Shown: positions 1-64,000 of the stretch, one piece after another
How the letters are laid out: every line of letters starts with the position of its first letter
Numbering within the stretch: position 1 is the stretch's first letter
Translations under genes and position numbers: made by a program
Notes under the pieces: model-generated
What the model was told of the DNA's origin: nothing
The model's input: the letters and a program-made list of their open reading frames with translations, nothing else
The model's database searches: none
DNA from: Planctomycetota bacterium
Lineage (GTDB): Bacteria > Planctomycetota > GCA-002687715 > DRQF01
NCBI GenBank assembly: GCA_047639315.1
Contig: JBLINQ010000005.1
Location: forward strand, 337 to 64,336
DNA length: 64,000 nucleotides
Direction: 5' to 3'

Positions 1-998
1 TCGCTAAACCGGGAGCTGCCGCGGCTCCCGGTATTGCCGCCCACCATCCCATCTTGGATGCGCGAATGGGCATCACCAATGACGATGTGCTGTTGTCGGA
101 TGAAGAGCTAGAGACCATCGGCGCAAACTACGTCCAATTGGCCAAACTCGCCCATGAAGTTGGCTTTTCTTTCGTCGACGTCAAATGCTGCCATGGTTAC
201 TTGCTTCACGAACTGCTGGGCGCGCGAACTAGGCCTGGCCCTTATGGCGGCTCGTTCGACAATCGAACACGCCTCTTTCGGCAGATCGTGGATAGCATCA
301 GAAGAGAATGCCCAGGACTTGAAATAGCCGTCCGCATCTCAATCGCCGACGTCTTTCCATTCTCTAAGAACAAGCAGACCGGCATCGGTGAGCCACAGGG
401 TTGGGACGCCGAATTGCCCTTCGAATTTGGCTTTGGCCTGAATCCAGACAACCCAAGAGAGCTTAGCTTGGATGAGCCCTTTCAGTTTCTCTCCTTGCTT
501 CGTTCCATGGGCTTGACCTTCGTCAACCTCTCGCTCGGTTCACCCTATTACTGCCCACACATCCAAAGACCAGCGGCTTTTCCGCCTAGTGACGGCTATC
601 TTCCACCAGAAGATCCGCTAACGGGAGTAACCAAACACTTGAGGGTGGTCAGGGAATGCAAGCAAGCGTTCCCCGATCTCACCATCGTTGGGTCGGGCTA
701 TAGCTATCTGCAAGAACAGCTCCCTTATGTGGCACAGCATGAAGTAAGAAACGGGCACGTCGATTTTGTGGGCTTGGGTCGCATGGTTCTCTCCTATCCC
801 GAACTGCCCGACGACATTCTCAACAAGCGCACACTGGCAAAGAAGAAGTTTTGCCGAACCTTCAGCGACTGCACCACAGCTCCCAGACACGGACTTTTGA
901 GCGGCTGCTATCCATTGGATCCTTACTATCAGGAGCTTCCGGAAGCGAGCCAGGTCAAGGACATCAAACGCAAGATCCGACGCGAGAATAACTCATGA
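1..998 (+). CDS. NADH:flavin oxidoreductase / Old Yellow Enzyme-family protein; the 5' end lies outside the window
   Basis: The frame is open from the window edge to the stop at 996-998. The motif FVDVKCCHGYLLHELL...GPYGGSFDNRTRL is typical of OYE / 2,4-dienoyl-CoA-reductase-like TIM-barrel flavoenzymes. Confidence 0.75.
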   Translation, partial: AKPGAAAAPGIAAHHPILDARMGITNDDVLLSDEELETIGANYVQLAKLAHEVGFSFVDVKCCHGYLLHELLGARTRPGPYGGSFDNRTRLFRQIVDSIRRECPGLEIAVRISIADVFPFSKNKQTGIGEPQGWDAELPFEFGFGLNPDNPRELSLDEPFQFLSLLRSMGLTFVNLSLGSPYYCPHIQRPAAFPPSDGYLPPEDPLTGVTKHLRVVRECKQAFPDLTIVGSGYSYLQEQLPYVAQHEVRNGHVDFVGLGRMVLSYPELPDDILNKRTLAKKKFCRTFSDCTTAPRHGLLSGCYPLDPYYQELPEASQVKDIKRKIRRENNS

Positions 999-2419
999 GC
1001 CATGATGCAAGCGAAGAGCAAGACCTCGGTAGATATCAACAAGGCTTGCGCATGGCGAATCCTCGCAGCGAGGAAGAGTTGGCAGCTGAAGCGGCTTATC
1101 TAACGGGGCTCGAAGATGCTTCATGGCTGAAACGCAATCTCGGATTCCTGAAACTGTCCGGCCCTGGCTACATGCAAAGTGCCATGACGCTGGGTGGGGG
1201 CACGGCAGCTTCGAGTCTCTTCGCTGGGGCCTTTTTCGGATATCAGCTTCTGTGGGTCGGACCCGTGGCTATGCTCCTCGGCATCATCATGCTCTCGGCT
1301 GTCTCGCACCAAACACTGTCAACGGGAGAACGCCCCTTCGAATCGATGCGGCGCTTTGCGGGCACTCCCTTCGCATGGGCGTGGGCAATTGGCGCTCTCT
1401 TGTCATCCATCGTCTGGCACTTCCCCCAGTACTCTCTGTCGTCTGCCTTCTTGGTTGATCTGGCGAGCGTCTCTGGTCTCGGGGAAGTCTCTCAGGGCTG
1501 GATGGGAATCTTAGTGCTGGTTTGGGCCATTCTTCTATCAGTGATTTATGGCAAGTCGGCGGCCATGGTGCGTATGTACGAGAGAATCCTGAAGTACATG
1601 GTTTGGGGCATCGTACTCAGCTTCGGTTACGTGGTCGTAAAGACTGGCATCAGTGATTGGGGCGCGCTATTCCGCGGCTTTGTCGCTTTTGACGCATCCG
1701 GTGAACGTGGCCAAGTGGCGGCTATCACCCTTGTGATCAGTGGACTCGCGGCAGCCGTGGGCGTCAACATGCTCTTCCTCTATCCCTACAGCTTGCTCGC
1801 CCGTGGCTGGAAAAGGGAACATCGAAAGCTCGCACGCTTTGATCTCTTTGCTGGGATGCTCCTCCCCTACACCTTGGCGACCAGCTTGATGATTATTGCC
1901 ACGGCCAACACGCTTCATCTTGACCCGACCTTGGGGACTGACCTGAGACCGGGGCAGGCCGCGCAAACGCTTGCTATGTCGTTGGGCTCCGGATTTGGGC
2001 GCATCATTTTCGACATTGGCATCATTGCCATGGCCCTCAGTTCAATCACACTTCAAATGGTCACGTCCGGATTCGTTTGCACTGAGCTCTTCGGGTGGTC
2101 AGTTGGCAGTGGCAAGTACCGGCTGGCGACATTCCTCCCGGTTCCTGGTGTCTTGGGCGCCTTCTACTGGAGCGACATCGCGATTTGGGTCGCGGTACCA
2201 ACCAACATCCTGTGCGGACTCTTTCTTCCTGCGGCTTACATCGGCTTCATCTTGTTGCAGAAGAACCGCGACTACTTGGGAGACGACACCCCAAGTGGCG
2301 CCAAGGGGAAAGCCTGGCTCGGCGGCATGATCTTCAGCACGATCACACTCATAACTTTCTTGGGGTGGTATGCTTTCACCAAGGGTCCGGGCTACTTCGA
2401 CGCGATCTTCGGAAGTTAG
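995..2419 (+). CDS. NRAMP-family-like multi-pass membrane transporter
   Basis: 474-aa ORF with about 11 hydrophobic segments. The N-terminal GPGYMQSAMTLGGG motif resembles the NRAMP/MntH family. Its ATGA start overlaps the upstream stop. Confidence 0.6.
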   Translation: MSHDASEEQDLGRYQQGLRMANPRSEEELAAEAAYLTGLEDASWLKRNLGFLKLSGPGYMQSAMTLGGGTAASSLFAGAFFGYQLLWVGPVAMLLGIIMLSAVSHQTLSTGERPFESMRRFAGTPFAWAWAIGALLSSIVWHFPQYSLSSAFLVDLASVSGLGEVSQGWMGILVLVWAILLSVIYGKSAAMVRMYERILKYMVWGIVLSFGYVVVKTGISDWGALFRGFVAFDASGERGQVAAITLVISGLAAAVGVNMLFLYPYSLLARGWKREHRKLARFDLFAGMLLPYTLATSLMIIATANTLHLDPTLGTDLRPGQAAQTLAMSLGSGFGRIIFDIGIIAMALSSITLQMVTSGFVCTELFGWSVGSGKYRLATFLPVPGVLGAFYWSDIAIWVAVPTNILCGLFLPAAYIGFILLQKNRDYLGDDTPSGAKGKAWLGGMIFSTITLITFLGWYAFTKGPGYFDAIFGS

Positions 2420-2423
2420 ACAA

Positions 2424-3623
2424 ATGCGCGATGACCAAGAAATGAAACTCGACGATGCACTCCTCGATCACATCAAGGAAGAGGCCAGTCAATTAGGCGA
2501 AGCCACCCCAACGCGATTGGCGTACGCAGCAGCTCACATTGTCCTTCAAGATGAATACGCTTCGTGCTCGCATTCGCTGGAGCAACCTGGAGCGCCAGAA
2601 GAAATCGCACCCTTCATTGACTGGCAAGCCACCATGAACCTACGCGTTCATTTGAATTCGCTGGGTTTTGGTATCGCCGAAGCCATGGACACGGCGCAGC
2701 GTTTCTTCTTGGGTTGGGATCTTGCTTTGAAGCTCATCCAAGGATGTGGAGCGCTTAACCTCAAGAACGGCTTCATTGCTGGAGCCGGAGTTGATCATCT
2801 AACAAACGAAAACCGCAAGAATGCCAGCGACGATGAGATCATTGATGGTGTTGTCTATCAGGCCCAAGAGATTCAGAAAGCGGACGGCCAAGTCATCATC
2901 CTGCCCATCGTCTCTCTTGCTGAGAAGCAGCGCTCCGAAGACGACTACGTTCACCTCTACGGCGAGATCATCAAGAAACTCAATGGCCCCATTTTCATTC
3001 ACTGGCTGGGAGAGATGTTTCTCCCTGAACTGGGAGGCTATTTTCCTGGCGAGAGTTTTCTTCGGGTCATGGCCCTTGATTGTGAGAAAGTAAGAGGGGC
3101 CAAACTCTCGCTCCTCGACGACAAATTCGAATGTGAAATGAGGCAAGCTCTTCTGCCCCACGCCCAGATCATCTTGACAGGCGACGACTTCCATTTTGGC
3201 AAACTCATCCACGGAAGCGGCAGATCAGAACCACCAGCTGTTGAGAGTTGGACAAGCATCGGTGGTCGCCGCGTTGCCCTCGGTGATTTTAGCCACGCCC
3301 TTCTCGGAGTTCTCGATGCAGTCGCGACTCCAGCATCCTTGGCGCTCAGGTTTCTTACCCACGGCAACAGCCAACGTTACTTCGAGCTCATGAATCCCTG
3401 TGAAGAACTCGGCCAATGGCTCTTTGGGGAGCCAACTCGCCACTACAAAGCCGGCCTGGCCTTCCTCTCCTGGCTGAACGGCCATCAAGGAAACGCCCTC
3501 CTCATCAACCATGAAGAGCGAGCCCGAGACAGAACCCATTACTTGACGGCTGCTCAGCTCGCGAATCGTGCCGGCGTGTTCACCAATGCGGCAGTTGCCA
3601 ACGCTCGCTTGCGGGATGGATAG
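2424..3623 (+). CDS. conserved hypothetical protein (possibly a DUF993-type TIM-barrel; family recalled from memory, not verified)
   Basis: Long ORF. I chose the ATG at 2424, 5 nt after the upstream stop. The track start at 2370 would overlap the transporter gene by 50 nt. Confidence 0.5.
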   Translation: MRDDQEMKLDDALLDHIKEEASQLGEATPTRLAYAAAHIVLQDEYASCSHSLEQPGAPEEIAPFIDWQATMNLRVHLNSLGFGIAEAMDTAQRFFLGWDLALKLIQGCGALNLKNGFIAGAGVDHLTNENRKNASDDEIIDGVVYQAQEIQKADGQVIILPIVSLAEKQRSEDDYVHLYGEIIKKLNGPIFIHWLGEMFLPELGGYFPGESFLRVMALDCEKVRGAKLSLLDDKFECEMRQALLPHAQIILTGDDFHFGKLIHGSGRSEPPAVESWTSIGGRRVALGDFSHALLGVLDAVATPASLALRFLTHGNSQRYFELMNPCEELGQWLFGEPTRHYKAGLAFLSWLNGHQGNALLINHEERARDRTHYLTAAQLANRAGVFTNAAVANARLRDG

Positions 3624-3647
3624 CCGATAGTCCGCGAACGCAGCCCT

Positions 3648-3678
3648 AAAAAAAACCCGCTGGCTTACGCCAACGGGG
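3648..3678 (-). terminator. intrinsic terminator downstream of katG
   Basis: On the minus strand, CCCCGTTGGC-GTAA-GCCAGCGGG forms a 9-bp stem with 1 mismatch and is followed by T8. It lies 34 nt after the katG stop. Confidence 0.7.
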
Positions 3679-3711
3679 TGTCTTGCTTAGACCTAAAACC
3701 TGTTGCCCAAA

Positions 3712-6363
<2,652 letters not shown>

Positions 6364-6369
6364 TCACAT

Positions 6370-6387
6370 TTTTTTTTGGGGGGGGGA
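6370..6387. repeat. T9G9 abutting homopolymer tracts
   Basis: Direct read: nine T at 6370-6378 immediately followed by nine G at 6379-6387, in the intergenic region about 250 bp upstream of katG. Confidence 0.95.
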
Positions 6388-6512
6388 GACTTTCGATTTG
6401 TGGAGAGAGAAGAATCGGCCCAAATCCGCTCAAACGCAACTTGCGCTCAACCCGGGAAAATGGGGATCTCGGTGAGCAATCAAACGTGCCATCTTAGAGC
6501 GATCAAAACAGA

Positions 6513-6719
6513 TCAATCGGGCCCCTCAGCATCACTCTTTTTGTCGTCGCTGTCGCCAGGTTCACGGGCCGACTCTGACAATCGAGAACGACCGCTGATG
6601 ATGATGAGAAGAACGATGAGCCCCAGGAGCACGAGTACGCTGCCAAAGATAGCCCCACCATTGGTGCTCGCCCACCCAGCAAATTCTTCGAAAACCCTGG
6701 GGGAAGTTGGATCGGGCAT
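6513..6719 (-). CDS. small single-pass membrane protein, hypothetical
   Basis: 68 aa from the ATG at 6719, preceded by GAGGA. The central hydrophobic helix is GGAIFGSVLVLLGLIVLLIII and the C-terminal tail is acidic. Confidence 0.4.
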   Translation of the reverse strand: MPDPTSPRVFEEFAGWASTNGGAIFGSVLVLLGLIVLLIIISGRSRLSESAREPGDSDDKKSDAEGPD

Positions 6720-7081
6720 CGCTTGGTTTCCTCGTTGTTCCTGAGACGTTTGACTCGCCTGCAAAGCGTATTCTACGACTTACTTGTGGATCACTCCCAT
6801 CGTTCTACACCCGCGAAGCCACCACAGGTCTATCATACTGATCGAATCCGCCGACAACAGATATGACCTAAGGAGTTATGAACGACACTGGGAATAACGC
6901 CAGACCAAGGAGTTTCCTTTTGCCAGCCCCCCGCATCTGCTCACGCTTTACCCACAGGCGTCGCTCAAGACACAACATCCCAGTACGGGTGAATTCAATC
7001 TCCGTCGAGATCTCTTGTGAACAATGAGACACCAAGATTCGGTGCGCACTCATCAACATATTCGGCGAGTTTGGCCGCTCG

Positions 7082-7933
7082 ATGCGAGAGAGCAAATTGC
7101 CGCAAAGCTCTGCTGGCGCTTTGCCTTATCGTCTCTGTCTGCACTGGATTGAGTGCTCAATTTCCCTAAATTCTCTACCTAAAATTCATGAGGGCTCAGG
7201 AGTCACAACGAGCGATCTCTCGGTTCCCGGCGTGCCTGAAACATCCGTCGCCGTGGCCTCGAGCACGAACTGGTAATCAGTGCGGCCTAAGCTTGGCAAT
7301 TCATGTTTTGATCCAAGGCATACCGGCCTATTTGGCACCGCCTGTCAGACCAATGTAGATTAGTCTACGAGTGGCGATTGGACGATCGAATGCTGGGTCA
7401 AAAGGACTGGGTCAAACGGATCATTCCTGGTCGGGTCTGACTTTTACACCTCGAACCATTCACCGATCATCAGCGATACTGGGACCAACAATTTCAACAG
7501 GTTGCTTCTCAGGCCGAACGGTTTCAATTCCATCACCGCGAACGAAACCCCCGCCCCAAATACTTGGCAGCATGTCGCCTTCGTGCACGACTCAGTTGAA
7601 TTGACACCTACGACATTCGTTCACAGTGTCAAACAAAGGTCCGTATGGCAGGTGGCAAGAGTCCCCTGGCAGACCGAAGGCTGCGATGGGTTCTTCATTT
7701 GAGGAACGTCGCAATTTCTCTGGGATGGCCTCCTGGATGAATTTCGAATCTGGGGCCGTGTTCTAAGTGAAGCAGAAATCAACTATGGCAGAGACATCGA
7801 GCTGACCGCTAAATCAATCGACCTTGGAGTTGTCAAGGTCATCACTCCGGCCGTTGTGCTACATCAAAGCCCCTATATTCCAATATCCTCGTCGGAAGTG
7901 ATGGGGGTGCGCAGGACTCGTGCAAGGCATTGA
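7082..7933 (+). pseudogene. LamG / concanavalin-A-like domain gene relic interrupted by three in-frame stop codons
   Basis: A single frame reads ...DWTIECWVK...NTWQHVAFVHD...LLDEFRIWGRVLSEAEI, which are LamG hallmarks. That frame contains TAA at 7274, TAG at 7361 and TGA at 7700. No plausible N-terminus is present. Confidence 0.55.
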
Positions 7934-8102
7934 GAGCGCGAGACGCCAAGTCGATGAGGATCTTGCTGAAACTCTCGAATCAACAGACAAAAGGCTTAGA
8001 GAAGCTCATAGGGATGGTTGATTCTTAGGACTTGAATGGTGAGAGCCGTAACTCTCACCATTCGATTCCCCGGCTCAGCAGATCGACATAGGACTGTCCG
8101 TA

Positions 8103-8597
8103 TTACTTAAGATCCTGTCCCAACCAACAGTCCTGAGTCGACATGCCCTTAGCTCCGGCAGCTTTCGCGTGCAGGAATAATTGCATGCGATAGGCAGTCA
8201 TGAATTTCAACGTCGTATTGACGAGTGCGTCACCGAGCGCGGCCTCGCCACCCCATGGATAAGTCACCTTGCGAGTCGTCAAGTCTTCGTCGCTTACCTC
8301 GACCAAGATTTCCTCGATCTTTGCAGCCTGACGATCAGCCTGAGCAGGAAAATCAGCTGGGGCCACATCTCCATCGCCACTCTCAGAGTGAACTTCTTTG
8401 AACTTATCCCAACCGTGAATGGCGCAGTAGGTCGGCAACCAGCCACATGAGCCGATGTAATTCAGCAGCTCTTCGGTATTCCGCGATCCATCAGACAAGC
8501 GGAAATCCATCGTTCCTTCGGGAATCTTGCCGTGGATGTGCTTCAGGACCTTGGTTTCATGGCGAATTGATTCAAGAAATTGATTGCGATCGAACAT
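8103..8597 (-). CDS. DinB-superfamily-like protein (helical bundle), function uncertain
   Basis: 164 aa from the ATG at 8597, with GGAGA 7 nt upstream. The track start at 8786 would run into the divergent promoter region. Confidence 0.5.
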   Translation of the reverse strand: MFDRNQFLESIRHETKVLKHIHGKIPEGTMDFRLSDGSRNTEELLNYIGSCGWLPTYCAIHGWDKFKEVHSESGDGDVAPADFPAQADRQAAKIEEILVEVSDEDLTTRKVTYPWGGEAALGDALVNTTLKFMTAYRMQLFLHAKAAGAKGMSTQDCWLGQDLK

Positions 8598-8788
8598 GGG
8601 GGTATCTCCAGTGAATGCTGACTCTCTTGGGTGCACAACCATGCCGAATCCGTGGGCGATGAAATTATTCCGAATCAAAGGCCTAATTCGATGGTGTGCC
8701 TCGACAATGATATAATGAAAATCTGAGAAGCCAAAACCCAGCGAGAGAATCACGAGCCTATTCGGATCCGTGTCGGCAAAGACCATAA

Positions 8789-9196
8789 ATGAAAATCACA
8801 GCATTTCACCACGTCTGTATTCAAACAGAGCACTATCGTGAGTCGCTCGACTTCTATGTCCAAGGACTTGGATTCGAGATCGTCCACGAGAGCGCTGGTT
8901 TCCATACGCGCGACTTCAACACCTGGCTACGAGGCGGCGGTATGATGATCGAGCTGCAGACACCCAAGGCCGGGACAAATTTCCGTCCATGGTCGAAGAA
9001 CAACGCTGGACCGGTTCATATCTGCTTTGTCGTCGAGAACGTCGAAGACGCCTATCAAGAACTGAAAAATGCAGGGTTCCACGACTTCAAGAACAAGAAC
9101 GGCCAAGAGATCTACGAGATCCTCGGCTCAAAGCTCTTCAAAGTCTGTGCCCCAGAAGGCACCGAGATCGAAATCCGTGATACGGCTGAGCTGTGA
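8789..9196 (+). CDS. VOC (glyoxalase/bleomycin-resistance/dioxygenase) family protein
   Basis: The N-terminus MKITAFHHVCIQTEHYRESLDFYVQGLGFE is typical of VOC fold proteins; 135 aa. Confidence 0.75.
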   Translation: MKITAFHHVCIQTEHYRESLDFYVQGLGFEIVHESAGFHTRDFNTWLRGGGMMIELQTPKAGTNFRPWSKNNAGPVHICFVVENVEDAYQELKNAGFHDFKNKNGQEIYEILGSKLFKVCAPEGTEIEIRDTAEL

Positions 9197-9203
9197 AAGA
9201 AAA

Positions 9204-10445
9204 ATGGTGACTACCCTTATGATTAAATCGAATCTGCTCCCACTCGCCTTCTTCTTCTGTTTCTTAACAGGAAACGTAGATGCCCAAGCGCTCAAAGTCT
9301 ATGTGCTGTGTGGGCAGTCGAACATGCAGGGCCACGCGAAGGTCGAGACCATTGATTACATTGGCGATGACCTCAAGACCAAGCCTCTCCTTAAGATGAT
9401 GCGGACGAAAAGAGGAAAACCCCGCGTCTGCAAGAATGTGTGGATCTCATATTTGACCGCCGACGGCAGCGGCAACGGCGAAGGATTCGGACAGTTGACG
9501 ACAGGCTATGGCGCTCGTCGAAATCCAAAGCAAGATGGCGGCAAGATCGGTCCCGAGTTTACTTTCGGACTGTGCATGGACAAGGCTACGAAAGAGCCCA
9601 TCCTTCTCATCAAAACAGCATGGGGTGGCAAGTCCTTGCACACGGACTTCCGCTCGCCTTCTTCGGGCCCCTATGAATTCACCGAACAACAGTTGGCGAA
9701 TTTTGCCAAGCAAAAGAAAGACATCGACAAAATCAAGGCCGAGAAGATTGCGGCCACCGGCAAGTACTATCGACTGATGATTGATCACGTAAGGAGCGTG
9801 CTGGCAGACATCAAGAGAGTCTACCCCAAGTACAATAAAAGGCGTGGCTTTGAGCTTGCCGGATTCGTTTGGTTCCAGGGCTTTAACGACCTGGTCGATC
9901 GAGACACCTACCCGAACCGCGAGAAGCCCGGCGGCTACGGTCAATACGGCAAAGGCCTTTCCGCCTTTATCCGTGACGTTCGAAAAGATCTCGCGACGCC
10001 GAAACTTCCCTTTGTCATAGGTGTCCTTGGCGTCAACGGCCCACTCGATGAGATGGGGCGCTACAAGGCAGTTTATCGCAACTTCCGTGCTGCGATGGCG
10101 GCACCAACGAAAGAACGCGAGTTCAAAGGCAACGTGGTCGCCGTGCAGACAGCACCCTATTGGGACATCCCCTTAGCCAAAATCGAAGCTAAGCTGGACC
10201 AAGTGAGAGAGCTCGAGAACAAGCTGCGCAGGAAACATAAAGACTCTGCCAATAAGAACGGCGACATGACCAAAGCCGAGCAGAAAGCACATGTGAAGAA
10301 ATTTCGCACGAAGCTCATCAGTAAACGCGAAGAGAAAGTCTACAAACGCGGCGCATCCAATGCCGGCTACCACTATCTCGGTTGTGCTAAGACGATGGCG
10401 CTGATTGGGGAAGCATTCGCCGGTGCCATGCTCAAGATGCAGTGA
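9204..10445 (+). CDS. secreted sialate O-acetylesterase-like (SASA/DUF303, SGNH-type) esterase
   Basis: A signal peptide follows the ATG at 9204 (LLPLAFFFCFLTGNVDAQA). The GQSNMQGH, TAWGGKSL and WFQGFND motifs are present, and the C-terminal tail is lysine-rich. Confidence 0.7.
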   Translation: MVTTLMIKSNLLPLAFFFCFLTGNVDAQALKVYVLCGQSNMQGHAKVETIDYIGDDLKTKPLLKMMRTKRGKPRVCKNVWISYLTADGSGNGEGFGQLTTGYGARRNPKQDGGKIGPEFTFGLCMDKATKEPILLIKTAWGGKSLHTDFRSPSSGPYEFTEQQLANFAKQKKDIDKIKAEKIAATGKYYRLMIDHVRSVLADIKRVYPKYNKRRGFELAGFVWFQGFNDLVDRDTYPNREKPGGYGQYGKGLSAFIRDVRKDLATPKLPFVIGVLGVNGPLDEMGRYKAVYRNFRAAMAAPTKEREFKGNVVAVQTAPYWDIPLAKIEAKLDQVRELENKLRRKHKDSANKNGDMTKAEQKAHVKKFRTKLISKREEKVYKRGASNAGYHYLGCAKTMALIGEAFAGAMLKMQ

Positions 10446-10460
10446 AAGCTCAAGTTCCTA

Positions 10461-10913
10461 CTAATTCGACAAGAACCGAACGAGCACGGCAAAAAGAAGA
10501 AGCATCTTCAGGGTCCAGAATACAGTTCGCAGCCAATTCGTCTTGACGAGCTTATCGATCTTCGCGGCGTCACGCTGCTGACTCAGCGTTTCATGTAGCG
10601 GTACGCTCAAGAAGAAGGTGCTGAGCCAAACGAGGACCACAAGGATCAAGTTGGCATAAACAAAGGGCGTCCAAAACGAGACGTCCACTCTCGGAACAAT
10701 CCAAACAAGAGCGATCCCGGTGATGAGTTCGATGACCATGGCGGGAATAACAACCCAACACATGGCACGAGTATGGAACTCCTCAAATTCGACAAAACGC
10801 TCAGGGTCTACCCAACGAAACGTCGGGTAGTGAACCAACTGGATGGTCCAGATGAGGCCAGTTAAATAGAGGGTCGTGCCACAATGAAGCAGAAAGACTA
10901 ATTGTGTGAGCAT
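10461..10913 (-). CDS. four-helix membrane protein (possibly DUF1772-like)
   Basis: 150-aa ORF with 4 hydrophobic segments. The family name is a tentative recollection. Confidence 0.45.
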   Translation of the reverse strand: MLTQLVFLLHCGTTLYLTGLIWTIQLVHYPTFRWVDPERFVEFEEFHTRAMCWVVIPAMVIELITGIALVWIVPRVDVSFWTPFVYANLILVVLVWLSTFFLSVPLHETLSQQRDAAKIDKLVKTNWLRTVFWTLKMLLLFAVLVRFLSN

Positions 10914-10994
10914 AGTTCAATGTTGCGCTGCGTCGGTCCAAGTGTCAGCATCCGCCGACACAATAATCTCTTCGAGGGCGAAAGACAAAACGCT

Positions 10995-11660
10995 TCAACC
11001 TTGTCGGTCGACCATGGCCTGAATCCAAATGGGAACGAAGGGAGAAATACATCCTTTGGAGACGGGATAGTCGCGGAAGACGCCCAATGATTCACCGATC
11101 TTCATGGCGCGTTTGCGATGCTTGGGGAAGTTGATGCCAATTTCTCCAAGCGCAAAATTCATCGTCCACTGAGTATCAGGAGCAGCGTCACCCATTTCCG
11201 ACTCAATTCGATCCAAGAGTCCCTTGAGGTCGAGTCCTTCTGGGCTTTTGACAATTCGGCTTGCGGTGAGATTCCAACCAGCGCGAGCAGCCCAAATGTC
11301 GTCTGTTTTCATCCAATCTTCGCGTAGGGCTTCCTTGTCGGGATGATTCTTGACGACATAAGAGTTCACCCAGTCGGCCAACTGCGGCACCGAAGCAGAG
11401 CGCACGATCGCGTCCATCTCTTCTGTCGATAGTGACGCCGGCTTGATCACCAGAGTTGCCAAGAGGCGGGCATCGAGATTCTCAGTATCCCAAAGCTCGA
11501 AGGCCAATTTGTGGTTGGTTCTAATCTTTTTGGAGAGCTTCCGGATATCGCCGAGCTTGACGCCATATTGATTGTCGCCGGCGCCATGCTTTGCGTTTCG
11601 CTTGTAGACTTTCTCGTCAGCAGCCGCCTTGAGTGTTCTGAGTGCTTCTTTGAGTTTCAT
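10995..11660 (-). CDS. DNA alkylation repair protein (AlkD-like HEAT-repeat family)
   Basis: From the ATG at 11660: MKLKEALRTLKAAADEKVYKRNAKHGAGDNQYGVKLGDIRKLSK..., the typical N-terminus of this family. Confidence 0.7.
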   Translation of the reverse strand: MKLKEALRTLKAAADEKVYKRNAKHGAGDNQYGVKLGDIRKLSKKIRTNHKLAFELWDTENLDARLLATLVIKPASLSTEEMDAIVRSASVPQLADWVNSYVVKNHPDKEALREDWMKTDDIWAARAGWNLTASRIVKSPEGLDLKGLLDRIESEMGDAAPDTQWTMNFALGEIGINFPKHRKRAMKIGESLGVFRDYPVSKGCISPFVPIWIQAMVDRQG

Positions 11661-11803
11661 GGCGTGATTATAGCAGCAGCGGCCATTTCTAAATAGTCCA
11701 TGACGCCGGTCCCGTGAAGGCATAGAGCCAATAACTGGCTTTCATTGGTTGGGCTATTAGAAAAATCCCAGCCGCTTGCTATAGATACTCGGGACTCAAT
11801 GAG

Positions 11804-12163
11804 TTGGAGCACGACATTGCCATGGCCGATGAAAAAATCGACAAGCCCGACAGCCCTTCAGGCGCGAAGTCATCTGCTGCTGGTGAAATCAGCCAAGGCG
11901 TTCATTTGGGGTGCGGAGGCCATGCTCTGGCCATCATCATCATCTTGGTGTTGGCGCAATTTTCGACGCATTTCTTCCTCGGTCTCGCGGCCATCGGCGT
12001 CCTGCAACTTCTCTATGTGATTCCATCCATCCGAGTGATGAAGAATTGGGGGCTGAGCCGCAACGTGCTCAGAGGTTTTTGGGCCACGGCTTGGGTCATG
12101 GTTGTGTTCAATGTCATTGGACTCGCCATTTGGAAGTTCGCTTGGCCAACTCTGATTAGTTAA
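11804..12163 (+). CDS. hypothetical membrane protein
   Basis: 119-aa ORF with three hydrophobic helices. The start is uncertain (alternative ATG at 11822). Confidence 0.4.
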   Translation: MEHDIAMADEKIDKPDSPSGAKSSAAGEISQGVHLGCGGHALAIIIILVLAQFSTHFFLGLAAIGVLQLLYVIPSIRVMKNWGLSRNVLRGFWATAWVMVVFNVIGLAIWKFAWPTLIS

Positions 12164-12296
12164 GACGCACACCATTACGTCCTCCGGATTAGATCGCAAC
12201 AAATCCTCCAATCCGGGTTTGTCTCATTGGAGAAGTTTCGGAAGAATGGTCCGAGACGCGTCCTAACGAAGAACGCCAAGACCAGTGAGTCAAACG

Positions 12297-12464
12297 ATGG
12301 CAAAGAACAAGCACATCTTCGTCTTCCTTACCTCTATCCTCATCCTGTTCTTTTTCTTCATGTGGATGTTCAGTTGGCTGCGGAGCAACTCACCAACCGA
12401 AGAGTTCGGTGCAATCGACTTCACCCAGGAACAAACCACACCTGCACTGAAAGAGACCCGATGA
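12297..12464 (+). CDS. mini membrane protein (55 aa), paralog 1
   Basis: MAKNKHIFVFLTSILILFFFFMWMFSWLRSNS... Too short for the ORF track. Its stop overlaps the next start (ATGA at 12461-12464). Confidence 0.4.
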   Translation: MAKNKHIFVFLTSILILFFFFMWMFSWLRSNSPTEEFGAIDFTQEQTTPALKETR

Positions 12465-12607
12465 AAAACAAGCACATCAACTTGCTACTGGTAGCCATGG
12501 CTATCGTTTTGGCGGCACTCTTCATGATCAATAGTTGGATCCGCGAGAACTCCGCCCGGCAAGACATCAAAGAGCCTAAGCAAGCGACCACTCAGAAGTC
12601 GAAATAG
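12461..12607 (+). CDS. mini membrane protein (48 aa), paralog 2
   Basis: MKNKHINLLLVAMAIVLAALFMINSWIRENS... It shares the M(A)KNKHI start and the SW(L/I)R(S/E)NS motif with the upstream mini-ORF. Confidence 0.4.
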   Translation: MKNKHINLLLVAMAIVLAALFMINSWIRENSARQDIKEPKQATTQKSK

Positions 12608-12624
12608 ATCTTTAGGACCTGACC

Positions 12625-12981
12625 TCACGACTGACGCATGATCCCGTAACCAAGATAGAAATTGATCAGCATAAAGATCATGGCGGGTAATGATTGAACA
12701 AGGGTGTCTTGGATGCGCATTCTGACAACACTCCCAGCAAACATCAGGACGCCGAGGCCCATTGCAGCCGCAATGCCCAATGCCGGTTCTTTATAACTGA
12801 GGACAAGCCCCACTGCGCCAATCATCTCCAGAGCGCCGACGGTACGCCTAAAAGGTTCGAGGCCGAATCTTTCAAACTCCCTCGCCATGCGTTCAAGAAA
12901 CAAGCATTGGAAGCCGTACCAGAAGAAGGCCACGATGGACAACACTCGACAAAATTCCAGAGCCAAGGGCAATTTAGACAT
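12625..12981 (-). CDS. DoxX-like family membrane protein (copy 1)
   Basis: 118 aa with 4 TM segments. It is highly similar to copy 2 (LEFCRVLSI.AF.W.G...EFERFGLEP.RR.VG). Confidence 0.6.
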   Translation of the reverse strand: MSKLPLALEFCRVLSIVAFFWYGFQCLFLERMAREFERFGLEPFRRTVGALEMIGAVGLVLSYKEPALGIAAAMGLGVLMFAGSVVRMRIQDTLVQSLPAMIFMLINFYLGYGIMRQS

Positions 12982-13375
12982 GATGGCGTGCGCCTATTTT
13001 GGCTGACAAACTGGCTCTTGGCCGACGAAAAATCCTATAGCCAAGATAGAAATTCATCAGCATGAAGAGCGTAGCAGGCAGTATTTGAATGAGAGGATCT
13101 TGAACTCGCACCCTGACGATGACGCCAGCGAGCATCAAGAGACTGAGCCCGATAGCTGCCGCCGCCCCGACTGACCATTTCTTGAAGCTAAGTAGAAGAC
13201 CGAGCGCGCCTACGATTTCGAAGACACCGACAATGCGTCGGTAAGGTTCGAGCCCAAAACGCTCGAATTCCTCTGCCATGCCGTTGAAGAAAACAGAATG
13301 GATACCGAACCAGAGGAAAGCCGCGATGGACAATACTCGACAAAATTCCAACGCGAAACCCAATCGGAACAACAT
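12974..13375 (-). CDS. DoxX-like family membrane protein (copy 2)
   Basis: 133 aa, a tandem paralog of copy 1 with an 8-nt overlap onto it. Confidence 0.6.
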   Translation of the reverse strand: MLFRLGFALEFCRVLSIAAFLWFGIHSVFFNGMAEEFERFGLEPYRRIVGVFEIVGALGLLLSFKKWSVGAAAAIGLSLLMLAGVIVRVRVQDPLIQILPATLFMLMNFYLGYRIFRRPRASLSAKIGARHHV

Positions 13376-13388
13376 GGCGGGCCCAATC

Positions 13389-13754
13389 TCAAATCACAAA
13401 CAGAGCAGCGGCCATGGCGAGCATGAGCGTGGCTGGGAGCGAACGAATCAGCGGATCATGGACGCGAATGTGCATCGCCAGTGCCCCGACCATCAGCACG
13501 CAGAGCGTGACCGCAGCCGGGAGAATCAGCTCAGGCAGCCAGATCCCGCCCAAAAGTGCAACAGCGATACTGAGTTTCAAGGCGCCAACCAAGTAGAAAG
13601 ACCAGCTCGGCAACCCGTAAGCTTCGAACTCGCCCTTCAGATTCGTGGAGCTGCCCCCACGATATCCCGTTTCATTGCGGGACCTAAAGATCCAAACATT
13701 GATGAGGCCGAGGGAAAGTATGATTTGAATCAGGAGGGCTAAAGTGAGAATCAT
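13389..13754 (-). CDS. DoxX-family membrane protein (copy 3, divergent)
   Basis: 121 aa, 4 TM segments, similar topology and length, same strand, 13 nt upstream of copy 2. Confidence 0.55.
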   Translation of the reverse strand: MILTLALLIQIILSLGLINVWIFRSRNETGYRGGSSTNLKGEFEAYGLPSWSFYLVGALKLSIAVALLGGIWLPELILPAAVTLCVLMVGALAMHIRVHDPLIRSLPATLMLAMAAALFVI

Positions 13755-14257
13755 AATCGAACCTAATATCAGAAAAACCGGTGCTTGAATCTGCGCTACA
13801 GAGTCCTTCGTGGCGAATGAACGATTGGATGCAAAAAAATTTACGCAGGCCGACTTATCTCAGCTCGGTGCCTCGACCCCATGCGCGCTTTCGGCTTCCT
13901 CTGCTAACTGAACGACTTCTAAGCGCCAATCTTGCCACGCTTCGCTGCAAATCAGACATGAGTCTGTAATCGAAGAGGACCACTCAGAGTCACAAACGAA
14001 GCAGTGCCAGGAGGCCCCACTGAGCTTCTTCTCTAATGTCGTTTGAGGTTTGGTGACGGCATCGATCATTGAACGTCTCAGCTTTCAAGAAATCAGGACG
14101 TAGTTCTGTGGTGAAATCGTAGAACCTTCGTTCAGGTTGATTATTGATGTGATCTCGCTTCGACCACAGAACTTGTCCAGTCAAACACCTAATCGCGCTC
14201 CATTCACGATCGGATTCAGAGAAACAAGTGTTTCCTAAGGACTACTGGATCGCCGGG

Positions 14258-14286
14258 GCAGGTACGGAACCAGGTCTAATTCCCTC
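14258..14286. repeat. REP-like element (variant, 'ACCAGGTCTA' orientation)
   Basis: GCAGGTACGGAACCAGGTCTAATTCCCTC. It matches the reverse complement of 14881-14912 and the core of the RAYT-flanking repeats. Confidence 0.65.
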
Positions 14287-14757
14287 AGTCGAAGCGCAGG
14301 TCTTGGACCAACGACAAGAAGAGATCCAAAAGTCTGTACGCAAACTCAAGGCCCGAAAATGTAAGCTGCAAAAAGAATTGAAGAAGGCACAGGGTTCTTG
14401 ATCGATAGGTTCCGCGCTTAAGAAAGACCCTGCCTGGTCACACCATAGGCTTCGTCAAAACGAGCTGCCTTCTCTGACTCTCCCGGAAGATCGAAGTGTT
14501 CGATCCGGTCGATGAGTGCTAACGGATTTACTCGAACGACTTGCTCTCATTTGAAATCAAGACGATGCCCGTTGTGCTCCATCACGTCTCTGAAGAAGAC
14601 CTTTTGTGGTGTCTTGGGTAAGGGCCTCTATTGAACTCCCATAGCGAACAGGACCGAAGGTCGCCGCGACCCACTCGCCGATCGATCGGCACATCTGGAC
14701 AATAGTCTCAGCGCCACTCCTCAGGTTGCCTCGAAAAGCATGTTCACAGTTATTGGT

Positions 14758-14790
14758 CAGGCACCGAGGTACCGAACCAGATTTAATTCC
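14758..14790. repeat. degenerate REP-like element
   Basis: CAGGCACCGAGGTACCGAACCAGATTTAATTCC is similar to 14258-14286. Its CAGGCACCG head resembles the 56.6-kb repeat arms. Confidence 0.5.
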
Positions 14791-14880
14791 ATCGGCAGAA
14801 TGAGTGACTGTGCGGCGAAGAAGACATGCCGAGACAGGTCTTTGCGAGAAATAACGGAGGCAAGAATGGACACCACTGGC

Positions 14881-14912
14881 GAGGGGAATAGACCTGGTAC
14901 CGTACGGTACCC
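14881..14912. repeat. REP-like element containing a perfect 16-bp palindrome
   Basis: GAGGGGAATAGACCTGGTACCGTACGGTACCC shares GAGGGGRATAGACCTGGTAC with the 52924-53011 repeats. GGTACCGTACGGTACC (14896-14911) is a perfect palindrome that abuts the stop codon of the downstream gene. Confidence 0.7.
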
Positions 14913-16201
14913 TACTTAAAATCCTTGACGTACTTCATGACGGATTCGATGCACTGGTCGGAGTTGAAGTACTTGTAGTCGCCGAAGCGACCAAGGAGGT
15001 CGATGCCTTTGTTGCCGAGGAACTTGCGGACGATCTCGAGATTCTTTTCGAGGTCGTGGCTGTAGACGATGTAGGCGAAGCGGTTCTTCCAGGAGCGGGT
15101 GAAGAGGACTTTGTCAGCGGTGGCGAAGCCACAGCGGATGAGGCCGTCAACTACTTCCTTCTCACAAGCTTCAGCGTCGATGTCGCCTTTGTAGGTGACT
15201 TCAGCCATGAGGGCGCTCTTGCCTTCAGGGGCATTGCGTGGGCTGTAGTTGGAAATGTGCGTGACGCGGTTGAATGGTCCGTTTTCTGGATGTGGAAAGT
15301 AGATCCAGGAGCGGTCGCTTTCAGGCGGCTGATCGAGGGCGACGAGGATACTCATCACGCTGGTGTAGGTCAGGCCATCGAAGGCAGCTTGGATTTCGGC
15401 GGGGATGTCACCGAGGGTTGGGGCTAACTGCTGCAAGGGAATCGTTGAGATAACCTTGTCGTAGCGCTTGCCGTTCACCAAGTAACCATCGGCGTCTTGG
15501 ACCACGGTTTCGACCGGTGTGCCGACGTGGATCCGATCTTGATCGAGACGCTTGGCGATGCCGGTGACGATAGATTCAAAGCCACCGGTGAGCGGATACC
15601 AGAATACGCTTTGGTGCTTGTAGCCTTCGGTTTCGATGCCGATGGACGCGCGGATAACATCGCTGACCGGGGCGTCAGGAATGCGGCCGCTGACCCAGCG
15701 AATGCTCATGTCTTCGAGATCTGTCTTCCAGATCTTTTCGTTGTAGGGATGCATGAAGGTGCGGCTGATGCCGGTGCCGAAGCGCCAGTCACACCAGTCA
15801 CGGAAGTTCTGTGGTTCTTCCGCACCTTGCTCGCGAGCAAAATGGGCATCGATGTAGGTCGAGAGGCATTCGAAGTTGTCTTCTTTGGGCAGGTCGCCCA
15901 GGCCGTTCTCATACGGATAGCGCACGAAGTTGCCACGATAGTAGATGGCGCTCTTGCGTTCACTCTCGTGGGTGCCAAGGTCTTCGACAGCGTCGAGGAC
16001 GTACTGAAGCACCTCCTTGTTCTTCGAGAAGATGATGTGTCCGCCAGCACGGTCAGCAACGAAGCCGTCGACCGTTTCAGATTTGCATAAACCACCGAGG
16101 CGCTTGCTTGCTTCAAAGAGGTCATAGTCGACGCCCTTTTTTTGCAAAAGATCAGCCAAGCTCGTTCCAGTTATGCCACCGCCAAGAATCGCGACTTTCA
16201 C
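14912..16201 (-). CDS. FAD-dependent oxidoreductase (protoporphyrinogen/amine-oxidase-like fold)
   Basis: The N-terminal dinucleotide-binding motif is MKVAILGGGITGTSLADLL...FEASKRLGG; 429 aa. Confidence 0.65.
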   Translation of the reverse strand: MKVAILGGGITGTSLADLLQKKGVDYDLFEASKRLGGLCKSETVDGFVADRAGGHIIFSKNKEVLQYVLDAVEDLGTHESERKSAIYYRGNFVRYPYENGLGDLPKEDNFECLSTYIDAHFAREQGAEEPQNFRDWCDWRFGTGISRTFMHPYNEKIWKTDLEDMSIRWVSGRIPDAPVSDVIRASIGIETEGYKHQSVFWYPLTGGFESIVTGIAKRLDQDRIHVGTPVETVVQDADGYLVNGKRYDKVISTIPLQQLAPTLGDIPAEIQAAFDGLTYTSVMSILVALDQPPESDRSWIYFPHPENGPFNRVTHISNYSPRNAPEGKSALMAEVTYKGDIDAEACEKEVVDGLIRCGFATADKVLFTRSWKNRFAYIVYSHDLEKNLEIVRKFLGNKGIDLLGRFGDYKYFNSDQCIESVMKYVKDFK

Positions 16202-16863
16202 GATCTATTCCTTTCGAGATCGAGGATCCCATCGAGGTCTACATTCTCGAAGCCGCGAATCGATGCCGCGACTTCAGGGAACGTGAGTCCCTGGGTTGTA
16301 GCTGTTTCGACCCGCACACAGGTCATGCCAGCCGCTATGGCTGCTTTGATACCATTAGCCGAGTCTTCAAATACCAGACAGTCTTCGGGTTCGGCCCCTA
16401 AACGCTCGGCCGCCAAGAGAAAGATCTCAGGGTCTGGTTTTGAGTTCTTCACTTCATCGCCAGAAGCTATGACTTCAAAGAACTCTGCCATGCCCCCCTT
16501 ATCGACCACATGGTCAATAAGGCTGCGCCCAGAACTGGAAGCTAAAGCAAGTTTGCACCCGCGGTTACTGAGGTCGCCAAGGACATTCACGACACCAGCG
16601 GCGATGGGGAGTTGTTCTCGCAACATCCGCACCAGCACGTCGTGGCGAAGTTTAATGTAATAATTTGGGTCATTAGCCAAAGAAAAGCGCTCGACGAGCG
16701 CGCCCCAATAGAGCTTCTCATTACAGCCCAAGTATTCAGCATTGTCGAGGGCACTCAGATGCGCCCCTTCAAGACCAAGCACTTCGTTGGCGGCCTCAAG
16801 GTGCATGGGTTCGGAATCAATCAGGACGCCGTCCATATCAAAGATAATCGTTTTGAAGGTCAT
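16198..16863 (-). CDS. HAD-superfamily hydrolase (beta-phosphoglucomutase-like subfamily)
   Basis: The IIFDMDGVLIDSEP motif I is present. A 4-nt overlap joins it to the downstream oxidoreductase gene. Confidence 0.75.
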   Translation of the reverse strand: MTFKTIIFDMDGVLIDSEPMHLEAANEVLGLEGAHLSALDNAEYLGCNEKLYWGALVERFSLANDPNYYIKLRHDVLVRMLREQLPIAAGVVNVLGDLSNRGCKLALASSSGRSLIDHVVDKGGMAEFFEVIASGDEVKNSKPDPEIFLLAAERLGAEPEDCLVFEDSANGIKAAIAAGMTCVRVETATTQGLTFPEVAASIRGFENVDLDGILDLERNRS

Positions 16864-17003
16864 CGAGGTCGGCTATGTCCGCAATCGTCGAAACTCGCCT
16901 CCAGTCTCAACAAGAGACCGGATCGGCAATTCCATGGTTGGGATTATACGGGAGCAGGATCAAGGCAACAAATAGGTTCGAACCCATCTGAGCGCATATT
17001 CAT

Positions 17004-17984
17004 TCAGCGACCGCGTGTCATCCTCAGAATCTCGGCGTCCGTGGCAGATTTGGTGGATTTGAGCTCAGCTAAAAACCTCGATCCGTCCTGATAGTAGCCC
17101 GCTGTCCGCAAGATCCCGGGGGCTCGCCGGCGCCAATAGTCGTTAAAGATCGACATGAATGCTTCGCGCGTATATTTGGCAATCATCGAAGCCAAGCCGA
17201 TCGCTGGGAAGCGATCGTCGCCTTTGACGTGAAAAGAGATCTCGACGGGGCCGGTATCGGGTTCTAAGAGATAATGGCCATTGGCCGAAGTCTCTTCTAA
17301 TATCTCGATGGGTACGAAGGGGAAGGCGCCTACAAGCTTTGGCTCGTAGTGGCTCCGCCCACCCAGTTTATCCACCTGGATTTTACGGGCTTCTGCTGGC
17401 TCCAAGACCTCTTCAATGAGCTCAGCGACTTGGGTGAAAAGAGAATCGTGCTTGTTTTCGGATAGGCCCCAGGACTGGTTGAGTGCGACTTCGTCGGTGA
17501 CGCGAAGTCCTAAACCTGTGATGACACCACCAGATAGGGCCAACCCCTTTTCAACCTCTTCCCAGGCCTCGGTCAATTCATCGGCGGAAGCCGCTATGGG
17601 CAGCGACATGTCTAAGTCTTGATACCATGGAAGTTGGTGAAGTTGATTGTTCGCGGCCCAGTGCGAATCGAGTTCCATCCATTCGAGGAGCGTGGCGGGC
17701 GGCGCGCCATAAATCGACGCATGAATACCCAAGACGGCGGCTTCGAGATGGGCAAAACCCGACTTGCGGGCAAGAAGTTGTTTGGAATCGCCGATCTTCA
17801 CGATGCGAGCAGGACGAATCGGCAAGCGTAATTTCGCACCGGTGAGCTCAAAATCAGCTCTTCCCAGTACCAGTGGGCCTAAGAGTGGCCCATATCCGGC
17901 TTCATCGATTCCATGAACAAATACAGGTGAATTCACGACTTCCACTTTCTTTGTCGATAAGAACAAAAGAAAGGCCGGAGGCAA
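17004..17984 (-). CDS. divergent RNase HII-family protein with a large internal insertion
   Basis: GIDEAGYGPLLGPLV, IGDSKQL and LASMIAKYTREAF correspond to the DEAGRGP / DSK / ASI.AK..RD motifs of RNase HII. At 326 aa it is longer than the ~200 aa typical size. The TTG start at 17984 is uncertain (a GTG lies at 17945). Confidence 0.5.
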   Translation of the reverse strand: MPPAFLLFLSTKKVEVVNSPVFVHGIDEAGYGPLLGPLVLGRADFELTGAKLRLPIRPARIVKIGDSKQLLARKSGFAHLEAAVLGIHASIYGAPPATLLEWMELDSHWAANNQLHQLPWYQDLDMSLPIAASADELTEAWEEVEKGLALSGGVITGLGLRVTDEVALNQSWGLSENKHDSLFTQVAELIEEVLEPAEARKIQVDKLGGRSHYEPKLVGAFPFVPIEILEETSANGHYLLEPDTGPVEISFHVKGDDRFPAIGLASMIAKYTREAFMSIFNDYWRRRAPGILRTAGYYQDGSRFLAELKSTKSATDAEILRMTRGR

Positions 17985-17992
17985 GCAATACC

Positions 17993-18382
17993 ATGATTCA
18001 GGTACTCATTTCTTTACGCGACCCCATTCTCAGCGACATTGTGTCGACTGCTTTCAAGCAGTTCCCATCGGTCACCTCGCACCGATTGCCCGAAAACAGG
18101 GTTATGGACACGATCGCCAACAGTGAATACGACGCCATCGTCGTCGATTTGATGAAGGGCGACGAGATGCGGCAAGGACTCTTAGTCCAAGAGATTCGCG
18201 AGAGCGGCAATAAGATCGAGATCATCGGCTTAGTCGATCGAAACTTGAAGGACCGCTTCAATCGCTACAAGCTCGACAACAGCCTGTTTAGCGTCTTCCC
18301 GTTGCCGGTTGACCCGTTTGCTCTGGCCAAGAACATTGTACGCTTGGAAACGCGGTTGAAGAAAACAAGTACGCGCCGCTAA
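17993..18382 (+). CDS. stand-alone receiver (REC)-like domain protein, probably atypical
   Basis: 129 aa from the ATG at 17993. It has a CheY-like alternating pattern with the candidate acceptor Asp in IVVDLM, but the N-terminal acidic pair and conserved Lys are not obvious. Confidence 0.45.
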   Translation: MIQVLISLRDPILSDIVSTAFKQFPSVTSHRLPENRVMDTIANSEYDAIVVDLMKGDEMRQGLLVQEIRESGNKIEIIGLVDRNLKDRFNRYKLDNSLFSVFPLPVDPFALAKNIVRLETRLKKTSTRR

Positions 18383-18403
18383 TCTCGGTTAGCTTTGAGC
18401 TAA

Positions 18404-21400
18404 TTAGAGGTGACGTCGTACTTTCGATTTTGATTCAACAGACTCATCATCGGTGTAGCCACCCAGGTCTCGGATGATTTGCTCGTAGCCTTCTAAGTCG
18501 AGCATCCCCAGACTTTGCACAGTCCGAACCGCGATCATCTGCTCGCTCCAACTCGAAGGGCGTTCGCCGGCTTCGAGCAAGATACCGTAAACGTGCTCAA
18601 TCGGATCCACTCCCTCCGGCAGGAGCTCGTCTAAGTTTGCCAGATGTTTGCGCGCCACCTTGTGACCATGATCGAGTGAAGCCGCCAAGATACGCAACAT
18701 GCTTTCATTGGTCTCTGGGTCAGCAATGAATTCCCAGTATTTCTCGACTTTGGCGAGCGTCTTCTTCGACAGGCGGAACCGCTGCCAGCGAGTCTCTTCT
18801 TTAGGCAAGCGATGGATGACATCGCGGAGTTCGGCAATGGCGCTCAAGATAGAGTAGCTTCCTAAGTGATCACAGGCGAATGCTGTGGCCACGACGCGCA
18901 TGGCCTGCCCTTCCCTACCGACGAGATTCTCATTGCGGGCAACAATGTCGTCCGCGATCTGGTGACCAGCCTCGGCTTGGTCGCGCAAGAATCGTGACAA
19001 GACTCGAATCTGCTGTTCGCGCTTGGTCTTGATCTCTCTGAAGTTTTGCCAGTCTCGTTCCGATGCGTCGAGACGGCGCAAGTCTTCAACCAAGAGGTCT
19101 TCGGGGCGGATGGAGTCTTCCGTGATGCCAGGAATGGCGATACCGAGATACTCAACGTCAAAAAGCGCACGCAGACGCACTGTTTCCATCACCACGGGTC
19201 GCCGCATGCGATGGATCTTTCGACGAGCCACTTCAAACCCAGAACGTCCGGCGCTGACTTTGAGAGGCCGATCGTTCGGATTGAGAACATCCTTCACGAT
19301 GAGGACGATGCGCTTAATCAGAAGGCGAACGCCACAAAGGACAAGCCAAACCAAGATCAGCGGGAAGGCAAACACGCGGCCTCGAGCGAGGTACTTGCGA
19401 TAGAAACGATATGGATTGATCGTCCGCTTCGACTTAGCCAACTCGTGCATGGGGAACGTGCCGAAGATATCGCGAATGAGATTCTCACGATCTTCGAGGA
19501 GCAAATTGGCGACATCATCGCCAAAGCGCGACCGAATCGCGTTGTCTCTCTTCTCTTCCTTGGTCAAGAAGTTAAGAGCATTAAATTCGGTGGTGCGATA
19601 AACAAGCGTACCGCCCGAGCTGTCGGTCGTTTGCGACTCATCGGTCGTCAACACTTCATTGCGGCGACGAGCCAATGAGATGCGCTCACGACGGGCGAGC
19701 CAAGCGTCAAAGATGCGGCGATCTTCGGCGTCAGCGGCGTTGTACTCGTCGACAGGAATGCAATGTTGATTGTATTCGATGATGAGTCGGGCCGTGTGCT
19801 GCGCCACACTATGAGTGATGAAGTTAAACCACACGCGTGGCCCGGAGATGCCGCCCTTATCACGAGCAATGTCGAGACGATCGAGTCTCTTGAAACGCTT
19901 GGCATCAAACTGAAGGCGATTGCGGCGAATGTTCTCAAGGGTCAGATTTCCCACCAAGATGTTCGCGATCTTGGTGTCGTTCTTATGGAAATAAGCACCG
20001 TCGATGAAATCGCGATAGTAGAGCATCATGGCATCACACATCGACCATGGCAGTGGTGATGCTTCATCATTGATGTTGTCTTGCTTCTGACAAACGGCGA
20101 AGAGTGCACTGCGGGCGACCTCGCGCTCGGCTACGGCTTCTTCGGGAACAAGAAGCTTGTGCTCGGGCATGAGGACGCGCTCGACCAAGTAAGACACGTC
20201 TCGGTCGCCGTGGACTTCTTTGGCAGTCTCAGTTAACGCGAAGAACTGGGCCTCTGAAACGCGATCGAAGAAATCGACGGCTTGACCAGCAATGCGTCGG
20301 AGCCAGAGTCCGAGCGCAAGAGGAATAAAGCAGACGACACCTAAGACGATGATCGGAAACTTCAAGGCATCTCGAAGTGAGTCGACACCTTTGATGAAAG
20401 CCGGCACCTGCGTGAGCCAGGCCATGCCCAAGATAACGCTGATCACAACGACAAAGATGACCAATCGCTTTGCCGGTCTAATGGTCGCCTTGACCAGTTG
20501 AATGCCAACTCGATCAAGGAACTGCGCCCCAGTAATAGTGCCGTAAAGATCGGCGAACCAATGAATACCACGAGCAACCCAGGCCAGGAGATCTCCAGAG
20601 AGTCGTCCTAAGCGGGCTGTGGTCCACAGAGGATCAGGTGCTCCGCTTGGTCCAAGGAGGAATCTCGAAAAGGCGAAATGACGCAGGAACGGCAAGCGGA
20701 AAAAACTCAGGGACGCAGTCAGTTGACGCGCCACATCGACGCCAACGATTTCGGCGACTTGATTGTCATCAAGCCCTCTCAGGTTATCGACCACACTGTC
20801 AACATCGAGATCGCGAATTCGTTCTTCGCCGTGCTTCCTCTTGACCGAAGCTGCTGCCACACCACCGTCATGGCACGAGAACTCGGCTTCGATTAAGCCC
20901 ATGCGCCATTCAGCCCCAACGATTTGCGCTTCAACTGGCAGGCCCTTCAGCACATTCGATGTCCTACCGGCGATCCACGAGTCAATGTTGCGAGCTCGGC
21001 TCAGAAGAGTGAGGTTTGACTCAGCTTGCTCATCCTCCGTAGCGAAGACGATATTCTGATTGAGGAACCACGAGTTGCGCTCGACCAAACGATCGGCGGC
21101 ACGGGCAAGGAATAAGAAGAGCCGCGACAAGCGAATGATTGGGCGCAACACGCGCAACACTCTTGCAACCCGAACCAAGCGAGCCGTTCGAATGAAGCGT
21201 AACTTGTCGACTGCCATCAGTCCTTGCAGTAATCCAAAAGGCAACGACGGCAGAAACTCAGTGATAAAATTTCGACGGAAATAAGCCAGGCGCGATGGAC
21301 TGAGAAGGAGGCGGATCATGAAGTCCCAGAGAAGAATGAGGCAGATGAGGGTATCGACCCAGACGGTCCAGCCGATCGTCGACCAAATGCCCTTGCCGAT

Positions 21401-22666
21401 TTCTTCCCAGTCTTCTTCCCCTTGGTCTTCGCTTTGTTGCTCGACCACTTCTGCCTGTGCAACTTCCTCTTCGGTTATTGATGGTCCGCTAAAGTGATCG
21501 ATGACGATGAGTAGCATCACCACCATAATCAACCAGAAGATCATTTTCTCCCAGCGTTTCACTTGCCGCGGGCCGAAGGTGCGATCGAGGCGTAGCGACA
21601 AAATCCGATCGGCAATCACAGAACCCATACGACGCACCATGCGTCTTAGCTTTCGATCCGCGCGCTTGCCAGCCTTCGCATTTTCTTCGCCGACCTCATC
21701 GGCTGGCAAAGAGCGAATGCGCTTGGCGACGGCCTTCATGCCGGTGACGAAGTTCTTGCCGTCAGTCTCCAAGCACTGAAGGACTTTGACTTGGCCGATG
21801 GTGCGATCTTCATAGGAATCCATCCGCGCTTGATCGATCTCGCCGGTGACCCAGCGTGACGCTTCAACTGCGATATCGAGTCCGTCTTTGTCCTCGGTCG
21901 TCTTCATGAAGAGGACAAAGAGGTCACGGAGCCGTTCACTTTCACACCGGAGCTCTTGCGCGACCGTTGACAAAGATTCCCGGGCGCCTTCGTGGGCGTT
22001 TTCAATTCCTAATTCAAGATGGAAGGAAGCGCTCGATAGGGATCGTGATAGCCGGAAGACGCGATAGGCGTCTGACAACTCACACTCTTGGATCTGCTTG
22101 GCCGCTTCGAGTTGGTGCTCGGCTTGCGCTTTGAGCACTTCGGCCCGCAACGACATGATTTCGATTTTGGCCGCTCTGATTGTTTCGTTGTCATACAAGA
22201 TGTCTTCGGCGGCGCCGGTATCGACTTCTTCTTCACCATCAAGACCGTTGTCAATGTCGCGCAATTCCTGAATGAGGAATGGCGTTTCGTCGCGCGCTTC
22301 TTTTTCTTCTAACCCGCGAGTCAAACGAAGAAGGAGACGAGCAACGGCTCGCAGCACGGCGCAACGCCGGGCAGTCTCGGCATCATCGGCGTCAGTATCG
22401 CGAAAGAACTCCCGCGCCGATGACTCGAGTTCTTCCAAGCCGAGGGCGAGCTGATCGAGGCAGGCGCCGTCTTCTCCCTTGGGGTGAAAGCCCTCTAAGC
22501 CCTTGGACGCCAGGAGTGCCTTTTCCCAAAGGACAACTGCATCTGACAGCTGGCAACCAACGCGCGCGACATTGCGTAGCTCAACCACAGCCCCATGCAT
22601 GACGGAGAACGTCTCGCGCATCTTGGCTTCCGAATCTCGGAATTCTTGTGGGTTGTTTTGATCCAT
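18404..22666 (-). CDS. 1420-aa multidomain membrane protein containing a voltage-sensor-like (S1-S4) module
   Basis: Uninterrupted ORF. Residues ~371-525 comprise 4 TM helices, the last being RTARLVRVARVLRVLRPIIRLSR with Arg at every third position. Three further TM helices lie at ~734-755, ~769-790 and ~1085-1110. Confidence 0.8.
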   Translation of the reverse strand: MDQNNPQEFRDSEAKMRETFSVMHGAVVELRNVARVGCQLSDAVVLWEKALLASKGLEGFHPKGEDGACLDQLALGLEELESSAREFFRDTDADDAETARRCAVLRAVARLLLRLTRGLEEKEARDETPFLIQELRDIDNGLDGEEEVDTGAAEDILYDNETIRAAKIEIMSLRAEVLKAQAEHQLEAAKQIQECELSDAYRVFRLSRSLSSASFHLELGIENAHEGARESLSTVAQELRCESERLRDLFVLFMKTTEDKDGLDIAVEASRWVTGEIDQARMDSYEDRTIGQVKVLQCLETDGKNFVTGMKAVAKRIRSLPADEVGEENAKAGKRADRKLRRMVRRMGSVIADRILSLRLDRTFGPRQVKRWEKMIFWLIMVVMLLIVIDHFSGPSITEEEVAQAEVVEQQSEDQGEEDWEEIGKGIWSTIGWTVWVDTLICLILLWDFMIRLLLSPSRLAYFRRNFITEFLPSLPFGLLQGLMAVDKLRFIRTARLVRVARVLRVLRPIIRLSRLFLFLARAADRLVERNSWFLNQNIVFATEDEQAESNLTLLSRARNIDSWIAGRTSNVLKGLPVEAQIVGAEWRMGLIEAEFSCHDGGVAAASVKRKHGEERIRDLDVDSVVDNLRGLDDNQVAEIVGVDVARQLTASLSFFRLPFLRHFAFSRFLLGPSGAPDPLWTTARLGRLSGDLLAWVARGIHWFADLYGTITGAQFLDRVGIQLVKATIRPAKRLVIFVVVISVILGMAWLTQVPAFIKGVDSLRDALKFPIIVLGVVCFIPLALGLWLRRIAGQAVDFFDRVSEAQFFALTETAKEVHGDRDVSYLVERVLMPEHKLLVPEEAVAEREVARSALFAVCQKQDNINDEASPLPWSMCDAMMLYYRDFIDGAYFHKNDTKIANILVGNLTLENIRRNRLQFDAKRFKRLDRLDIARDKGGISGPRVWFNFITHSVAQHTARLIIEYNQHCIPVDEYNAADAEDRRIFDAWLARRERISLARRRNEVLTTDESQTTDSSGGTLVYRTTEFNALNFLTKEEKRDNAIRSRFGDDVANLLLEDRENLIRDIFGTFPMHELAKSKRTINPYRFYRKYLARGRVFAFPLILVWLVLCGVRLLIKRIVLIVKDVLNPNDRPLKVSAGRSGFEVARRKIHRMRRPVVMETVRLRALFDVEYLGIAIPGITEDSIRPEDLLVEDLRRLDASERDWQNFREIKTKREQQIRVLSRFLRDQAEAGHQIADDIVARNENLVGREGQAMRVVATAFACDHLGSYSILSAIAELRDVIHRLPKEETRWQRFRLSKKTLAKVEKYWEFIADPETNESMLRILAASLDHGHKVARKHLANLDELLPEGVDPIEHVYGILLEAGERPSSWSEQMIAVRTVQSLGMLDLEGYEQIIRDLGGYTDDESVESKSKVRRHL

Positions 22667-22669
22667 GGT

Positions 22670-24199
22670 TTAGAGCTTTGGCAAGACGTTGGCCGCAATC
22701 AAAAGAACCGTCAAGGAAATCAACAAAATACCGATGAAGTTAATGATCAGGCCGGCCCGAATCATCGATTTGATCGAAATTCGCCCCGAAGCAAAAACAA
22801 TAGCGTTGGGCGGTGTGGCCACAGGCAGCATGAAAGCGCAGGATGCCGACAAAGTCGCGGCGAATGCCAGGAGGCGGCCAAGAGTATCGGTACCAACCTG
22901 CGAGACGATCGGCACCACGACTGAAGTGGTAGCTGTGTTTGATGCAAATTCGGTCATAAACGACATGACCGTTGAAATGACCGGGACAAGAACCGGCGCC
23001 CCCGCACTCTCCAACGACGATAGTGAATTGCCGATCCACGCCGAGAGGCTGAGAATATCGCCTGCCGACGCGCCAATCTGAAATGACTTGGCGATGGCGA
23101 AGCCGCCGCCGAGCAGAAGCAGCATGCCCCAGGGCAGAGACTTGGCCGTATCCCAATCAGCCAGGACAGCCTTGTCAGGACCGGGCCGCCAGATACAGAG
23201 AAGAACGACTCCCAAGATGGCGGCCGCCGAATCTCCAACCCCAGTCTTAGCGCTGGCCACCAGCCAATCTGCGCCCAGATATTCCAGGCCGGAGACCCAA
23301 CCTGGTAGATAAAAAGAACCGAGGGTGAGGTCGCGACGGGTGACCCACAAGAGGACGACCAGCCCAAAGACAGCGGCAACCGCTTTCTCTTGTGTTGATA
23401 GGCCCCCGAGTTTCTTGAGCCGATCGCGCACGAGGTCTCGATCGCCGAAACAGATCTCTCCCGAGGCCTTGCTAAACTCGCGCCGCAACACCAACCAGAC
23501 AATAACCACGAAAATGCAGACAAGCGGAACGCAGATGATCATCCATTCGGCGAATGATGGTTGCCCTGCTCCCTCAAATTCTCGTTGAAAAATGCCGTTG
23601 GGGGCGGTACCGATGGGCGTGCCCATCCCGCCGATATTGGCAGCGTAGGCCACCGAAAGAAGGAGTGCCGTCGTAAACCGCACTCTGGTTTCGTCGTTGA
23701 CGCCACTGCCGCTGAGCTCTTCGCAGAGGGCAATGCAGATCGGCAACATCATCAAGGTTGTCGCGGTGTTGGAAATCCACATTGAGAGGACAGCGACGGC
23801 AACCATGATGCCGAGCATGGTGCGAGCCGGCTGAGTTCCAAATAGCACAATCAGATTGAGAGCGATCCGACGGTGCAATTTCCACTTCTCAATGGTAAGT
23901 GCCATGAAGAAGCCACCGAAGAACAGAAAAGTCAGATCATTGGCGTAGGCACCACTCACGGCATCCGACGGCATGATCCCAAGAAGCGGGAAAAGCAAGA
24001 TCGGCAGAATTGAAGTCACTGGGATCGGCAGAACTTCTGAGACCCAGAGCACAGCCATCAAGGCCGTGACCCCTAGAGCCCGAAATCCTCGCGGATCAAG
24101 ATTCTCTGGGCATTCCACCACCTGCGGCAAGATGAGCAGCGTCAGTCCGAGGCACCACACAAGAACCTTGATCGCTCGATCCCTTGAGATTTTCATCAT
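22670..24199 (-). CDS. DASS/SLC13-family divalent anion:Na+ symporter
   Basis: 509 aa, multi-pass, with duplicated SNTATT motifs (SNTATTLMMLPI and SNTATTSVVVPI). Its stop lies 3 nt before the start of the 1420-aa gene. Confidence 0.8.
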   Translation of the reverse strand: MMKISRDRAIKVLVWCLGLTLLILPQVVECPENLDPRGFRALGVTALMAVLWVSEVLPIPVTSILPILLFPLLGIMPSDAVSGAYANDLTFLFFGGFFMALTIEKWKLHRRIALNLIVLFGTQPARTMLGIMVAVAVLSMWISNTATTLMMLPICIALCEELSGSGVNDETRVRFTTALLLSVAYAANIGGMGTPIGTAPNGIFQREFEGAGQPSFAEWMIICVPLVCIFVVIVWLVLRREFSKASGEICFGDRDLVRDRLKKLGGLSTQEKAVAAVFGLVVLLWVTRRDLTLGSFYLPGWVSGLEYLGADWLVASAKTGVGDSAAAILGVVLLCIWRPGPDKAVLADWDTAKSLPWGMLLLLGGGFAIAKSFQIGASAGDILSLSAWIGNSLSSLESAGAPVLVPVISTVMSFMTEFASNTATTSVVVPIVSQVGTDTLGRLLAFAATLSASCAFMLPVATPPNAIVFASGRISIKSMIRAGLIINFIGILLISLTVLLIAANVLPKL

Positions 24200-24251
24200 C
24201 CGATTTGTGCCCTTGAGCGACCGAAGCGACCGCCTATAATGCCGACCATCA

Positions 24252-24323
24252 GCCAGTGTAGCTCAATGGTAGAGTACAGCTTTCGTAAAGCTGGGGTTGA
24301 GGGTTCGATTCCCTCCACTGGCT
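24252..24323 (+). tRNA. tRNA-Thr (anticodon CGT)
   Basis: The cloverleaf folds by hand. Acceptor GCCAGTG/CACTGGC, anticodon stem CAGCT/AGCTG with loop TTCGTAA, T-arm GAGGG-TTCGATT-CCCTC. No CCA is encoded. Confidence 0.9.
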
Positions 24324-24330
24324 CTGATCG

Positions 24331-24360
24331 GCCTTCACCTAACGGTGAGGGCTTTTTTTT
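24331..24360 (+). terminator. intrinsic terminator after tRNA-Thr
   Basis: GCCTTCACC-TAAC-GGTGAGGGC hairpin (one G-U pair) followed by T8. Confidence 0.8.
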
Positions 24361-24386
24361 GTGCCCATCTTCAGATTTCATGCAGC

Positions 24387-25565
24387 TCAACTTATTTGTC
24401 CCAAACTCACTGGCCACAGAGCACCCGTTGCCGACGGAAGACTTGTGGGATGATCAAAAATACGATCATTGGCCAACATGGCAAAGAGGATCGCTTCCTT
24501 GGCATCAGGATCGTGGCCGTGGTCCATCAAGCTCTCCACCGGAACAGGATCGAAGCGACGGCGTAAATGATGGATGAGAGTTTGATTATGCGTCCCACCG
24601 CCGCTAACGACAACACGGCGAAGCGGGCGTGGAGCAATCCACTCGTCATATCCCTTCTTAACTGCATGAGCGACGAAAACGGTCATGGTGGCTAAGATAT
24701 CAATGAGGTTTCGATGCTTGTTGCGCGCCAGTAAGGAGGCAACCCACTCTTCGCCAAATTCTTCCCGCCCAGTGCTTTTGGGAGGCGGCATCTCCAAAAA
24801 GGGCTGCTTAGTGAATTGTTCGAGCAACAGATTATCGATGGTGCCCATGGAAGCGAGCTTGCCATCACGATCGAAAGACTCTTTGTCATTCGTCAAGATG
24901 CGGGTGAGCTCATTGAGAGGCAAGTTAGCCGGGCCGGTGTCAAAAGCGATCACCTCCTCAGGCGACGCCCCGACATAGCAGACATTGCCAATACCCCCCA
25001 AATTCAAGAGCATTGTCCCTGGCTCTGAGCGAAACAGATGATAGTCAAGAAAAGGCATGATGGGAGCGCCCTGCCCCCCGGCAGCAAGGTCAGCGGCCCG
25101 GAAATTGGACACGACGATCGCCCCGGTTCGCTCGGCAATAATCGCCGGATCACCAAGCTGGACACTCACTCCCCGCTCGACGTCGTGACGGGGCGGTTCA
25201 TGAAACACGGTGACGCCGTGGCTGCCAACAAGATGGATGTCTTGAGCCTTGAGCCCGGATCGGTCCGTGAGGTGACTACAGGCTTCAGCCAACAGCTGGC
25301 CGAGATCACGGTGTAGAAATGCCAAGTCTCTGACTTTGAGGGTCAGGGGGTCAATTAAGAAACGCTTCAAACGAGCTGGCAGCGGAAACATCTCGAAGGC
25401 TTCCAGGCCGAATATCGCCTCAAGCCCGCTCCCTTGCACTTTCAGCAGGGCCGCATCAATTCCATCTAATGAAGTCCCAATGTTGAGGCCAATGACGTGG
25501 CGCTGCTCAAGTTGTCTGATCTCATGGATCCGATCCGTCACATTCGCCTCCCAATGCTCATCCAT
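24387..25565 (-). CDS. anmK: anhydro-N-acetylmuramic acid kinase
   Basis: GLNIGTSLDGIDAALL is the N-terminal signature and the length is typical of the family. The start is ambiguous (25565 or 25595). Confidence 0.8.
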   Translation of the reverse strand: MDEHWEANVTDRIHEIRQLEQRHVIGLNIGTSLDGIDAALLKVQGSGLEAIFGLEAFEMFPLPARLKRFLIDPLTLKVRDLAFLHRDLGQLLAEACSHLTDRSGLKAQDIHLVGSHGVTVFHEPPRHDVERGVSVQLGDPAIIAERTGAIVVSNFRAADLAAGGQGAPIMPFLDYHLFRSEPGTMLLNLGGIGNVCYVGASPEEVIAFDTGPANLPLNELTRILTNDKESFDRDGKLASMGTIDNLLLEQFTKQPFLEMPPPKSTGREEFGEEWVASLLARNKHRNLIDILATMTVFVAHAVKKGYDEWIAPRPLRRVVVSGGGTHNQTLIHHLRRRFDPVPVESLMDHGHDPDAKEAILFAMLANDRIFDHPTSLPSATGALWPVSLGQIS

Positions 25566-25661
25566 TCGCCCTGGTTCAGGGAATAGTCCAATCAACCATT
25601 CTCGGCTTCCCCTTGGGAAGCTATGCTAAACTTCACCATCGAATCCTGAAAGGACTAGCAC

Positions 25662-27014
25662 ATGGCCAAAATCCTCATTGTCGACGACGAAGATTCAGTC
25701 CGGCAATCAGTGAGCATGATTCTACGCTATGCACGCCACGAAGTCGTGGAAGCATCCACAGGGCGAAGGGCCTTAGCTGCTCTCAAGGAACATGAGGACG
25801 TCGTCGCAGTACTGTGTGACGTCAAAATGCCCGAAATGGATGGCTTGGAAGCCCTTTCTCAAGTCACCGAGCTCTATCCTGGTCTTCCCGTGATCATGAT
25901 TTCGGGACATGGAACCATCGATACGGCGGTTGAGGCAACTAAACGGGGCGCCTTTGATTTCTTGGAGAAGCCCCTCGATCAAGACCGCCTCATGCTGTGC
26001 GTTCGCAATGCGCTGGAGCAGGCAGCACTCAAGACCGAGACGAAGAATCTCCGTGGTGAGCTGTCCGACAAGTGGCGCATGCTGGGAGACTCCCTGGCCA
26101 TGAAGGAAATCAAGCAGACCATCGAGCGCATTGGCCCGACAGATGCGCGGGTGCTCGTGACCGGTGACAATGGCACCGGCAAAGAACTGGTAGCCCGCAA
26201 TCTACACGCGTTTTCCTCGCGTATGTCCAAGCCATTCATCGACGTCAATTGCGCTGCGATTCCGAGCGAACTGATTGAAAGCGAGTTGTTTGGCCACGAG
26301 AAAGGTGCCTTCACCGGAGCCGATCGTCAAAAAACGGGACGCTTCGAGCAAGCTGATCAAGGAACACTTTTTCTCGATGAGATTGGTGACATGGCGCAAG
26401 AGGCTCAAGCCAAAGTTCTGCGCGTGCTCGAAACCAATGAAGTTCAACGTGTGGGCAGTGGCGAGAGCATCAAGGTTGATGTTCGGGTCATCGCTGCGAC
26501 CAACAAGAATTTGGAAGAGGAAGTCACCGAAGGCCGGTTCCGCGAAGACCTTTTGTTTCGCCTCAACGTCATCCCCATTCACTTGCCGCCCTTGCGTGAA
26601 CGCCCTGAAGATATTCAGATCCTCTTAGAGAAGTTCACCGTCGAGATTTGCCACAAGTACGATATGCCGCCGAAGAATTTCAGCCCCGAGGCCCAGGAGC
26701 ACATGAAGCGGCTGTCGTGGCCGGGCAACGTCCGTGAACTGAGAAACTTCAGTGAACGGGCGGTCCTGCTCTCATCGGGCGAACAAGAAATTACCTTAGA
26801 GGATTTAGAACGACTCACGACGAAAGCATCAGCTGTCTTCAGTGAGAGCATTTTCGCCATTGGCACGTTTGAAGAATTTAAGGCAACCAGTGAGCGCTTG
26901 TTCTTGCAAAAGAAGCTCGAAGAAAACGAATGGAATATCAAGCGGACTGCTGAATCTCTCGGTATGCAAAGAAGCAACTTGTACAAGAAAATCGATCGAT
27001 ACAATCTCAAATGA
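25662..27014 (+). CDS. sigma-54-dependent response regulator (NtrC family: REC + AAA+ + Fis-type HTH)
   Basis: REC domain (ILIVDDE...CDVKMPEMDG), AAA+ Walker A GDNGTGKE, GAFTGA loop, and a C-terminal HTH (NIKRTAESLGMQRSNLYKKI). Confidence 0.9.
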   Translation: MAKILIVDDEDSVRQSVSMILRYARHEVVEASTGRRALAALKEHEDVVAVLCDVKMPEMDGLEALSQVTELYPGLPVIMISGHGTIDTAVEATKRGAFDFLEKPLDQDRLMLCVRNALEQAALKTETKNLRGELSDKWRMLGDSLAMKEIKQTIERIGPTDARVLVTGDNGTGKELVARNLHAFSSRMSKPFIDVNCAAIPSELIESELFGHEKGAFTGADRQKTGRFEQADQGTLFLDEIGDMAQEAQAKVLRVLETNEVQRVGSGESIKVDVRVIAATNKNLEEEVTEGRFREDLLFRLNVIPIHLPPLRERPEDIQILLEKFTVEICHKYDMPPKNFSPEAQEHMKRLSWPGNVRELRNFSERAVLLSSGEQEITLEDLERLTTKASAVFSESIFAIGTFEEFKATSERLFLQKKLEENEWNIKRTAESLGMQRSNLYKKIDRYNLK

Positions 27015-27646
27015 ACAATCATCGAATCATGACCTTATTGGTCATTGCGACTCTGGCGATGTTGACCTCTTGTGGCACGGCTCCCAAAGAGGAAGAGCCC
27101 GAGAAGCTACCCGAGGCAAAGACCAGCCCATTGGGCATCGATCAACCCGATCCTGTCTTACTGGCCCGCTCTGCCATTGATGCCTATAAACGTGGAAAAG
27201 TCTGGGAGTTCTTTTCTTTCTTTGGCTTTGCTGATGGCAAAACTGGGGTTTACTTCAGTCCAGCCAATGTTGAAGAAGATCCATTCTTTGGCACTCGGAT
27301 CGAGGAACTGCGCCCTTTGGCTCAAAGCCTTTTCCCATTAATGGACACACCTTCGAGCACGATTGAATTCGGCCAACCGATGACAGTGAGAAACCGCCCT
27401 CTCACAGTGGAGGTGCCGTTCTCGGTGGTCTACGATTTCGAGTCTCTCAGTGCCGAAGAGCGCATGAGGGTCCTGACGGAAGTAAACACAGCGTTGGCGA
27501 GCCAAGGACAGCGAACGATCACTTTCGAGGAATACGCCAACAAGGTGCGTGAACTTCCAAATGACTTGAGGCACCGATTCATCTATCAGAAAAAGAGATG
27601 GTATATCGATGGCGGCGTTTGGCGCCCTTATCGAGTCAAGCGATAG
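27011..27646 (+). CDS. hypothetical lipoprotein
   Basis: Lipobox LAMLTSCGT. A 4-nt overlap joins it to the regulator gene. Confidence 0.6.
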   Translation: MNNHRIMTLLVIATLAMLTSCGTAPKEEEPEKLPEAKTSPLGIDQPDPVLLARSAIDAYKRGKVWEFFSFFGFADGKTGVYFSPANVEEDPFFGTRIEELRPLAQSLFPLMDTPSSTIEFGQPMTVRNRPLTVEVPFSVVYDFESLSAEERMRVLTEVNTALASQGQRTITFEEYANKVRELPNDLRHRFIYQKKRWYIDGGVWRPYRVKR

Positions 27647-27665
27647 ACGATCAGCCAACTCAACG

Positions 27666-27699
27666 AAAAAAGGACACCCAACCGGGTGTCCCTTTTTTT
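27666..27699. terminator. bidirectional intrinsic terminator between convergent genes
   Basis: A6-GGACACCC-AACC-GGGTGTCC-C-T7. Confidence 0.8.
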
Positions 27700-27728
27700 G
27701 TTCAATCGATTAGGCCGGGCCGAGTTGA

Positions 27729-28706
27729 TCAAGCCCAGAATTCGGGTTCGCTCACATACCAGACGCCACGTTTCTTGACGAGTTCACGATCCGTCGGGGC
27801 GATTTCATCCGTGATGTCATCTTCCAGAATCCGATAGACCTGTTGAACTCGAGCCAAGAGCGCGTCGGGGAAACGTTCACGAACGCGAGCTTGGGATAAC
27901 TCAAGCGCTTCGGCGAAGCTCAAAGCCGAGAGCCCAAAACCAAAGAACCCGAGCCTTGCTGAAGTGCTCTCGTCAAAACTCAAGTCCAGTTCGAGGTGGA
28001 CCCAGAATGGAGTCAGAGTTCCTTGAGGCACACCTTCATCGGCATTGACCGGAATCATGCCCAAGCTTTCGACCAATGAGAACTTAATGTCGTACTCATC
28101 CATCATTGAGTTTTCTTCGACGACAAGGATGTCACGGTGCTGATGTTCGAAATTTTCGATGCAGGGAATATCGTTGATTTGAGGAAGGCCAAGGTTGGCG
28201 ATCATCTCTTCGACTTCTTCGCGCATCCTCAAACCACATGCGACATAGATGGTGCCGTGCTCTTCGATGAAGACTTCAATGGCTGGCTCTTGTGCGACAG
28301 CTCCAAAACCACAGCGACCGGCTTCGATTAGATACTCACCATAAGTATTCCAAGCCTGTTGAAGTCGGTTGCGTTCGACTGGCTCCGAAGATCGGTAGGC
28401 GTCAGAATCGCGAAAGGCATCGAAAGACAACTCTTCGAAGAGCGCATACACCTCGTTCGGCAGTAATCGTTCCAACATCTTGGCCACGGTGTCAACGACC
28501 AAGTCGGCGGAAAGAAGAATTCGATATTCGTATTGATCGTCGACAAGTTCGTCACCGACGACAAAGCGAGAGTCATACCCCTGAGAAAGATTGACATCAT
28601 CGCCACACGGATAAACACCGATCGGACAGTGAACATCACCAAATGTCTTGCGCCCAAGGCTGCTCCTAATCTTGTAGGGAGCGTGTACCAGGGGTGAGTT
28701 GGGCAT
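27729..28706 (-). CDS. hypothetical acidic protein, no recognisable motif
   Basis: 325-aa ORF with consistent coding appearance. I could not recall any family signature for it. Confidence 0.55.
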   Translation of the reverse strand: MPNSPLVHAPYKIRSSLGRKTFGDVHCPIGVYPCGDDVNLSQGYDSRFVVGDELVDDQYEYRILLSADLVVDTVAKMLERLLPNEVYALFEELSFDAFRDSDAYRSSEPVERNRLQQAWNTYGEYLIEAGRCGFGAVAQEPAIEVFIEEHGTIYVACGLRMREEVEEMIANLGLPQINDIPCIENFEHQHRDILVVEENSMMDEYDIKFSLVESLGMIPVNADEGVPQGTLTPFWVHLELDLSFDESTSARLGFFGFGLSALSFAEALELSQARVRERFPDALLARVQQVYRILEDDITDEIAPTDRELVKKRGVWYVSEPEFWA

Positions 28707-29104
28707 GAAGCGATCCTTCTAAATCTGAATGTTCCCTTTGGCGCAGCGGGTTGATGCAGGCACCAACGTGGATCGCATTATATACGTGGTGAGGGACCTA
28801 ACAAGCATGAGAAGGTTAATAGGAATGGTGTGTTGACGGAACAGTCATCGACGGCTCACGCACTAATGATGTCCCAACGTATTGCCCGCAATGACGTTCG
28901 GTCGCAACCGCTCGAAATGGCCGATACGTGGCCAAATTTGACAAGATCGGCAAAGCGTAACTTTCCAGCACAAGACTCTCTTCGGCCCCCACCATTGCTG
29001 GATGTTGGAAGGTAAAAGGCGGCAAGGACTTAGCAACTTGAGGATGCCTCACCGCAGCGAGGTGAACACCGAGAATACAGTTGAAAGCACCACATTTTGA
29101 AAAT

Positions 29105-29914
29105 TCACAAAGTTAGTGAGACAACCACAGCTGCGATCAGAGTGGTGGCTACCGCGATGCCGATCAAGATCTTGGTCGAGAGAAAGCCCACGGCGGTCCG
29201 CTTGGTCAGACTCGGAATGAGCCTCACTTCTTGACCTAACTCGTCCGCCGCTGGGACGATACATGGATCGACCGGAACGCATTCATAGACTCGGTCTCGG
29301 ATCTTGATGTGCCCACTGAGCCCACGCTTCGACAATTCGGATTCATAACCGCGGTAGTTGCCCAAAACCTGAGCTTTGGCGGCGTGGAGGACATCAATCG
29401 GCCGCTTTGTGGTCATGCCGATCTTGTGCATCTCGGGATTCCATACGGACTTCCGACTCAAGAAGAGACTGCTCCTGTCACTATCAGCGTCGTCGTAAGT
29501 CTGAACTAACAAGGGAAGTTCTTCTGGCTTACGCGACAGGCTCTCGAGTTCGGCCAGAAACTCAAAATAGTGCTTCACTGAATCGTCCGATCCTGGATCT
29601 CGGTCGTCAAGATAGATGATGGCATCAGCAGCTCGGTAGATCAGAACGTCATTTGATGGGGATTGAAGTTCACCCGGCCGAGCCATGACGTCGATCATCA
29701 CCTTCATGCCAAAGAGGCTATCGGCGTCGTCTAAGGGCCACCGAAATCCAACGATTCGGTCGCCACCAGCATGTATGACCGTTAGATTCTCAGCGCCGGC
29801 GTCGAGGAGGCAATCATGCAATTCCCGCACAGTCGCGAACTTGGTCGACTTCTGCTGCCCCGACAAGATGATCCGGAAAATGATTTCCTGGTTGTCGATT
29901 TTGATTTCAACCAT
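29105..29914 (-). CDS. MglA-like small-GTPase-fold protein with degenerate nucleotide motifs and a C-terminal TM anchor
   Basis: It aligns by eye to MglA: EIIFRIILSGQQKSTKF vs KIVYYGPGLCGKTT, DRIVGFRWPL vs DRTLFFDFLPL, LLVQTYDDAD vs VIQYNKRDL. The C-terminal helix is ILIGIAVATTLIAAVVVSL. Confidence 0.6.
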   Translation of the reverse strand: MVEIKIDNQEIIFRIILSGQQKSTKFATVRELHDCLLDAGAENLTVIHAGGDRIVGFRWPLDDADSLFGMKVMIDVMARPGELQSPSNDVLIYRAADAIIYLDDRDPGSDDSVKHYFEFLAELESLSRKPEELPLLVQTYDDADSDRSSLFLSRKSVWNPEMHKIGMTTKRPIDVLHAAKAQVLGNYRGYESELSKRGLSGHIKIRDRVYECVPVDPCIVPAADELGQEVRLIPSLTKRTAVGFLSTKILIGIAVATTLIAAVVVSLTL

Positions 29915-29920
29915 CGGAAA

Positions 29921-32900
29921 TTAGTCCCTGTATGTCTCAATAGCGCCGTGAACATCGCCGGCAACCAGAACGCAGCGACCATCGTATCGGAACGAGATTG
30001 ATCGCGAACCAGACTGAGAACGTAATCCGTGCAAAAGCTTGTCCTGTTCGGCATTGAGAAGGACCTGCGAACCGTCTTCGAGTTCGACCAAGAATTCACT
30101 CCGGTCCAGTGGATAAATGACACCCGTGCTCTCACGCAAAAGAGCCTTCCACTTCTTTCCCAGGACTCGTGTCTGATCGTTGCTACCAATCTCCAAGATG
30201 CCGCCATCTTTGAGAACTCCAAGGAGCCTGGTTCCTGAACGCACTAAGTTACCTTTGATCCGTCTCTCGAGGTCGAACTTAACTGAGCTCTGAAGGTCAC
30301 GTGTAAGCCGGTGCAAACGTCCGAGAATGTCGGTCACAAAAATGGACTGGCCGTGAATGACTGGCTCGCCGTTGTAAGTACCCAAAACTGTCTTTTCGAT
30401 CTTCCGCTTCGAGACATCGATCTCCAGCAAAGACCCAGCTTCATCAACAGCAAAAACACGGCCGGAATCTTCAACGAGATGCAAGATCGGCGACTTGAGT
30501 TTGATCGGATTAGGAAACTCGTTGCCCTTGTTGTCCAAGAAGATAATCCTGGGATTACCGTCATGAGTCGCAACGACGTAGGTCGTACCATGAACAACCA
30601 ATCCAGCGATGGGATCCAAGGAAACTCTCGTATCCCAGTTCTTCGGATCCTTCTTTTCGGCATCAAAGAACATCACGTGCCCTTCGGTTGTCGCGAAAAC
30701 GGCGCCGCCGTTGGCAATAACCAATCCTGTGCATGGGCTCACAAATGACTCTGATTCGACACGCCGAGGTTTCGCGCCCAATGTTTCGGCGCGATAGACG
30801 ACACCGTTGCCAGCCAAGAATACGACCGCTCGACCGTCCAAGGCGACATCGCTGATTCGATCACCAATCTCGCGCCTTTCGGCCGGCAATTTTTCAAGTA
30901 CCACGATCGACTGAAACGGGCTTTCTTCCCAAGATAGGCGCCGCTCTTTGGCGCGGAATCCTGGACGTGAGATTTCGTATTTTGCGTTGGGTGATTCGGC
31001 GGTGAGCTGCAATCGCTTGACACCCCTTGAGTCGAGATTTTCGCGGTCAGAAATAAGGGCGTCAACAGGAGCTGCTATGATCTCGAAAGGAACCCGTAGC
31101 TGTGCCAGCGTTTGCCTGGAGACAACGCGGATCGACTCGATACTGAGCTGATCACGACTCTCTGCGAAGAAGTTCTTTCGAGCCTTTTGATGGGCTGTCT
31201 CGAATTCCCCGTTCGCCAAGTGCTGCTCGATTTCTTTCAGCGCCTTGGTTTCTCGCGTCAGGTGTTCTTCGATCTCTTTCATCCGTCCAGGAATTTGCCG
31301 AGATTCATGTGCGCCCCACGACTGTTGCGAAGATGACCTTAATTCGGCCCAAGCTTTTTCATATGCAGCCAAAGAGTTCTTGAGATCCCCTAAGATCAGG
31401 TGGCTCTTAGCGCGACTAACATGGTCATCAGCCCGCTTACGGCTCTTCTTCTCTTCCTCACGCAACTCCACTTTCGACAGCTGGAACTTTCGCCGTAGAT
31501 TGTGGACTTCGCCAAGGGCACGAGTTTCGTCATCCTTGGCATTCGACGCGGTCATAGTCAAAGGGAAACGATCGGCAATACCAGCGTATCGTTGCGCCTG
31601 AGCTTGCCAACCTTCCTGCGTCACGATGTTCGTTTCAGCTTCATGAATTTGGTCGTACGCAGCCTCTGCGGTGTTGTGATAATAGAGGTATGCGATAATC
31701 GTGGTGACGATCATGACGACAGTGACAAAGAACGCCAAACCCGCCATCTTCTGACGCTTCTGTTGATCCAGTTGACGTTCGATCTCTTGGATCTTCTCGA
31801 GGCAGATATCTTTGGTGACCGAGTCGAAACTGACCACGAGCTTGTAGGCACCAAGAGCTCCCGCGAGATCTCCCATGGCGTGCATTCTGGCCGCCAAGCG
31901 CATGTAGGTCTCGATCGCTTCGTTAATCTGTCCGTTCTTCGCTAAGACTCGCGCCTGCAAGAACGATAACCCAATGTCGTCGGGAGCAATCGTCAAGAGA
32001 TAATCTAAGATCCGTTGCGCATCGGAGTAGCGCGCCGATTCAAAGTAGAAGCTGCACAGTTTCAATCCAAGATCGAAGGTTTCGTGATCCTCATTGTTGA
32101 GCACATCTTCGAGCTGTGAAAGGAGACACAAACCCTGCTCTAACGCACGGAAGTCCGTAGGTAGGATTCCCATCAAGTATTGATAGATGGCTAGAGCTTC
32201 ACGGACTAGCCCTTTCTCAACTAAGGCGATAGCGCAAAACTTGTAATGAGAGGCGGCCTTGGCAATTCGATTTTCACGGAGGTAGGCCTGAGCCAAGCGT
32301 TTGTGCAAGGCGATACTACGACGGTCGTAGCGCACCGCACATTTGAACAGACGAATCCCATCTTCATGGCGGCCGTCTATAACCAACTGGTCACCGACCT
32401 CGATCAAATCATCCAATTCGAGCTTGCGTACGTTGCCACGCTCCTTCAGATTCGAAAGGGCAAGGTCGACGTGGTATCGGGGAAGTCCAGTGGCGTTCGT
32501 GATCTCTGGAGAGCCGCAAACATTATCGATGTGATTGAAAACGATCCTCTCGACGGCGGAAAACTCCAACCCTATCGAGCCCGATTCTGAAGTCGTCTGA
32601 GCCCAAATATGCTTGCCACCGCCGATTTGGTCGATCACTCTCGCCCATTCATCTTGGCGGCGAGCCGCTTCCATGACGGTCAGGTCGAGAACGAAGAATT
32701 GGCGATTCGGGTTTTCTTCTGGCCACGACTCTTCGTCCAGATTGAAGCTGACGTTCTTCCAGAGGAAGATCTCGAGGATCAGCTCCTCGTGAAGCCTGCG
32801 GGTAGCGCCTTCAACTTGCTCCCTGGTGATGGTCCCTCTTTTCTCAAGGAATTCCACCGCGGGAACCTGAAACTGCCCCGACTTCGTCAAGGCATCGGTG

Positions 32901-33124
32901 TAATCGTCGTAGCTCAGCTCTCCTTGATCCACCAAGATCGCGGCCAAATCCTGATTCTTGGGCATCTCCAAGAGTCCAATTCGATCGGCGTCGAGAACCA
33001 GGGCCCGTTTCTCAAGAATATTTTCGCGATTCTGGAGACGGAGAACTCCCTGTTTTCGATTCATGGCCAACATCTGGAAGACATTGGACAAGTCGATACT
33101 CAGTAAATCACCTCGAATGGCCAT
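29921..33124 (-). CDS. DUF4388(PATAN)-TPR-transmembrane-beta-propeller protein, 1067 aa
   Basis: The N-terminus RGDLLSIDLSNVFQMLAMNRKQGVLRL matches the DUF4388 signature. TPR-like helices span ~250-450, a single TM lies at ~460-482, and the C-terminal ~350 aa has a repeated beta-strand pattern. Confidence 0.7.
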   Translation of the reverse strand: MAIRGDLLSIDLSNVFQMLAMNRKQGVLRLQNRENILEKRALVLDADRIGLLEMPKNQDLAAILVDQGELSYDDYTDALTKSGQFQVPAVEFLEKRGTITREQVEGATRRLHEELILEIFLWKNVSFNLDEESWPEENPNRQFFVLDLTVMEAARRQDEWARVIDQIGGGKHIWAQTTSESGSIGLEFSAVERIVFNHIDNVCGSPEITNATGLPRYHVDLALSNLKERGNVRKLELDDLIEVGDQLVIDGRHEDGIRLFKCAVRYDRRSIALHKRLAQAYLRENRIAKAASHYKFCAIALVEKGLVREALAIYQYLMGILPTDFRALEQGLCLLSQLEDVLNNEDHETFDLGLKLCSFYFESARYSDAQRILDYLLTIAPDDIGLSFLQARVLAKNGQINEAIETYMRLAARMHAMGDLAGALGAYKLVVSFDSVTKDICLEKIQEIERQLDQQKRQKMAGLAFFVTVVMIVTTIIAYLYYHNTAEAAYDQIHEAETNIVTQEGWQAQAQRYAGIADRFPLTMTASNAKDDETRALGEVHNLRRKFQLSKVELREEEKKSRKRADDHVSRAKSHLILGDLKNSLAAYEKAWAELRSSSQQSWGAHESRQIPGRMKEIEEHLTRETKALKEIEQHLANGEFETAHQKARKNFFAESRDQLSIESIRVVSRQTLAQLRVPFEIIAAPVDALISDRENLDSRGVKRLQLTAESPNAKYEISRPGFRAKERRLSWEESPFQSIVVLEKLPAERREIGDRISDVALDGRAVVFLAGNGVVYRAETLGAKPRRVESESFVSPCTGLVIANGGAVFATTEGHVMFFDAEKKDPKNWDTRVSLDPIAGLVVHGTTYVVATHDGNPRIIFLDNKGNEFPNPIKLKSPILHLVEDSGRVFAVDEAGSLLEIDVSKRKIEKTVLGTYNGEPVIHGQSIFVTDILGRLHRLTRDLQSSVKFDLERRIKGNLVRSGTRLLGVLKDGGILEIGSNDQTRVLGKKWKALLRESTGVIYPLDRSEFLVELEDGSQVLLNAEQDKLLHGLRSQSGSRSISFRYDGRCVLVAGDVHGAIETYRD

Positions 33125-33413
33125 GCAGGGATCCTCGCACGTGGTTCATGGGTGCCTCTGCATTGATCGAGGAACCCAGAGAAAACTCTGATTGTCTTAT
33201 CGGCTAAAAGAGCCACAATGGATGAGAACGAATGGTGATGGACTTGTCACATTTTTTGGCTTGAGCTCCTGACACCGCGGCATGCCTAAGTTACTTCAGG
33301 CAATAGAGTTAAGTCTGATCGGCCCGAGAATGGCACATTTCGGATAGGTTGAGTAGAATCCCAGACCTGCTATGGGTTCGCTAATTAGGCAGGTTGAGCC
33401 CGGAGGGGAAGCC

Positions 33414-33995
33414 ATGAATTCCAACGACAATCGAACACGATCGACCACTAAAAGAGCTTGGCTCAATGTGAGTGGCCGCTGGCAATTCTTCCGGGGGCGG
33501 AGCTGCCATAGCTTCGATTTGTCCTACGAGAAATTCCACCGCCTGCTTGACCTCAATCCCCATTCTTTCACCGCCCACTTCTATCTTGGCCAGATCGCTC
33601 GCGAACGGGGCCAAGCCCGATTGGCTTTTGACCACTACTTGGCCGCCTATCGCAGCTCAGTTACCGCCTTCAATCGGAGCAAATTGCCCGATGATCTCAA
33701 GAATCACATCGCTCTGCGCCATGGACTTAGTCGCTCAAAGCGCGTCGTTTTCCATGAGCTCGGCCAACAAACTGGTCCCAGCATTATTCGAGCTGAATTT
33801 GAGGCCATCGATCACACCGGATTTGGCCGCCATCCAGAATTTGAGATCCATCTGCCTCAAAATCAGGAAATTGGTGTCACCGATTTCAGCAGCACTGAGG
33901 AAGCCCAGAAGTTCGAAGACCGGGCGCCAATTTCCCAGGAAGAACTCGAGTCAGTAGACCTGGAAGTGCTCATCAGCCAGTTGATGGCTGAATAA
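33414..33995 (+). CDS. hypothetical protein with a TPR-like segment
   Basis: ATG at 33414, preceded by GGAGGGG; 193 aa. Confidence 0.5.
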   Translation: MNSNDNRTRSTTKRAWLNVSGRWQFFRGRSCHSFDLSYEKFHRLLDLNPHSFTAHFYLGQIARERGQARLAFDHYLAAYRSSVTAFNRSKLPDDLKNHIALRHGLSRSKRVVFHELGQQTGPSIIRAEFEAIDHTGFGRHPEFEIHLPQNQEIGVTDFSSTEEAQKFEDRAPISQEELESVDLEVLISQLMAE

Positions 33996-34148
33996 TAGAC
34001 TCCTACCCCAATTTTAGGCTGTTTTTGACCGGGTATTCCGCCCCTCGTCTCTGTTCCTGAGGCCGGGAGGTGCATATCATGATTGTAATGACGCGTCGGG
34101 GCATTTTTCGAGTCCGGCCAACGTCAAGATCAGCACAGAAGGAAACTT

Positions 34149-35255
34149 ATGAAGCGCACACCACTCCACCAGAAGCACGTGGATGCCCAGGCTCGGATGA
34201 TTGATTTTGGCGGTTGGGACATGCCCGTCATGTACACCGACATCAAAAGCGAACATAAAGTGATCCGCAATGGTGTTGGCCTTTTCGACCTGTGCCACAT
34301 GGGACGAGTCCGGATCCATGGCCCAATGGCCCATGACCTCGTTCAAAAAGCCCAAACGAACAACCTGAACACGATCAAAGTGGGTCAAATCCGCTACGCC
34401 ATGTTGTTGCAAGACGACGGCGGTGTCATCGACGATATCTTGGTCCACCACCGGGAGAACGATATTTTCTTGGTGATCAACGCTTCGAATCGCGAACGAG
34501 ATGTGGCACGCCTGCATGAACTCGCGGCGGGCATGGACGTGACCATTGATGACGTTTCAGATGAAATGTCCATGATTGCTGTGCAAGGCCCTCTTTCTGA
34601 GAAAGTCGTCGCCAAAGTCGCACCTGAAATGGCTGTTTCAGATCTCGGCTATTACCAATTGGCTGAAGGCACGATCATGGGGCAGCCAGCTATGCTGACG
34701 CGAACCGGCTATACCGGCGAAGACGGCTTCGAGATTTACGCGCCAACTTCGATCATCGCAGACCTTTGGGATCTCACTCTTGCTGAAGGCAAAGAAGAAG
34801 ACATCCAATGCTGCGGTCTTGGCGCTCGCGACACCCTGCGCTTAGAAGCAGGCATGCCCCTCTACGGGCATGAAATCACCGAAGACATCAATCCTGTTGA
34901 AGCAGGACTCATGTTCGGTGTCCGCCTTAAGAAACCAGACTATCCCGGCAAAGATGTCATCGCTCGCGTGAAAGCTGAAGGGCCCAAGCGACGCATTGTC
35001 GGTTTGACCGTTGAAGGGCGTCGTATTCCTCGCGAAGGATACTCAATCATGAATGGCGACACAGTCGTCGGCCATGTGGCCAGCGGCAGCTGGTCGCCGA
35101 CATTCGAATGTGCCATCGCCACGGCTTTGGTTGCTTCGGAGGTCTTGGATGACGCCCCAAAGTTGGAAGTAGATATTCGCGGCAAGCGCGCTTCGGCGCA
35201 GTTGGTTGACTTGCCGTTTTACAAGCGAGACGGAAGTGGATCGCTTAACAGTTAA
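34149..35255 (+). CDS. gcvT: glycine cleavage system aminomethyltransferase (T protein)
   Basis: MKRTPLHQKHVDAQARMIDFGGWDMPVMY... is the classic GcvT N-terminus; 368 aa. Confidence 0.92.
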   Translation: MKRTPLHQKHVDAQARMIDFGGWDMPVMYTDIKSEHKVIRNGVGLFDLCHMGRVRIHGPMAHDLVQKAQTNNLNTIKVGQIRYAMLLQDDGGVIDDILVHHRENDIFLVINASNRERDVARLHELAAGMDVTIDDVSDEMSMIAVQGPLSEKVVAKVAPEMAVSDLGYYQLAEGTIMGQPAMLTRTGYTGEDGFEIYAPTSIIADLWDLTLAEGKEEDIQCCGLGARDTLRLEAGMPLYGHEITEDINPVEAGLMFGVRLKKPDYPGKDVIARVKAEGPKRRIVGLTVEGRRIPREGYSIMNGDTVVGHVASGSWSPTFECAIATALVASEVLDDAPKLEVDIRGKRASAQLVDLPFYKRDGSGSLNS

Positions 35256-35263
35256 CTCGTTGG

Positions 35264-35662
35264 ATGGAGATGCCTCGAATGCGTCCAGAAGATCGTAAAT
35301 ACTTGGAATCACATGAGTGGGTCAAAGTTGAAGGTGACCACGCTTACATCGGAATCACCGACTACGCCGTGGGTCATCTTTCAGATTTAGTCTTTCTCGA
35401 TTTGCCTGACATCGGAACAGATCTCATGATGAAAGAGCCATTTGCTGAGATCGAATCAGTGAAGGCTGTCTCAGATCTTTACTGCCCAGTGACCGGAGAA
35501 GTGGTCGAACACAACGAAGAGTTGCTCGGCGACCTCAATATCTTGACATCCGACCCATGGAACAAAGGGTGGATGGTCAAAGTTCTGCTCCAGATTCCAT
35601 CGGAAGTCGATGGGCTCATGGATGCAGCCGCTTACGAAAAATCCCTCGAAAACGCCGACTAA
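35264..35662 (+). CDS. gcvH: glycine cleavage system H protein
   Basis: YLESHEWVKVEG and the lipoyl-lysine context EIESVKAVSDLYCP are present. The start may be a few codons downstream. Confidence 0.9.
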   Translation: MEMPRMRPEDRKYLESHEWVKVEGDHAYIGITDYAVGHLSDLVFLDLPDIGTDLMMKEPFAEIESVKAVSDLYCPVTGEVVEHNEELLGDLNILTSDPWNKGWMVKVLLQIPSEVDGLMDAAAYEKSLENAD

Positions 35663-35680
35663 GAAGACGGACAAGAAACG

Positions 35681-36994
35681 ATGAGATACAGCGCAATTAC
35701 GCCAGCGGCCCGACGCGAGATGCTTGAACGCATCGGAGTGAAGGACGCCAGCGAACTGATGGCGAGCATCCCAGAAGATGTACGGATGAGCGAACCGATT
35801 CAGGTTCCTGGTCCGATGGCAGAGGCGGAGCTTTGCGGCAGACTTGAGTCAATCAAGGGCCGCCGACCAAAGCTCTCTTTTGCCGGAGCTGGGCTCTACC
35901 AACACTACGTTCCCGCCACAGTCAATTCGCTTGCTGCTCGCAGCGAGTGGGTCACGAGCTACACCCCCTACCAGCCAGAATTGGCCCAAGGGACGCTCAC
36001 GATGTACTACGAGTTTCAGACGTACATCGCTCAATTGACTGGGCAGGAGATAGCAAACGGTGGCATGTACGATGGTTCAACCTCCATGGTTGAAGCTATC
36101 CTCATGGCTATTCGATTGCGGGCCAAGGCCGACAAGGTTGTCTATGCCTCTGCTGGCCTTCATCCTTCTTACGCCGAAGTCTTACACACCTACATGCGTT
36201 TCGCCGATGTCAAGGTTGTCAGTGTCGCTCTCGACCCGGCAACTGGAAAAACTGATTGGAGCACAGTCAGTGGTTTAGAAAACGCCACTGCTGTGATCGT
36301 TCAGTCGCCAAACTTCTTTGGCATGATCGAAGATTGTGACGGCTTGCCAGAGAAAGCATTCAAAGTTGGTGTCTGCACCGAAGCGCTCTCGATGGCAATG
36401 CTGAAACCTTTGGCAGTCGACATCATGACTGGCGAATGCCAAAGCTTCGGAATCCCCATGCAGTTGGGTGGCCCGACAGCCGGCTTCTTCGCCACCAAAA
36501 AATCACTGGTCCGCAAGATGCCTGGCCGCTTGGTTGGTCGCACGGTCGACGCCGTTGGCAACGAAGCTTTCTGCATCACCCTGGCGACTCGCGAGCAGTT
36601 CATCCGCCGCGAAAAAGCCACGAGCAACATCTGCACCTCATCCGGTCTGATGTGCCTTCGAGCCACCCTTTACTTGTCGCTCATGGGAGGAAAAGGCCTC
36701 GCTGATCTTGCCCGCAAGAACACATCTGCAGCCGCCTTCTTCGCCAAGGGCTTAGAAGACTTGGGCTTCCCAAGAGTGTACTCAGGCCCAATCTTCAATG
36801 AATTCGTGATTGACACGTCATCGCGCCCCGGAGCTTTCCAAAAGCTCTTGGACAACGACATCGTCTTGGGTGTTTCCTTGGAACGTTTCGATAGCGAGCG
36901 CAAAGGTCAATACCTCGTCGCCGTCACCGAAATGCAATACGGACGTGCCGAAGCGCACATGCAGGAGATCAAAGACCTTGTTCTGCAATCCTGA
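35681..36994 (+). CDS. gcvPA: glycine dehydrogenase (decarboxylating) subunit 1
   Basis: 437 aa with SYTPYQPELAQGTL, typical of P-protein subunit 1. Confidence 0.9.
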   Translation: MRYSAITPAARREMLERIGVKDASELMASIPEDVRMSEPIQVPGPMAEAELCGRLESIKGRRPKLSFAGAGLYQHYVPATVNSLAARSEWVTSYTPYQPELAQGTLTMYYEFQTYIAQLTGQEIANGGMYDGSTSMVEAILMAIRLRAKADKVVYASAGLHPSYAEVLHTYMRFADVKVVSVALDPATGKTDWSTVSGLENATAVIVQSPNFFGMIEDCDGLPEKAFKVGVCTEALSMAMLKPLAVDIMTGECQSFGIPMQLGGPTAGFFATKKSLVRKMPGRLVGRTVDAVGNEAFCITLATREQFIRREKATSNICTSSGLMCLRATLYLSLMGGKGLADLARKNTSAAAFFAKGLEDLGFPRVYSGPIFNEFVIDTSSRPGAFQKLLDNDIVLGVSLERFDSERKGQYLVAVTEMQYGRAEAHMQEIKDLVLQS

Positions 36995-37010
36995 AAAATC
37001 AATCTTCCCG

Positions 37011-38399
37011 TTGACGGACCAAGCCCTGGGTGGCTTTAAGGTCGTTGGTGCCAACGCACCAGTGGATGCCTTTTGCCCAGATCTCCCCGAACGCGAAGAC
37101 ATCAGCGGCGGTATGAGCCAAACAACGGAAATCGACGTTGTTCGCCACTACACTCGCCTGTCACTTCTCAACTTCGACATCGATCGTGGCATGTACCCTC
37201 TGGGTAGCTGCACAATGAAGCACAACCCGCGACTCAACGAAGTCGTAGCCGCTGATCCTCATTGGGCTGATTGCCATCCGTTTTGGCCAGACGAATTTTT
37301 GACTGGTCATCACATCATCATGGAAGAGGTGCGAGACGACCTCAAAGCCCTGTCCGGCTTTGATGAAGTGTCTATTCTGCCAGCCGCAGGTGCTCATGGA
37401 GAATTGACATCAACTTTCATGATCAAGGCCTATCACGAGGATCAAGGCAACACGCACAAGAAAGTCATCCTGACACCGGACACCGCTCACGGTACAAACC
37501 CGGCCTCAGCGGCGATGGCTGGCTTTGATTGCAAAGAAATCGCCAGTGGGCCTGATGGCTACTTGCGCTACGAAGATGTCCTGCCCCATCTCACCGATGA
37601 CGTTGCCGCGTTGATGGTGACCAACCCGAACACCCTCGGCATCTACGAGAAAGACTTTGCTCGTATTGCTAAGGCGGTTCACGACATCGATGGCTTGATC
37701 TACATGGACGGCGCCAACTTCAACGCCATCATGGGAGTCTTCCAACCGGGCAAGATCGGCGCCGATCTCATGCACTGGAATCTCCATAAGACATTCACAA
37801 CCCCCCACGGCGGTGGTGGACCAGGTTCAGGGCCAATTGGCTTCAATGAGAAACTGGCGCGTTACGCCCCAGAGAGCGATTCCGATACCAGCATCGGTTC
37901 GATCAAAGCCTACTTCGGTCAGTGGGGCATGTTCATCCGGACGTGGTGCTACATCCGCGCCCTCGGTGGCGTAGGTCTTGCCGAAGTCACCGAAGAGGCG
38001 ATCATCAACGCCAACTATCTTCGCAAAGAACTCGAGGGAGTCCTGGACATCGCCTACGAGACCCAGACCCTGCATGAATCGGTTTTCACCGATAAGAATT
38101 TCCCCAACGGCGTGATCACCAAAGATTTGGCCAAGCGGCTGATCGACTACGGCTTCCATCCGCCAACCGTGTACTTCCCGATCATGGTCGATGGTGCCAT
38201 CATGATGGAACCAACAGAGACCGAGCCGAAGCACGAACTCGATCGCTTCGTCACGGCCATCAAGTCGATAGTTGCTGAAATGGAATCTGATCCAGACTTG
38301 GTCAAGAATGCGCCACACACAACGACTGTGCGACGTGTTGATGAGACCCGGGCAGCAAGACAGCTCGACCTGCGTTGGTCTGACCCTCAGAATTCCTAA
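37011..38399 (+). CDS. gcvPB: glycine dehydrogenase (decarboxylating) subunit 2
   Basis: EIDVVRHYTRLS, GSCTMKHNP and the PLP-lysine context NLHKTFTTPHGGGGPG are present. No ATG or GTG lies between the gcvPA stop and the conserved region, so the TTG at 37011 is assigned provisionally. Confidence 0.85.
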   Translation: MTDQALGGFKVVGANAPVDAFCPDLPEREDISGGMSQTTEIDVVRHYTRLSLLNFDIDRGMYPLGSCTMKHNPRLNEVVAADPHWADCHPFWPDEFLTGHHIIMEEVRDDLKALSGFDEVSILPAAGAHGELTSTFMIKAYHEDQGNTHKKVILTPDTAHGTNPASAAMAGFDCKEIASGPDGYLRYEDVLPHLTDDVAALMVTNPNTLGIYEKDFARIAKAVHDIDGLIYMDGANFNAIMGVFQPGKIGADLMHWNLHKTFTTPHGGGGPGSGPIGFNEKLARYAPESDSDTSIGSIKAYFGQWGMFIRTWCYIRALGGVGLAEVTEEAIINANYLRKELEGVLDIAYETQTLHESVFTDKNFPNGVITKDLAKRLIDYGFHPPTVYFPIMVDGAIMMEPTETEPKHELDRFVTAIKSIVAEMESDPDLVKNAPHTTTVRRVDETRAARQLDLRWSDPQNS

Positions 38400-38415
38400 G
38401 ACGGAACGAGATAGA

Positions 38416-39156
38416 ATGCGCCTCATTATCGATCCTGATCCTGGAACACCTTCCTGGAACATGGCCGTTGATGAGGCGCTTCTGAATTCTGACGCCCCAC
38501 TCACACTCCGCTTCTACTGCTGGTCGCCCCATGGGCTTTCGCTTGGTTACTTCCAAGATGACCTCGATGACGAAGCCCTCAAGCACTGGAACGACCTCAA
38601 CGTGCAGGTGGTGAGGCGGCTGACTGGCGGCGGTGCCATCCTACATGGTGAGGAAATCACCTACAGCCTTACCGGCCCCGATGGTCAGTTCCCTTTTGAT
38701 GGTCATGTCGACCAGTCCTACAAATTGGTTCACGACACTCTGATTAAGAGCCTCCAAGAGATGGGTGTGCCAGCCGCCTACGCCGGCAAATCACCTTCGG
38801 CTTTGAAGCGTCATGAACAGCCATTCTTCTGCTTCACTCGATCCACTTGCTTGGACATTCTGGCGCAGGACCGCAAGCTGGTTGGCTCGGCAAAACGTCG
38901 GCGGAACAAACGCGTCTTGCAACATGGCTCCATCGTGTTGGCTCCGCATCCCCACGGTGGCCCAATGGCGAGCGTGCAGGAGTGGTGCCCGGTGCCACCG
39001 GATGTCGGCGACTTAATGCGGCAGCTCGGGTCTCAAATTGCAGACGAACTGCAGCTCAGTATCGAGCCGACATCGCTTGCCGACAACGTACTTAACTCTG
39101 CTCATCTGATTGAGTTAGAGAAATATTTCGACCACCGCCGCCGCCCCAAGAGATAG
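38416..39156 (+). CDS. lipoate-protein ligase / octanoyltransferase family protein (LplA/LipM-like)
   Basis: From the ATG at 38416: PSWNMAVDEALL...RFYCWSPHGLSLGYFQ...RRLTGGGAILHG...KLVGSAKRR. Confidence 0.8.
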   Translation: MRLIIDPDPGTPSWNMAVDEALLNSDAPLTLRFYCWSPHGLSLGYFQDDLDDEALKHWNDLNVQVVRRLTGGGAILHGEEITYSLTGPDGQFPFDGHVDQSYKLVHDTLIKSLQEMGVPAAYAGKSPSALKRHEQPFFCFTRSTCLDILAQDRKLVGSAKRRRNKRVLQHGSIVLAPHPHGGPMASVQEWCPVPPDVGDLMRQLGSQIADELQLSIEPTSLADNVLNSAHLIELEKYFDHRRRPKR

Positions 39157-39217
39157 GATCAGCTCGAGACCAGCTCTTTCGCTTGAGTTTTTATGCTCAT
39201 TTGTCGATAGGGAACCG

Positions 39218-39967
39218 ATGGATGAATTATTTCGAAAAAACGTAAAGTTCTTCTTAGCTGGGACACTCAGCAAGAACGAGACACTCAAGTTCTTGGATCA
39301 GGTCAAAGAATTTGAGGCATGCAGGGTGTATCTGGAAGAACAAGTCCGACTGTCGTCGGCGAGTCATCAACCACACATGGCAGCTCCCAATCGGCTGCCA
39401 GGTCACGGTTGTAGCTCTGCCACGCCTCGGCGTTCGAGCGTCTCCTCATCGCCAATTGATTCGCCGCACCTGGGAGCAATCCTTCGACCTCGACGCGGCA
39501 TCGGTGCTAAGAAGACACTCATGTTCGGCTGCTTGTTGCTCGCCGTGCTTTATGCGCTTCGACCTGCCCTAACGGAGGACGATAAACCGGAACTCACGGC
39601 GACCGATGTCGTTGTTGCCGAAGCCTTGACTGATGGGGCTCCCATTTCGACATCGCCAAAGGGTTCCTACCAGTCTCGCCCGATGATCATCTCAGCCTTC
39701 TTTCCCAGTGGTAACGAATCAGCGCGACTCGTGTTCTTGTCTAGTGGCGTCAGCATCTTGGACTGGAGTTTCAAGCAAGGCGACTGGGGCGTTCAATTTG
39801 ATACGACCAAAGTTCCAAGCACAACTGGTGAGCTACCAGCCTTGGAAGTTGTCTTGCCATTTCCCGACAAGACCACTCTTCCTCTTGAGAAGGGTAAGCG
39901 CTATTTCTATTTTCTTGAACTGCCCAATGGTCGGCAGTCTGCGCCTCAATCCATCGACATCCGCTGA
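39218..39967 (+). CDS. hypothetical single-pass membrane protein
   Basis: 249-aa ORF with a TM at TLMFGCLLLAVLYAL and a Ser/Pro-rich linker. Confidence 0.5.
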   Translation: MDELFRKNVKFFLAGTLSKNETLKFLDQVKEFEACRVYLEEQVRLSSASHQPHMAAPNRLPGHGCSSATPRRSSVSSSPIDSPHLGAILRPRRGIGAKKTLMFGCLLLAVLYALRPALTEDDKPELTATDVVVAEALTDGAPISTSPKGSYQSRPMIISAFFPSGNESARLVFLSSGVSILDWSFKQGDWGVQFDTTKVPSTTGELPALEVVLPFPDKTTLPLEKGKRYFYFLELPNGRQSAPQSIDIR

Positions 39968-39976
39968 GGATGGCTT

Positions 39977-40636
39977 GTGAATCAAGAAATCGCATCGAAA
40001 CTTACCCAGATCTTTGCCTCGTTGCCGGCCGACGATGAAGTCAGCCACTGCGTCTTGCTCTTTGGTGCTTTGATCAAAGATGCTGAATTAGCCGACCTTG
40101 CATTGAAAACCAGCCATGAACACGGCCTCGAAGGAACGCTCGCGTGCGAGGCGGTTCTTCAGTCCTTCCTCTTCGCCGGCTTTCCACGCTGTATCAATGG
40201 GCTCGAATCCTTCCGACGACACTACGGCGCCGACGCTTGCCTCAAACCAACGCGCAAAGAAGAAGCAAAGGACATCGAGCGTTTCCGTGAACGCGGCGAA
40301 GAGCTCTTTCGCAAGATCTACGGTGAAAACACGGAAGTGGTAATGGCGGCATTGGATCGCTATCACGGCGAGCTGAAAGATTGGATTTTGGTTGATGCCT
40401 ACGGCAAGATCCTGGCTCGCCCAGAACTGTCAGCGAAAGTGCGGGAATTGTGTGCTGTGATCGGTCTCTTGGTCAGCGGCGACACGCGCCAGCTCTCTTC
40501 TCACATTCGCGGTGCACTTCATTGCGGTGCAAAAACAAACGAGATCGATGCTGCCATCGATCTCGTCAGCTTTTTGTATTCAAGCGAGCGCCAAGATTTG
40601 GCTCATACCTTGGTGGCCAAGATAGCCAAAGCTTAG
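39977..40636 (+). CDS. carboxymuconolactone decarboxylase (AhpD-like) family protein
   Basis: 219 aa, all-helical pattern. The family call is from overall resemblance and is moderately uncertain. Confidence 0.5.
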   Translation: MNQEIASKLTQIFASLPADDEVSHCVLLFGALIKDAELADLALKTSHEHGLEGTLACEAVLQSFLFAGFPRCINGLESFRRHYGADACLKPTRKEEAKDIERFRERGEELFRKIYGENTEVVMAALDRYHGELKDWILVDAYGKILARPELSAKVRELCAVIGLLVSGDTRQLSSHIRGALHCGAKTNEIDAAIDLVSFLYSSERQDLAHTLVAKIAKA

Positions 40637-40648
40637 GCTGTGTGGCTC

Positions 40649-42907
40649 TTAGTTGAGCGAACGCTTGCGCACCCACCCGTCACCCGAGCCGCCGCCGTAG
40701 TTGGCCAAGAAGGGGTTAACCAATGGGAACGGAATTGGCGACATGCAATTGGTGAAGTTGACCTCACCGTTAATGCATTGACTGTAACCACAAGTCGTAA
40801 CGCCCGTGTCGTTCACAGCGATTCCCAATGACATCTCGTAGTAGCTCACACCATAGAGAGCGCCATCTTCAATCGCACCAGTCGGGCCAAAGCGCACCCA
40901 GAAGGCATCGTGGTTTCCAGGAACGATTTCTGAAATACCCGAGTAAAAGGCGGTACCATTGCGTTGAACAATATCGAGCCCGGCATCGTATTGATTCGAG
41001 CCAAAGACAATGCTGTACTTGAAGTCAAAGAGTCCCAAGCCTTGCGGGTACATCTTGGTCAAGAATGTATCGGAGGTTCCGGTTGTGAGGAACTGTGAGT
41101 TAAGCAAAGGGAAGTTCAAAGAATTCGTTTCTCCGGTCATATACACTTCGCCAGTATTCTTGTCGACATCCAAAGCGTAGATGTAATCATCGCCTGTGCC
41201 ACCCAAGTAGCTGGCGTACAACAAGTCAGAAAAACCATTGTTCCCCGGATCCATGATCGCCATGAAGCCATCCTTGCCACCACGGTTGATTGGCACAGCA
41301 ACATTGACATTGCCGATCGTAGGATGCAAAGAGAGGTCAAACGTCGAGAACGTCTCGCCACCGAGGAATGCCAAGTCGAATGGGCCAATCGCAACGTCGT
41401 AAATGATGTTGCTGGTGGCGTCGCCGATGAAGGTCGAATAAATCGGTGAAGCGGAACCTGGATTGATGACAGTAAAGAATCCGTCTTCCAGACCGCCATA
41501 GTAGGATTGGTAGCAATTCGTTGTGGTTGGGAAATCATCGGAATCAGTCCAACCGACAATGTAAGCCCAACCGTTGTCACGCAAAGCCAATCCGTAAGCG
41601 AAATCAAAACCTGATCCGCCAAGGAAAGTGCTGTACACGATCTGGGATCCATCAGCACTAATAATGGTGTAGAAAGAATCTGCTGCCGATGGCACCTTTG
41701 TTGATTGCATGGCGTTTGCAGTAACTGGGAAGTTGGCTGCTTCGGTGAAGCCAACAACATGGACATCGCCATTGGCAGACAATTGAATGTCAAAGGCCCA
41801 GTCAGCACCACCAGTGATCAAGAAGTCAATCGGATCGCCACCACCCAGGTAGCCACTCCAATGTTGGAAAGTTCCGGACTTGTCGAGCTTCATGACAAAG
41901 GCGTCGGCGATCTCGCCGTTATACGTTGGGTCAAACGAACCAGCAGTGACTGGCCACCCTGGCCCGAAGCCCATGATCGCTGGGTTTGAATGTGTACGAC
42001 CACAGACATAAATATGACCTTCGAGGTCCATCTGAAGGTGAATGGTGTGATCGGTGCCGTTGCCACCCATCAAAGTGCTGAAGATGACAAACGGATCGAT
42101 GACCAACTCATACTTGTTGTCATACTCTCCGAGCTTGAAGCTGGCTTCATTCTTTTCGTTCAGGACAAAGGAAACAGCAACTGGCTTCTTAACGCCATCA
42201 ATAACTTGCCATGCGACAGGAGCTTCCTCGCGAACCACACCGCCAACACCAGCACTTTCGTCGGAAAGACCCAAGACAATGTCGCCTTTGGCGTCGATCG
42301 CCACACTCTTAGCGCCAACGTAAGTCCAACGGATGTCCGATGGGTCAGACCCAGGCGCAACCTTGTAGGTTCCCTTGAGTCGTCCGGTCGTACCGTTGTA
42401 CAACAGGTCAATGCCCGAGTAGAGACCTTCGTAGGTAATGTCGGCGAAAGTGGAAACGCCCGTGTTCCATTTCTTCTTGTCGTTGCCGTAGAAGAAGTTG
42501 TTCTTGCCGCGCAATGGTTTGCTGGCTTTCAGGTGAACGCCATTCTCGGCGCCAAGGAATTGCACACCAATCGGAATGCTCTTTGACGCTGGTTTGGCGA
42601 CAGTGCCAGTATTGACTGGCAATGACAAAACCACACCGCCCTTCAGCATGGCGACACTACCGCCGGCACCGCGAGCTTCGAACTGGACGTTTGCTACGTT
42701 TTGACCGTGATTGAAAACGAAACCTAATGGCAAGGCGCCAAGTTGGGACATCACTTTCGATTGCTCCGCAGGTTCTAGGTCACGAAGCAACTCATTCTTC
42801 TTCTCGTTGATTTGCTCTTTTTCTTGAGCAAAAGCCGGCGCCTGAATGGCGACGGCGAGAAGAATTGCGGCGCAGGCCACGAGTTTGGAAAAGAATCGAA
42901 CGTTCAT
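40649..42907 (-). CDS. secreted SBBP (beta-propeller repeat) protein
   Basis: Signal peptide MNVRFFSKLVACAAILLAVAIQAPAFA. The motif LPLGFVFNHGQ...VQFEARG is present, and D.AY(G/A)(I/L)A(V/L)D-like repeats occur throughout. Confidence 0.7.
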   Translation of the reverse strand: MNVRFFSKLVACAAILLAVAIQAPAFAQEKEQINEKKNELLRDLEPAEQSKVMSQLGALPLGFVFNHGQNVANVQFEARGAGGSVAMLKGGVVLSLPVNTGTVAKPASKSIPIGVQFLGAENGVHLKASKPLRGKNNFFYGNDKKKWNTGVSTFADITYEGLYSGIDLLYNGTTGRLKGTYKVAPGSDPSDIRWTYVGAKSVAIDAKGDIVLGLSDESAGVGGVVREEAPVAWQVIDGVKKPVAVSFVLNEKNEASFKLGEYDNKYELVIDPFVIFSTLMGGNGTDHTIHLQMDLEGHIYVCGRTHSNPAIMGFGPGWPVTAGSFDPTYNGEIADAFVMKLDKSGTFQHWSGYLGGGDPIDFLITGGADWAFDIQLSANGDVHVVGFTEAANFPVTANAMQSTKVPSAADSFYTIISADGSQIVYSTFLGGSGFDFAYGLALRDNGWAYIVGWTDSDDFPTTTNCYQSYYGGLEDGFFTVINPGSASPIYSTFIGDATSNIIYDVAIGPFDLAFLGGETFSTFDLSLHPTIGNVNVAVPINRGGKDGFMAIMDPGNNGFSDLLYASYLGGTGDDYIYALDVDKNTGEVYMTGETNSLNFPLLNSQFLTTGTSDTFLTKMYPQGLGLFDFKYSIVFGSNQYDAGLDIVQRNGTAFYSGISEIVPGNHDAFWVRFGPTGAIEDGALYGVSYYEMSLGIAVNDTGVTTCGYSQCINGEVNFTNCMSPIPFPLVNPFLANYGGGSGDGWVRKRSLN

Positions 42908-43193
42908 TTATGTCTCTCTACAAACTATCCGTTACTAAACGGCAAGGCGGCACGGAGTGTCTCGCATTGGGGCATTATCTTATACTGGCGCTCAATAACG
43001 AAGAAACGTCTTTTTTCCTCGAATACGGGCGCTCAGATAAATTGGGCGTGCTACAAGTCACTGCTGTTCAGTATGTTAGATCTATGATCTCGGAATACGC
43101 CCATATGCAACCAGTGGGTATACTGCCTGCATACGTACTAATAGACATCATTAAACAGATATATCACTGCATTCAGACAATAGAGCACGATTC

Positions 43194-44285
43194 TTGGACG
43201 TTGAAATCATAGTCATTGGCGCCGGTGTGGTCGGCTTAGCCATTGGCCGCAAACTGGCTCGGGAAAAGCGCACCGTCATCATCGTTGAGCAAGAGGTCGG
43301 CTTCGGTCGACATTCCTCTTCTCGCAATTCTGAAGTCGTCCACGCTGGGTTCTACTACGAGCCTGGGTCGCTCAAAGCCGAGACTTGTGTTGCTGGCAAT
43401 CGGCTCTTGCAAAACTACGCCAGCAAGCACTCGGTGCCCCTGGCTACGATTGGAAAAGTGGTCGTGGCCGCCAACGTCGCCGAAATTGACTGCCTTGAGC
43501 AATTCCTTGTTAGAGGACGAGCCAATGGTGTCGCAAACTTGCGCCTCATCACCGAGTCAGAGTTACATGACCTGGAGCCTGAAGTCCGAGGCTGCGGCGC
43601 CCTTCTGTCCACAGCCACCGGAATTGTCGATAGCCACGGCTTCATGCAGTCGTTGCAAAATGACTTTGAGCAAGCTGGCGGGATGCTGGCATTCAACAGT
43701 CCCGTAGAAAAAGGCACATCAATCGAGTCGGGAATGCGCCTTCAGATCGGGGGGCGAGAACCAACGACAATCGATGCCCCGATCGTGATCAATGCGGCCG
43801 GCCTCTTCGCACCTCAACTGTCGGTCCTCTTAGGATTAGCTGAAGTGAATGCGATGAAGGGGCGCCTCGTCAAAGGCAACTACTTTGGCTATCAGGGTGC
43901 TTCCCCCTTCAAACGATTAGTCTATCCCCTCCCCTCCCAGGACGGCTTAGGGATTCACGCCACATTGGACTTGGCAGGGCAAATACGATTTGGCCCTGAC
44001 ACCGAAGATGTCGACGGGGTTGACTACGGTGTCAATGATTCCATCCGCAGTCGTTTTGCTGAGTCGATTCGAAAATACTGGCCGGGCGTTGAGGAGTCAC
44101 GGTTGCAGCCAGACTATTCTGGTATTCGGAGCAAGATTGTTGTGCCCGATGGGACGACACCAGACTTCGTCATCGACGACCGTCGGGCTCAAGGAGTTGG
44201 AGTCGTCAATCTCTTCGGCATTGAGTCGCCAGGGCTCACCTCGGCCTTGGCATTGGCCGAGAAAGTCTCGGCCATTCTCAATTAG
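43194..44285 (+). CDS. FAD-dependent oxidoreductase (L-2-hydroxyglutarate oxidase LhgO-like)
   Basis: TTG start, then VEIIVIGAGVVGLAIGRKLA...RNSEVVHAGFYY; 363 aa. Confidence 0.7.
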   Translation: MDVEIIVIGAGVVGLAIGRKLAREKRTVIIVEQEVGFGRHSSSRNSEVVHAGFYYEPGSLKAETCVAGNRLLQNYASKHSVPLATIGKVVVAANVAEIDCLEQFLVRGRANGVANLRLITESELHDLEPEVRGCGALLSTATGIVDSHGFMQSLQNDFEQAGGMLAFNSPVEKGTSIESGMRLQIGGREPTTIDAPIVINAAGLFAPQLSVLLGLAEVNAMKGRLVKGNYFGYQGASPFKRLVYPLPSQDGLGIHATLDLAGQIRFGPDTEDVDGVDYGVNDSIRSRFAESIRKYWPGVEESRLQPDYSGIRSKIVVPDGTTPDFVIDDRRAQGVGVVNLFGIESPGLTSALALAEKVSAILN

Positions 44286-44312
44286 GGAGAGGCTTTAGCA
44301 CCCTCTCCCTAA
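44282..44312. terminator. 11-bp perfect hairpin between convergent genes (no U-tract)
   Basis: TTAGGGAGAGG-CTTTAGCAC-CCTCTCCCTAA. The stem includes the TAG stop of the plus-strand gene. Confidence 0.5.
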
Positions 44313-44318
44313 ATGAGC

Positions 44319-44849
44319 TTACTCGCTCTCGGTCTCTTCCAGTGGACCAATGTCGATCAAGAGATCTCCGGGGTTGACGGTTTCGCCAGCTGCGACCGCA
44401 ACTTGACGAACAATCCCACTGGTTGTGGTCTTGATCTCGTTTTCCATCTTCATGGCTTCGAGAACGCACACCGAGTCGTTAGGCGCTACGATGTCGCCAA
44501 CCTTCACATTCACAGCGACAACAATGCCAGGCATCACAGCAGTCACCGCTTCGCCATCGGTACTCGCAACATCGCCCGCTATGAGCCGAGCGTTGCGTTC
44601 GCGTTCACTCTCAACATTGAGGTCGATACCGCGCCCATGATGAATAACGGTGACCACACCTTCATGATCCTCCATCAACAACTCATAAGAGTGCTTATTG
44701 ACCAAGAGTGAGTCGATTGAGGACCCGTTGGCGCGTTGAAAGTCTGCAGGGAAAGTCTTGCCGTCGTATTCGACTTCAAAACTTCCGTCCTCCATCTCGT
44801 GGACTTCGACGTCCCATTCATTGTCTTCGTGGCTGACGACGTACTTCAT
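44319..44849 (-). CDS. biotin carboxyl carrier protein subunit of acyl-CoA carboxylase
   Basis: Biotinylation motif VLEAMKMENEI. Its ATG at 44849 overlaps the accC stop as ATGA. Confidence 0.85.
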   Translation of the reverse strand: MKYVVSHEDNEWDVEVHEMEDGSFEVEYDGKTFPADFQRANGSSIDSLLVNKHSYELLMEDHEGVVTVIHHGRGIDLNVESERERNARLIAGDVASTDGEAVTAVMPGIVVAVNVKVGDIVAPNDSVCVLEAMKMENEIKTTTSGIVRQVAVAAGETVNPGDLLIDIGPLEETESE

Positions 44850-46339
44850 ATCCGTCGCACTCCCTTCATGCGTCCGTAACTCTTCCAAGGATCAAGGGCA
44901 CCCTTGCCACCCACCAGTTTCTTCGCCTTCGTGCCGTGAATGTGCCGATAAATCGCCGCAGCGATAATCGAGGCATCCAAGAGGTCTTGCCGCAATTCAG
45001 GCTTCTCGAAGGACTCGAGGAACGAGGTGTCATACTCGCCATAACGGAAACGAGCATCACGAATGACCTCGCCCAAGAATGGGATGTTCGTCTTGAGGCC
45101 CGACAATTTGAATTCGGCAAGCGCTTGCATCATGCGACGAAGCGCTTCATTGCGATCTTTGCCATAGCAAATCAACTTCGCCAGCATCGAGTCATAGTAA
45201 AGGCCAATTTCCATACCCTGGGACAAAGCCGAATCCAATCGAACGCCCGGCCCTTGCGGCAAAGTCATGGCTTGGATGGTGCCCACGGCTGGCATGTAGT
45301 TGTTGTCAGGATCTTCAGCGCAGACACGAACTTCAATGGCATGCCCGCGAGGCTGGAGGTCTTCCTGAGTAAAGGACAAGGGTTGTCCAGCGGCGACCTT
45401 CAACTGCTCGGTCACGAGATCGACATTGAGAATCATCTCAGTGATCGGGTGTTCAACTTGCAGCCTCGTGTTGACTTCAAGGAAGTAGAAATTTCGGTCT
45501 TTGTCGACAAGGAACTCGACAGTTCCGGCGTTGTCATAACCAAGTGCTTTCGCCGATTGAATGGCTGCTTCAGCCATAGCCGAACGTAGTTCAGGTGTCA
45601 TGAATGGGCTGGGAGTTTCTTCCACTACCTTCTGATGACGGCGCTGAATACTGCACTCGCGTTCATAAAGGTGCACAACGTTGCCGTGCTTATCACCGAA
45701 AATCTGAAACTCGATGTGATGTGGGCCGAGGACGGCTTTCTCGACAAAGACCCGCCCATCACCAAAAGCCTTAGCCGATTCGCCAACGCTTCGCTCGTAG
45801 GATGACCAAAGATCTTCTTCTTTGTGAACGATGCGAATGCCTTTGCCACCACCACCAGCGGTGGCCTTCAGCATAACCGGGTAGCCGATCTTATTGGCTG
45901 CTGCCTTGAGCTCGTCTTCGGTGAAGGATTCAGCTTCGACACCCGGAATGACAGGAACGCCGGCTTCCTTCATGAGATTCCGCGAATTGATTTTGTCGCC
46001 CATCTCATCAATCGCACGCGGATTGGGACCGATGAAGGCAATGCCCTTCTCAGCCGCGGCTCGCGCGAAATCAGCATTCTCTGACAAGAATCCGTAGCCT
46101 GGATGAATGGCGTCAGCCCCGCTCTCTTCAGCGACGGCAAGGATCTTCTCAGTATCCAAGTAGCTGGTGGCCGCTTCGGGTCCGCCGATGCAATAAGCTT
46201 CATCGGCGAGTCGCACTGCGCGACTCAAACGGTCGGCTGTTGAATAAACCAGAACCGTGTGGATTCCCAAGGCATGGCAACCACGAATCACGCGGATGGC
46301 AATCTCACCTCGGTTGGCAATTAGAACTTTCTCAAACAT
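44846..46339 (-). CDS. accC: biotin carboxylase subunit
   Basis: MFEKVLIANRGEIAIRVIR...; the ATP-grasp region is conserved; 497 aa. Confidence 0.9.
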   Translation of the reverse strand: MFEKVLIANRGEIAIRVIRGCHALGIHTVLVYSTADRLSRAVRLADEAYCIGGPEAATSYLDTEKILAVAEESGADAIHPGYGFLSENADFARAAAEKGIAFIGPNPRAIDEMGDKINSRNLMKEAGVPVIPGVEAESFTEDELKAAANKIGYPVMLKATAGGGGKGIRIVHKEEDLWSSYERSVGESAKAFGDGRVFVEKAVLGPHHIEFQIFGDKHGNVVHLYERECSIQRRHQKVVEETPSPFMTPELRSAMAEAAIQSAKALGYDNAGTVEFLVDKDRNFYFLEVNTRLQVEHPITEMILNVDLVTEQLKVAAGQPLSFTQEDLQPRGHAIEVRVCAEDPDNNYMPAVGTIQAMTLPQGPGVRLDSALSQGMEIGLYYDSMLAKLICYGKDRNEALRRMMQALAEFKLSGLKTNIPFLGEVIRDARFRYGEYDTSFLESFEKPELRQDLLDASIIAAAIYRHIHGTKAKKLVGGKGALDPWKSYGRMKGVRRI

Positions 46340-46346
46340 GGTCGCC

Positions 46347-47897
46347 TCAAAGTGGGATATTGCCGTGCTTCTTTGTCGGATTCTCGTCGCGCTTGTTCTC
46401 GAGTAACTCGAGCGATTGAATCAACCTCTGCCGCGTTTTCGATGGTTCGATCACTTCATCGACATAACCATGAGCTGCCGCGACGTATGGGTTGTTGAAC
46501 TTCGTTTCGTAGTCAGAAACCAACTCATCCAATGTTACTGCAGGGTCTTCTGCGTCTTTGAGTTGCTTGCGGAAGATGATCTCAACTGCACCTTTTGCGC
46601 CCATAACGGCGATTTCTGCTGAAGGCCAAGCAAAATTCATGTCACCACGAACATGCTTCGAATTCATCACGTCGTACGCGCCACCGTAAGCCTTGCGGGT
46701 AATAACCGTGATCTTAGGAACAGTTGCTTCGCAATAGGCATAGAGGAGTTTGGCTCCGTGGCGAATGATGCCGCCGTGCTCTTGAGAGACACCGGGCAAG
46801 AACCCAGGAACATCTTCAAACGTGACGATCGGGATATTGAAAGCATCACAGAAGCGGACAAAACGCGCGCCCTTGACCGAGGCATCAATATCCAAGCACC
46901 CGGCCAAGACCGCTGGCTGGTTCGCCACGATGCCGATCACGCGGCCGTCCATTCGAGCGAAGCCAATGACGATGTTCATCGCCCAGTCTTTCATGACTTC
47001 GAAGATATTACCGTTATCGACAATGCCTTTGATCACTTCACGAATGTCATAGGGTTTGTTCGGATTCTCAGGAACCATGGAATCGAGCGCCACATCAGCG
47101 CGATCCACGGGATCAGTGCAAGAGTGACGTGGTGCGTCTTCCAAGTTGTTGAGTGGTAAGTAGCTAAACAGCTCACGCGTCAAGGCAATCGCCTCAGCAT
47201 CGGTCTTGGCTGAGAAGTGAGCAACTCCACTCTTAGAGTTATGCGCCTTGGCGCCGCCAAGCTCCTCGCGGGTAACATCTTCATGGGTGACAGTCTTCAC
47301 GACATCAGGCCCAGTGATGAACATGTAACTGGTGTCCTCGACCATCGTCACGAAGTCGGTGATTGCAGGTGAATAGACCGCACCGCCAGCACAAGGACCC
47401 ATGATGACGCTAAGCTGCGGGATAACACCTGATGCAAGCGTGTTACGCAAGAAGAGATCGGCGTAGCCACCCAGACTGACGACACCTTCTTGGATGCGCG
47501 CTCCGCCGGAATCGCACAAGCCGATGACAGGCTTGCCACCCTTCAATGCCAAATCCATGACTTTGCAAATCTTGGCGGCATGAGTCTCAGACAAGGAGCC
47601 ACCAAAAACGGTGAAGTCTTGAGCGAAGACATAGGAGAACCGGCCATCGATCTTGCCGTATCCACAGACAACGCCATCGCCGAGGAAATCTTGCTTCTCC
47701 AAGCCGAAATCCCGACACCGATGACGAGCAAACATGTCGAGCTCAACGAAGGTTCCCGAATCGAGCAGTAACTCGATTCGCTCTCTCGCCGTTAGCTGAC
47801 CGCGTGCATGTTGGGCGGCAATTCGAGCTTCACCACCACCGAGCTTGGCCTGCTCGCGCATTTCTTGGAGTCGACTAATCTTATCTTCAGCACTCAT
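46347..47897 (-). CDS. pccB: acyl-CoA carboxylase carboxyltransferase subunit (propionyl-CoA carboxylase beta / methylmalonyl-CoA carboxyltransferase)
   Basis: 516 aa, with the conserved [10 protein letters not shown] and [12 protein letters not shown] motifs. Confidence 0.88.
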
Positions 47898-48301
47898 TAT
47901 TTGGCTTTCTCACTTAGCTCAATCAGGACACCGCCAGTGCTCTTCGGATGCACAAATGCAATCCGGCAACCGCCAGCACCAATCCTTGGAGTCTCGTCAA
48001 TGAGTCGAAGACCCTTGGCCTTAAATCGTTCGAGGGTCTCTTCAATGTTATCCACCGCCAAGCAAACATGGTGGATGCCTGGGCCACGTTTTTTTAGGAA
48101 GTTGCCGATGGGAGAGTCGTCCTCGGTCGGCTCCAAGAGCTCGATGGTGTCATTGCCACCTTTGAGTTTGGCAACCCGGACTTTTTGTTCTACGACCGTT
48201 TCGAAGCCACAGAATTCGAGGCCCAGCACGTCCCGATATACGGAAAGTGCCTCCTCTAAATTCGGGACCGCAATTCCGATGTGATCAACCTTTTCAATCA
48301 T
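47897..48301 (-). CDS. mce: methylmalonyl-CoA epimerase (VOC family)
   Basis: [27 protein letters not shown]...[12 protein letters not shown]; the TAATG junction overlaps the pccB start. Confidence 0.85.
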
Positions 48302-48373
48302 GGCTTCCCCCGACCCCCAAAAAGAGCCCTATCTCTTTACCTGGCATAGTTTTACGAATTCTGGCAGTGCCCA

Positions 48374-48401
48374 ATGATAGCACAATTAGAAAGGCCGTCA
48401 A
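48374..48401 (-). promoter_or_regulatory. candidate sigma-70-type promoter for the mce-pccB-accC-BCCP operon
   Basis: The minus strand reads TTGACG-N16-TATCAT, ending 72 nt upstream of the mce ATG. This is a pattern match only. Confidence 0.3.
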
Positions 48402-48820
48402 TCCGCCAGGAGGAAGACTCTATAAAGCCCTATTGAGGAACGATGATCTCGAGGCCCATGAAGTCTTCTTGGTCGACACGCCAGGCCCCGGCGCATGGCC
48501 GCAAGAGTTCTGAGGCGGGTTGTATGATGCGGCAGCTCAATCTCGATTTGGTCGAGATCGCTGGTGATCATCATGACCCGAATCTTGCGCGCCATGAGCC
48601 CGAAGGTTGTCTGATCGCCGGCAACTTCTTGTTTGAGAAAGAAAACGTAGCGCCGCACTTGCACTGGAAGGCCCATATCCCGAGCGAACAATCCGACTTT
48701 GGAGTTCTCGGCAATCTCATTGAGAACCGCATTCAAGAGATGCCATCGGTCGGCATGACGGAGATGAATGACAGGGTCAAATCCTTCGGTTTTCGTCGCC
48801 ACCTCCAAGACCGCACTCAC
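48398..48820 (-). CDS. hypothetical protein
   Basis: 140-aa ORF with a GTG start. The N-terminal ~100 aa look protein-like and the C-terminal part is Arg-rich. A competing plus-strand ORF (48443-48898) looks less plausible. Confidence 0.35.
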   Translation of the reverse strand: MSAVLEVATKTEGFDPVIHLRHADRWHLLNAVLNEIAENSKVGLFARDMGLPVQVRRYVFFLKQEVAGDQTTFGLMARKIRVMMITSDLDQIEIELPHHTTRLRTLAAMRRGLACRPRRLHGPRDHRSSIGLYRVFLLAD

Positions 48821-49103
48821 TGCTTCATCATTGATGAAAATCTCGGCTGCTTCTTATTCGAAGACGGTTCGGATGAGGAGTTTGTTATCGACGTTTGAAT
48901 TGAGCGAGATGTCACCCGATTCTTAGATTCCCTGGCGTGCCACTCTCGCTTCGAACGCACGCGCCCCCACCAACGGCCAATGCCAAAGAGCAAGACACCA
49001 ACAAGCACTTTCACCTAGTGATCAACATTGAGTTCGTCTATCAACTCAATGACCTTGCTCATACTTTCCAACTCTCTCCAATCGGATATTGCGCCGACTT
49101 TGC

Positions 49104-49964
49104 TCAGTCTTTCTTCGTCACAGCGCGCATGTATTCTGGGTTCGTCGCGATGGAATTGTGTCCGACCCCTTTGAGCTCAACTAACTCGGCCACACCCGGC
49201 GAAAAATGCTTCATCAATGCTTGCGATCGCTTGGGCGCAATGATCTCGTCAAGCTCGGCAATGACAACAAGAGTTGGTGCAGTCACCAGCGGCGCCTCAC
49301 GCCAAGACTCGAATTTATCGTGGAGCATCAGCCCCACAGGAAACACCGGAAATTGACCCTTGGCGACGTTCAAAATGCTATCGTAGGGCGTAACCAAGAT
49401 AAGGCGAGAGACTGGCTTCTTGGACGCCACATGGATTGCGATTCCTGACCCAAGGCTTCTCCCCACGACGATGACATGCTCATGTTCTTGATGAACCTGA
49501 TCAAACATCGCTTGCCCGTCAGCGAAGAGAGCATCTTGGCTCGGACTACCACTGCTACCGCCATAACCACGATAGTGAACCATGTAGATCGCATGCCGCG
49601 GAAATCCGTGCGCGAACCTATCAAGGCTGGCAGACACATCTTCACCATTCCCACCAAAGTACAAGACAGCCTCATCAAAGCTTCGAGGACGCACTGAAAC
49701 CTGGAGCGTAGCGCCTTCGACCTCAAATGCTCTCAAAGTACTTTGACGTTCTTTTGGCACCCGAGTTGGATGATAGAGCAGTGACCGCTGGAAGAAGAAC
49801 AGAAGAAGACAGATGCCCAAGTAAGTAGAAACAACGATCACGATCATGCGTCGAATGGCTCGTTTCTTTGGTTTCTCGGCAACTGAGCCGGGGTTTGATT
49901 GCGGTGACAAGGTCGAAGCCATTCCATCTAGAACAAGGAAAATAACAACACCACGGATCCCCAA
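49104..49964 (-). CDS. alpha/beta-fold hydrolase with N-terminal membrane anchor
   Basis: Nucleophile elbow VVGRSLGSGIA and an N-terminal TM (MIVIVVSTYLGICLLLFFF). The exact start is uncertain. Confidence 0.65.
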   Translation of the reverse strand: MGIRGVVIFLVLDGMASTLSPQSNPGSVAEKPKKRAIRRMIVIVVSTYLGICLLLFFFQRSLLYHPTRVPKERQSTLRAFEVEGATLQVSVRPRSFDEAVLYFGGNGEDVSASLDRFAHGFPRHAIYMVHYRGYGGSSGSPSQDALFADGQAMFDQVHQEHEHVIVVGRSLGSGIAIHVASKKPVSRLILVTPYDSILNVAKGQFPVFPVGLMLHDKFESWREAPLVTAPTLVVIAELDEIIAPKRSQALMKHFSPGVAELVELKGVGHNSIATNPEYMRAVTKKD

Positions 49965-50010
49965 GTCTATCGAAAATGGTTTAGCATGGCTCGATCAAAT
50001 CCTCACTTGA

Positions 50011-50586
50011 ATGGAGTCTCTCATGGAATTCCTAACGGAACTCTGGTTACCAATTATTCTCTCGGCTGTTGGTGTCTTCGTAGTCAGCTCGATCATCCAC
50101 ATGGCTACACCCATGCACAAGAAAGACTGGGCCCACCTCGATGGCGAGGAAGACATCTTGGCCGACATGAGAAAGGGCGACATCAAGCCTGGCAATTATA
50201 TGTTCCCTGCTGCCCAAGATATGAAGGACATGAGCAACCCTGAATACATTGCCAAATGTGAGCGAGGCCCGGTCGGCTACATGATCATCTTGCCCAGTAA
50301 GATCTGGGACATGAACAAGAGCTTGCTTCATTGGTTCCTCTATTCGCTTCTCATCAGCGTCATGACAGCATACGTCTCCGAGTTTGCTCTCAAGGGACCC
50401 CAAGAATTCAGCGAGGTGTTCCGTCTTTCAGGAACAGTCGCAACGATCGCCTACGCCTTGGCTTCTTTTCCCGATTCGATCTGGAAAGGGATCAAGTGGG
50501 ACGTGACGTTCCGGTTCATGGTCGATGGCATCTTCTATGGCCTGACGACCGGTGCCATTTTTGCCGCCATGTGGCCAGCCCCTTAA
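50011..50586 (+). CDS. hypothetical membrane protein
   Basis: 191 aa with 4 hydrophobic helices. Confidence 0.5.
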   Translation: MESLMEFLTELWLPIILSAVGVFVVSSIIHMATPMHKKDWAHLDGEEDILADMRKGDIKPGNYMFPAAQDMKDMSNPEYIAKCERGPVGYMIILPSKIWDMNKSLLHWFLYSLLISVMTAYVSEFALKGPQEFSEVFRLSGTVATIAYALASFPDSIWKGIKWDVTFRFMVDGIFYGLTTGAIFAAMWPAP

Positions 50587-50610
50587 CCACTCGGTCTCAA
50601 GCGAGGCCGA

Positions 50611-51012
50611 TCAGGATTCGCGATAGCCAAGAACAACGAGCAAGCATGGTCCACTGTGTATCGTGGTCATGTTTGCTTTTTCCGCCATGGCAATCGCCGC
50701 CGGAGACTCAGCCCCAGGCTGCATCCAAATGGCGGAGATGCCCAATTCAATCGCCTCTGCGATCAACTGCTCAGTAATCTTGGGCGGCGTGATGATAGAG
50801 AGAGCGACTTCCTTTGGGCGCTCAATATCTGACAACGACGCGATGGCCTTGACCCCTTCAATCTCCGTCGCCCGCGGATTCAGACCAATAGCATCCCGCC
50901 CATTCTGCAAGTAGCAGCGAAGCACCTTGTTGCCATACTTCATGCGGTTCGTCGAAGCTCCAGCCACAACAAAACGGTCGTAGGCCAAAAAATCCGTGGT
51001 GTCGTCACTCAT
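50611..51012 (-). CDS. CoA-binding domain protein (YccU/YneT-like)
   Basis: RFVVAGASTNRMKYGNKVLR...AIWMQPGAES is typical of this family. An ATGA overlap joins it to hslO. Confidence 0.75.
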   Translation of the reverse strand: MSDDTTDFLAYDRFVVAGASTNRMKYGNKVLRCYLQNGRDAIGLNPRATEIEGVKAIASLSDIERPKEVALSIITPPKITEQLIAEAIELGISAIWMQPGAESPAAIAMAEKANMTTIHSGPCLLVVLGYRES

Positions 51013-51785
51013 TCGTCTTCTCCGTCAAAAAGATCTCTACGTATTTGCCAATGCCTACCGCATCGCGGACATTGGGCCTTGAGTGTCTCGTCTTCGGCAA
51101 AGAACTCATCACCCTTACCGGCGTACATCTGCCGCAGTGCTTTCGCCAAGCGCTTCGGGTCACAACCACATTGAAACCAGAACTCTTTTTCGTCCAAAAG
51201 AGCCAGGCCTTCAATGCCTTTGACAGCCGTCTCTCGGTCAAGACCTTCGAGCCACATCCTGTCCTTCTTAGGCAGACTCGCGACCATCAGAAAACGGTTG
51301 TCTTCCAAATCAAAGAACTTCGCCGGAGCTTGATCCGAACGGCGGCAATATTCCTCAAGAATCACCAAAACATCAATTCCGGCGACGTCAATCACTGACG
51401 TTGAATCTGCGCCCTTCGCACGTTGCGTTTGAACATAGAGCCGATTCATCCCCAGGTCTTTGACCCCCGCCACCCAAGGACGACCCGTGACGCGTCTGTC
51501 ACTGGCGCTGCCCGTGACAAAGATGTTGGTCGGAGGCTTGCAAATATTGAGAGTAAAGGCGCTCGTCTCATCCAATGGTCGACAGGAGTGATAAAGGGCA
51601 CATCCCGCCAAGGCCTGACGCATCATGAGATTAGTCAGGGGACTGTCGTCATGCTCCCAAACCGAAGCATGGGAATCATAAGCCTCATGCAGTGCCTCAA
51701 AATTGCCGATGGCGAAAATAGCTTCCCGCTCTTTGTCGAGATAGCGCTCGATTGTCACGCTACCCGTGGAGTTTTCATTGCTCAT
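51009..51785 (-). CDS. hslO: Hsp33-family redox-regulated chaperone
   Basis: The C-terminal zinc centre is CGC...CPRC (FQCGCDPKR...QCPRCG). The N-terminal domain has typical length. Confidence 0.7.
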   Translation of the reverse strand: MSNENSTGSVTIERYLDKEREAIFAIGNFEALHEAYDSHASVWEHDDSPLTNLMMRQALAGCALYHSCRPLDETSAFTLNICKPPTNIFVTGSASDRRVTGRPWVAGVKDLGMNRLYVQTQRAKGADSTSVIDVAGIDVLVILEEYCRRSDQAPAKFFDLEDNRFLMVASLPKKDRMWLEGLDRETAVKGIEGLALLDEKEFWFQCGCDPKRLAKALRQMYAGKGDEFFAEDETLKAQCPRCGRHWQIRRDLFDGEDE

Positions 51786-51817
51786 ACGAGATTATGCAAA
51801 GATCTGAACTTCAATTC

Positions 51818-51893
51818 CACCTGTACCGTACCAGGTCTACAAGCGTCGGTTGAAACACCTGTACCGTACCAGGTCTACAAGCGTCGGTTGAAA
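51818..51893. repeat. perfect 38-bp tandem duplicate (REP doublet, left)
   Basis: CACCTGTACCGTACCAGGTCTACAAGCGTCGGTTGAAA occurs at 51818-51855 and again at 51856-51893, identical. Confidence 0.95.
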
Positions 51894-52849
51894 AGACGCA
51901 GCGGACTATTCTCCAACGCCATCGACCCAATCTGCGATACCAAGCCCACAAGTTCTGGGTTTGACTCCATAAGAAATCGATATCGCTTGTAGGACTTAGT
52001 TGAAGCTGTCTCACTACGCTGCGTCTTGTTCCCAATCTCGACGAAACTGAGGCCGCAGAAGTCCCGGAGCAATCCAGATGACATGTGCTTCAACATCATA
52101 CCGGCACGGACAGGACATTGTTCCGTAAGTCGCTGTATTGAGCTTTCAGATCTTCCTATCGCGATCAGGATAGACCGGGGGTCACAAATCGGAAGGCCTG
52201 GCTTGGTTCCGTCAGCGAGTTCGGCTTTCCTTGTCATCCAGTCGAGAACGCGTTCAGGGCTCGAGTGCAACAACAAGTCATCGCATTCGTTCTTGCGAGG
52301 TTTACGGAGGTGGCTCTCCACGACAAACGACAGCGCGTTGTAATCGCCTGCTGACAAGTGAATGTCATCTGACATGCTGAACGGATTTGGGAACCACCGC
52401 GGGGGCTTTCCCGGTCGTCGGTAGAAGGCGCTGCAAAACTCATAGTCACTCGGTCGTTCAACCATTCCCGCCTGGACAGGATTATACTCGATGTATGGCC
52501 CGAGGATCTGACTGTACTCATCGCTGTCCACCAATTTCGACATAAACCGTCCACGGACCAAGGGGCCATCGCGATGGCGCGAACGATTGAAATACCTCGA
52601 ATAGCCCAACTGAATGTGGTGCATTGCTTGATCAAGCTGCCCCGAGACACTCACTACGAACAAATGGTAGTGAGTCGACATGAGGCAAAATCCGAGAAGC
52701 ACAATTCTCTTCTTCCGAACCTCCCTCGCAATCAACGAGAGGAAAAACCTCATGTCTTTGCGAGATTCAAAGAGAGTACGCCGGGCGATACCACGGTTCA
52801 TTATGTGGTGGCGAGTATCGGGACCATCTGCGCGTTCGATTCTTGACAT
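51875..52849 (-). CDS. REP-associated tyrosine transposase (RAYT, IS200/IS605-like Y1 family) with a DnaA-domain-IV-like C-terminal HTH
   Basis: HUH motif in STHYHLFV and a catalytic-Tyr context YIEYNPVQAGMV. The C-terminus LSFVEIGNKTQRSETASTKSYKRY resembles the DnaA C-terminal HTH. GAGGTG lies upstream of the ATG at 52849. The stop lies inside the REP doublet. Confidence 0.8.
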   Translation of the reverse strand: MSRIERADGPDTRHHIMNRGIARRTLFESRKDMRFFLSLIAREVRKKRIVLLGFCLMSTHYHLFVVSVSGQLDQAMHHIQLGYSRYFNRSRHRDGPLVRGRFMSKLVDSDEYSQILGPYIEYNPVQAGMVERPSDYEFCSAFYRRPGKPPRWFPNPFSMSDDIHLSAGDYNALSFVVESHLRKPRKNECDDLLLHSSPERVLDWMTRKAELADGTKPGLPICDPRSILIAIGRSESSIQRLTEQCPVRAGMMLKHMSSGLLRDFCGLSFVEIGNKTQRSETASTKSYKRYRFLMESNPELVGLVSQIGSMALENSPLRLFNRRL

Positions 52850-52923
52850 TCTTTCACCTCTTACAGTGAGGTCGTACTAATTCGGCGAGGTGGACCGATT
52901 ATGACGAGAATGTGATCTTTATT

Positions 52924-53011
52924 GTGGCGAAAGCGAGGGGGATAGACCTGGTACGGTACAGGAGGTTGTGGCGAAAGCGAGGGGGATAGACCTGGTACGG
53001 TACAGGAGGTT
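52924..53011. repeat. perfect 44-bp tandem duplicate (REP doublet, right, inverted core)
   Basis: GTGGCGAAAGCGAGGGGGATAGACCTGGTACGGTACAGGAGGTT occurs at 52924-52967 and again at 52968-53011, identical. Confidence 0.95.
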
Positions 53012-53708
53012 AGTCGTTGGCGCCGAGGCCGATGGAGGGGGAACCGAAAGTTTCGTTGGCATAGATCAAAAGAGCGTTGATGAAGCAGATGACGCCGGTC
53101 ATTTCGAGGAACTCTTCGCAGGTGTAGAGGATCGCCTTGGTTAGGGGTTCGGAGTTGCCGAAGATTTCTTGGGAGCGGGCCGAGATGGTTTCGAAGCCTA
53201 TGGCACCGGCCAAAAAGAGAATGCCGGAAAGGGCAAATCGGAAGAAGGTCTTGCGCGGCAACTGGAATAGGAACTTGGCGCAAAAGAACAGCAAGATCGC
53301 TAAGCCGATTTCATAGAAGATCATCCAGCCAAAAGAAAAGGACAGGGACGATCCGAAGATCTTGTGGCCGTATTTGGACAGACGTTCGTGAAGTTCAACT
53401 GACTCATCGATGCAAAGAAAGACAAAGACCGCCGAGAATCGCAACCAACAGCTATGGGCATCGCCTCTTTTCTTATGCCCGGTGGCAATGAGATAGAGCA
53501 CAAACGCAGCGAGGCCAAGGATCATGGATGAGAACAGTGTCGGGATATTCTGTTCGGTGTCGAAGTCGAAGAGTGGGACAAGCCCGAAGACGCGATCTCG
53601 GTCAAACCCAAGTCGAAAGACAATGCCGGCGATGTTGGCAAAAAGCAAGATGCCAACAACGATGAGCAATCTTCGAACCATCGACTTGGGGCAGAATTCA
53701 ATCTTCAT
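53010..53708 (-). CDS. hypothetical multi-pass membrane protein
   Basis: 232 aa with ~6 TM helices. Its stop codon (53010-53012) lies at the end of the second REP copy. Confidence 0.55.
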   Translation of the reverse strand: MKIEFCPKSMVRRLLIVVGILLFANIAGIVFRLGFDRDRVFGLVPLFDFDTEQNIPTLFSSMILGLAAFVLYLIATGHKKRGDAHSCWLRFSAVFVFLCIDESVELHERLSKYGHKIFGSSLSFSFGWMIFYEIGLAILLFFCAKFLFQLPRKTFFRFALSGILFLAGAIGFETISARSQEIFGNSEPLTKAILYTCEEFLEMTGVICFINALLIYANETFGSPSIGLGAND

Positions 53709-53794
53709 CTGATTTCCGTGCTGAGCCTGAGAGCCGCATTTTCGAGCTTGAAGCCGGCATGGGGCTTTTCACTCCTATCGGAATATTCCCCAAT

Positions 53795-53808
53795 TACCCT
53801 TAAGGGTA
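53795..53808. promoter_or_regulatory. perfect 14-bp palindrome in a divergent intergenic region (candidate operator)
   Basis: TACCCTTAAGGGTA lies between the divergently transcribed 53708(-) and 54120(+) genes. Confidence 0.3.
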
Positions 53809-54119
53809 TTCATGCACTGGGCGGGCCAAGTCCACCCGTGGCCAAATCGGCGTGAACGCTGCCTCAGAACCCCGAAACCTATGAAATGGACAATTGTGTA
53901 GGTTGCCGCCGTGACCCAAGGAGAGCCCGTTAGCCAACCAAAATCACTATAGACCTCCCCTGAGAGCTTCATCAAGATCTTTGGCGCCATGCTCGGCGGT
54001 GATAAGAAGTAAAGTGCCGCGGGGAGGCGAATTCGGAAAAACCAGAGAATCTGGGCTCTCCTCGGTGACAACTGCAATCATGCGAGGGGCGAGAGAATAC
54101 CCCGATTTGGAGCAGGTTC

Positions 54120-56183
54120 TTGACTACGCGATTCATCATCAAACTGACAGCTTGCCTCGGTGCTCTGCTGATTCTGGCGAGTTGTCCGAGCTCGCCTTTG
54201 ACGATGGTCACCCACGATCAGGACATTCAGTTGACTCCCGTCTTCCAAGGTCGCAAGTTTGCTCGGCCCGTCTTCCTCACTCATGCTCCTGGCGAAAAAG
54301 AAACGCTCTACGTCGTTGAGCAAAAGGGTCTCGTCCTACGGATGGAGAACACCGCGTCTGACGCCCGCCGCATCTTCCTTGACATTCGCGAGCGCGTCAG
54401 CCGTGCAGGCAATGAAGAAGGACTCTTGGGTTTGGCATTCCACCCAGACTATGCCTCGAACGGGCGGCTCTTCCTGCACTATTCGAAAGCCGACCCAAGA
54501 GAGGGACTTATTAGCGAATTCCGACTGGCACCAGACCGCCAGTCCGTTGACCCAAAATCAGAGCGCGTCCTCTTGCGTCAAGAACAGCCGTTTTCGAATC
54601 ACAATGGCGGCTCAATTGAGTTTGGACCGGACGGCATGTTGTACGTGTCATTCGGCGACGGCGGTTCTGCCGGAGATCCGGGCAATCGCAGTCAAGATCT
54701 CACCACTCTCTTGGGCAAGATGCTCCGCATTGATGTCGATAGCAGAACCAACTCCTTGGCGTATGGCATTCCCAAAGACAATCCCTTCGCCGGCACCAAC
54801 AAAGTGCGCGGCGAAATTTGGGCCCTTGGCCTGCGCAACACTTATCGATTTTCGTTCGACCCAGTCACCGAAAAACTGTGGGGTGGAGACGTCGGCCAAT
54901 GGCGCCGCGAAGAGATCAACATCATTCGCAAAGGCGGCAACTACGGCTGGAAAAAGTATGAGGGCAATGAGCAGTTTTCATCAACGGCGCTGAGCACTGG
55001 GGCGGCGATCAGTCCCGTCACCACCTACCGCAGGAGTGAAGGGTTTTCTGTGACGGGCGGCTACGTCTATCGCGGTGAGAAAATTCCAAGGCTCAAAGGA
55101 ATCTACATTTTCGCCGATTACGTTTCCGGGCGCATTTGGGGCCTATGGCCGATGGGCCGCGGGCAATATCAAAAGCGTCATCTCATGGACACGCACCTCC
55201 GCATCTCTTCTTTTGGCGTCGACCAAGACGGCGAGCTCTACGTCTGTAACCATGATGGCGCCGTTTATCGCCTAGAGCCCAACTTCGATAGCAACGCTCA
55301 AGATAACGAATTCCCTTTTCGCCTCGCTGAAGCCGATTTCTTCAAGCGGCACGATGAGTGGCAGCCTTACCAAGTGGTTTCACCTTTATGGTCAGACGGC
55401 TTGAAGAAAAACCGCTACATCTTGCGCCCGCCTAATAACCCACCGCTCACCGCATCTGAAGACCGTTTCGCCTTTGCCGACGGCACCTACTTCATCAAAG
55501 AATTCTACTACGAGCAACATGGTGCCAAGCGCCTCATTGAGTCGCGGGTCATCGTCAAACGTAGAGGTCGGTTTCATGCTGTCTCATACCTGTGGGATGA
55601 AAGAGGTGAAACCGCAGAACGATGCGACGAAGTCAGTCGTGTCAAATGGCCAAGTGCCAAGGGGATGCTGAGCTGGCAAGTTCCGAGCCCGAATCAATGT
55701 CACCAATGCCACATCGAGAAAGACAACTTCATCCTCGGCTTCAAGCCGATCCAGCTGGTCAACAACGGTGAGCTGGCGCGCTTGCAGGAGTTGAAATGCG
55801 TAGACCCCCAGATTCCGCTTGATCTTGCGCACCTACTCACCGACCCAAGCGATGAAGGGCTCCCTCTTGAGGGCAGAGCTCGGTCCTATCTCGATACCAA
55901 CTGCGCAAACTGTCATCGCCCGGATGGCATTGGCAATAGCCCGATCGACCTGAGGCGAAGTTCTGAACTTGCCAAGACGAACATGATTGATGAGACAGCG
56001 CATCATGGAATCTTCGGGGTCGAGGATGCTAAGATTGTCTCCCCCGGGGCGCCCGACAAATCAGTTCTTCTCAATCGGATGGAATCTCGTGGCATTGGAC
56101 ACATGCCACCACTGGGCACGTCGATCGTCGATGACATGGGCACCCAACTCATTCGCTCCTGGATCCTTGGGCTCAAGCACTAG
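54120..56183 (+). CDS. PQQ-dependent sugar dehydrogenase-like beta-propeller fused to a dihaem cytochrome c-type C-terminal region; lipoprotein
   Basis: TTG start with GGAG upstream and lipobox LILASCP. The SGDH-like motifs are GLLGLAFHPDY, HNGG.IEFGPDGMLY and GLRNTYRFSFD. Two CxxCH motifs occur at 55698-55712 and 55902-55916. Confidence 0.75.
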   Translation: MTTRFIIKLTACLGALLILASCPSSPLTMVTHDQDIQLTPVFQGRKFARPVFLTHAPGEKETLYVVEQKGLVLRMENTASDARRIFLDIRERVSRAGNEEGLLGLAFHPDYASNGRLFLHYSKADPREGLISEFRLAPDRQSVDPKSERVLLRQEQPFSNHNGGSIEFGPDGMLYVSFGDGGSAGDPGNRSQDLTTLLGKMLRIDVDSRTNSLAYGIPKDNPFAGTNKVRGEIWALGLRNTYRFSFDPVTEKLWGGDVGQWRREEINIIRKGGNYGWKKYEGNEQFSSTALSTGAAISPVTTYRRSEGFSVTGGYVYRGEKIPRLKGIYIFADYVSGRIWGLWPMGRGQYQKRHLMDTHLRISSFGVDQDGELYVCNHDGAVYRLEPNFDSNAQDNEFPFRLAEADFFKRHDEWQPYQVVSPLWSDGLKKNRYILRPPNNPPLTASEDRFAFADGTYFIKEFYYEQHGAKRLIESRVIVKRRGRFHAVSYLWDERGETAERCDEVSRVKWPSAKGMLSWQVPSPNQCHQCHIEKDNFILGFKPIQLVNNGELARLQELKCVDPQIPLDLAHLLTDPSDEGLPLEGRARSYLDTNCANCHRPDGIGNSPIDLRRSSELAKTNMIDETAHHGIFGVEDAKIVSPGAPDKSVLLNRMESRGIGHMPPLGTSIVDDMGTQLIRSWILGLKH

Positions 56184-56237
56184 GTGGTTTGCACCACCGC
56201 TATCGCCGCACTGCTTAAAAAAATCTCACTCACCTGA

Positions 56238-56317
56238 AGTCGCAAAGCTCCCATCGACGATCGCGCACCTAAAAGAATGCCATTGGACGCCAGCGCTCCC
56301 AGGTTAGTTTGCCACCT
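56238..56317. repeat. 80-bp intergenic repeat, copy A
   Basis: AGTCGCAAAGCTCCCATCGACGATCGCGCACCTAAAAGAATGCC... is ~85% identical by eye to 56590-56669. Confidence 0.8.
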
Positions 56318-56461
56318 CTCATTCTTTTCAATGACCTCATACTCAGTCACCGTCAAAAACAAGACATTGGGCTCATGGTGTCGGATTGGCATTAGTTACC
56401 CGAGTTGGTTTGCCACCTTCCCTCGTCAGTACGGTGCCCTCAAAGCATCAGCATCCCCAAA

Positions 56462-56584
56462 GGTGCCTGGCTCATGTTAGTAGTCCAAAGCCAAAAAAAC
56501 CCGATGCGCATCTCTGCCTTACCCTGCCCGATCCTCCCAATGAACCATCAACCCCAATAGGGCTACTAACATGTGCCTGGCACC
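56462..56584. repeat. imperfect 24-bp inverted repeat pair flanking 74 bp
   Basis: GGTGCCTGGCTCATGTTAGTAGTC (56462-56485) pairs with the reverse complement of GGCTACTAACATGTGCCTGGCACC (56561-56584), 21/24 matching. Confidence 0.75.
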
Positions 56585-56589
56585 GTACT

Positions 56590-56689
56590 AGTCGCCAAGC
56601 TCCCATCGACTATCGCGCACCTATAAGAATGCCGGCGGGACGCCGGCGCTCCCTGTTGGCTCGCCACCTTCCCTCGTTAGTACGGTGCC
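56590..56689. repeat. 80-bp intergenic repeat, copy B, plus extension, closed by 12-bp inverted arms
   Basis: Copy B spans 56590-56669. Its extension to 56689 matches 56405-56438. GGCACCGTACTA (56579-56590) is the exact reverse complement of TAGTACGGTGCC (56678-56689). Confidence 0.8.
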
Positions 56690-56808
56690 TGTTACTTTCT
56701 CACTACGTTTGTGAGCCTGACACAAATTCGTCACCTCCGATTGACGCTAAGCCCCAACTCCCCTCGCAGCGCTCTTCAACGTAGACATCTTCCCCAGCTT
56801 TCATTGGA

Positions 56809-57495
56809 ATGGGCGCGGAGGGACGAATGAAACTCAGATGGATTCTAAATCGTTGGCGGCTCAAACTTGCTCTCGCACTTGGGCTTCTTGTTCTTGGGAC
56901 CACAAGCATTTGGCTGAACCATGACTACGTCGCGGCGTCGACTCGTGACCAGATCTTTCAAGAAGTTGGCGACTGCCCCCAGGCCCCGATTGCCCTCCTC
57001 TTAGGCGTCGCTAAGTACTCAGGCAAGAACTTCAACCACTTTTACTGGCCCCGCGTGCGGGCTGCGGCAGAGCTTTGTCTGCAGCGTCGCGTCCGCGGCA
57101 TTCTGATCAGCGGCGACAACGGACGCTCGAACTACAACGAACCGCAAGAGATGAAGGAAGACCTAATTGATCTGGGCATTCCCGAAGAGCACCTGACTTG
57201 CGACTTCGCCGGCTTTCGCACGCTTGACTCGATCGTTCGCGCCAAGGCGGTTTTTGGTCAAGATGAGTTTGTCGTCATATCTCAGCGTTTTCACTGTGAA
57301 CGCGCCCTATTCTTAGCCAATCATCTTGGATGCCGAGCCTGGGGCTTCGAGGCCAATGCCGTGACTGGGCATTGGGGTGCAAAAGCAAAAAGGAGAGAGG
57401 TCCTTGCTCGCGGCAAGGCAACACTCGATCTCCTCATTGGCACCAAGCCCAAATACCTCGGTGCCGAGGTCTTTGTGCCTTTGAGGAGTGAGTGA
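56809..57495 (+). CDS. sanA: SanA/YdcF (DUF218) family protein
   Basis: N-terminal TM, then ISGDNGRSNYNEPQEMKEDLIDLGIPEEHL..DFAGFRTLDS, typical of SanA. Confidence 0.75.
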   Translation: MGAEGRMKLRWILNRWRLKLALALGLLVLGTTSIWLNHDYVAASTRDQIFQEVGDCPQAPIALLLGVAKYSGKNFNHFYWPRVRAAAELCLQRRVRGILISGDNGRSNYNEPQEMKEDLIDLGIPEEHLTCDFAGFRTLDSIVRAKAVFGQDEFVVISQRFHCERALFLANHLGCRAWGFEANAVTGHWGAKAKRREVLARGKATLDLLIGTKPKYLGAEVFVPLRSE

Positions 57496-57505
57496 ATAAA
57501 GCCCT

Positions 57506-58825
57506 TTAGCCTTCGAAGTAAGTGTCGACCAAATCCAAGCCTCGGTCGATGATCTCGAAGCCATCTAAGAGTTGCTCTTTCGTGATACAGAGCGGCGGGT
57601 TGCACATGAAGCTGCCCCACCGAATGAAGGTAAAAAGACCGTTGTCGCGGAAGAATTTACCCAAGGCCGCCATGGCCGGTGATGTGCCATTGTATGGCGC
57701 CATTGGATCTCCCTTGGCATTCTTTTGAAGATCGATCATGCCGAAGAGCCCAGTGGCACGCCCCTCCTTCATGCAAGGGTGCTTGGCTTGGAGTCGATCC
57801 ATTTCAGATCGCATGACCGACTCCATGTTGGCGGCATTCTCGACCAGGCCTTCGCTCAACAAGACGTCAATGACGGCCAAAGCGGTTTCACATGCAAATG
57901 CGTGGGCATTATAAGTCAGGCCGCCCCAATAGACATTGTCTCGGAAGTGGTCGGCAATCGGTTGGCTCACTCCCATGGCACCCAAGGGGCAATAGGAACT
58001 GGTGAGCCCCTTCGCCATGGTGATGATGTCGGGTGTCATTTCTTCGCGCATGAAGGCAAAGAGCTTTCCGGTTCGGCCCCACCCCGACATCACTTCGTCC
58101 AAGATAAGCAAAATGCCGTTCTTGCTAAGTAATTCCTTCAGACCCACGAGGTAACCAGCCGGTGGTGGCATCACGCCGTTCGTACCGACGACAGGTTCGA
58201 TGATCATCGCGGCGATGTTCGCGGCGCCCTCGTAAGCAATCACTTCCTCCAAGTAGGTGAGATTGTTGCGAACGATCTCTTCGTCTGTTTCGCCAAAGGA
58301 GAAGTCGTAGGGGCGTGGGTCCATCACGCGGATCACGCCCGGCATACCTGGTTCGGCCGCCCAACGGCGTGGGTCGCCGGTGAGTTGCAACGCGGCGTTG
58401 GTGCCGCCGTGGTAACTCCGATAGCGAGACAAGATCTTGTGCTTACCAGTGTAGAGGCGTGCCGCACGAATCGCGTTCTCATTGGCTTCGGCGCCGCCCA
58501 AAGTAAAGAAGAAACTATTGATGTTGCCAGGAACCAAGTCGGCCAGCCTCTTTCCTAAGAGCGCGCGAGGTTTAGTAGCTGCGCCGGGATAGACGTAAAG
58601 GAGGCGTTCGGCTGCCGCCTTCATGGCCGCCACAACCTTCGGGTGGCTGTGACCTATGTTCACACTCATGGTTTGGCTGTTGAAGTCGAGCCAACGTGTT
58701 CCGTCCGGGGCGAAGAGATACACACCTTCGGCCCGCTCAATTGCCATGGGATCAACGGAGCCAGATGCCGCCCACGAGAACATGGTGTGTTCGAGGCAGA
58801 GCCTCTTCATTTCTTCTGCGTCCAT
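57506..58825 (-). CDS. class-III (omega) aminotransferase, probable beta-alanine:pyruvate/2-oxoglutarate transaminase
   Basis: 439 aa from the ATG at 58825, which overlaps the mmsA stop at a TAATG junction. It has the class-III pattern and the context of a pyrimidine-degradation operon. The track start at 59002 is rejected. Confidence 0.8.
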   Translation of the reverse strand: MDAEEMKRLCLEHTMFSWAASGSVDPMAIERAEGVYLFAPDGTRWLDFNSQTMSVNIGHSHPKVVAAMKAAAERLLYVYPGAATKPRALLGKRLADLVPGNINSFFFTLGGAEANENAIRAARLYTGKHKILSRYRSYHGGTNAALQLTGDPRRWAAEPGMPGVIRVMDPRPYDFSFGETDEEIVRNNLTYLEEVIAYEGAANIAAMIIEPVVGTNGVMPPPAGYLVGLKELLSKNGILLILDEVMSGWGRTGKLFAFMREEMTPDIITMAKGLTSSYCPLGAMGVSQPIADHFRDNVYWGGLTYNAHAFACETALAVIDVLLSEGLVENAANMESVMRSEMDRLQAKHPCMKEGRATGLFGMIDLQKNAKGDPMAPYNGTSPAMAALGKFFRDNGLFTFIRWGSFMCNPPLCITKEQLLDGFEIIDRGLDLVDTYFEG

Positions 58826-60315
58826 TAGCTCATCCAGTTCTGATCTTGTTGGAGGGCCCACTTCGTTGTGATCTTGCGTTGGCGACTCCAGAACCGATAA
58901 CCATCCCAGCCAGTGATGTTGCCATGCCCAAACTTCGAATCGTTCCAGCCACCGAAGCCAAATGGTTCGCGCGGCACAGGAACCCCGACGTTGACGCCGC
59001 ACATCCCTGCTTCAAGTTCGTTCATGACACGCCGCGCGACATCGCCGCTGGTGGTGTAGACAGCCGCGCCATTGCCATAGGGGTTGGCATTCTCGAGAGC
59101 AATGGCGCTGTCGAGATTGGGCACGCGCACAATCGACAAGACTGGCCCAAAAATCTCTTCGCACGCGGCTGGCATGTCACCGGTCACGTGATCAAGAATG
59201 GTCGGCCCTACCCAATAGCCACCAGGCACTGGGTTCGCCGCTCTGCCGTCAACGAGAACCTTGGCACCTGAAGCCTCGGCCGCATCAATATAGCCGCGAA
59301 TACGTTTAACTCCGGCAGCATTGGTAATCGGGCCGACGTCAATACCAGCTTGTAACTGGCTGGCACGGATCGTGATCTTATCAATCAGGTGATCAACGTC
59401 ACCGACCGCAACCATCACACTTGCCGCCATGCACCGCTGACCGGCACATCCGGTAAAGGAGGCAACGACATTTTCGGTGGTAAGTTGGACATCGGCGTCA
59501 GGAACGACAATCAGATGGTTCTTAGCACCGCCCAAGCATAAGGCTCGTTTTCCTGTGGATGCGGCGCGACTATAGACCGAGCGAGCAACCGCAGTTGATC
59601 CGACGAAGGCGAAGGCAGCGATTCCTGGATGGTCACACAATGCCTCAACAACTTCTCTTCCGCCCTGCACAATGTTGAACACGCCATCTGGCAAACCAGC
59701 CTCGGCGAAGAGTTCGGCCAGGCGTACGGCAGAGAGAGGCACCTGCTCGGATGGCTTGAGAATGAAGCTGTTACCAGCAACAAGAGCTTGCGGCAGCATC
59801 CAAAGCGGAACCATATTCGGGAAATTGAATGGCGTGACACCAGCAACCACTCCCAATGGAGCGTAGGCAACCTCGCATGTAACGCCACGACTCACTTCCA
59901 ACTGATTACCGGCCGCCAAGTTTGGCAAAGAGCAACCATACTCCAAGCACTCAATACCCTTCATGACTTCGGCTTCGGCCTCGCCATAGGTCTTGCCGTT
60001 TTCATGAGACACAAGCCATGAAAGCTCTTCTAAGTTGGCCAGCAGTAGTTCGCGAACGCGATACAAGATCTGTGCTCGCTCTCGGATCGGCCAGTCTTTC
60101 CATGAAAGTTGAGCGGCAGTAGCAGCGCGCACAGCGTCATCAACGTCTTGTGGGCCGCTCATCTTAACCTGCGCCATCGGACGACCGTGCCTTGGATTAA
60201 TAATATCCAACGTGGCGGCATCCTGTCTCGGCTGGCAGACCGCTCCGTCAATGACGTTCGAAGCATTCTGCACCGGAGTAAAGTCGTAATTTGTTGCGGA
60301 GAATACGTTTGACAT
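58825..60315 (-). CDS. mmsA: CoA-acylating (methyl)malonate-semialdehyde dehydrogenase
   Basis: Aldehyde dehydrogenase family with catalytic Cys context FTGCAGQRCMA and MmsA-like length (496 aa from the ATG at 60315). Confidence 0.85.
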   Translation of the reverse strand: MSNVFSATNYDFTPVQNASNVIDGAVCQPRQDAATLDIINPRHGRPMAQVKMSGPQDVDDAVRAATAAQLSWKDWPIRERAQILYRVRELLLANLEELSWLVSHENGKTYGEAEAEVMKGIECLEYGCSLPNLAAGNQLEVSRGVTCEVAYAPLGVVAGVTPFNFPNMVPLWMLPQALVAGNSFILKPSEQVPLSAVRLAELFAEAGLPDGVFNIVQGGREVVEALCDHPGIAAFAFVGSTAVARSVYSRAASTGKRALCLGGAKNHLIVVPDADVQLTTENVVASFTGCAGQRCMAASVMVAVGDVDHLIDKITIRASQLQAGIDVGPITNAAGVKRIRGYIDAAEASGAKVLVDGRAANPVPGGYWVGPTILDHVTGDMPAACEEIFGPVLSIVRVPNLDSAIALENANPYGNGAAVYTTSGDVARRVMNELEAGMCGVNVGVPVPREPFGFGGWNDSKFGHGNITGWDGYRFWSRQRKITTKWALQQDQNWMS

Positions 60316-60317
60316 GA

Positions 60318-61804
60318 TCACGAGTCCTTGGAGGTTGAAAGCGAATGACCTAGCACCTTCATCAGCACGAAATGCGTGACGGCGGCAATGAAAAATCCGA
60401 CGAACCAAGCGTAAGTATAGATTTGGTCGAAGAAGTCGAGAGCCGGGAACGACTCAATCACTTCGATTTGGTGGAGAAAACCGGGGAGATTCGGAGCAAT
60501 GGCCACCACCAACGCCACCATCGCGGCAGGATTGAAACCTCCCAAATAGCGATAGGCACCATCGCGTCGATAGAGGCTATCAACATCAAGTTCAGTCTTT
60601 CGCACGAGGAAATAGTCAGCGACCAAAATCCCGCCGATGGGCCCCAGAAGTGCCGAGTAGCCGATGAGCCAAGTAAAGATATAGCCCGATGAATCGGCCA
60701 TTAATTTCCATGGCATCATCGCGATTCCCAAACCAGCCGTGACATAGCCACCCAGTTGGAATGAGATCTTCTGAGGATTGATATTGATGAAGGCGTTAGC
60801 GGGAGAAACGACGTTGGCAGCGATGTTCGTTGACAGCGTGGCGATGGTGAGCGCGAACAAACTAAACGCGACCGTGAACCCGCCTCCCATCTTGCCGAGG
60901 AGAACAGTAGGGTCCCAAATCGTCTCGCCATAAATCACAGTAGTGGCACTGGTCACGGCCACACCGATGAAAGCAAACAGTGTCATGGTCGTCGGCAAAC
61001 CGATGGCCTGCCCCATGATTTGATCGCGCTGGCTTTTGGCGTAACGAGTGAAGTCAGGAATGTTCAAGCTCAGAGTGGCCCAGAACCCCACCATCGCAGT
61101 CAGGCCCGGAAAGAAGACCGACCAAAACTCCCCCTCTTTCGGTTGCCCCTCAGCAAACTGGCTGGGCGTGCTGAGCATCGCACCGAAGCCACCGGCTTTG
61201 AAGTAGGCCCAAACGAGAAGAGCTATCCCCATCAGAATGAGAAAGGGGGCGGCCCATGTCTCGAGCAGCCGAATCGACTCTACGCCTTTGTAGATGATGA
61301 CAATCTGGACGGCCCAGAAAGCAAGAAAGCAACACAGCTGTGCAGCATTGATTCCTAAGGCGACGATAGGTTCGCCAATGAGCGCTCCATCACTCACGCC
61401 ATTGATGAGCTGATAGATGGAAGAGCCACCGACCCAAGTCTGAATGCCAAACCAGCCGCAAGCGACAAGGGCTCGAAGCATCGATGGGATGTGGGCTCCA
61501 TTAATGCCGAATGACGCACGCGCCAAGACTGGGAACGGCACGCCATATTTGGTGCCAGGATGACCATTGAGAATCATCGGCGCCAAGACAATGACGTTGC
61601 CTAAGAGAACAGTGATAACCGCTTGCGACCAATTCATCCCCTGGGAGATGAGCCCTGCGGCCAGCATATAAGTGGGCACACAGACAACCATCCCAACCCA
61701 CAGACTCGCCATGTTGACGACAGACCACGTGCTTTCTTCCTGCGTCGTCGGGCGGATGTCGTCGTTGATGAGGGTTGGGTCTGGGTTCTTAGGTTGCTGG
61801 CGCA

Positions 61805-61805
<1 letters not shown>
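60318..61805 (-). CDS. NCS1-family nucleobase/hydantoin:cation symporter
   Basis: 495 aa, 12 TM segments. The N-terminus NDDIRPTTQEESTWSVVNMASLWVGM is typical of NCS1 permeases. Confidence 0.85.
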
Positions 61806-63256
<1,451 letters not shown>

Positions 63257-64000
63257 TTAGTTCTCCTCGAAAATCTCATCGTAAGCCTCAGGACGGCGAT
63301 CGCGGTAGAACTGCCAGGTCGAACGCACTTCATCGATAACGGCCATGTCGAGGTCGCTTACGAGTAATTCGTCGTTGTCCTCAGATGCCTCCGAGGTGAT
63401 TTGGCCCAGCGGGTTAACGAAGTAACTGGTGCCATAGAACTTCCCGATGTTCCATGGGGCTTCGGTACCGACGCGATTGATGCAACCCATGTAGTAGCCG
63501 TTGGCAACAGCATGAGCTGGCTGCTCAATCTTCCATAGGTGTTGCGAAAGCCCGGCAACGGTTGCCGAAGGATTGAAGACGATCTCAGCACCATTGAGCC
63601 CTAAGCACCGTGCCCCTTCTGGAAAGTGACGGTCATAGCAGATGTAGATACCGACCTTGGCATAGCGCGTCTCGAAGACCGGGTAGCCACCAGTTCCGGG
63701 CTTGAAGTAGAACTTCTCGTAGAAGCCGGGATTTACTTGAGGAATGTGCTGCTTGCGGTATCGGCCAAGAATGGTTCCGTCGGCATCGATGACAAAGGCT
63801 GTGTTGTAAAACACCCCAGCCATCACCTTCTCGTAGATCGGAACGACGATGACCATTTCATACTTCTTGGCGTATTCAACCATGAGCTGAACACTTGGAA
63901 ACGGATCTTCTTCGGCCGCTTCATACCAACGCACGTCTTGGCTTGGACAAAAGTAAGGGCCGTTGAAAATTTCTTGGAGGCAAAGAATCTGTACGCCCTT
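63257..64000 (-). CDS. beta-ureidopropionase (N-carbamoyl-beta-alanine amidohydrolase, nitrilase superfamily); the 5' end lies outside the window
   Basis: The frame is open to the window edge (..KGVQILCLQEIFNGPYFCPSQD..). The catalytic Cys context is GIYICYDRHFPE. The stop abuts the dihydropyrimidinase start. Confidence 0.85.
   Translation of the reverse strand, partial: KGVQILCLQEIFNGPYFCPSQDVRWYEAAEEDPFPSVQLMVEYAKKYEMVIVVPIYEKVMAGVFYNTAFVIDADGTILGRYRKQHIPQVNPGFYEKFYFKPGTGGYPVFETRYAKVGIYICYDRHFPEGARCLGLNGAEIVFNPSATVAGLSQHLWKIEQPAHAVANGYYMGCINRVGTEAPWNIGKFYGTSYFVNPLGQITSEASEDNDELLVSDLDMAVIDEVRSTWQFYRDRRPEAYDEIFEEN

Follow-up and report, generated by a model that had tools for sequence, protein, structure and literature searches.

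What does a voltage sensor do in a bacterial protein that offers it no pore to gate? The question is raised by a giant open reading frame (positions 18404..22666, minus strand) in the window, that is, the whole 64-kb stretch of DNA that was analysed. In the ORF list of the window it begins with an ATG and encodes 1420 amino acids, and the product is identical to a "hypothetical protein" entry at NCBI from a Planctomycetota MAG. To our knowledge, pore-less sensor proteins are few (voltage-sensing phosphatases, Hv1, TMEM266 and the SLC9C1 sensor) and all of them are eukaryotic, while the voltage-sensor module of bacteria is known only as a part of channels, where it gates a pore.

Far from being an orphan, the giant protein is a member of a large and uncharacterised family that is spread across the Planctomycetota. 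At E ≤ 1e-30, an exhaustive profile search recovered at least 359 clusters of this family (50% identity), the best 150 of which are all full-length matches with the same architecture. The family is almost entirely restricted to Planctomycetota, with proteins of approximately 1200–1500 residues that are assigned to the inner membrane, and its members are annotated at NCBI only as "hypothetical" or "ion transporter," the latter label being due to a partial Pfam match only. A sensor module within a 1420-aa bacterial scaffold had been described as uncharacterised in the original prediction, and besides these annotations, the literature yielded no characterisation of a bacterial pore-less sensor family of this kind. 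The conservation counts given below refer to 147 members with a median pairwise identity of 33%.

Residues ~366–530 are recognised from their sequence as a genuine S1–S4 voltage sensor and a homologue of the sensor found in voltage-gated K+ channels. When compared with the PDB, the family profile matches the S1–S4 region of Kv3.1 (E = 3.6e-7) and the KvAP sensor (E = 9.2e-6), with no matches outside S1–S4. Residues 372–523 of the giant protein correspond to positions 4–125 of the 241 positions of the Pfam profile Ion_trans (PF00520; E = 1.1e-4), with a score of 21.9 bits that lies under the gathering cut-off of 25. Ion_trans matches were also obtained for 13 of the 14 first-found relatives, always to the S1–S4 half alone (best 5.9e-8), and they span profile positions ~2–125 of 241 in seven of seven diverse members, three of which exceed the gathering score. 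The predicted models are helical throughout (pLDDT 70 for residues 335–1420). Foldseek returned no match at E ≤ 0.001 for the sensor-only model (pLDDT 77.7), whose best superpositions, on Kv4.2, KCNQ1/2/4 and NavAb, reach TM 0.33–0.38, all at E ≥ 5. In view of this Foldseek result, the assignment rests on sequence evidence, and the four-helix bundle is a predicted fold.

The predicted module of four transmembrane helices is supported by helices in both models together with the Kv/KvAP profile matches and the conserved charges. Hydropathy delineates segments at residues ~369–399 (S1), 426–461 (S2) and 503–521 (the tail of S4), and the S3 helix is visible in both predicted models. A conserved basic amphipathic helix directly precedes S1 (residues 336–364; 21575..21661, minus strand, as for all segments of the giant gene listed below). 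It occupies positions 2–30 of the models, with a pLDDT of 90–95 in the sensor-only model, and its mean K+R content of 5.8 places it on the cytoplasmic side. S1 (residues 366–392; 21491..21571) has a fully hydrophobic core according to hydropathy, model and alignment, without an Hv1-type Asp. The outward-facing S1–S2 loop (residues 393–431; 21374..21490) has a median length of four residues and a maximum of 44 across the family; here it is a very acidic, lineage-specific insertion of 39 residues with low pLDDT. S2 (residues 433–455; 21302..21370), with D438, L445, D448, F449 and R452, aligns with the S2 of KvAP, and S3 (residues 459–485; 21212..21292), with the acidic E470 as well as P473 and P476, aligns with that of Kv3.1 and KvAP. 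S4 (residues 490–530; 21077..21199), assigned from sequence, alignment and helix 163–196 of the sensor model, runs on into the cytoplasm. Across the 147 members, the pre-S1, S2–S3 and post-S4 segments are rich in K+R, while the S1–S2 and S3–S4 loops are acidic and poor in K+R. This positive-inside pattern corresponds to the standard N-in topology, in which the N-terminus and the end of S4 are cytoplasmic. The majority-residue frequency of S2, S3, S4 and the post-S4 segment (0.52–0.55) equals the level of the best cytosolic blocks.

S4 carries seven arginines at every third position (490, 493, 496, 499, 502, 505 and 508), followed by further ones at 512 and 515; the original prediction recognised the periodicity and counted six, starting from 493. 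A run of six Arg with this spacing arose in 20 of 20000 shuffles of the Arg-rich giant protein. Due to this rarity, and to its conservation across relatives that are only ~30% identical, the pattern is not attributable to chance. At least five basic residues occupy the seven S4 positions in 109/147 members. The acidic counter-charges predicted in the preceding helices (D438 and D448 in S2, E470 in S3) are likewise conserved: position 438 is Asp in 145 members and Glu in two, position 448 is Glu in 87 and Asp in 60 and thus 100% acidic, and position 470 is Asp in 106 and Glu in 29 (135/147, 92%). The S2 plug at position 445 is Phe in 103 members and Leu in 44, including the window protein; position 452 is K or R in 145/147, and P476 of S3 is present in 147/147. 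The spacing of acid, plug and acid in S2 is that of Shaker E283/F290/E293.

It could be argued that such a module is a degenerate evolutionary relic that merely anchors a cytoplasmic scaffold in the membrane or helps it to assemble, and that it lacks voltage dependence. The Leu at the plug of the window protein, the reduction to one to three S4 charges in 15/147 members, the absence of a significant Foldseek match for the sensor model and an output domain that matches nothing known would all suit this explanation. Yet the functional charges are the most conserved positions of the sensor across lineages ~30% identical, and a plain anchor would not keep five to seven membrane-embedded Arg and three counter-charges, so that we regard a relic as improbable.

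Alternatively, the sensor itself might form the conduction path, carrying an Hv1-like proton current or an omega (gating-pore) current, with the remainder of the protein being regulatory. Isolated sensors can conduct, as described for the isolated Shaker sensor, which is a voltage-gated cation channel (PMC5092046), and for Hv1, a sensor-only proton channel. The giant protein resembles Hv1 (HVCN1) in having a sensor without a separate pore domain, and differs from it in carrying five to seven S4 Arg instead of three and ~1200 extra residues. The hallmarks of Hv1 are described as a mid-S1 Asp, which acts as the selectivity filter, and RxWRxxR in S4 (PMC4429351; PMC4621752). Both are missing across the family, where the S1 core is free of acidic residues in 146/147 members (an acid occurs in one) and RxWRxxR is found in only 2/147; identity with Hv1 is therefore rejected. 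In channels, a full set of S4 Arg, an intact plug and both S2 acids seal the gating pore, and it is this sealing configuration, with five to seven Arg and with the two acids on either side of an intact Phe/Leu plug, that the family displays. Conduction through the sensor is accordingly very unlikely.

The S5–P-loop–S6 pore domain that would be expected after S4 is lacking, in agreement with the original prediction: the Ion_trans matches end at ~125/241, filter motifs of the K+ (TVGYG-like) and bacterial Nav (T-x-E-x-W) types occur in only 0–3/147 members, and the loop between the next two membrane helices is short. The protein shares with Kv channels (KvAP, Kv1–Kv4) the S2 acid-x6-Phe-x2-acid pattern, the S3 acid, the S4 Arg periodicity and the N-in topology. 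In contrast to these channels, it has no S4–S5 linker, S5, P-loop or S6, and its S4 is followed by a cytoplasmic stretch of ~200 residues and by novel helical domains that comprise ~900 residues. Identity as a 6TM Kv, Nav or Cav channel is rejected on the grounds of the missing pore domain and selectivity-filter motif. The predicted soluble stretch of ~200 residues is a family trait, as the distance from the end of S4 to TM5 is 195–243 residues (median 203). It is followed by two transmembrane helices, as had been predicted, although their spacing is ~15–18 residues in the window protein (median 15 across the family) rather than 13. This TM5–loop–TM6 hairpin (residues 735–791; 20294..20464) was delimited by hydropathy (segments ~724–761 and 763–795), alignment and motif scan, and has no P-loop.

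An unconventional voltage-gated channel or transporter has to be considered at this point, in which TM5–TM6 hairpins (and perhaps a later hydrophobic helix, helix 7) of an oligomer would surround a pore or pathway devoid of a P-loop, which the sensor would gate by way of the long cytoplasmic linker domain. TM6 is well conserved (G776, C779, G786 and W788) and precedes a conserved amphipathic helix, conservation peaks in the stretch immediately preceding TM5 (majority-residue frequency 0.61), and sensors of this type are generally known to gate a pore in the characterised bacterial proteins; the "ion transporter" label of the relatives points in the same direction, though only by way of the partial Pfam match. 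Against this, the 15-residue median connector leaves no room for a re-entrant loop, filter motifs are missing, and no TM6 position is polar in the majority of the 147 members. Moreover, TM5 is conserved in hydrophobicity only, ~200 residues stand in place of the short S4–S5 linker of known channels, and PDB and Foldseek searches detected no similarity to any channel pore. On balance, we consider such a channel rather unlikely.

Conservation outside the membrane sensor is concentrated on its cytoplasmic side. The N-terminal region (residues 1–335; 21662..22666), which is presumed cytoplasmic, is variable in the alignment, with a length of 93–502 aa in relatives, a mean majority-residue frequency of 0.21 and no alignment column at 90% or more. 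The post-S4 segment (residues 516–545; 21032..21121), by comparison, is a candidate coupling element in which the alignment reveals R515 (145/147), F519, R522, D525 (145/147), R526 and LVERNSWLLNQNIVFF as conserved. Cytoplasmic helical domain 1 (residues 546–734; 20465..21031; model and alignment) ends in ~35 strongly conserved residues (WFADLYGTITGAQFLDRVG...RPAKRL). Cytoplasmic helical domain 2 (residues 796–1094; 19385..20281; alignment) is the densest block of invariant residues, with 26 columns at 90% or more, among them D889, G890, D897, N907, G942, P943, W946, F947, N966, F1028, R1060, R1065, N1084 and Y1089; it has no match in Pfam, the PDB or Foldseek.

A third later transmembrane helix had been proposed, and a hydropathy peak is indeed present at residues ~1092–1128. 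The corresponding hydrophobic helix 7 (residues 1095–1120; 19307..19384) is part of a single 44-residue helix in the model and has basic residues on both flanks. It may not span the membrane, since charged or polar residues often interrupt it in relatives. The C-terminal helical domain (residues 1130–1420; 18407..19279; model pLDDT 80–92, alignment) contains the conserved block RKIxRMRxP...LRAxFDxEYLG. In total, the ~900 non-sensor residues are without a match in Pfam, PDB or Foldseek searches, a motif scan of the 147 members found no recognisable catalytic motif outside the sensor, and none of the known defence protein models (PADLOC) matched the giant protein (0 families).

Voltage-sensing phosphatases (Ci-VSP, TPTE) provide the closest functional analogy, as their pore-less sensor is likewise followed by a conserved basic linker between S4 and a cytoplasmic effector; by comparison, the giant protein has an extra transmembrane hairpin, is ~3 times larger and is bacterial. 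Identity with these enzymes is rejected: Pfam has no match for a PTEN-like phosphatase after S4 in the giant protein or the first-found relatives, and CX5R(S/T) is confined to 10/147 members, among which its position is not conserved. Another pore-less sensor without known output is TMEM266 (HVRP1), an orphan sensor-only protein that is eukaryotic and small and has a disordered C-terminus.

Taken together, it appears moderately probable that the family acts as a voltage-driven conformational switch which controls a novel cytoplasmic helical assembly, as opposed to P-loop ion conduction. S4 would move with the membrane potential, and its movement would be passed to the ~200-residue cytoplasmic domain, to the TM5–TM6 hairpin and to both of the large, conserved helical domains in the cytoplasm. 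This transfer is suggested by the basic/acidic helix into which S4 continues unbroken and whose sequence hardly varies (R515...R522..D525-R526...NSWLLNQNIVFF). The output would be cytoplasmic; the protein might, for example, regulate a partner bound to it or an as yet unrecognised activity of its own. More tentatively, the family may represent the first recognised prokaryotic non-channel voltage-sensing family, with a Kv-type sensor driving a new effector of ~900 cytoplasmic and membrane residues.

A DASS/SLC13-type anion symporter gene (22670..24199, minus strand), identified by profile matches to Na_sulph_symp (9.9e-65) and TIGR00785 (1.6e-77), lies immediately upstream. The junction reads ...CTC TAA ACC ATG..., confirming that the giant gene starts 3 nt past the DASS stop on the same strand. 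It had therefore been suggested that the giant protein is a voltage-dependent regulator of the co-expressed symporter, tuning transport to the membrane potential. SLC9C1, the sperm Na+/H+ exchanger in which a sensor regulates a transporter within one polypeptide, is a precedent for sensor control of a secondary transporter; here, DASS is a separate gene whose adjacency is not conserved. Besides the window, the arrangement is kept in six related loci of one syntenic Planctomycetota clade (L001/L009, L007, L010, L014 and L016), whose giant proteins are 47–73% and DASS proteins 58–77% identical to those of the window. These loci conserve a whole block (sigma54 regulator, AnmK, tRNA-Thr, RNase HII, HAD and amine oxidase), so that the adjacency is explained by synteny. 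The upstream border of the block is a conserved tRNA-Thr(CGT) gene (24252..24324, plus strand; synteny comparison), and whether a DASS gene separates this border from the giant gene depends on the locus: in L004 (49% identical) and L017 (57%), the order is AnmK, tRNA-Thr and giant gene, without DASS. The ~60 other loci have unrelated neighbours and no DASS within 7 kb, and no neighbouring gene is common to more than 8/66 loci. The co-occurrence is thus limited to a single clade and the proposed functional coupling is unsupported; regulation of DASS is largely refuted at the family level and is extremely unlikely. The DASS gene is a clade-specific neighbour and not the effector of the family. 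Co-transcription of both genes in the window genome is plausible and says nothing on the function of the family.

These findings correct the public "ion transporter" annotation and drop the unsupported link to DASS. If the proposed switch is true, bacteria would place a non-conductive process under direct voltage control, as is the case for the eukaryotic voltage-sensing phosphatases, and this control would be widespread in Planctomycetota. Several hundred clusters keep the charge-transfer apparatus, with the pore being replaced by a large novel helical assembly. The family therefore offers a clonable handle on how bacteria read the membrane potential other than by ion flux and on the range of outputs to which voltage sensors can be linked; it is also relevant to how the modularity of sensors and effectors arose in evolution. 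With Tautonia sociabilis and Ca. Uabimicrobium as cultured carriers, genetics is conceivable.

The giant ORF (18404-22666, minus strand) comprises 1420 codons, and the helix positions originally proposed for it are matched by hydropathy peaks as well as by two AlphaFold models, one of residues 335-1420 and one of the sensor. Its seventh hydrophobic helix (residues 1095-1120) may not span the membrane, since it is basic on both flanks and charged or polar interruptions are frequent in relatives. The S4 helix carries Arg at residues 490, 493, 496, 499, 502, 505, and 508, followed by further Arg at 512 and 515; a run of six consecutive Arg at every third position arose in 20 of 20,000 shuffles of this Arg-rich protein. 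The Pfam profile Ion_trans matches residues 372-523 (E = 1.1e-4; 21.9 bits, below the cut-off of 25), corresponding to profile positions 4-125 of 241 and hence to S1-S4 only, and the giant protein alone yields weak phmmer matches to the isolated KvAP sensor. This signal is sub-threshold for the single protein but becomes solid once relatives are included. Ion_trans is matched by 13 of the 14 first-found homologues (best E = 5.9e-8), and in all seven diverse members inspected the match ends near profile position 125, three of the seven scoring above the gathering threshold. Searched against PDB sequences, the family profile recovers S1-S4 of Kv3.1 (E = 3.6e-7) and the KvAP sensor (E = 9.2e-6), with no match outside S1-S4. 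An AlphaFold model of the sensor only (pLDDT 77.7, pTM 0.67) gave no Foldseek match in the PDB at E ≤ 0.001; its best superpositions, all insignificant, were with Kv4.2, KCNQ1/2/4, and NavAb (TM 0.33-0.38).

The sensor-defining positions rank among the best conserved in an alignment of 147 near-full-length members, which were taken from an exhaustive profile search and share a median pairwise identity of 33%. In S2, position 438 is Asp in 145 members and Glu in two, position 448 is acidic (D or E) in all 147, and position 452 is Lys or Arg in 145. Position 445 is occupied by Phe in 103 members and by Leu in 44, including the window protein (21332-21334, minus strand). The resulting spacing, D438-x6-F445-x2-E/D448, is that of Shaker E283/F290/E293, the gating-charge transfer centre; Leu in place of Phe at 445 could shift the voltage dependence. 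S3 contributes an acidic residue at position 470 (D or E in 135/147) and an invariant P476, and at least five of seven S4 positions are basic in 109 members, all seven in 50. The distribution of charges in the loops across the 147 members indicates the usual N-in topology. The outward S1-S2 loop, with a family median of four residues, is in the window protein a lineage-specific, extremely acidic insertion of 39 residues (393-431; 21374-21490, minus strand), EEEVAQAEVVEQQSEDQGEEDWEE. In their degree of conservation S2, S3, S4, and the helix following S4 equal the best cytoplasmic blocks, which is evidence against a decayed relic, and a degenerate sensor that merely serves as an anchor is improbable.

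Downstream of the sensor, 195-243 residues (median 203) separate S4 from the next transmembrane helix in the 147 members, and within the TM5-TM6 hairpin (residues 735-791) the connector has a median length of 15 residues, which leaves no room for a re-entrant P-loop. Motif scans found K+ and bacterial-Nav selectivity filter motifs in 0-3 of the 147 members, and no TM6 position is polar in the majority of them. On these sequence grounds a conventional pore is absent, and the original reading of a voltage sensor without a pore is not only upheld but strengthened by its conservation throughout the family. That TM5 and TM6 instead assemble into an oligomeric channel devoid of a P-loop is rather unlikely. 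Conduction through the sensor itself would call to mind Hv1, whose hallmarks are given in two papers as an Asp in the middle of S1 and the motif RxWRxxR (PMC4429351, PMC4621752). Both are missing from the family, which makes this route very unlikely. The family likewise differs from voltage-sensing phosphatases in lacking their CX5R site.

The remainder of the protein is all-helical in the predicted model of residues 335-1420. Searches of the whole protein with Pfam, NCBIfam, and PADLOC returned nothing besides the partial Ion_trans match, and the non-sensor part has no match in PDB sequences, using the family profile, or in the PDB by Foldseek. Scattered weak Foldseek matches of a 1086-residue model to terpene/prenyl synthases, TRPC5, and ABC transporters (best E = 0.32) were taken as noise because of TM values below 0.2. 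Conservation is concentrated in five places, namely the post-S4 helix (R515, R522, D525, R526, NSWLLNQNIVFF), a block before TM5 (D706, G709, T712, D718, P731, R734), TM6 and the helix that follows it (G776, C779, G786, W788, A793, A806), a domain at residues 876-1094 with 26 columns at ≥90%, and, past helix 7, an RKIxRMRxP...FDxEYLG block. Arg, Asp/Asn, Gly, Pro, and aromatics make up most of the invariant residues. Conservation extends to no known catalytic motif, and motif scans of family members detected no conserved Walker A, HExxH, DDxxD, GGDEF, or histidine-kinase H-box motif. We lean towards the view that the giant protein is a voltage-driven conformational switch with a non-conductive output. 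Its sensor would move with voltage, and the shift of S4 would be relayed via the invariant post-S4 helix to the TM5-TM6 hairpin as well as to the helical domains in the cytoplasm.

Directly upstream of the giant ORF on the same strand lies a DASS/SLC13-type symporter gene of 509 codons (22670-24199, minus strand; Pfam Na_sulph_symp 9.9e-65, TIGR00785 1.6e-77), separated by a 3-nt gap (junction TAA-ACC-ATG). Co-transcription of the two genes in the window genome is likely, though uninformative. The same adjacency occurs at loci of relatives in other genomes (L001/L009, L007, L010, L014, and L016), and these keep a whole block consisting of a sigma54 regulator, AnmK, tRNA-Thr(CGT), DASS, and the giant gene, followed by a small convergent ORF, RNase HII, HAD, and amine oxidase. 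Two further loci, L004 and L017, whose giant proteins are 49 and 57% identical, respectively, retain this block without DASS, such that the tRNA adjoins the giant gene. The tRNA gene is present in every syntenic locus; in the window it lies between AnmK and DASS (24252-24324, plus strand) and is followed by a terminator-like hairpin (24330-24353). As DASS is present or absent exactly between the tRNA and the giant gene, an insertion or deletion beside the tRNA is suggested. Distant family members have unrelated neighbours. When every neighbouring ORF was entered into an unbiased clustering, no gene recurred in more than 8 of the 66 loci, and each recurrent neighbour set followed one sub-clade. 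The family has no conserved partner, and the DASS pairing thus reflects a gain or loss within one clade, beside a tRNA gene, rather than a functional module of the family. Accordingly, the functional coupling to DASS advanced in the original prediction does not hold, and regulation of the symporter by the giant protein is the least probable of the explanations weighed here.

The small convergent ORF (17873-18382, plus strand; ~130 aa, with its true start probably near 17990) is conserved in seven loci of the window clade and has no Pfam match; on visual inspection it may be a divergent receiver domain of the CheY type. Proteins with faint EF-hand matches close to the giant genes of two distant members (L002, 12059-12958; L003, 2851-4887) did not recur in the neighbour clustering, and their proximity is therefore probably fortuitous, Planctomycetota genomes being rich in EF-hands. 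Long antisense ORFs within the giant genes (L009-L074, opposite strand; clusters across 57 loci), the longest of 2166 aa (L032), were discarded as artefacts, since they overlap the conserved coding frame and are best read as by-products of codon bias.

A word-indexed search retrieved 14 relatives. The same 14 were returned when a diverse full-length alignment served as query, and none when the most conserved 220-residue block was used. Exhaustive profile searching yielded 1211 representatives at E ≤ 1e-3, of which 359 remained when the cut-off was tightened to E ≤ 1e-30; the top 150 all exceed 717 bits, and nearly all of these match the full profile and are proteins of ~1200-1500 residues. The 66 loci found by scanning GTDB species genomes belong almost exclusively to Planctomycetota, with Tautonia sociabilis and Ca. 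Uabimicrobium as cultured carriers and a few MAGs labelled Verrucomicrobiales, Gammaproteobacteria, or Myxococcota. Members are named "hypothetical protein" or "ion transporter" at NCBI. The latter label, borne by L028 (5834-10108; Ca. Uabimicrobium sp. HlEnr_7) and by P0160, a relative from a Pirellulales MAG, evidently stems from the partial Ion_trans match and overstates what is known, given the lack of a pore domain. Searches of the literature turned up no account of these proteins. On evidence that is computational throughout, the giant protein belongs to a sizeable, unstudied bacterial family that takes its place among the pore-less voltage-sensor proteins, an already known kind, and is of interest to specialists in ion channels and bacterial electrophysiology.

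Follow-up and report, generated by a model that had tools for sequence, protein, structure and literature searches.

The closest described systems are the MglA/MglB polarity switches of Myxococcus xanthus and Thermus thermophilus (PDB 3t12, 6h17, 6izw). Canonical MglA, with about 195 amino acids, is soluble. The 269-aa protein considered here, encoded in a 64-kb stretch of DNA from a marine planctomycete (the whole of which is called the window below), has the same G-domain fold and the same sequence register as MglA, and shares with it an arginine aligned with the intrinsic arginine finger and an x-x-P-G type of G3 motif, which has no Asp. However, Gly and Thr of Walker A, the Thr of switch I, the catalytic Gln and NKxD have all disappeared from it, a C-terminal linker and a transmembrane (TM) anchor are added, and no MglB/Roadblock gene is found nearby.

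The gene next to it encodes a PATAN (DUF4388) protein. That genes of this kind adjoin mglA/mglB is on record (PMC4316618; bioRxiv 10.1101/2021.06.11.447907); the original prediction also mentions a genomic link with MglA-type GTPases. PatA, the PixG/PixE/TaxP-type regulators and M. xanthus SgnC share the N-terminal PATAN domain with the window protein, but the characterized members are soluble and most of them are fusions with a receiver, whereas in the window protein, a membrane protein without a receiver, PATAN is followed by TPR, TM and propeller. The effectors of MglA include TPR proteins, e.g. SgmX (PMC11580455), and MglA-GTP is also bound by the cytosolic domains of GltJ, a single-pass membrane protein of the M. 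xanthus gliding machinery (PMC11135422). GltJ resembles the window protein in its single-pass inner-membrane architecture, and its cytosolic modules engage MglA while its periplasmic domain connects to the envelope machinery (PMC11135422), as may be the case for the window protein, but it is not homologous, contains ZnR, GYF and TonB-C domains and binds a soluble MglA-GTP. In the actinobacterial conservons (CvnA-D; PMC4316618) a membrane protein, the sensor, is likewise encoded with an MglA-like protein, and also with an MglB-like one, but with a histidine kinase as the sensor, a soluble, intact GTPase and neither PATAN nor propeller.

Two further parallels are analogies, not close homologs. 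SR-beta is a membrane-anchored Arf-like small GTPase whose partner, the SRX domain of SR-alpha, is longin/Roadblock-like; unlike the 269-aa protein, it has an N-terminal anchor and is catalytically competent. The eukaryotic pseudoGTPases CENP-M, AAGAB and p190RhoGAP (PMC12490416, where a pseudoGTPase class scheme is also mentioned) are G domains that mediate interactions after the loss of their catalytic activity, as could be the case here, but they are unrelated to MglA.

We found no earlier description of the window's module in the literature. We propose, with a probability of roughly 60%, that the products of its two genes form a complex at the membrane, descended from an MglA/MglB-type polarity switch, with a pseudoGTPase that would act as an adaptor on a transmembrane scaffold.

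The gene pair and its products

The two open reading frames (ORFs) have exactly the coordinates, sizes and spacing first proposed for them (Table 1): that of the 269-aa protein, hereafter pseudo-MglA, lies downstream and begins 6 nt after the TAA stop of the 1067-aa ORF.

Table 1. Features of the locus (positions in the window)
Feature	Position	Strand	Basis or remark
1067-aa protein gene	29921..33124	-	ORF + Pfam
PATAN / DUF4388 (PatA_N) domain, aa 4-161	32642..33115	-	PF14332; placed in cytoplasm
TPR region, aa ~250-440	31805..32377	-	TPR_19 + sub-threshold TPR_1/2/16; placed in cytoplasm
Transmembrane helix, aa 460-483	31676..31747	-	Hydropathy
Beta-propeller region, aa ~750-1067	29924..30877	-	PQQ_2/BamB; placed in periplasm
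269-aa MglA homolog gene (pseudo-MglA)	29105..29914	-	ORF; tail-anchored, motif-degenerate
G-domain-like fold, aa 1-196	29327..29914	-	AF2 model + MglA alignment
Walker-A remnant G19-QQKS-T24-K25-F26 (MglA GPGLSGKT)	29837..29860	-	MglA alignments
Switch-I remnant A49-G-G-D-R53-I54-V55	29750..29770	-	MglA alignment
G3 remnant A78-R-P80-G81-E82 (MglA T-V-P-G-Q)	29669..29683	-	MglA alignment
G4 remnant Q138-T-Y140-D-D142 (MglA Q-Y-N-K-R-D)	29489..29503	-	MglA alignment
Linker motif G198-LSG-HIKIRDRVYE-CV, G domain to anchor	29276..29323	-	Conservation
C-terminal transmembrane tail anchor, aa 247-269	29108..29176	-	Hydropathy + AF2 helix
325-aa orphan gene, downstream	27729..28706	-	Syntenic neighbour

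The order of elements along the 1067-aa protein is PATAN, TPR, a single TM helix, a helical region and a PQQ-type beta-propeller, and PATAN, TPR, TM helix and propeller, which had been read from the sequence alone, were all recovered. The DUF4388 N-terminus is genuine, profile PF14332 being fully covered (1-122; E=2.9e-16, 60.1 bits for a Pfam cutoff of 25). The TPR-like helices include a TPR_19 match above the Pfam cutoff at aa 361-413 (E=1e-9, 38.8 bits versus 25) and sub-threshold TPR_1/2/16 matches at aa 251-295, NCBIfam giving only weak MamA/SycD-type TPR similarity in this region. The propeller-like C-terminus matches PQQ_2, a BamB-type propeller profile (E=3.4e-11, 43.7 bits versus 27.6), in two stretches of which aa 752-864 is the best, and there is a weak WD-type Pfam match at aa 1014-1065; homologs of the large protein give PQQ_2 and Beta-prop_ACSF4 matches. 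The one membrane crossing, expected at aa ~460-482, corresponds to the sole segment with a Kyte-Doolittle value of at least 1.6 (aa 460-483, maximum 2.44), the TM helices of both window proteins being called from hydropathy and an AF2 helix. Its flanks are KRQK on the N-side, which suggests an N-in (C-out) topology, and an acidic stretch on the C-side. The 1067-aa protein is accordingly predicted to be a single-pass inner-membrane protein, with PATAN and TPR in the cytoplasm and the PQQ/BamB-type propeller in the periplasm.

No Pfam or NCBIfam match was obtained for the 269-aa protein. Used as a single sequence against the PDB, it gave MglA as its best, marginal, match (E=0.011), while its family profile retrieved MglA entries only (E=2.2e-8 to 2.7e-5), the alignment with M. 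xanthus MglA spanning aa 4-188. Its AF2 model consists of alternating beta/alpha elements, with mean pLDDT of 65-95 for the 10-residue blocks of aa 11-200, and the top 7 Foldseek matches were MglA (E=3e-9, target-normalised TM 0.70), with Ras, Rab and Ral next. An HMM built from 91 intact MglA domains matches the ORF with 59 bits, and the protein is 28% identical to an intact relative, P0060 (E=8e-15). The MglA homology initially claimed is thus backed by profile, structure and HMM alike: the protein is a true MglA homolog, tail-anchored at the cytoplasmic face of the membrane. The anchor is its one hydrophobic segment, at the extreme C-terminus (Kyte-Doolittle maximum 2.67; AF2 helix at aa 242-268), and all 35 family members have a TM at their C-terminus. 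Between G domain and anchor, H202, K204, I205, R206, D207, R208, Y210 and E211 are invariant in the seven closest sequences (set A1), and the pattern H[IVL][KR]IRDR[IV] is restricted to one subgroup, Tier 1 (13 representatives), and absent from Tier 2. This region has a low AF2 pLDDT and is probably flexible.

Intact relatives of the module

The nearest intact relatives (proteins P0061, P0060 and P0066) belong to three loci, L018, L020 and L025, with a common gene order: PATAN-TM-propeller, TPR, Roadblock, MglA, plus a second Roadblock gene. For these operons too, we found no description in the literature. They share with the window the PATAN, TM and PQQ propeller partner, the tail anchor, the operon order and the collinearity of the large proteins; the 1067-aa protein and the 1063-aa PATAN protein of L020 align over 905 columns (E=3e-29) with their TM helices in register, and the TM helix of the L025 homolog aligns as well. 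TPR is fused into the PATAN-TM-propeller protein in L020 and L025, not in L018. Moreover, L020 adjoins gcvH/gcvP, and the window's pair is likewise located beside gcv genes. In contrast with the window, the intact MglAs keep GPGxSGKT, DRTLF, TVPGQ and NKxD, their linkers are longer, roughly 110-210 aa, and their operons also encode two Roadblock proteins and a stand-alone TPR protein. By these sequence comparisons, the window pair is probably a derived, stripped-down descendant of a larger PATAN/TPR/Roadblock/MglA module: its GTPase is predicted to be dead, and it has neither the Roadblock genes nor the separate TPR gene any more.

The C-terminal extension, which the original prediction described as gained, does end in a TM anchor, but it was probably not gained here, since the intact operon MglAs are already tail-anchored. 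Extension and anchor were probably inherited from such proteins, and the window's linker would have shrunk, because theirs are longer. The absence of MglB/Roadblock from the window had also been pointed out, and no such ORF was detectable across its 64 kb or in the Tier-1 loci, with a Roadblock HMM whose three sequences limit its sensitivity and a genome coverage of 64 kb, so that MglA/MglB or Roadblock genes may lie elsewhere.

Loss of the nucleotide-binding motifs

Motifs were counted in 35 members of the degenerate family (clusters at 50% identity, about 35) and in 104 intact relatives. Walker-A position 24 is Gly in 104/104 intact proteins and 0/35 family members, and position 26 is Thr/Ser in 104/104 and 1/35. 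The Mg-binding Thr of switch I, found in 99/104 intact proteins and 0/35 family members, gives way to Ile, Val, Leu or Phe in all 35. Most of the family has also lost the catalytic Gln (89/104 intact), whose position is variable there (R9, E8, P5, A4, others). As for NKxD, the Asn goes from 104/104 to 0/35 (Tyr in 29/35), and the Lys (101/104 intact) is not among the residues found in the family. The P-loop is therefore degenerate, as had been noticed, but the register given for it, with SGQQKSTK, was one residue off: GPGLSGKT pairs with G19-Q-Q-K-S-T24-K25-F26. Retention of G19, K25 and P80-G81 leaves some room for residual phosphate or nucleotide binding.

Homologs with intact G1-G4 motifs, which would have indicated a strain-specific decay, were looked for; family members do not retain them, and the degenerate motifs are common to the whole monophyletic family of ~35 clusters. 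The degenerate clade is set apart from every intact sequence in 20/20 bootstraps of a neighbour-joining tree, which places a single loss of the motifs at the root of this conserved group of about 35 clusters.

What has been kept could also mean that pseudo-MglA is still a working nucleotide switch, which would bind GTP, another nucleotide or a phosphorylated ligand in a Mg2+-free manner via G19, K25, P80-G81 and D142, under the control of non-Roadblock regulators. These positions are indeed strongly conserved (G19 35/35, K25 32/35, P80 33/35, G81 34/35, D142 28/35), as is R53, which pairs with the intrinsic arginine of MglA (Arg in 30/35, Lys in another 2); the substituted residues are not random either but form a conserved motif, [SA]-T-K-F, and some eukaryotic pseudoGTPases still bind nucleotide. 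We nevertheless consider a switch unlikely: both Mg2+ ligands, the P-loop Ser/Thr and the switch-I Thr, have become hydrophobic in essentially all members, the catalytic position is variable, NKxD has lost its Asn and Lys, even K25 is not universal (N, R and T in three clusters), and Roadblock genes, present in 3/3 intact modules, are undetected wherever the degenerate form could be examined.

Pairing of the two genes and proposed function

In the window and in five other loci (L004, L005, L009, L011 and L013) the PATAN gene lies 1-6 nt before the pseudo-MglA gene, and in L010 it directly precedes it. In Tier-2 loci L021 and L022 the upstream ORF reaches the contig end, its visible portion being the periplasmic/propeller part. 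Such adjacency could be mere inherited synteny between two proteins that do not cooperate, pseudo-MglA then acting alone at the membrane or having a partner encoded elsewhere. The gene stands at the same locus in L023 and L024, between gcvT and DUF1844-pyrG-kdsB, with no PATAN gene within 8 kb, so that pseudo-MglA can persist without a cis-encoded partner. Furthermore, the adjacency evidence comes largely from one chromosomal region, syntenic clade-wide in related Planctomycetota, where gene order could persist by shared ancestry, and order alone is weaker than it appears. We still judge this improbable, because the same-strand 1-6 nt spacing holds from 67% down to about 39% identity, a large-protein homolog directly precedes the gene even in L022, the divergence of the two proteins from the window is matched across loci (66/62, 42/32, 39/36 and 26/22% identity), and the association of a PATAN-propeller protein with a tail-anchored MglA recurs in the three intact loci, two of which (L018, L025) have no gcv genes within their short contigs. 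That the 269-aa ORF is a decaying, functionless relic, as its lack of Pfam or NCBIfam matches and its lost catalytic motifs might suggest, is hardly credible in view of the full-length ORFs, the conserved fold, the 57 invariant A1 columns, the tail anchor kept across deep divergence and the good AF2 confidence across the G domain. The family persists from 67% down to about 21-28% identity, and we infer that it is still functional because its ORFs are intact, its G-domain core is conserved and its anchor is present in every member.

We thus return to a complex of pseudo-MglA with the transmembrane protein. In the ancestral module, Roadblock proteins would have set the GTP/GDP state of the tethered MglA, and its docking on the PATAN/TPR surfaces in the cytoplasm would have depended on this state. 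A cue or anchor in the periplasm or envelope, represented by the propeller, would in this way have been linked to an output in the cytoplasm. Along the lineage leading to the window, the GTPase may have turned into a pseudoGTPase no longer able to cycle, which would now be a constitutive adaptor subunit of the scaffold; GAP/Roadblock genes would therefore be dispensable. The fused TPR domain might bind the Tier-1-specific HIKIRDRVYE as a short peptide ligand, and the output could be polarity, or the placement of envelope or pilus-type machinery. Together with its intact sister lineages, the pair would illustrate a route from a molecular switch to a fixed adaptor.

It is doubtful that the 325-aa orphan belongs to the module. 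Every Tier-1 locus has its gene after the pair, L015/L016 have it although they lack the pair, and the Tier-2 and intact loci do not have it. The protein is modelled by AF2 with a pLDDT of 87 and has no PDB fold or sequence match. A promoter-like site is located just upstream of the gene.

The pair and its motif losses

Two co-directional genes, the second beginning 6 nt past the TAA stop of the first as originally described, encode the proteins under study (see the table of features). The larger one has at its N-terminus the DUF4388 (PATAN) domain that had been read there by eye, now matched by Pfam well above its cutoff; the same family also exceeds its gathering score in the homologs from two other contigs (L009, JACKGY010000005, and L010, JAWKSY010000001). 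The TPR-like region and the predicted propeller, both part of the original prediction, correspond to Pfam matches above the curated cutoffs, and a hydropathy scan gave one membrane-spanning candidate in each protein of the pair, again as proposed. In the large protein this segment is flanked by KRQK on its N-side and by an acidic stretch on its C-side so that, following the positive-inside rule, the PATAN and TPR regions would be cytoplasmic and the propeller periplasmic. A Pfam scan found no receiver domain (Response_reg) in this protein, which is unlike the PatA-type PATAN-REC proteins in having TPR, TM segment and propeller after PATAN.

Features of the window and of homologous loci, with their coordinates (aa positions refer to the protein named)
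Feature	Position	Strand	Evidence or content
PATAN protein gene, 1067 aa	29921-33124	(-)	ORF list
DUF4388/PATAN (PF14332)	aa 4-161, 1067-aa protein		E=2.9e-16; 60.1 bits, cutoff 25; profile 1-122 of 122
TPR_19	1067-aa protein		Pfam, 38.8 bits, cutoff 25
TM candidate	aa 460-483, 1067-aa protein		hydropathy
PQQ_2 (PF13360), BamB-type beta-propeller	aa 752-864, 1067-aa protein		E=3.4e-11; 43.7 bits, cutoff 27.6
Pseudo-MglA gene, 269 aa	29105-29914	(-)	ORF list
Linker motif HIKIRDRVYE	aa 202-211, 269-aa protein		invariant in its subgroup
C-terminal hydrophobic segment	aa ~247-269, 269-aa protein		hydropathy
ORF325	27729-28706	(-)	325-aa orphan, family of 17 clusters; downstream of pair
Promoter-like site of ORF325	28804-28777		10/12 match
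207-aa ORF	33372-33995	(+)	weak TPR matches
1420-aa ORF	18404-22666	(-)	no Pfam match
752-aa protein	40649-42907	(-)	DUF7948, E=1e-52; SBBP beta-propeller repeat
L018, intact module	188-5112		PATAN-TM-PQQ propeller 806 aa (TM 266-295), TPR protein, Roadblock/LC7 of 90 and 117 aa, then tail-anchored MglA 337 aa
L020, intact module	3072-9911		PATAN-TPR-TM-PQQ 1063 aa, TPR 399 aa, Roadblock, tail-anchored MglA 439 aa, Roadblock
L025, intact module	1364-10562		same five genes as L020; membrane Ser/Thr kinase-TPR gene directly upstream, secreted 293-aa protein downstream
L023 and L024, Tier-2 gene	8001-8720 (each)		239 aa, tail-anchored
L010, pseudo-MglA region	10001-10801		C-terminal half out of frame
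L005, split PATAN gene	6981-9996		ORFs of 592 and 417 aa
P0147, tail-anchored MglA, 411 aa	L027 4340-5575; L028 4268-5503		intact GKT and NKRD

The 269-aa protein has no Pfam or NCBIfam match, even at E<=1, and its family is flagged here as one that neither current collection recognises. Searched as a single sequence, its best match in the PDB was Thermus MglA at a marginal E=0.011, and a family profile was therefore needed. Across the whole PDB, the profile of the seven closest sequences matched MglA entries exclusively (Thermus 3t12, E=2.2e-8), and it aligned aa 4-188 with three M. xanthus MglA sequences at about 2.5e-5. In the AlphaFold2 model (pLDDT 73), the G domain is confident, aa 207-244 are disordered and aa 242-268 form a terminal helix; the top 7 Foldseek matches of this model are MglA structures (E about 3e-9, target-normalised TM 0.70), followed by Ras, Ral and Rab. 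Against an HMM that we made from 91 intact MglA domains, the ORF scores 59 bits. Profile, structure and HMM thus agree with the proposed kinship: the protein is an MglA homolog, with a small-GTPase G-domain fold and MglA as its closest relative. From the position of its sole hydrophobic segment and the terminal helix of the model, together with the lack of a signal peptide or other TM segment, it is predicted to be tail-anchored; if this segment does anchor it, the G-domain-like part would be cytoplasmic. When a collection of 5.8 billion proteins was queried, the protein was not returned at 100% identity, the best match being at 67%; either the source annotation may lack a call for its gene, or the word index may have missed it.

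Of the five sequence features by which a working MglA is defined, the small protein lacks four. A table of the motif columns and of hydrophobic segments, made for the best 150 profile matches, splits about 35 degenerate representatives (239-277 aa) from 104 relatives whose motifs are canonical. The Walker A pattern of G1, GxxxxGK[ST], is replaced in the window by G19-QQKS-T24-K25-F26, which is what aligns with MglA GPGLSGKT; the degeneracy of the P-loop had been correctly recognised, with a wrong register that was the single slip among the feature coordinates of the original prediction. Ile54 stands where switch I should have its Thr, and Ile, Val, Leu or Phe occupies this position in 35/35 degenerate members. 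P80-G81 of G3 is retained with Glu at the Gln position, and the guanine-specificity motif [NT]KxD (G4) is replaced by Q-T-Y140-D-D142. The residue of the intrinsic arginine finger is kept: R53 aligns with R53 of MglA, and the degenerate members have Arg (30/35) or Lys (2/35) there. Also retained across the group are G19 (35/35), K25 (32/35), P80-G81 (33-34/35) and, according to the table of hydrophobic segments, a C-terminal TM segment in all 35.

Motif residues in degenerate members and in intact relatives
Residue	Degenerate	Intact
Walker-A second Gly	0/35	104/104
Walker-A Ser/Thr	1/35	104/104
Switch-I Thr (G2, Mg2+ coordination)	0/35	99/104
Catalytic Gln (G3 xxPGQ)	variable (Arg 9, Glu 8, Pro 5, Ala 4, others)	89/104
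Asn of NKxD	0/35	104/104
Lys of NKxD	Lys not among residues observed	101/104

Extent of the degenerate family

A word-indexed search brought just six relatives of the 269-aa protein; an exhaustive profile search of 1.84 billion representatives brought 838 matches at E<=1e-3, 40 at E<=1e-10 and 15 at E<=1e-30. A first neighbour-joining tree, rooted at its midpoint, was uninformative, its root falling within the long-branched degenerate clade. When an outgroup was used for rooting, the degenerate sequences formed one clade, with intact sequences inside it in 0/20 bootstraps. The decay of the motifs is therefore not a peculiarity of one strain, which would have spoken against the original prediction, but is common to the approximately 35 clusters of this clade. 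Since the clade is single and has no intact members, the decay happened once and has been maintained since. A retained G fold, the loss of nucleotide and catalytic motifs, and a conserved monophyletic family with intact ORFs are the criteria of a pseudoGTPase; as far as can be read from the alignments, the pattern is the signature of a pseudoenzyme and not of a dying gene, and MglA-derived pseudoGTPase, not MglA, is the label that the small protein should carry. The family is carried by five of 185,579 species-level genomes, all of them Planctomycetota MAGs. A separate metagenome scan was made with an alignment (A4) of the degenerate members that do not have the linker motif discussed below (Tier-2, as opposed to Tier-1, which has it). 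Two loci look broken. In L010 the C-terminal half of the pseudo-MglA is out of frame and has neither linker motif nor TM segment, a probable assembly or frameshift artefact, and in L005 the PATAN gene is split in two on a long-read contig of 3x coverage, which is probably an artefact as well.

MglB/Roadblock is the GAP of MglA, and the original prediction had noted that no such gene is present in the window. This stands: among the six-frame ORFs of the 64 kb, a Roadblock HMM (small, and hence of limited sensitivity) found no Roadblock-like ORF even at E<=10. At this threshold it likewise detected none in the Tier-1 loci, and it gave none in any degenerate-MglA locus examined. Each intact locus yielded one or two with the same HMM, the second one of L018 having been identified by Pfam.

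Intact modules and variation at the gcv locus

Tail anchors are found in intact MglA as well, 21 of the 104 intact relatives having a C-terminal TM segment. Three of these 21 were checked in their contigs (L018, L020 and L025) and all lie in the same type of operon, together with a PATAN-propeller protein, a TPR protein and Roadblock genes. The PATAN proteins of L020 and L025 have fused TPRs, and the linkers of the intact-module MglA are roughly 110-210 aa long, that of L025 (P0066) being of low complexity. The 1063-aa protein of L020 is collinear with the 1067-aa protein of the window over 905 columns (E=3e-29), with coinciding TM helices, and L020 adjoins gcvH/gcvP just as the window pair adjoins gcvT-H-P. 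The earlier reading of the pair is supported by these loci and is extended by them to an intact parent module. Two neighbouring genes were rejected as counterparts of those in the window: the 257-aa gene of L018 encodes a TPR protein and not a pseudo-MglA, and the 293-aa protein of L025 is secreted and unrelated to ORF325, the orphan downstream of the window pair. Another tail-anchored intact MglA, P0147, lies between lgt and recJ in L027 and L028, with no PATAN or Roadblock neighbours around it; tail anchoring is thus not exclusive to the PATAN module.

The chromosomal slot has gcvTHP on one side and, in most lineages, DUF1844-pyrG-kdsB on the other, and its content comes in five states: the intact five-gene module (L020); PATAN gene, pseudo-MglA and ORF325 (L005, L013 and L011, the last on a 3.99-Mb contig, ERZ25073254 ctg89735); these three genes again, the right flank being rearranged (the window, L001, L004); pseudo-MglA alone (L023, L024); and ORF325 alone (L015, L016). 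Where present, the PATAN gene is always 5′ of the pseudo-MglA gene, with a gap of 1-6 nt at the measured loci. In the Tier-2 loci L021 and L022, a co-directional ORF ends 3-6 nt before the degenerate gene, and the one in L022 encodes a homolog of the large protein's periplasmic half, with PQQ_2 above cutoff. Taking GcvH as a yardstick, both module proteins diverge faster than housekeeping genes, yet in step with each other.

Identity to the window proteins (%)
Locus	GcvH	MglA-type protein	PATAN protein
L004	87	66 (pseudo-MglA)	62
L011	76	42 (pseudo-MglA)	32
L013	67	39 (pseudo-MglA)	36
L020	47	26 (intact MglA)	22

A single syntenic region of related genomes supplies much of this evidence for linkage, which could thus reflect shared ancestry. 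The recurrence of the module in L018 and L025, whose short contigs contain no gcv genes, is a better argument. Even so, the two proteins may not be an obligate pair, and pseudo-MglA can persist without a PATAN partner encoded in cis: in L023 and L024, the Tier-2 gene sits between gcvT and DUF1844-pyrG-kdsB, and both the PATAN gene and ORF325 are missing from the syntenic site. These two loci weaken the model of an obligate pair, unless the partner gene now lies at another site of those genomes.

Proposed working, novelty and neighbourhood

Among bacterial Ras-like polarity switches MglA is the model, and its known forms are soluble proteins that cycle together with their GAP, MglB. In the open-access literature and bioRxiv preprints we found no description of a tail-anchored or otherwise membrane-anchored MglA, of an operon combining PATAN-TM-propeller, TPR, Roadblock and MglA genes, or of an MglA-derived pseudoGTPase clade. 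Three elements are already known: the association of PATAN with MglA, PATAN genes being recurrent neighbours of mglA/mglB (PMC4316618; bioRxiv 10.1101/2021.06.11.447907), the existence of TPR effectors, the TPR protein SgmX being among those of MglA-GTP (PMC11580455), and the concept of pseudoGTPase (PMC12490416). A single-pass membrane protein, GltJ, reads MglA-GTP through its cytosolic domains and joins the envelope machinery through its periplasmic domain (PMC11135422).

We give about an even chance to the following reading: the intact loci represent an undescribed, conserved transmembrane signalling or polarity module, combining a PATAN-(TPR)-TM-propeller protein, as receptor or scaffold, with a tail-anchored MglA, a TPR protein and two Roadblock proteins, and one planctomycetal lineage has turned its GTPase into the first MglA-derived bacterial pseudoGTPase that we know of and discarded the GAPs. 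By analogy with the known systems, we would picture the ancestral module as a trans-envelope device in which the tethered MglA, cycled by the Roadblock proteins, associates reversibly with the PATAN/TPR face of the scaffold, while the propeller would contact a periplasmic or outer-envelope component. With the Mg2+ ligands, the catalytic Gln, the guanine-specificity motif and the GAP genes all gone, the simplest reading for the window lineage is a frozen G domain that serves the scaffold as a constitutive adaptor subunit. The linker motif HIKIRDRVYE lies in the flexible region and is restricted to the subgroup that has an adjacent fused-TPR partner, and we regard it as a candidate peptide ligand for the TPR domain. 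An alternative is that pseudo-MglA could still bind a ligand independently of Mg; the retained Gly, Lys and Pro-Gly could still hold phosphate, and it is the losses just listed that make the frozen adaptor the simpler reading.

If the adaptor reading is true, the two versions would be a natural before-and-after pair for the conversion of a small-GTPase switch into a static adaptor. Because intact and dead modules exist in related lineages, the order in which Mg2+ ligands, catalytic Gln, guanine specificity and GAP genes were lost can be reconstructed, and the two orthologous systems make the role of a G domain after loss of the switch directly testable. With an MglA tethered to the membrane and coupled to a receptor-like PATAN-propeller protein, the known repertoire of bacterial small-GTPase signalling would come to include a trans-envelope format, and the enigmatic PATAN domain would gain a concrete, testable partner.

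The window neighbours, all housekeeping genes (gcvTHP, lplA, anmK, a sigma54 regulator, a HAD hydrolase and others), give no functional hint for the pair, and motility or pilus genes are absent from the window annotation. A role in anti-phage defence was rejected, as PADLOC gave no match for any of the three proteins (the pair and ORF325). ORF325 is 100% identical to a protein of a Planctomycetota MAG (locus tags ACI97A_) and its AlphaFold2 model is confident (pLDDT 87), with no sequence or fold match in the PDB. Tier-1 loci have it in synteny with the pair, and it also occurs alone beside DUF1844-pyrG-kdsB. It was rejected as a stand-in for MglB/Roadblock, there being no PDB match and no signal with the Roadblock HMM, and as an obligate third subunit, since it is found without the pair in L015 and L016, is absent from Tier-2 and intact loci, and has a promoter-like site of its own.

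Three further ORFs of the window deserve mention. The 207-aa ORF, divergent from the PATAN gene, has positional counterparts of 188-190 aa in L004 and L005, and none at that place in L011 and L013. It might be what is left of the stand-alone TPR gene found in the intact modules, or might have taken that gene's place, its only link to them being a weak TPR-TPR similarity to the TPR protein of L025 (E=2e-6). The 752-aa protein, which also has a propeller repeat, is unrelated to the module. Lastly, the 1420-aa ORF is conserved in L001 and L004, where a gene of 1394/1412 aa occupies the corresponding position.

Follow-up and report, generated by a model that had tools for sequence, protein, structure and literature searches.

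Introduction

Long RAYTs with a helix-turn-helix (HTH) tail, i.e. those of Group 1, subclass 2.1 or the TIRYT type, form the largest group of RAYTs. We know of no biochemical characterisation of these proteins; the in vitro work known to us has addressed Groups 2 and 3. RAYTs of this length that combine an HTH or DnaA-C tail with terminal inverted repeats (TIRs) have been published as TIRYTs encoded by TIRtrons (PMC3733652), as subclass 2.1 (PMC6006769), and as Group 1 (PMC5581495). TIRtrons, described from many phyla, contain a RAYT-like gene that is longer than RAYTs and carry terminal inverted repeats instead of GTAG hairpins; these TIRs may reach into the 3' end of the gene, and in some cases they make up small, dispersed families of singles, dimers, and clusters (Di Nocera, De Gregorio & Rocco 2013, BMC Genomics 14:522; PMC3733652). 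The same study reported repeat-flanked RAYT-type genes in the planctomycete Rhodopirellula baltica and GTAG REPs in PVC bacteria. In subclass 2.1, the tails are of the Bac_DnaA_C or HTH kind and REP hairpins are lacking (Quentin et al. 2018, BMC Genomics 19:475; PMC6006769), and Table 1 of that work sets the class 2 tyrosine motif Y-[IV]-x-x-N-P against the Y-x-x-x-Q of IS200. Among the true RAYT groups, Group 1 most resembles insertion sequences (IS), with 6.3% duplicates and 1.2% located on plasmids (Bertels, Gallie & Rainey 2017; PMC5581495). In contrast, the RAYTs of Groups 2 and 3, for which cleavage and strand transfer have been described (PMC8266576), are about 150-165 aa long, lack the HTH tail, and target GTAG-tagged hairpins, with REPs numbering in the hundreds.

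Here we describe a RAYT locus from a Planctomycetota metagenome-assembled genome within a 64-kb stretch of DNA (64,000 nt, hereafter the window). A preliminary description made from the sequence alone had presented it as an intact “REPtron” in a PVC-type genome. The PVC affiliation was correct, and a RAYT gene bracketed by inverted cores is indeed present, but the REP hairpin, the recent activity, and the novelty were overstated: the locus is real, yet of an already described kind, and neither the PVC setting nor the fusion to a DnaA-C-like tail is new, as both have been reported (PMC3733652, PMC6006769). We regard it as probable (roughly 0.72) that we are dealing with a RAYT-class cassette whose protein is long and HTH-tailed, i.e. 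a TIRtron encoding a TIRYT, in which a resident gene is accompanied by cognate inverted repeat arrays.

Gene and protein architecture

The gene and its domains are located as follows.

51875-52849, minus strand: intact RAYT-class Y1/HUH transposase-like gene, 324 aa (ORF list, Pfam, homologues, AF2 model)
52400-52849, minus strand: N-terminal catalytic domain, aa 1-150 (HUH and Tyr motifs, Foldseek)
51878-52372, minus strand: C-terminal module, aa 160-324, a linker followed by a DnaA-domain-IV-like HTH bundle
51887-52180, minus strand: DnaA-domain-IV-like helix-turn-helix bundle, aa ~224-321 (profile and fold matches)

A Shine-Dalgarno-like GAGGTG lies 7 nt before the ATG. The HUH motif THYHLF contributes H60-Y-H62 (52664-52672) and the motif YIEYNPV the catalytic Tyr119 (52493-52495); H60, H62, Y119, and N123, as well as I120, are invariant in 44/44 family members. 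The assignment to RAYT-class Y1/HUH transposases was confirmed by several lines of evidence. Pfam Y1_Tnp (PF01797) matched aa 13-121 with 26.7 bits against a gathering cut-off of 23, and all 44 aligned relatives match this family too. The only NCBIfam match was NF047646 (REP_Tyr_transpos), at 51.3 bits and thus under its cut-off of 80. The AF2 model of the 324-aa protein (pLDDT 85.8) had its best Foldseek match in the PDB with 4er8_A, the E. coli RAYT-REP complex (E 2.2e-5, target-normalised TM 0.67), followed by the TnpA proteins of IS608 and ISDra2; the structures listed include 2a6o, 2vjv, and 2xma, and IS200 TnpA was matched as well. The family profile searched against the PDB agrees with Foldseek on both the RAYT and the DnaA matches. 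In terms of genome annotation the locus is ordinary, as public pipelines already name the protein RayT. The 239 homologues are all full length at about 330 aa, while the protein’s own cluster holds one member from one contig, plus its twin in Logan.

The HUH/Y1 fold is shared with IS200/IS605 TnpA. IS200 elements, however, combine a Y---Q motif with hairpins that are subterminal and not inverted, reach high copy numbers, and often have a tnpB partner. None of this was seen here: the Tyr motif (YIEYNP) belongs to class 2 (RAYT), inverted repeats form the ends, and the window contains neither a further copy nor a tnpB-like neighbour. An integrated replicon origin, with a rolling-circle Rep and iterons, was also considered and rejected because the fold is that of TnpA/RAYT and not of Rep, and because the composition equals that of the background.

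In the C-terminal module, the linker carries the invariant motif W204..KA.LADGT....P220. The DnaA-domain-IV-like HTH that had been claimed for this region stands at the level of the fold, with a Foldseek match to the DNA-binding domain of DnaA (3pvp_A) at probability 1.00 and a target-normalised TM of 0.76, and the family profile reached the DnaA domain IV structures 1j1v, 2hcb, 1l8q, and 3pvp with E 0.04-0.06 at profile positions 241-329. However, Pfam Bac_DnaA_C gave no match when checked, either for this protein (E<=1) or for its 44 relatives (E<=0.1), and the DnaA-box-contacting signature R-D-H-T-T-V is absent, the aligned segment reading RSETAS. Relatives match HTH_23, HTH_38, and Sigma70_r4 weakly. 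The resemblance to DnaA domain IV is one of fold only. The 165-aa module is lineage-specific and occurs in only 268 clusters (50% identity), nearly all of them of ~310-370 aa with the match at the C-terminal end.

Flanking repeats

Both sides of the gene carry doubled repeat units.

51818-51855, minus strand: outer downstream repeat unit, a perfect tandem copy of the inner one, including the duplicated 3' coding end
51856-51893, minus strand: inner downstream repeat unit, 38 nt, reading TTTCAACCGACGCTTGTAGACCTGGTACGGTACAGGTG on the minus strand
52922-52965, plus strand: inner upstream repeat unit, 44 nt, TTGTGGCGAAAGCGAGGGGGATAGACCTGGTACGGTACAGGAGG, starting 72 nt upstream of the ATG
52966-53011, plus strand: outer upstream repeat unit, a perfect tandem copy with a 2-nt periodic extension

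Tandem Repeats Finder and a repeat search both recovered the perfect doublets of the preliminary description, i.e. 2.0 copies of a 38-nt unit on the left (51818-51893) and 2.05 copies of a 44-nt unit on the right (52922-53011), each 100% identical. The preliminary coordinates of the right doublet (52924-52967 and 52968-53011) are equally valid since the phase of this repeat is ambiguous by 2 nt. The single inverted 20-nt core said to bracket the gene was also borne out: CCTGTACCGTACCAGGTCTA has four exact copies in the window, the left pair lying on the plus strand and the right pair on the minus strand, where shuffled sequences give an expectation of 0.00, and the inverted match between the flanks extends to 23-25 nt. 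The outer ends of the cassette show no target-site duplication.

The inner downstream unit encodes about the last six codons of the RAYT gene (about 19 nt of coding sequence) plus its stop. The left doublet is hence a local tandem duplication that includes coding sequence, and not two insertions of a free-standing REP. Of the two stop codons that the repeats had been thought to supply, that of the RAYT gene (the TAG of GTAGACC, 51875-51877) does lie inside the inner left unit, but the stop of the neighbouring membrane-protein gene (53010-53012) abuts the right repeat, with only its first two bases (53010-53011) falling within the periodic extension. The perfect identity of the copies had further been taken to indicate recent activity; over 38-44 nt, however, identity is weak evidence for this.

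The contig is metagenome-assembled and a single assembly spans the unit-unit junctions, so that the perfect doublets might have been created by the assembler. We consider this extremely improbable, given that two copies of 38-44 nt make no cycle at the usual k-mer sizes and that such doubled flanks recur in relatives from other studies, among them L015 with a perfect 25-nt unit present twice at the 3' end of the gene. Moreover, run SRR28416755 has been assembled independently in Logan, and a unitig from it matches window positions 51864-52951 without any difference. Its two ends lie exactly 30 nt (k-1) into the inner repeat units, as expected of a de Bruijn graph that branches at a repeat.

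DnaA domain IV proteins bind direct-repeat arrays, and the positions of the doublets might point to a regulatory role: the upstream one lies 72-160 nt before the RAYT ATG, a possible operator position, and the downstream one 32 nt upstream of the start of an Hsp33-family gene. The repeats could accordingly be operator arrays only, through which the DnaA-like HTH autoregulates its gene or the neighbours while the HUH domain no longer processes DNA. The invariance of H-u-H and Tyr across the family makes this very unlikely, and autoregulation leaves the gene-less copies and dimers found elsewhere (see below) unexplained. No sigma-70-like promoter was found in the repeats or the upstream doublet, a result that also counts against operators but is uninformative because the scan covers planctomycete promoters poorly.

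Hairpin and motif analysis of the repeat units

The units had been called REPs, a term that presupposes a palindromic hairpin. When their folding was predicted, the core gave a stem of only 4-5 bp and the units folded no better than shuffled sequences (z -0.07 to -1.8), and RNAalifold found no consensus pair in 16 aligned units from five genomes. A tetranucleotide tag was not conserved either: GTAG occurs in the left unit only, the right unit has ATAG, and relatives show ATAG, TTAG, TCTG, AATA, ATGA, or TAAG. We treat GTAG as a coincidence since it is limited to the left unit and unconserved in relatives. The motif GGGGWSAS, known from many but not all TIRs of TIRtrons, was not matched exactly; the right unit contains GGGGATAG, with one mismatch, and relatives have GGGAGAAT, GGCGGAAA, and similar sequences. 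By contrast, the alignment of the 16 units from the five closest loci revealed a linear core, CTGnnnCnGTA, which follows a purine-rich tract and is conserved in the flanks of genes whose proteins are only 40-49% identical. As far as the alignments go, the conserved feature of the repeats is a linear motif and not a hairpin.

These results bear directly on the reading as a classical REPtron, in which the core would be a GTAG-tagged REP hairpin, read as folded single-stranded DNA, and one of a large REP/REPIN population with dispersed members. On the minus strand, the left unit does show GTAG followed by ACCTG-GTACGGTA-CAGGT with a 5-bp stem, one degenerate copy elsewhere in the window (copy C below) contains a perfect 16-nt palindrome, GGTACCGTACGGTACC, and GTAG REPs have been reported in PVC bacteria (PMC3733652). 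Nevertheless, this reading is quite improbable in view of the folding results, the right unit with its ATAG and 4-bp stem, the variable tag, and the mere three diverged extra copies in 64 kb. A REPIN interpretation does not apply to the window, where the doublets are direct and not inverted repeats.

Additional repeat copies and related loci

Outside the cassette, the exact 20-nt core is absent from the 64-kb window, but three diverged copies are present, all at one locus (14.26-14.92 kb). Of the two outcomes that the preliminary description had named as fatal to it (no significant Y1_Tnp match, or a core absent from the rest of the genome), neither was obtained outright.

14255-14285, minus strand: solo degenerate copy A, GAGGGAATTAGACCTGGTTCCGTACCTGCCCC on the minus strand
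14757-14795, minus strand: solo degenerate copy B, GGAATTAAATCTGGTTCGGTACCTCGG on the minus strand
14877-14916, plus strand: solo degenerate copy C, CTGGCGAGGGGAATAGACCTGGTACCGTACGGTACCCTAC, resembling the upstream-type unit

Copy C abuts the stop of an amine-oxidase-family gene (14912-16201). Copy B is inverted relative to it at a distance of about 100 nt, and the two fold together weakly (z -2.6). A scan of genome and metagenome contig collections lacking the source contig with RTAGACCTGGTACSGTACRG returned one to three unrelated single matches. A decayed RAYT gene between the solo copies was looked for and rejected, as tblastn with 44 members (E>=0.05) and hmmsearch of the six-frame translation with the family profile (E>=1.4) gave only noise. 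In the entire window, no second copy, pseudogene, or fragment of the RAYT gene was found.

Comparison with related Planctomycetota showed that the bracket around the gene is maintained: an inverted repeat pair, 996-1170 nt apart, encloses a gene of ~1 kb in 10/10 related loci examined (among those named are L006, L008, L009, L011, L012, L015, L016, L020, and L021), with inverted matches of 27-68 nt. The form of the flanks varies, with direct doublets or arrays in L008, L009, L011, and L015 and inverted, REPIN-like doublets in L020 and L021. Long hairpins as in REPINs are present in L011, L012, L020, and L021 (z -10 to -16), including gene-less strong hairpin dimers in L011 and L012 (z -13 to -16) that carry the cores at their outer ends. 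Relatives occupy unrelated gene neighbourhoods. Across assemblies, one of them (P0010) has a single genomic location, and two paralogues on a 3.99-Mb contig are diverged and have different repeats.

Some of these observations would suit an autonomous insertion sequence, i.e. a mobile unit of ~1.2 kb (repeats, gene, repeats) with TIRs, of which the gene-less inverted dimers in relatives would be MITE-like deletion derivatives. TIRs hugging the gene and gene-less dimers with cores at the outer ends correspond to the geometry of an IS and its MITEs, the neighbourhoods of relatives are unrelated, and Group 1 is the RAYT group with the most IS-like record of duplicates and plasmid locations (PMC5581495). 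We nonetheless consider it unlikely: there is one copy in 64 kb without a fragment elsewhere in the window, the protein cluster has a single member, P0010 keeps its one place, the paralogues on the 3.99-Mb contig are diverged with different repeats, the composition equals that of the background, and there is no visible target-site duplication. The gene is probably a resident, single-copy one that is probably kept vertically rather than an active insertion sequence, given that no second copy or pseudogene exists in the window and that the GC content is 0.52 against 0.53 in the background.

Placement and possible mode of action

By the published description, the locus resembles a TIRtron in its long RAYT-like protein (324 aa), its inverted match of 23-25 nt, and its flanks, which are not GTAG REPs, but differs in the core CTGnnnCnGTA, in the perfect direct doublets, and in having GGGGWSAS only with one mismatch. 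By motif and architecture, the protein would be placed nearest to TnpA-Y1 subclass 2.1, especially 2.1.2 (PMC6006769), which corresponds to Group 1 (PMC5581495). Shared with this group are the length, the class 2 motif YI.xNP, a C-terminal HTH akin to Bac_DnaA_C/HTH_23/HTH_28, and the absence of gene-adjacent REP hairpins; flanking 16-mers are low in abundance. The published motifs of subclass 2.1 (NH[VYF]H, W[EQ] or FQ, YIELNP or Y[IV]HLNP, and an SS tail) are not matched exactly: here, T-H-[YF]-H (THYH) replaces the first, L-[VF]-R (GPLVRGRF, with neither W nor FQ) the second, YIEYNP comes close to the third, and CSA stands for SS, while the length of about 330 aa exceeds the median of 238 in subclass 2.1/Group 1. 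The REPtrons of E. coli, Stenotrophomonas, and Marinomonas (Groups 2 and 3) have the same catalytic fold, a single gene, and inverted cognate repeats, but no conserved hairpin or tag exists here and the structure-based identity to 4er8 is only 17%.

Under the TIRtron reading, one chromosomal gene would encode a Y1/HUH single-stranded DNA nuclease-ligase fused to a DnaA-domain-IV-like DNA-binding module, with cognate arrays of ~40-nt repeats on both sides, inverted and with the cores reading outward. We infer that the enzyme recognises the conserved core, and the HTH module likely reads double-stranded or sequence-specific DNA rather than a REP hairpin. By analogy with Group 2/3 RAYTs, whose chemistry consists of Tyr-5'-phosphate cleavage and strand transfer on single-stranded DNA and is predicted here, Tyr119 would cleave one strand via a covalent 5'-phosphotyrosine and the enzyme would rejoin the DNA. 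Such cleavage and rejoining, or plain replication slippage at the repeats, might yield tandem and inverted doublets and occasionally seed new copies; in sequence, the two sources would be indistinguishable. The perfect doublets probably arose by tandem duplication of the terminal segment in place.

The ~330-aa Planctomycetota lineage may even constitute a separate, as yet undescribed RAYT subclass, in which a linear motif (CTGnnnCnGTA and its purine tract), read by its sequence, has taken the place of the hairpin and cleavage and rejoining directly make the tandem and inverted doublets of the flanks. We put this forward tentatively and hold it to be rather doubtful; its marks may be T-HxH, the lack of a conserved Trp, and the private 165-aa C-terminal module with the DnaA-IV-like HTH. 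If true, it would be a Y1 enzyme targeted to box arrays like an origin-binding protein. In either case, the locus and its relatives offer a clean comparative set, with an intact gene, invariant catalytic residues, a conserved linear core, and flanks whose doubling is either direct or in the form of hairpin dimers. Concrete substrates are available in the 38- and 44-nt units, and the set should be useful for studying how Group 1-type RAYTs recognise DNA and whether the DnaA-like domain does the targeting.

Proteobacterial subclass 2.1-like proteins align only over aa 1-180 (33-35% identity) and their tails are not alignable to the C-terminal module. Likewise, plasmid-borne relatives in PLSDB match over the N-terminal domain only, at 24-35% identity (47% over one 53-residue match), and the nearest annotated ones among them, at 33-35% identity, carry the 2.1 signature NHxH, TLWEGRF, YIELNPVRAGMV, and WSSY.

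The RAYT-like gene and its flanking repeats

The locus is best read as a RAYT-class cassette of the type with a long, HTH-tailed protein, in which tandem repeats sharing one core enclose a single gene:

51818-51855, core on plus strand, outer left (downstream) 38-nt unit
51856-51893, core on plus strand, inner left (downstream) 38-nt unit
51875-52849, minus strand, RAYT-like gene (ORF of 324 aa)
52922-52965, core on minus strand, inner right (upstream) 44-nt unit
52966-53011, core on minus strand, outer right (upstream) 44-nt unit plus 2 nt of periodic extension

The locus is real and the main interpretation of the preliminary description holds, including its perfect doublets with an inverted common core. 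Tandem Repeats Finder returned the 38-nt unit 2.0 times (51818-51893) and the 44-nt unit 2.05 times (52922-53011), each with 100% matches and no indels, as the top-scoring tandem repeats of the 64-kb window by a wide margin, and a second repeat search agreed. The left flank has two copies of the 20-nt core CCTGTACCGTACCAGGTCTA, both on the plus strand, and the right flank has two on the minus strand; with up to three mismatches the core gave 0.00 matches in 100 dinucleotide-preserving shuffles. The inverted match between the flanks spans 23-25 nt, beyond which the two units are unrelated. A Logan unitig from SRR28416755 (1088 nt) is identical to window positions 51864-52951 and ends exactly 30 nt (k-1, k=31) within both inner units, which is the expected effect of a repeat, so that this independent assembly backs the repeat structure.

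The stop of the RAYT-like gene is the TAG of GTAGACC within the inner left unit, which also contains the gene's final six codons, and this makes the left doublet a local tandem duplication including coding sequence. The repeats had been said to supply the stops of both adjoining genes, which is correct for the RAYT-like gene, while the right repeat, in its periodic extension, reaches only two bases (53010-53011) of the neighbour's stop (53010-53012). Recent activity had been proposed from the 100% identity of the copies, yet this indicates divergence below about 1-2% and nothing more, and is weak evidence for such activity. The downstream doublet lies upstream of an Hsp33-family gene (51009-51785), 32 nt (51786-51817) from its start codon, and therefore occupies the likely promoter or 5' leader of that gene.

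A RAYT-class catalytic domain with a DnaA-like tail

The encoded protein has the THYHLF and YIEYNPV motifs reported at the outset, and its assignment to the Y1 transposase/RAYT class was confirmed by Pfam Y1_Tnp (26.7 bits over aa 13-121, gathering score 23) and by structure. The AlphaFold2 model (mean pLDDT 85.8), built on 44 aligned homologues, has its top solved-structure match in 4er8, a complex of the E. coli RAYT with a REP hairpin (E 2.2e-5; TM 0.67, normalised to the target), followed by the IS608, ISDra2 and IS200 transposases; a family profile searched against PDB sequences found 4er8 at E 0.007. Residues H60, H62, Y119, I120 and N123 are invariant in the alignment. The sole NCBIfam family matched is the RAYT equivalog REP_Tyr_transpos (51.3 bits, under its cut-off of 80), and NCBI and JGI annotate the exact protein as "REP element-mobilizing transposase RayT". 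Homologues numbered 239 in a search of 5.8 billion proteins; among the matches listed (120 of 239), nearly all are about 310-390 aa long, most cover >85% of the query and named source organisms are always Planctomycetota. A background-like composition and a single copy within the window fit a resident gene.

The DnaA domain-IV-like HTH tail of the preliminary description stands at the level of fold: the C-terminus of the model matches 3pvp, the M. tuberculosis DnaA DNA-binding domain (probability 1.00, TM 0.76, 94 columns), and profile positions 241-329 match four DnaA domain IV entries in PDB sequences (E 0.04-0.06). It failed the Pfam Bac_DnaA_C search, which gave no match in this protein or its relatives, and the base-contacting signature is not kept (RSETAS instead of RDHTTV). 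The likeness is one of fold, not specificity. Among 1.84 billion representatives, aa 160-324 alone matched only 268 clusters (E<=0.001), nearly all of them proteins of about 310-370 aa whose C-terminal end is the part matched, so that the module is private to this modest-sized lineage. The linker between catalytic domain and HTH bundle carries the motif W..(R)KA.LADGT.PGLP (aa 204-220, window 52190-52240), invariant or nearly so; W204 and D213-G214 are invariant among the 44 homologues, and model confidence is low at residues 213-215. In the representative search, six separate stretches of the long protein P0159 (1176 aa) matched the HTH part of the module, and P0159 may be a repeat protein made up of such domains.

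A linear core at the window locus and in relatives

When the window units are aligned with those of the four closest genomes, they have a linear core in common, CTGnnnCnGTA; a purine-rich tract and often CTGGCG come before it, and the core reads outward from the gene in every case. No consensus secondary structure was found in this alignment, the window units show no folding advantage over shuffled sequence (z -0.07 to -1.8), and the tetranucleotide before the core is GTAG in the left unit, ATAG in the right unit and variable in relatives. What is conserved is thus sequence and not a hairpin, and the REP hairpin initially proposed is not supported; nor is a REPIN-type doublet, the window doublets being direct.

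In all ten loci of related Planctomycetota compared (proteins 36-49% identical), the gene is closely enclosed by a pair of inverted repeats with a spacing of 996-1170 nt, often with multiple flanks:

L011, two direct units per side, 89% identical
L009, two direct units per side
L008, four or more units arrayed upstream; one downstream unit overlaps the stop
L015, perfect 25-nt unit twice at the gene's 3' end
L020, 3835-3933 and 5111-5221, each flank an inverted dimer
L021, 3838-3953 and 4931-5047, each flank an inverted dimer

The dimers of L020 and L021 (hairpins of 33-43 bp across both loci) fold with z -10 and -15 against shuffles. Within each locus the two flank dimers repeat one another in direct orientation, an arrangement unlike the direct doublets of the window. 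An IS110-family transposase gene lies immediately beside the downstream flank repeat in two unrelated relatives (L012, 11385-12470; L015, 11252-12301), in L015 at 4 nt from the repeat and within an IS bounded by a 16-nt inverted repeat (10992-11007 / 12375-12390). In other bacteria, REP-like sequences serve as targets of IS110-family elements, and the flanking repeats here may play that part too. At L009 4382-4566, an unrelated 37-nt unit (AAAAGTGGGCGAGCCTGAGCTCTCCCACGATCCAAAG) is repeated four to five times in tandem between genes, and the palindrome AAAAAACCAGGCGGGCTGGTTTTTT, shaped like a bidirectional terminator, occurs three times in 21 kb of L016 (6791-6825, 15082-15116, 15633-15667).

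Solo and gene-less copies

Within the 64-kb window, exact CCTGTACCGTACCAGGTCTA is confined to the four flanking units, while ACCTGnnnCSGTA matches 6 times (0.12 expected) and TAGACCTGGTNCSGTAC, allowing up to three mismatches, 7 times (0.26 expected). Across the whole 64 kb, these relaxed patterns found nothing beyond the flanking units and three degenerate solo copies:

14255-14285, minus strand, copy A
14757-14795, minus strand, copy B
14877-14916, plus strand, copy C, abutting the stop of an amine-oxidase-family gene

All three are held by a stretch of about 1.1 kb (13770-14911) without an ORF of at least 70 aa, between a small membrane-protein gene and the amine-oxidase-family gene, in which no trace of a decayed transposase or RAYT remnant was found. 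Copy C resembles the upstream-type unit, as well as the repeat of the closest relative (L006), more closely than do the gene-flanking cores (CCGTAC in copy C versus CGGTAC in the flanking cores), which suggests that the four flanking cores were homogenised. The window's only Rfam match at gathering threshold is a tRNA gene (24252-24323). Gene-less copies in relatives are strong hairpin dimers with cores at their outer ends:

L011 6882-6981, gene-less dimer
L012 9328-9439, inverted dimer of the P0120-type flank repeat, 40-nt arms, z -13, in the atpD-atpC spacer of an ATP synthase operon

A core scan of two contig collections, the source contig being in neither, gave chance matches only.

Expected mechanism and relation to described systems

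Given the fold and the invariant residues, the enzyme is expected to use the established chemistry of RAYTs and IS200/IS605 transposases, in which a Tyr attack on single-stranded DNA yields a 5'-phosphotyrosine before strand transfer (PMC8266576). The conserved core would serve as recognition or cleavage determinant, the DnaA-like module would add sequence-specific binding, and doublets could arise via cleavage-rejoining or slippage at core sites.

The novelty first attributed to this architecture has to be withdrawn. RAYT-like genes with terminal inverted repeats in place of GTAG REPs were described as "TIRtrons" encoding TIRYTs, with TIRs that sometimes overlap gene ends and in some cases make up families of modest size, as singles, dimers and clusters (Di Nocera et al., PMC3733652). 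For one planctomycete, Rhodopirellula baltica, these authors noted many such genes and repeats. Subclass 2.1 (Bertels Group 1), equated with TIRYTs by Quentin et al., comprises long proteins with C-terminal HTH domains, one of them Bac_DnaA_C-like, encoded by genes without adjacent REP hairpins (PMC6006769), and the flanking 16-mers of Group 1 have a low abundance of about 12 per replicon (Bertels et al., PMC5581495). The nearest annotated sequences retrieved, proteobacterial plasmid "transposases" of 234-287 aa, have the published 2.1 motifs, one with a weak Bac_DnaA_C match, and align only to aa 1-180 of the RAYT-like protein (33-35% identity). The Planctomycetota lineage differs from subclass 2.1 by T-HxH, the lack of W[EQ], SA in place of SS and a tail that is longer and private to it, so that we file it beside this subclass and not within it, possibly as a separate subclass that reads a linear motif via its DnaA-like domain.
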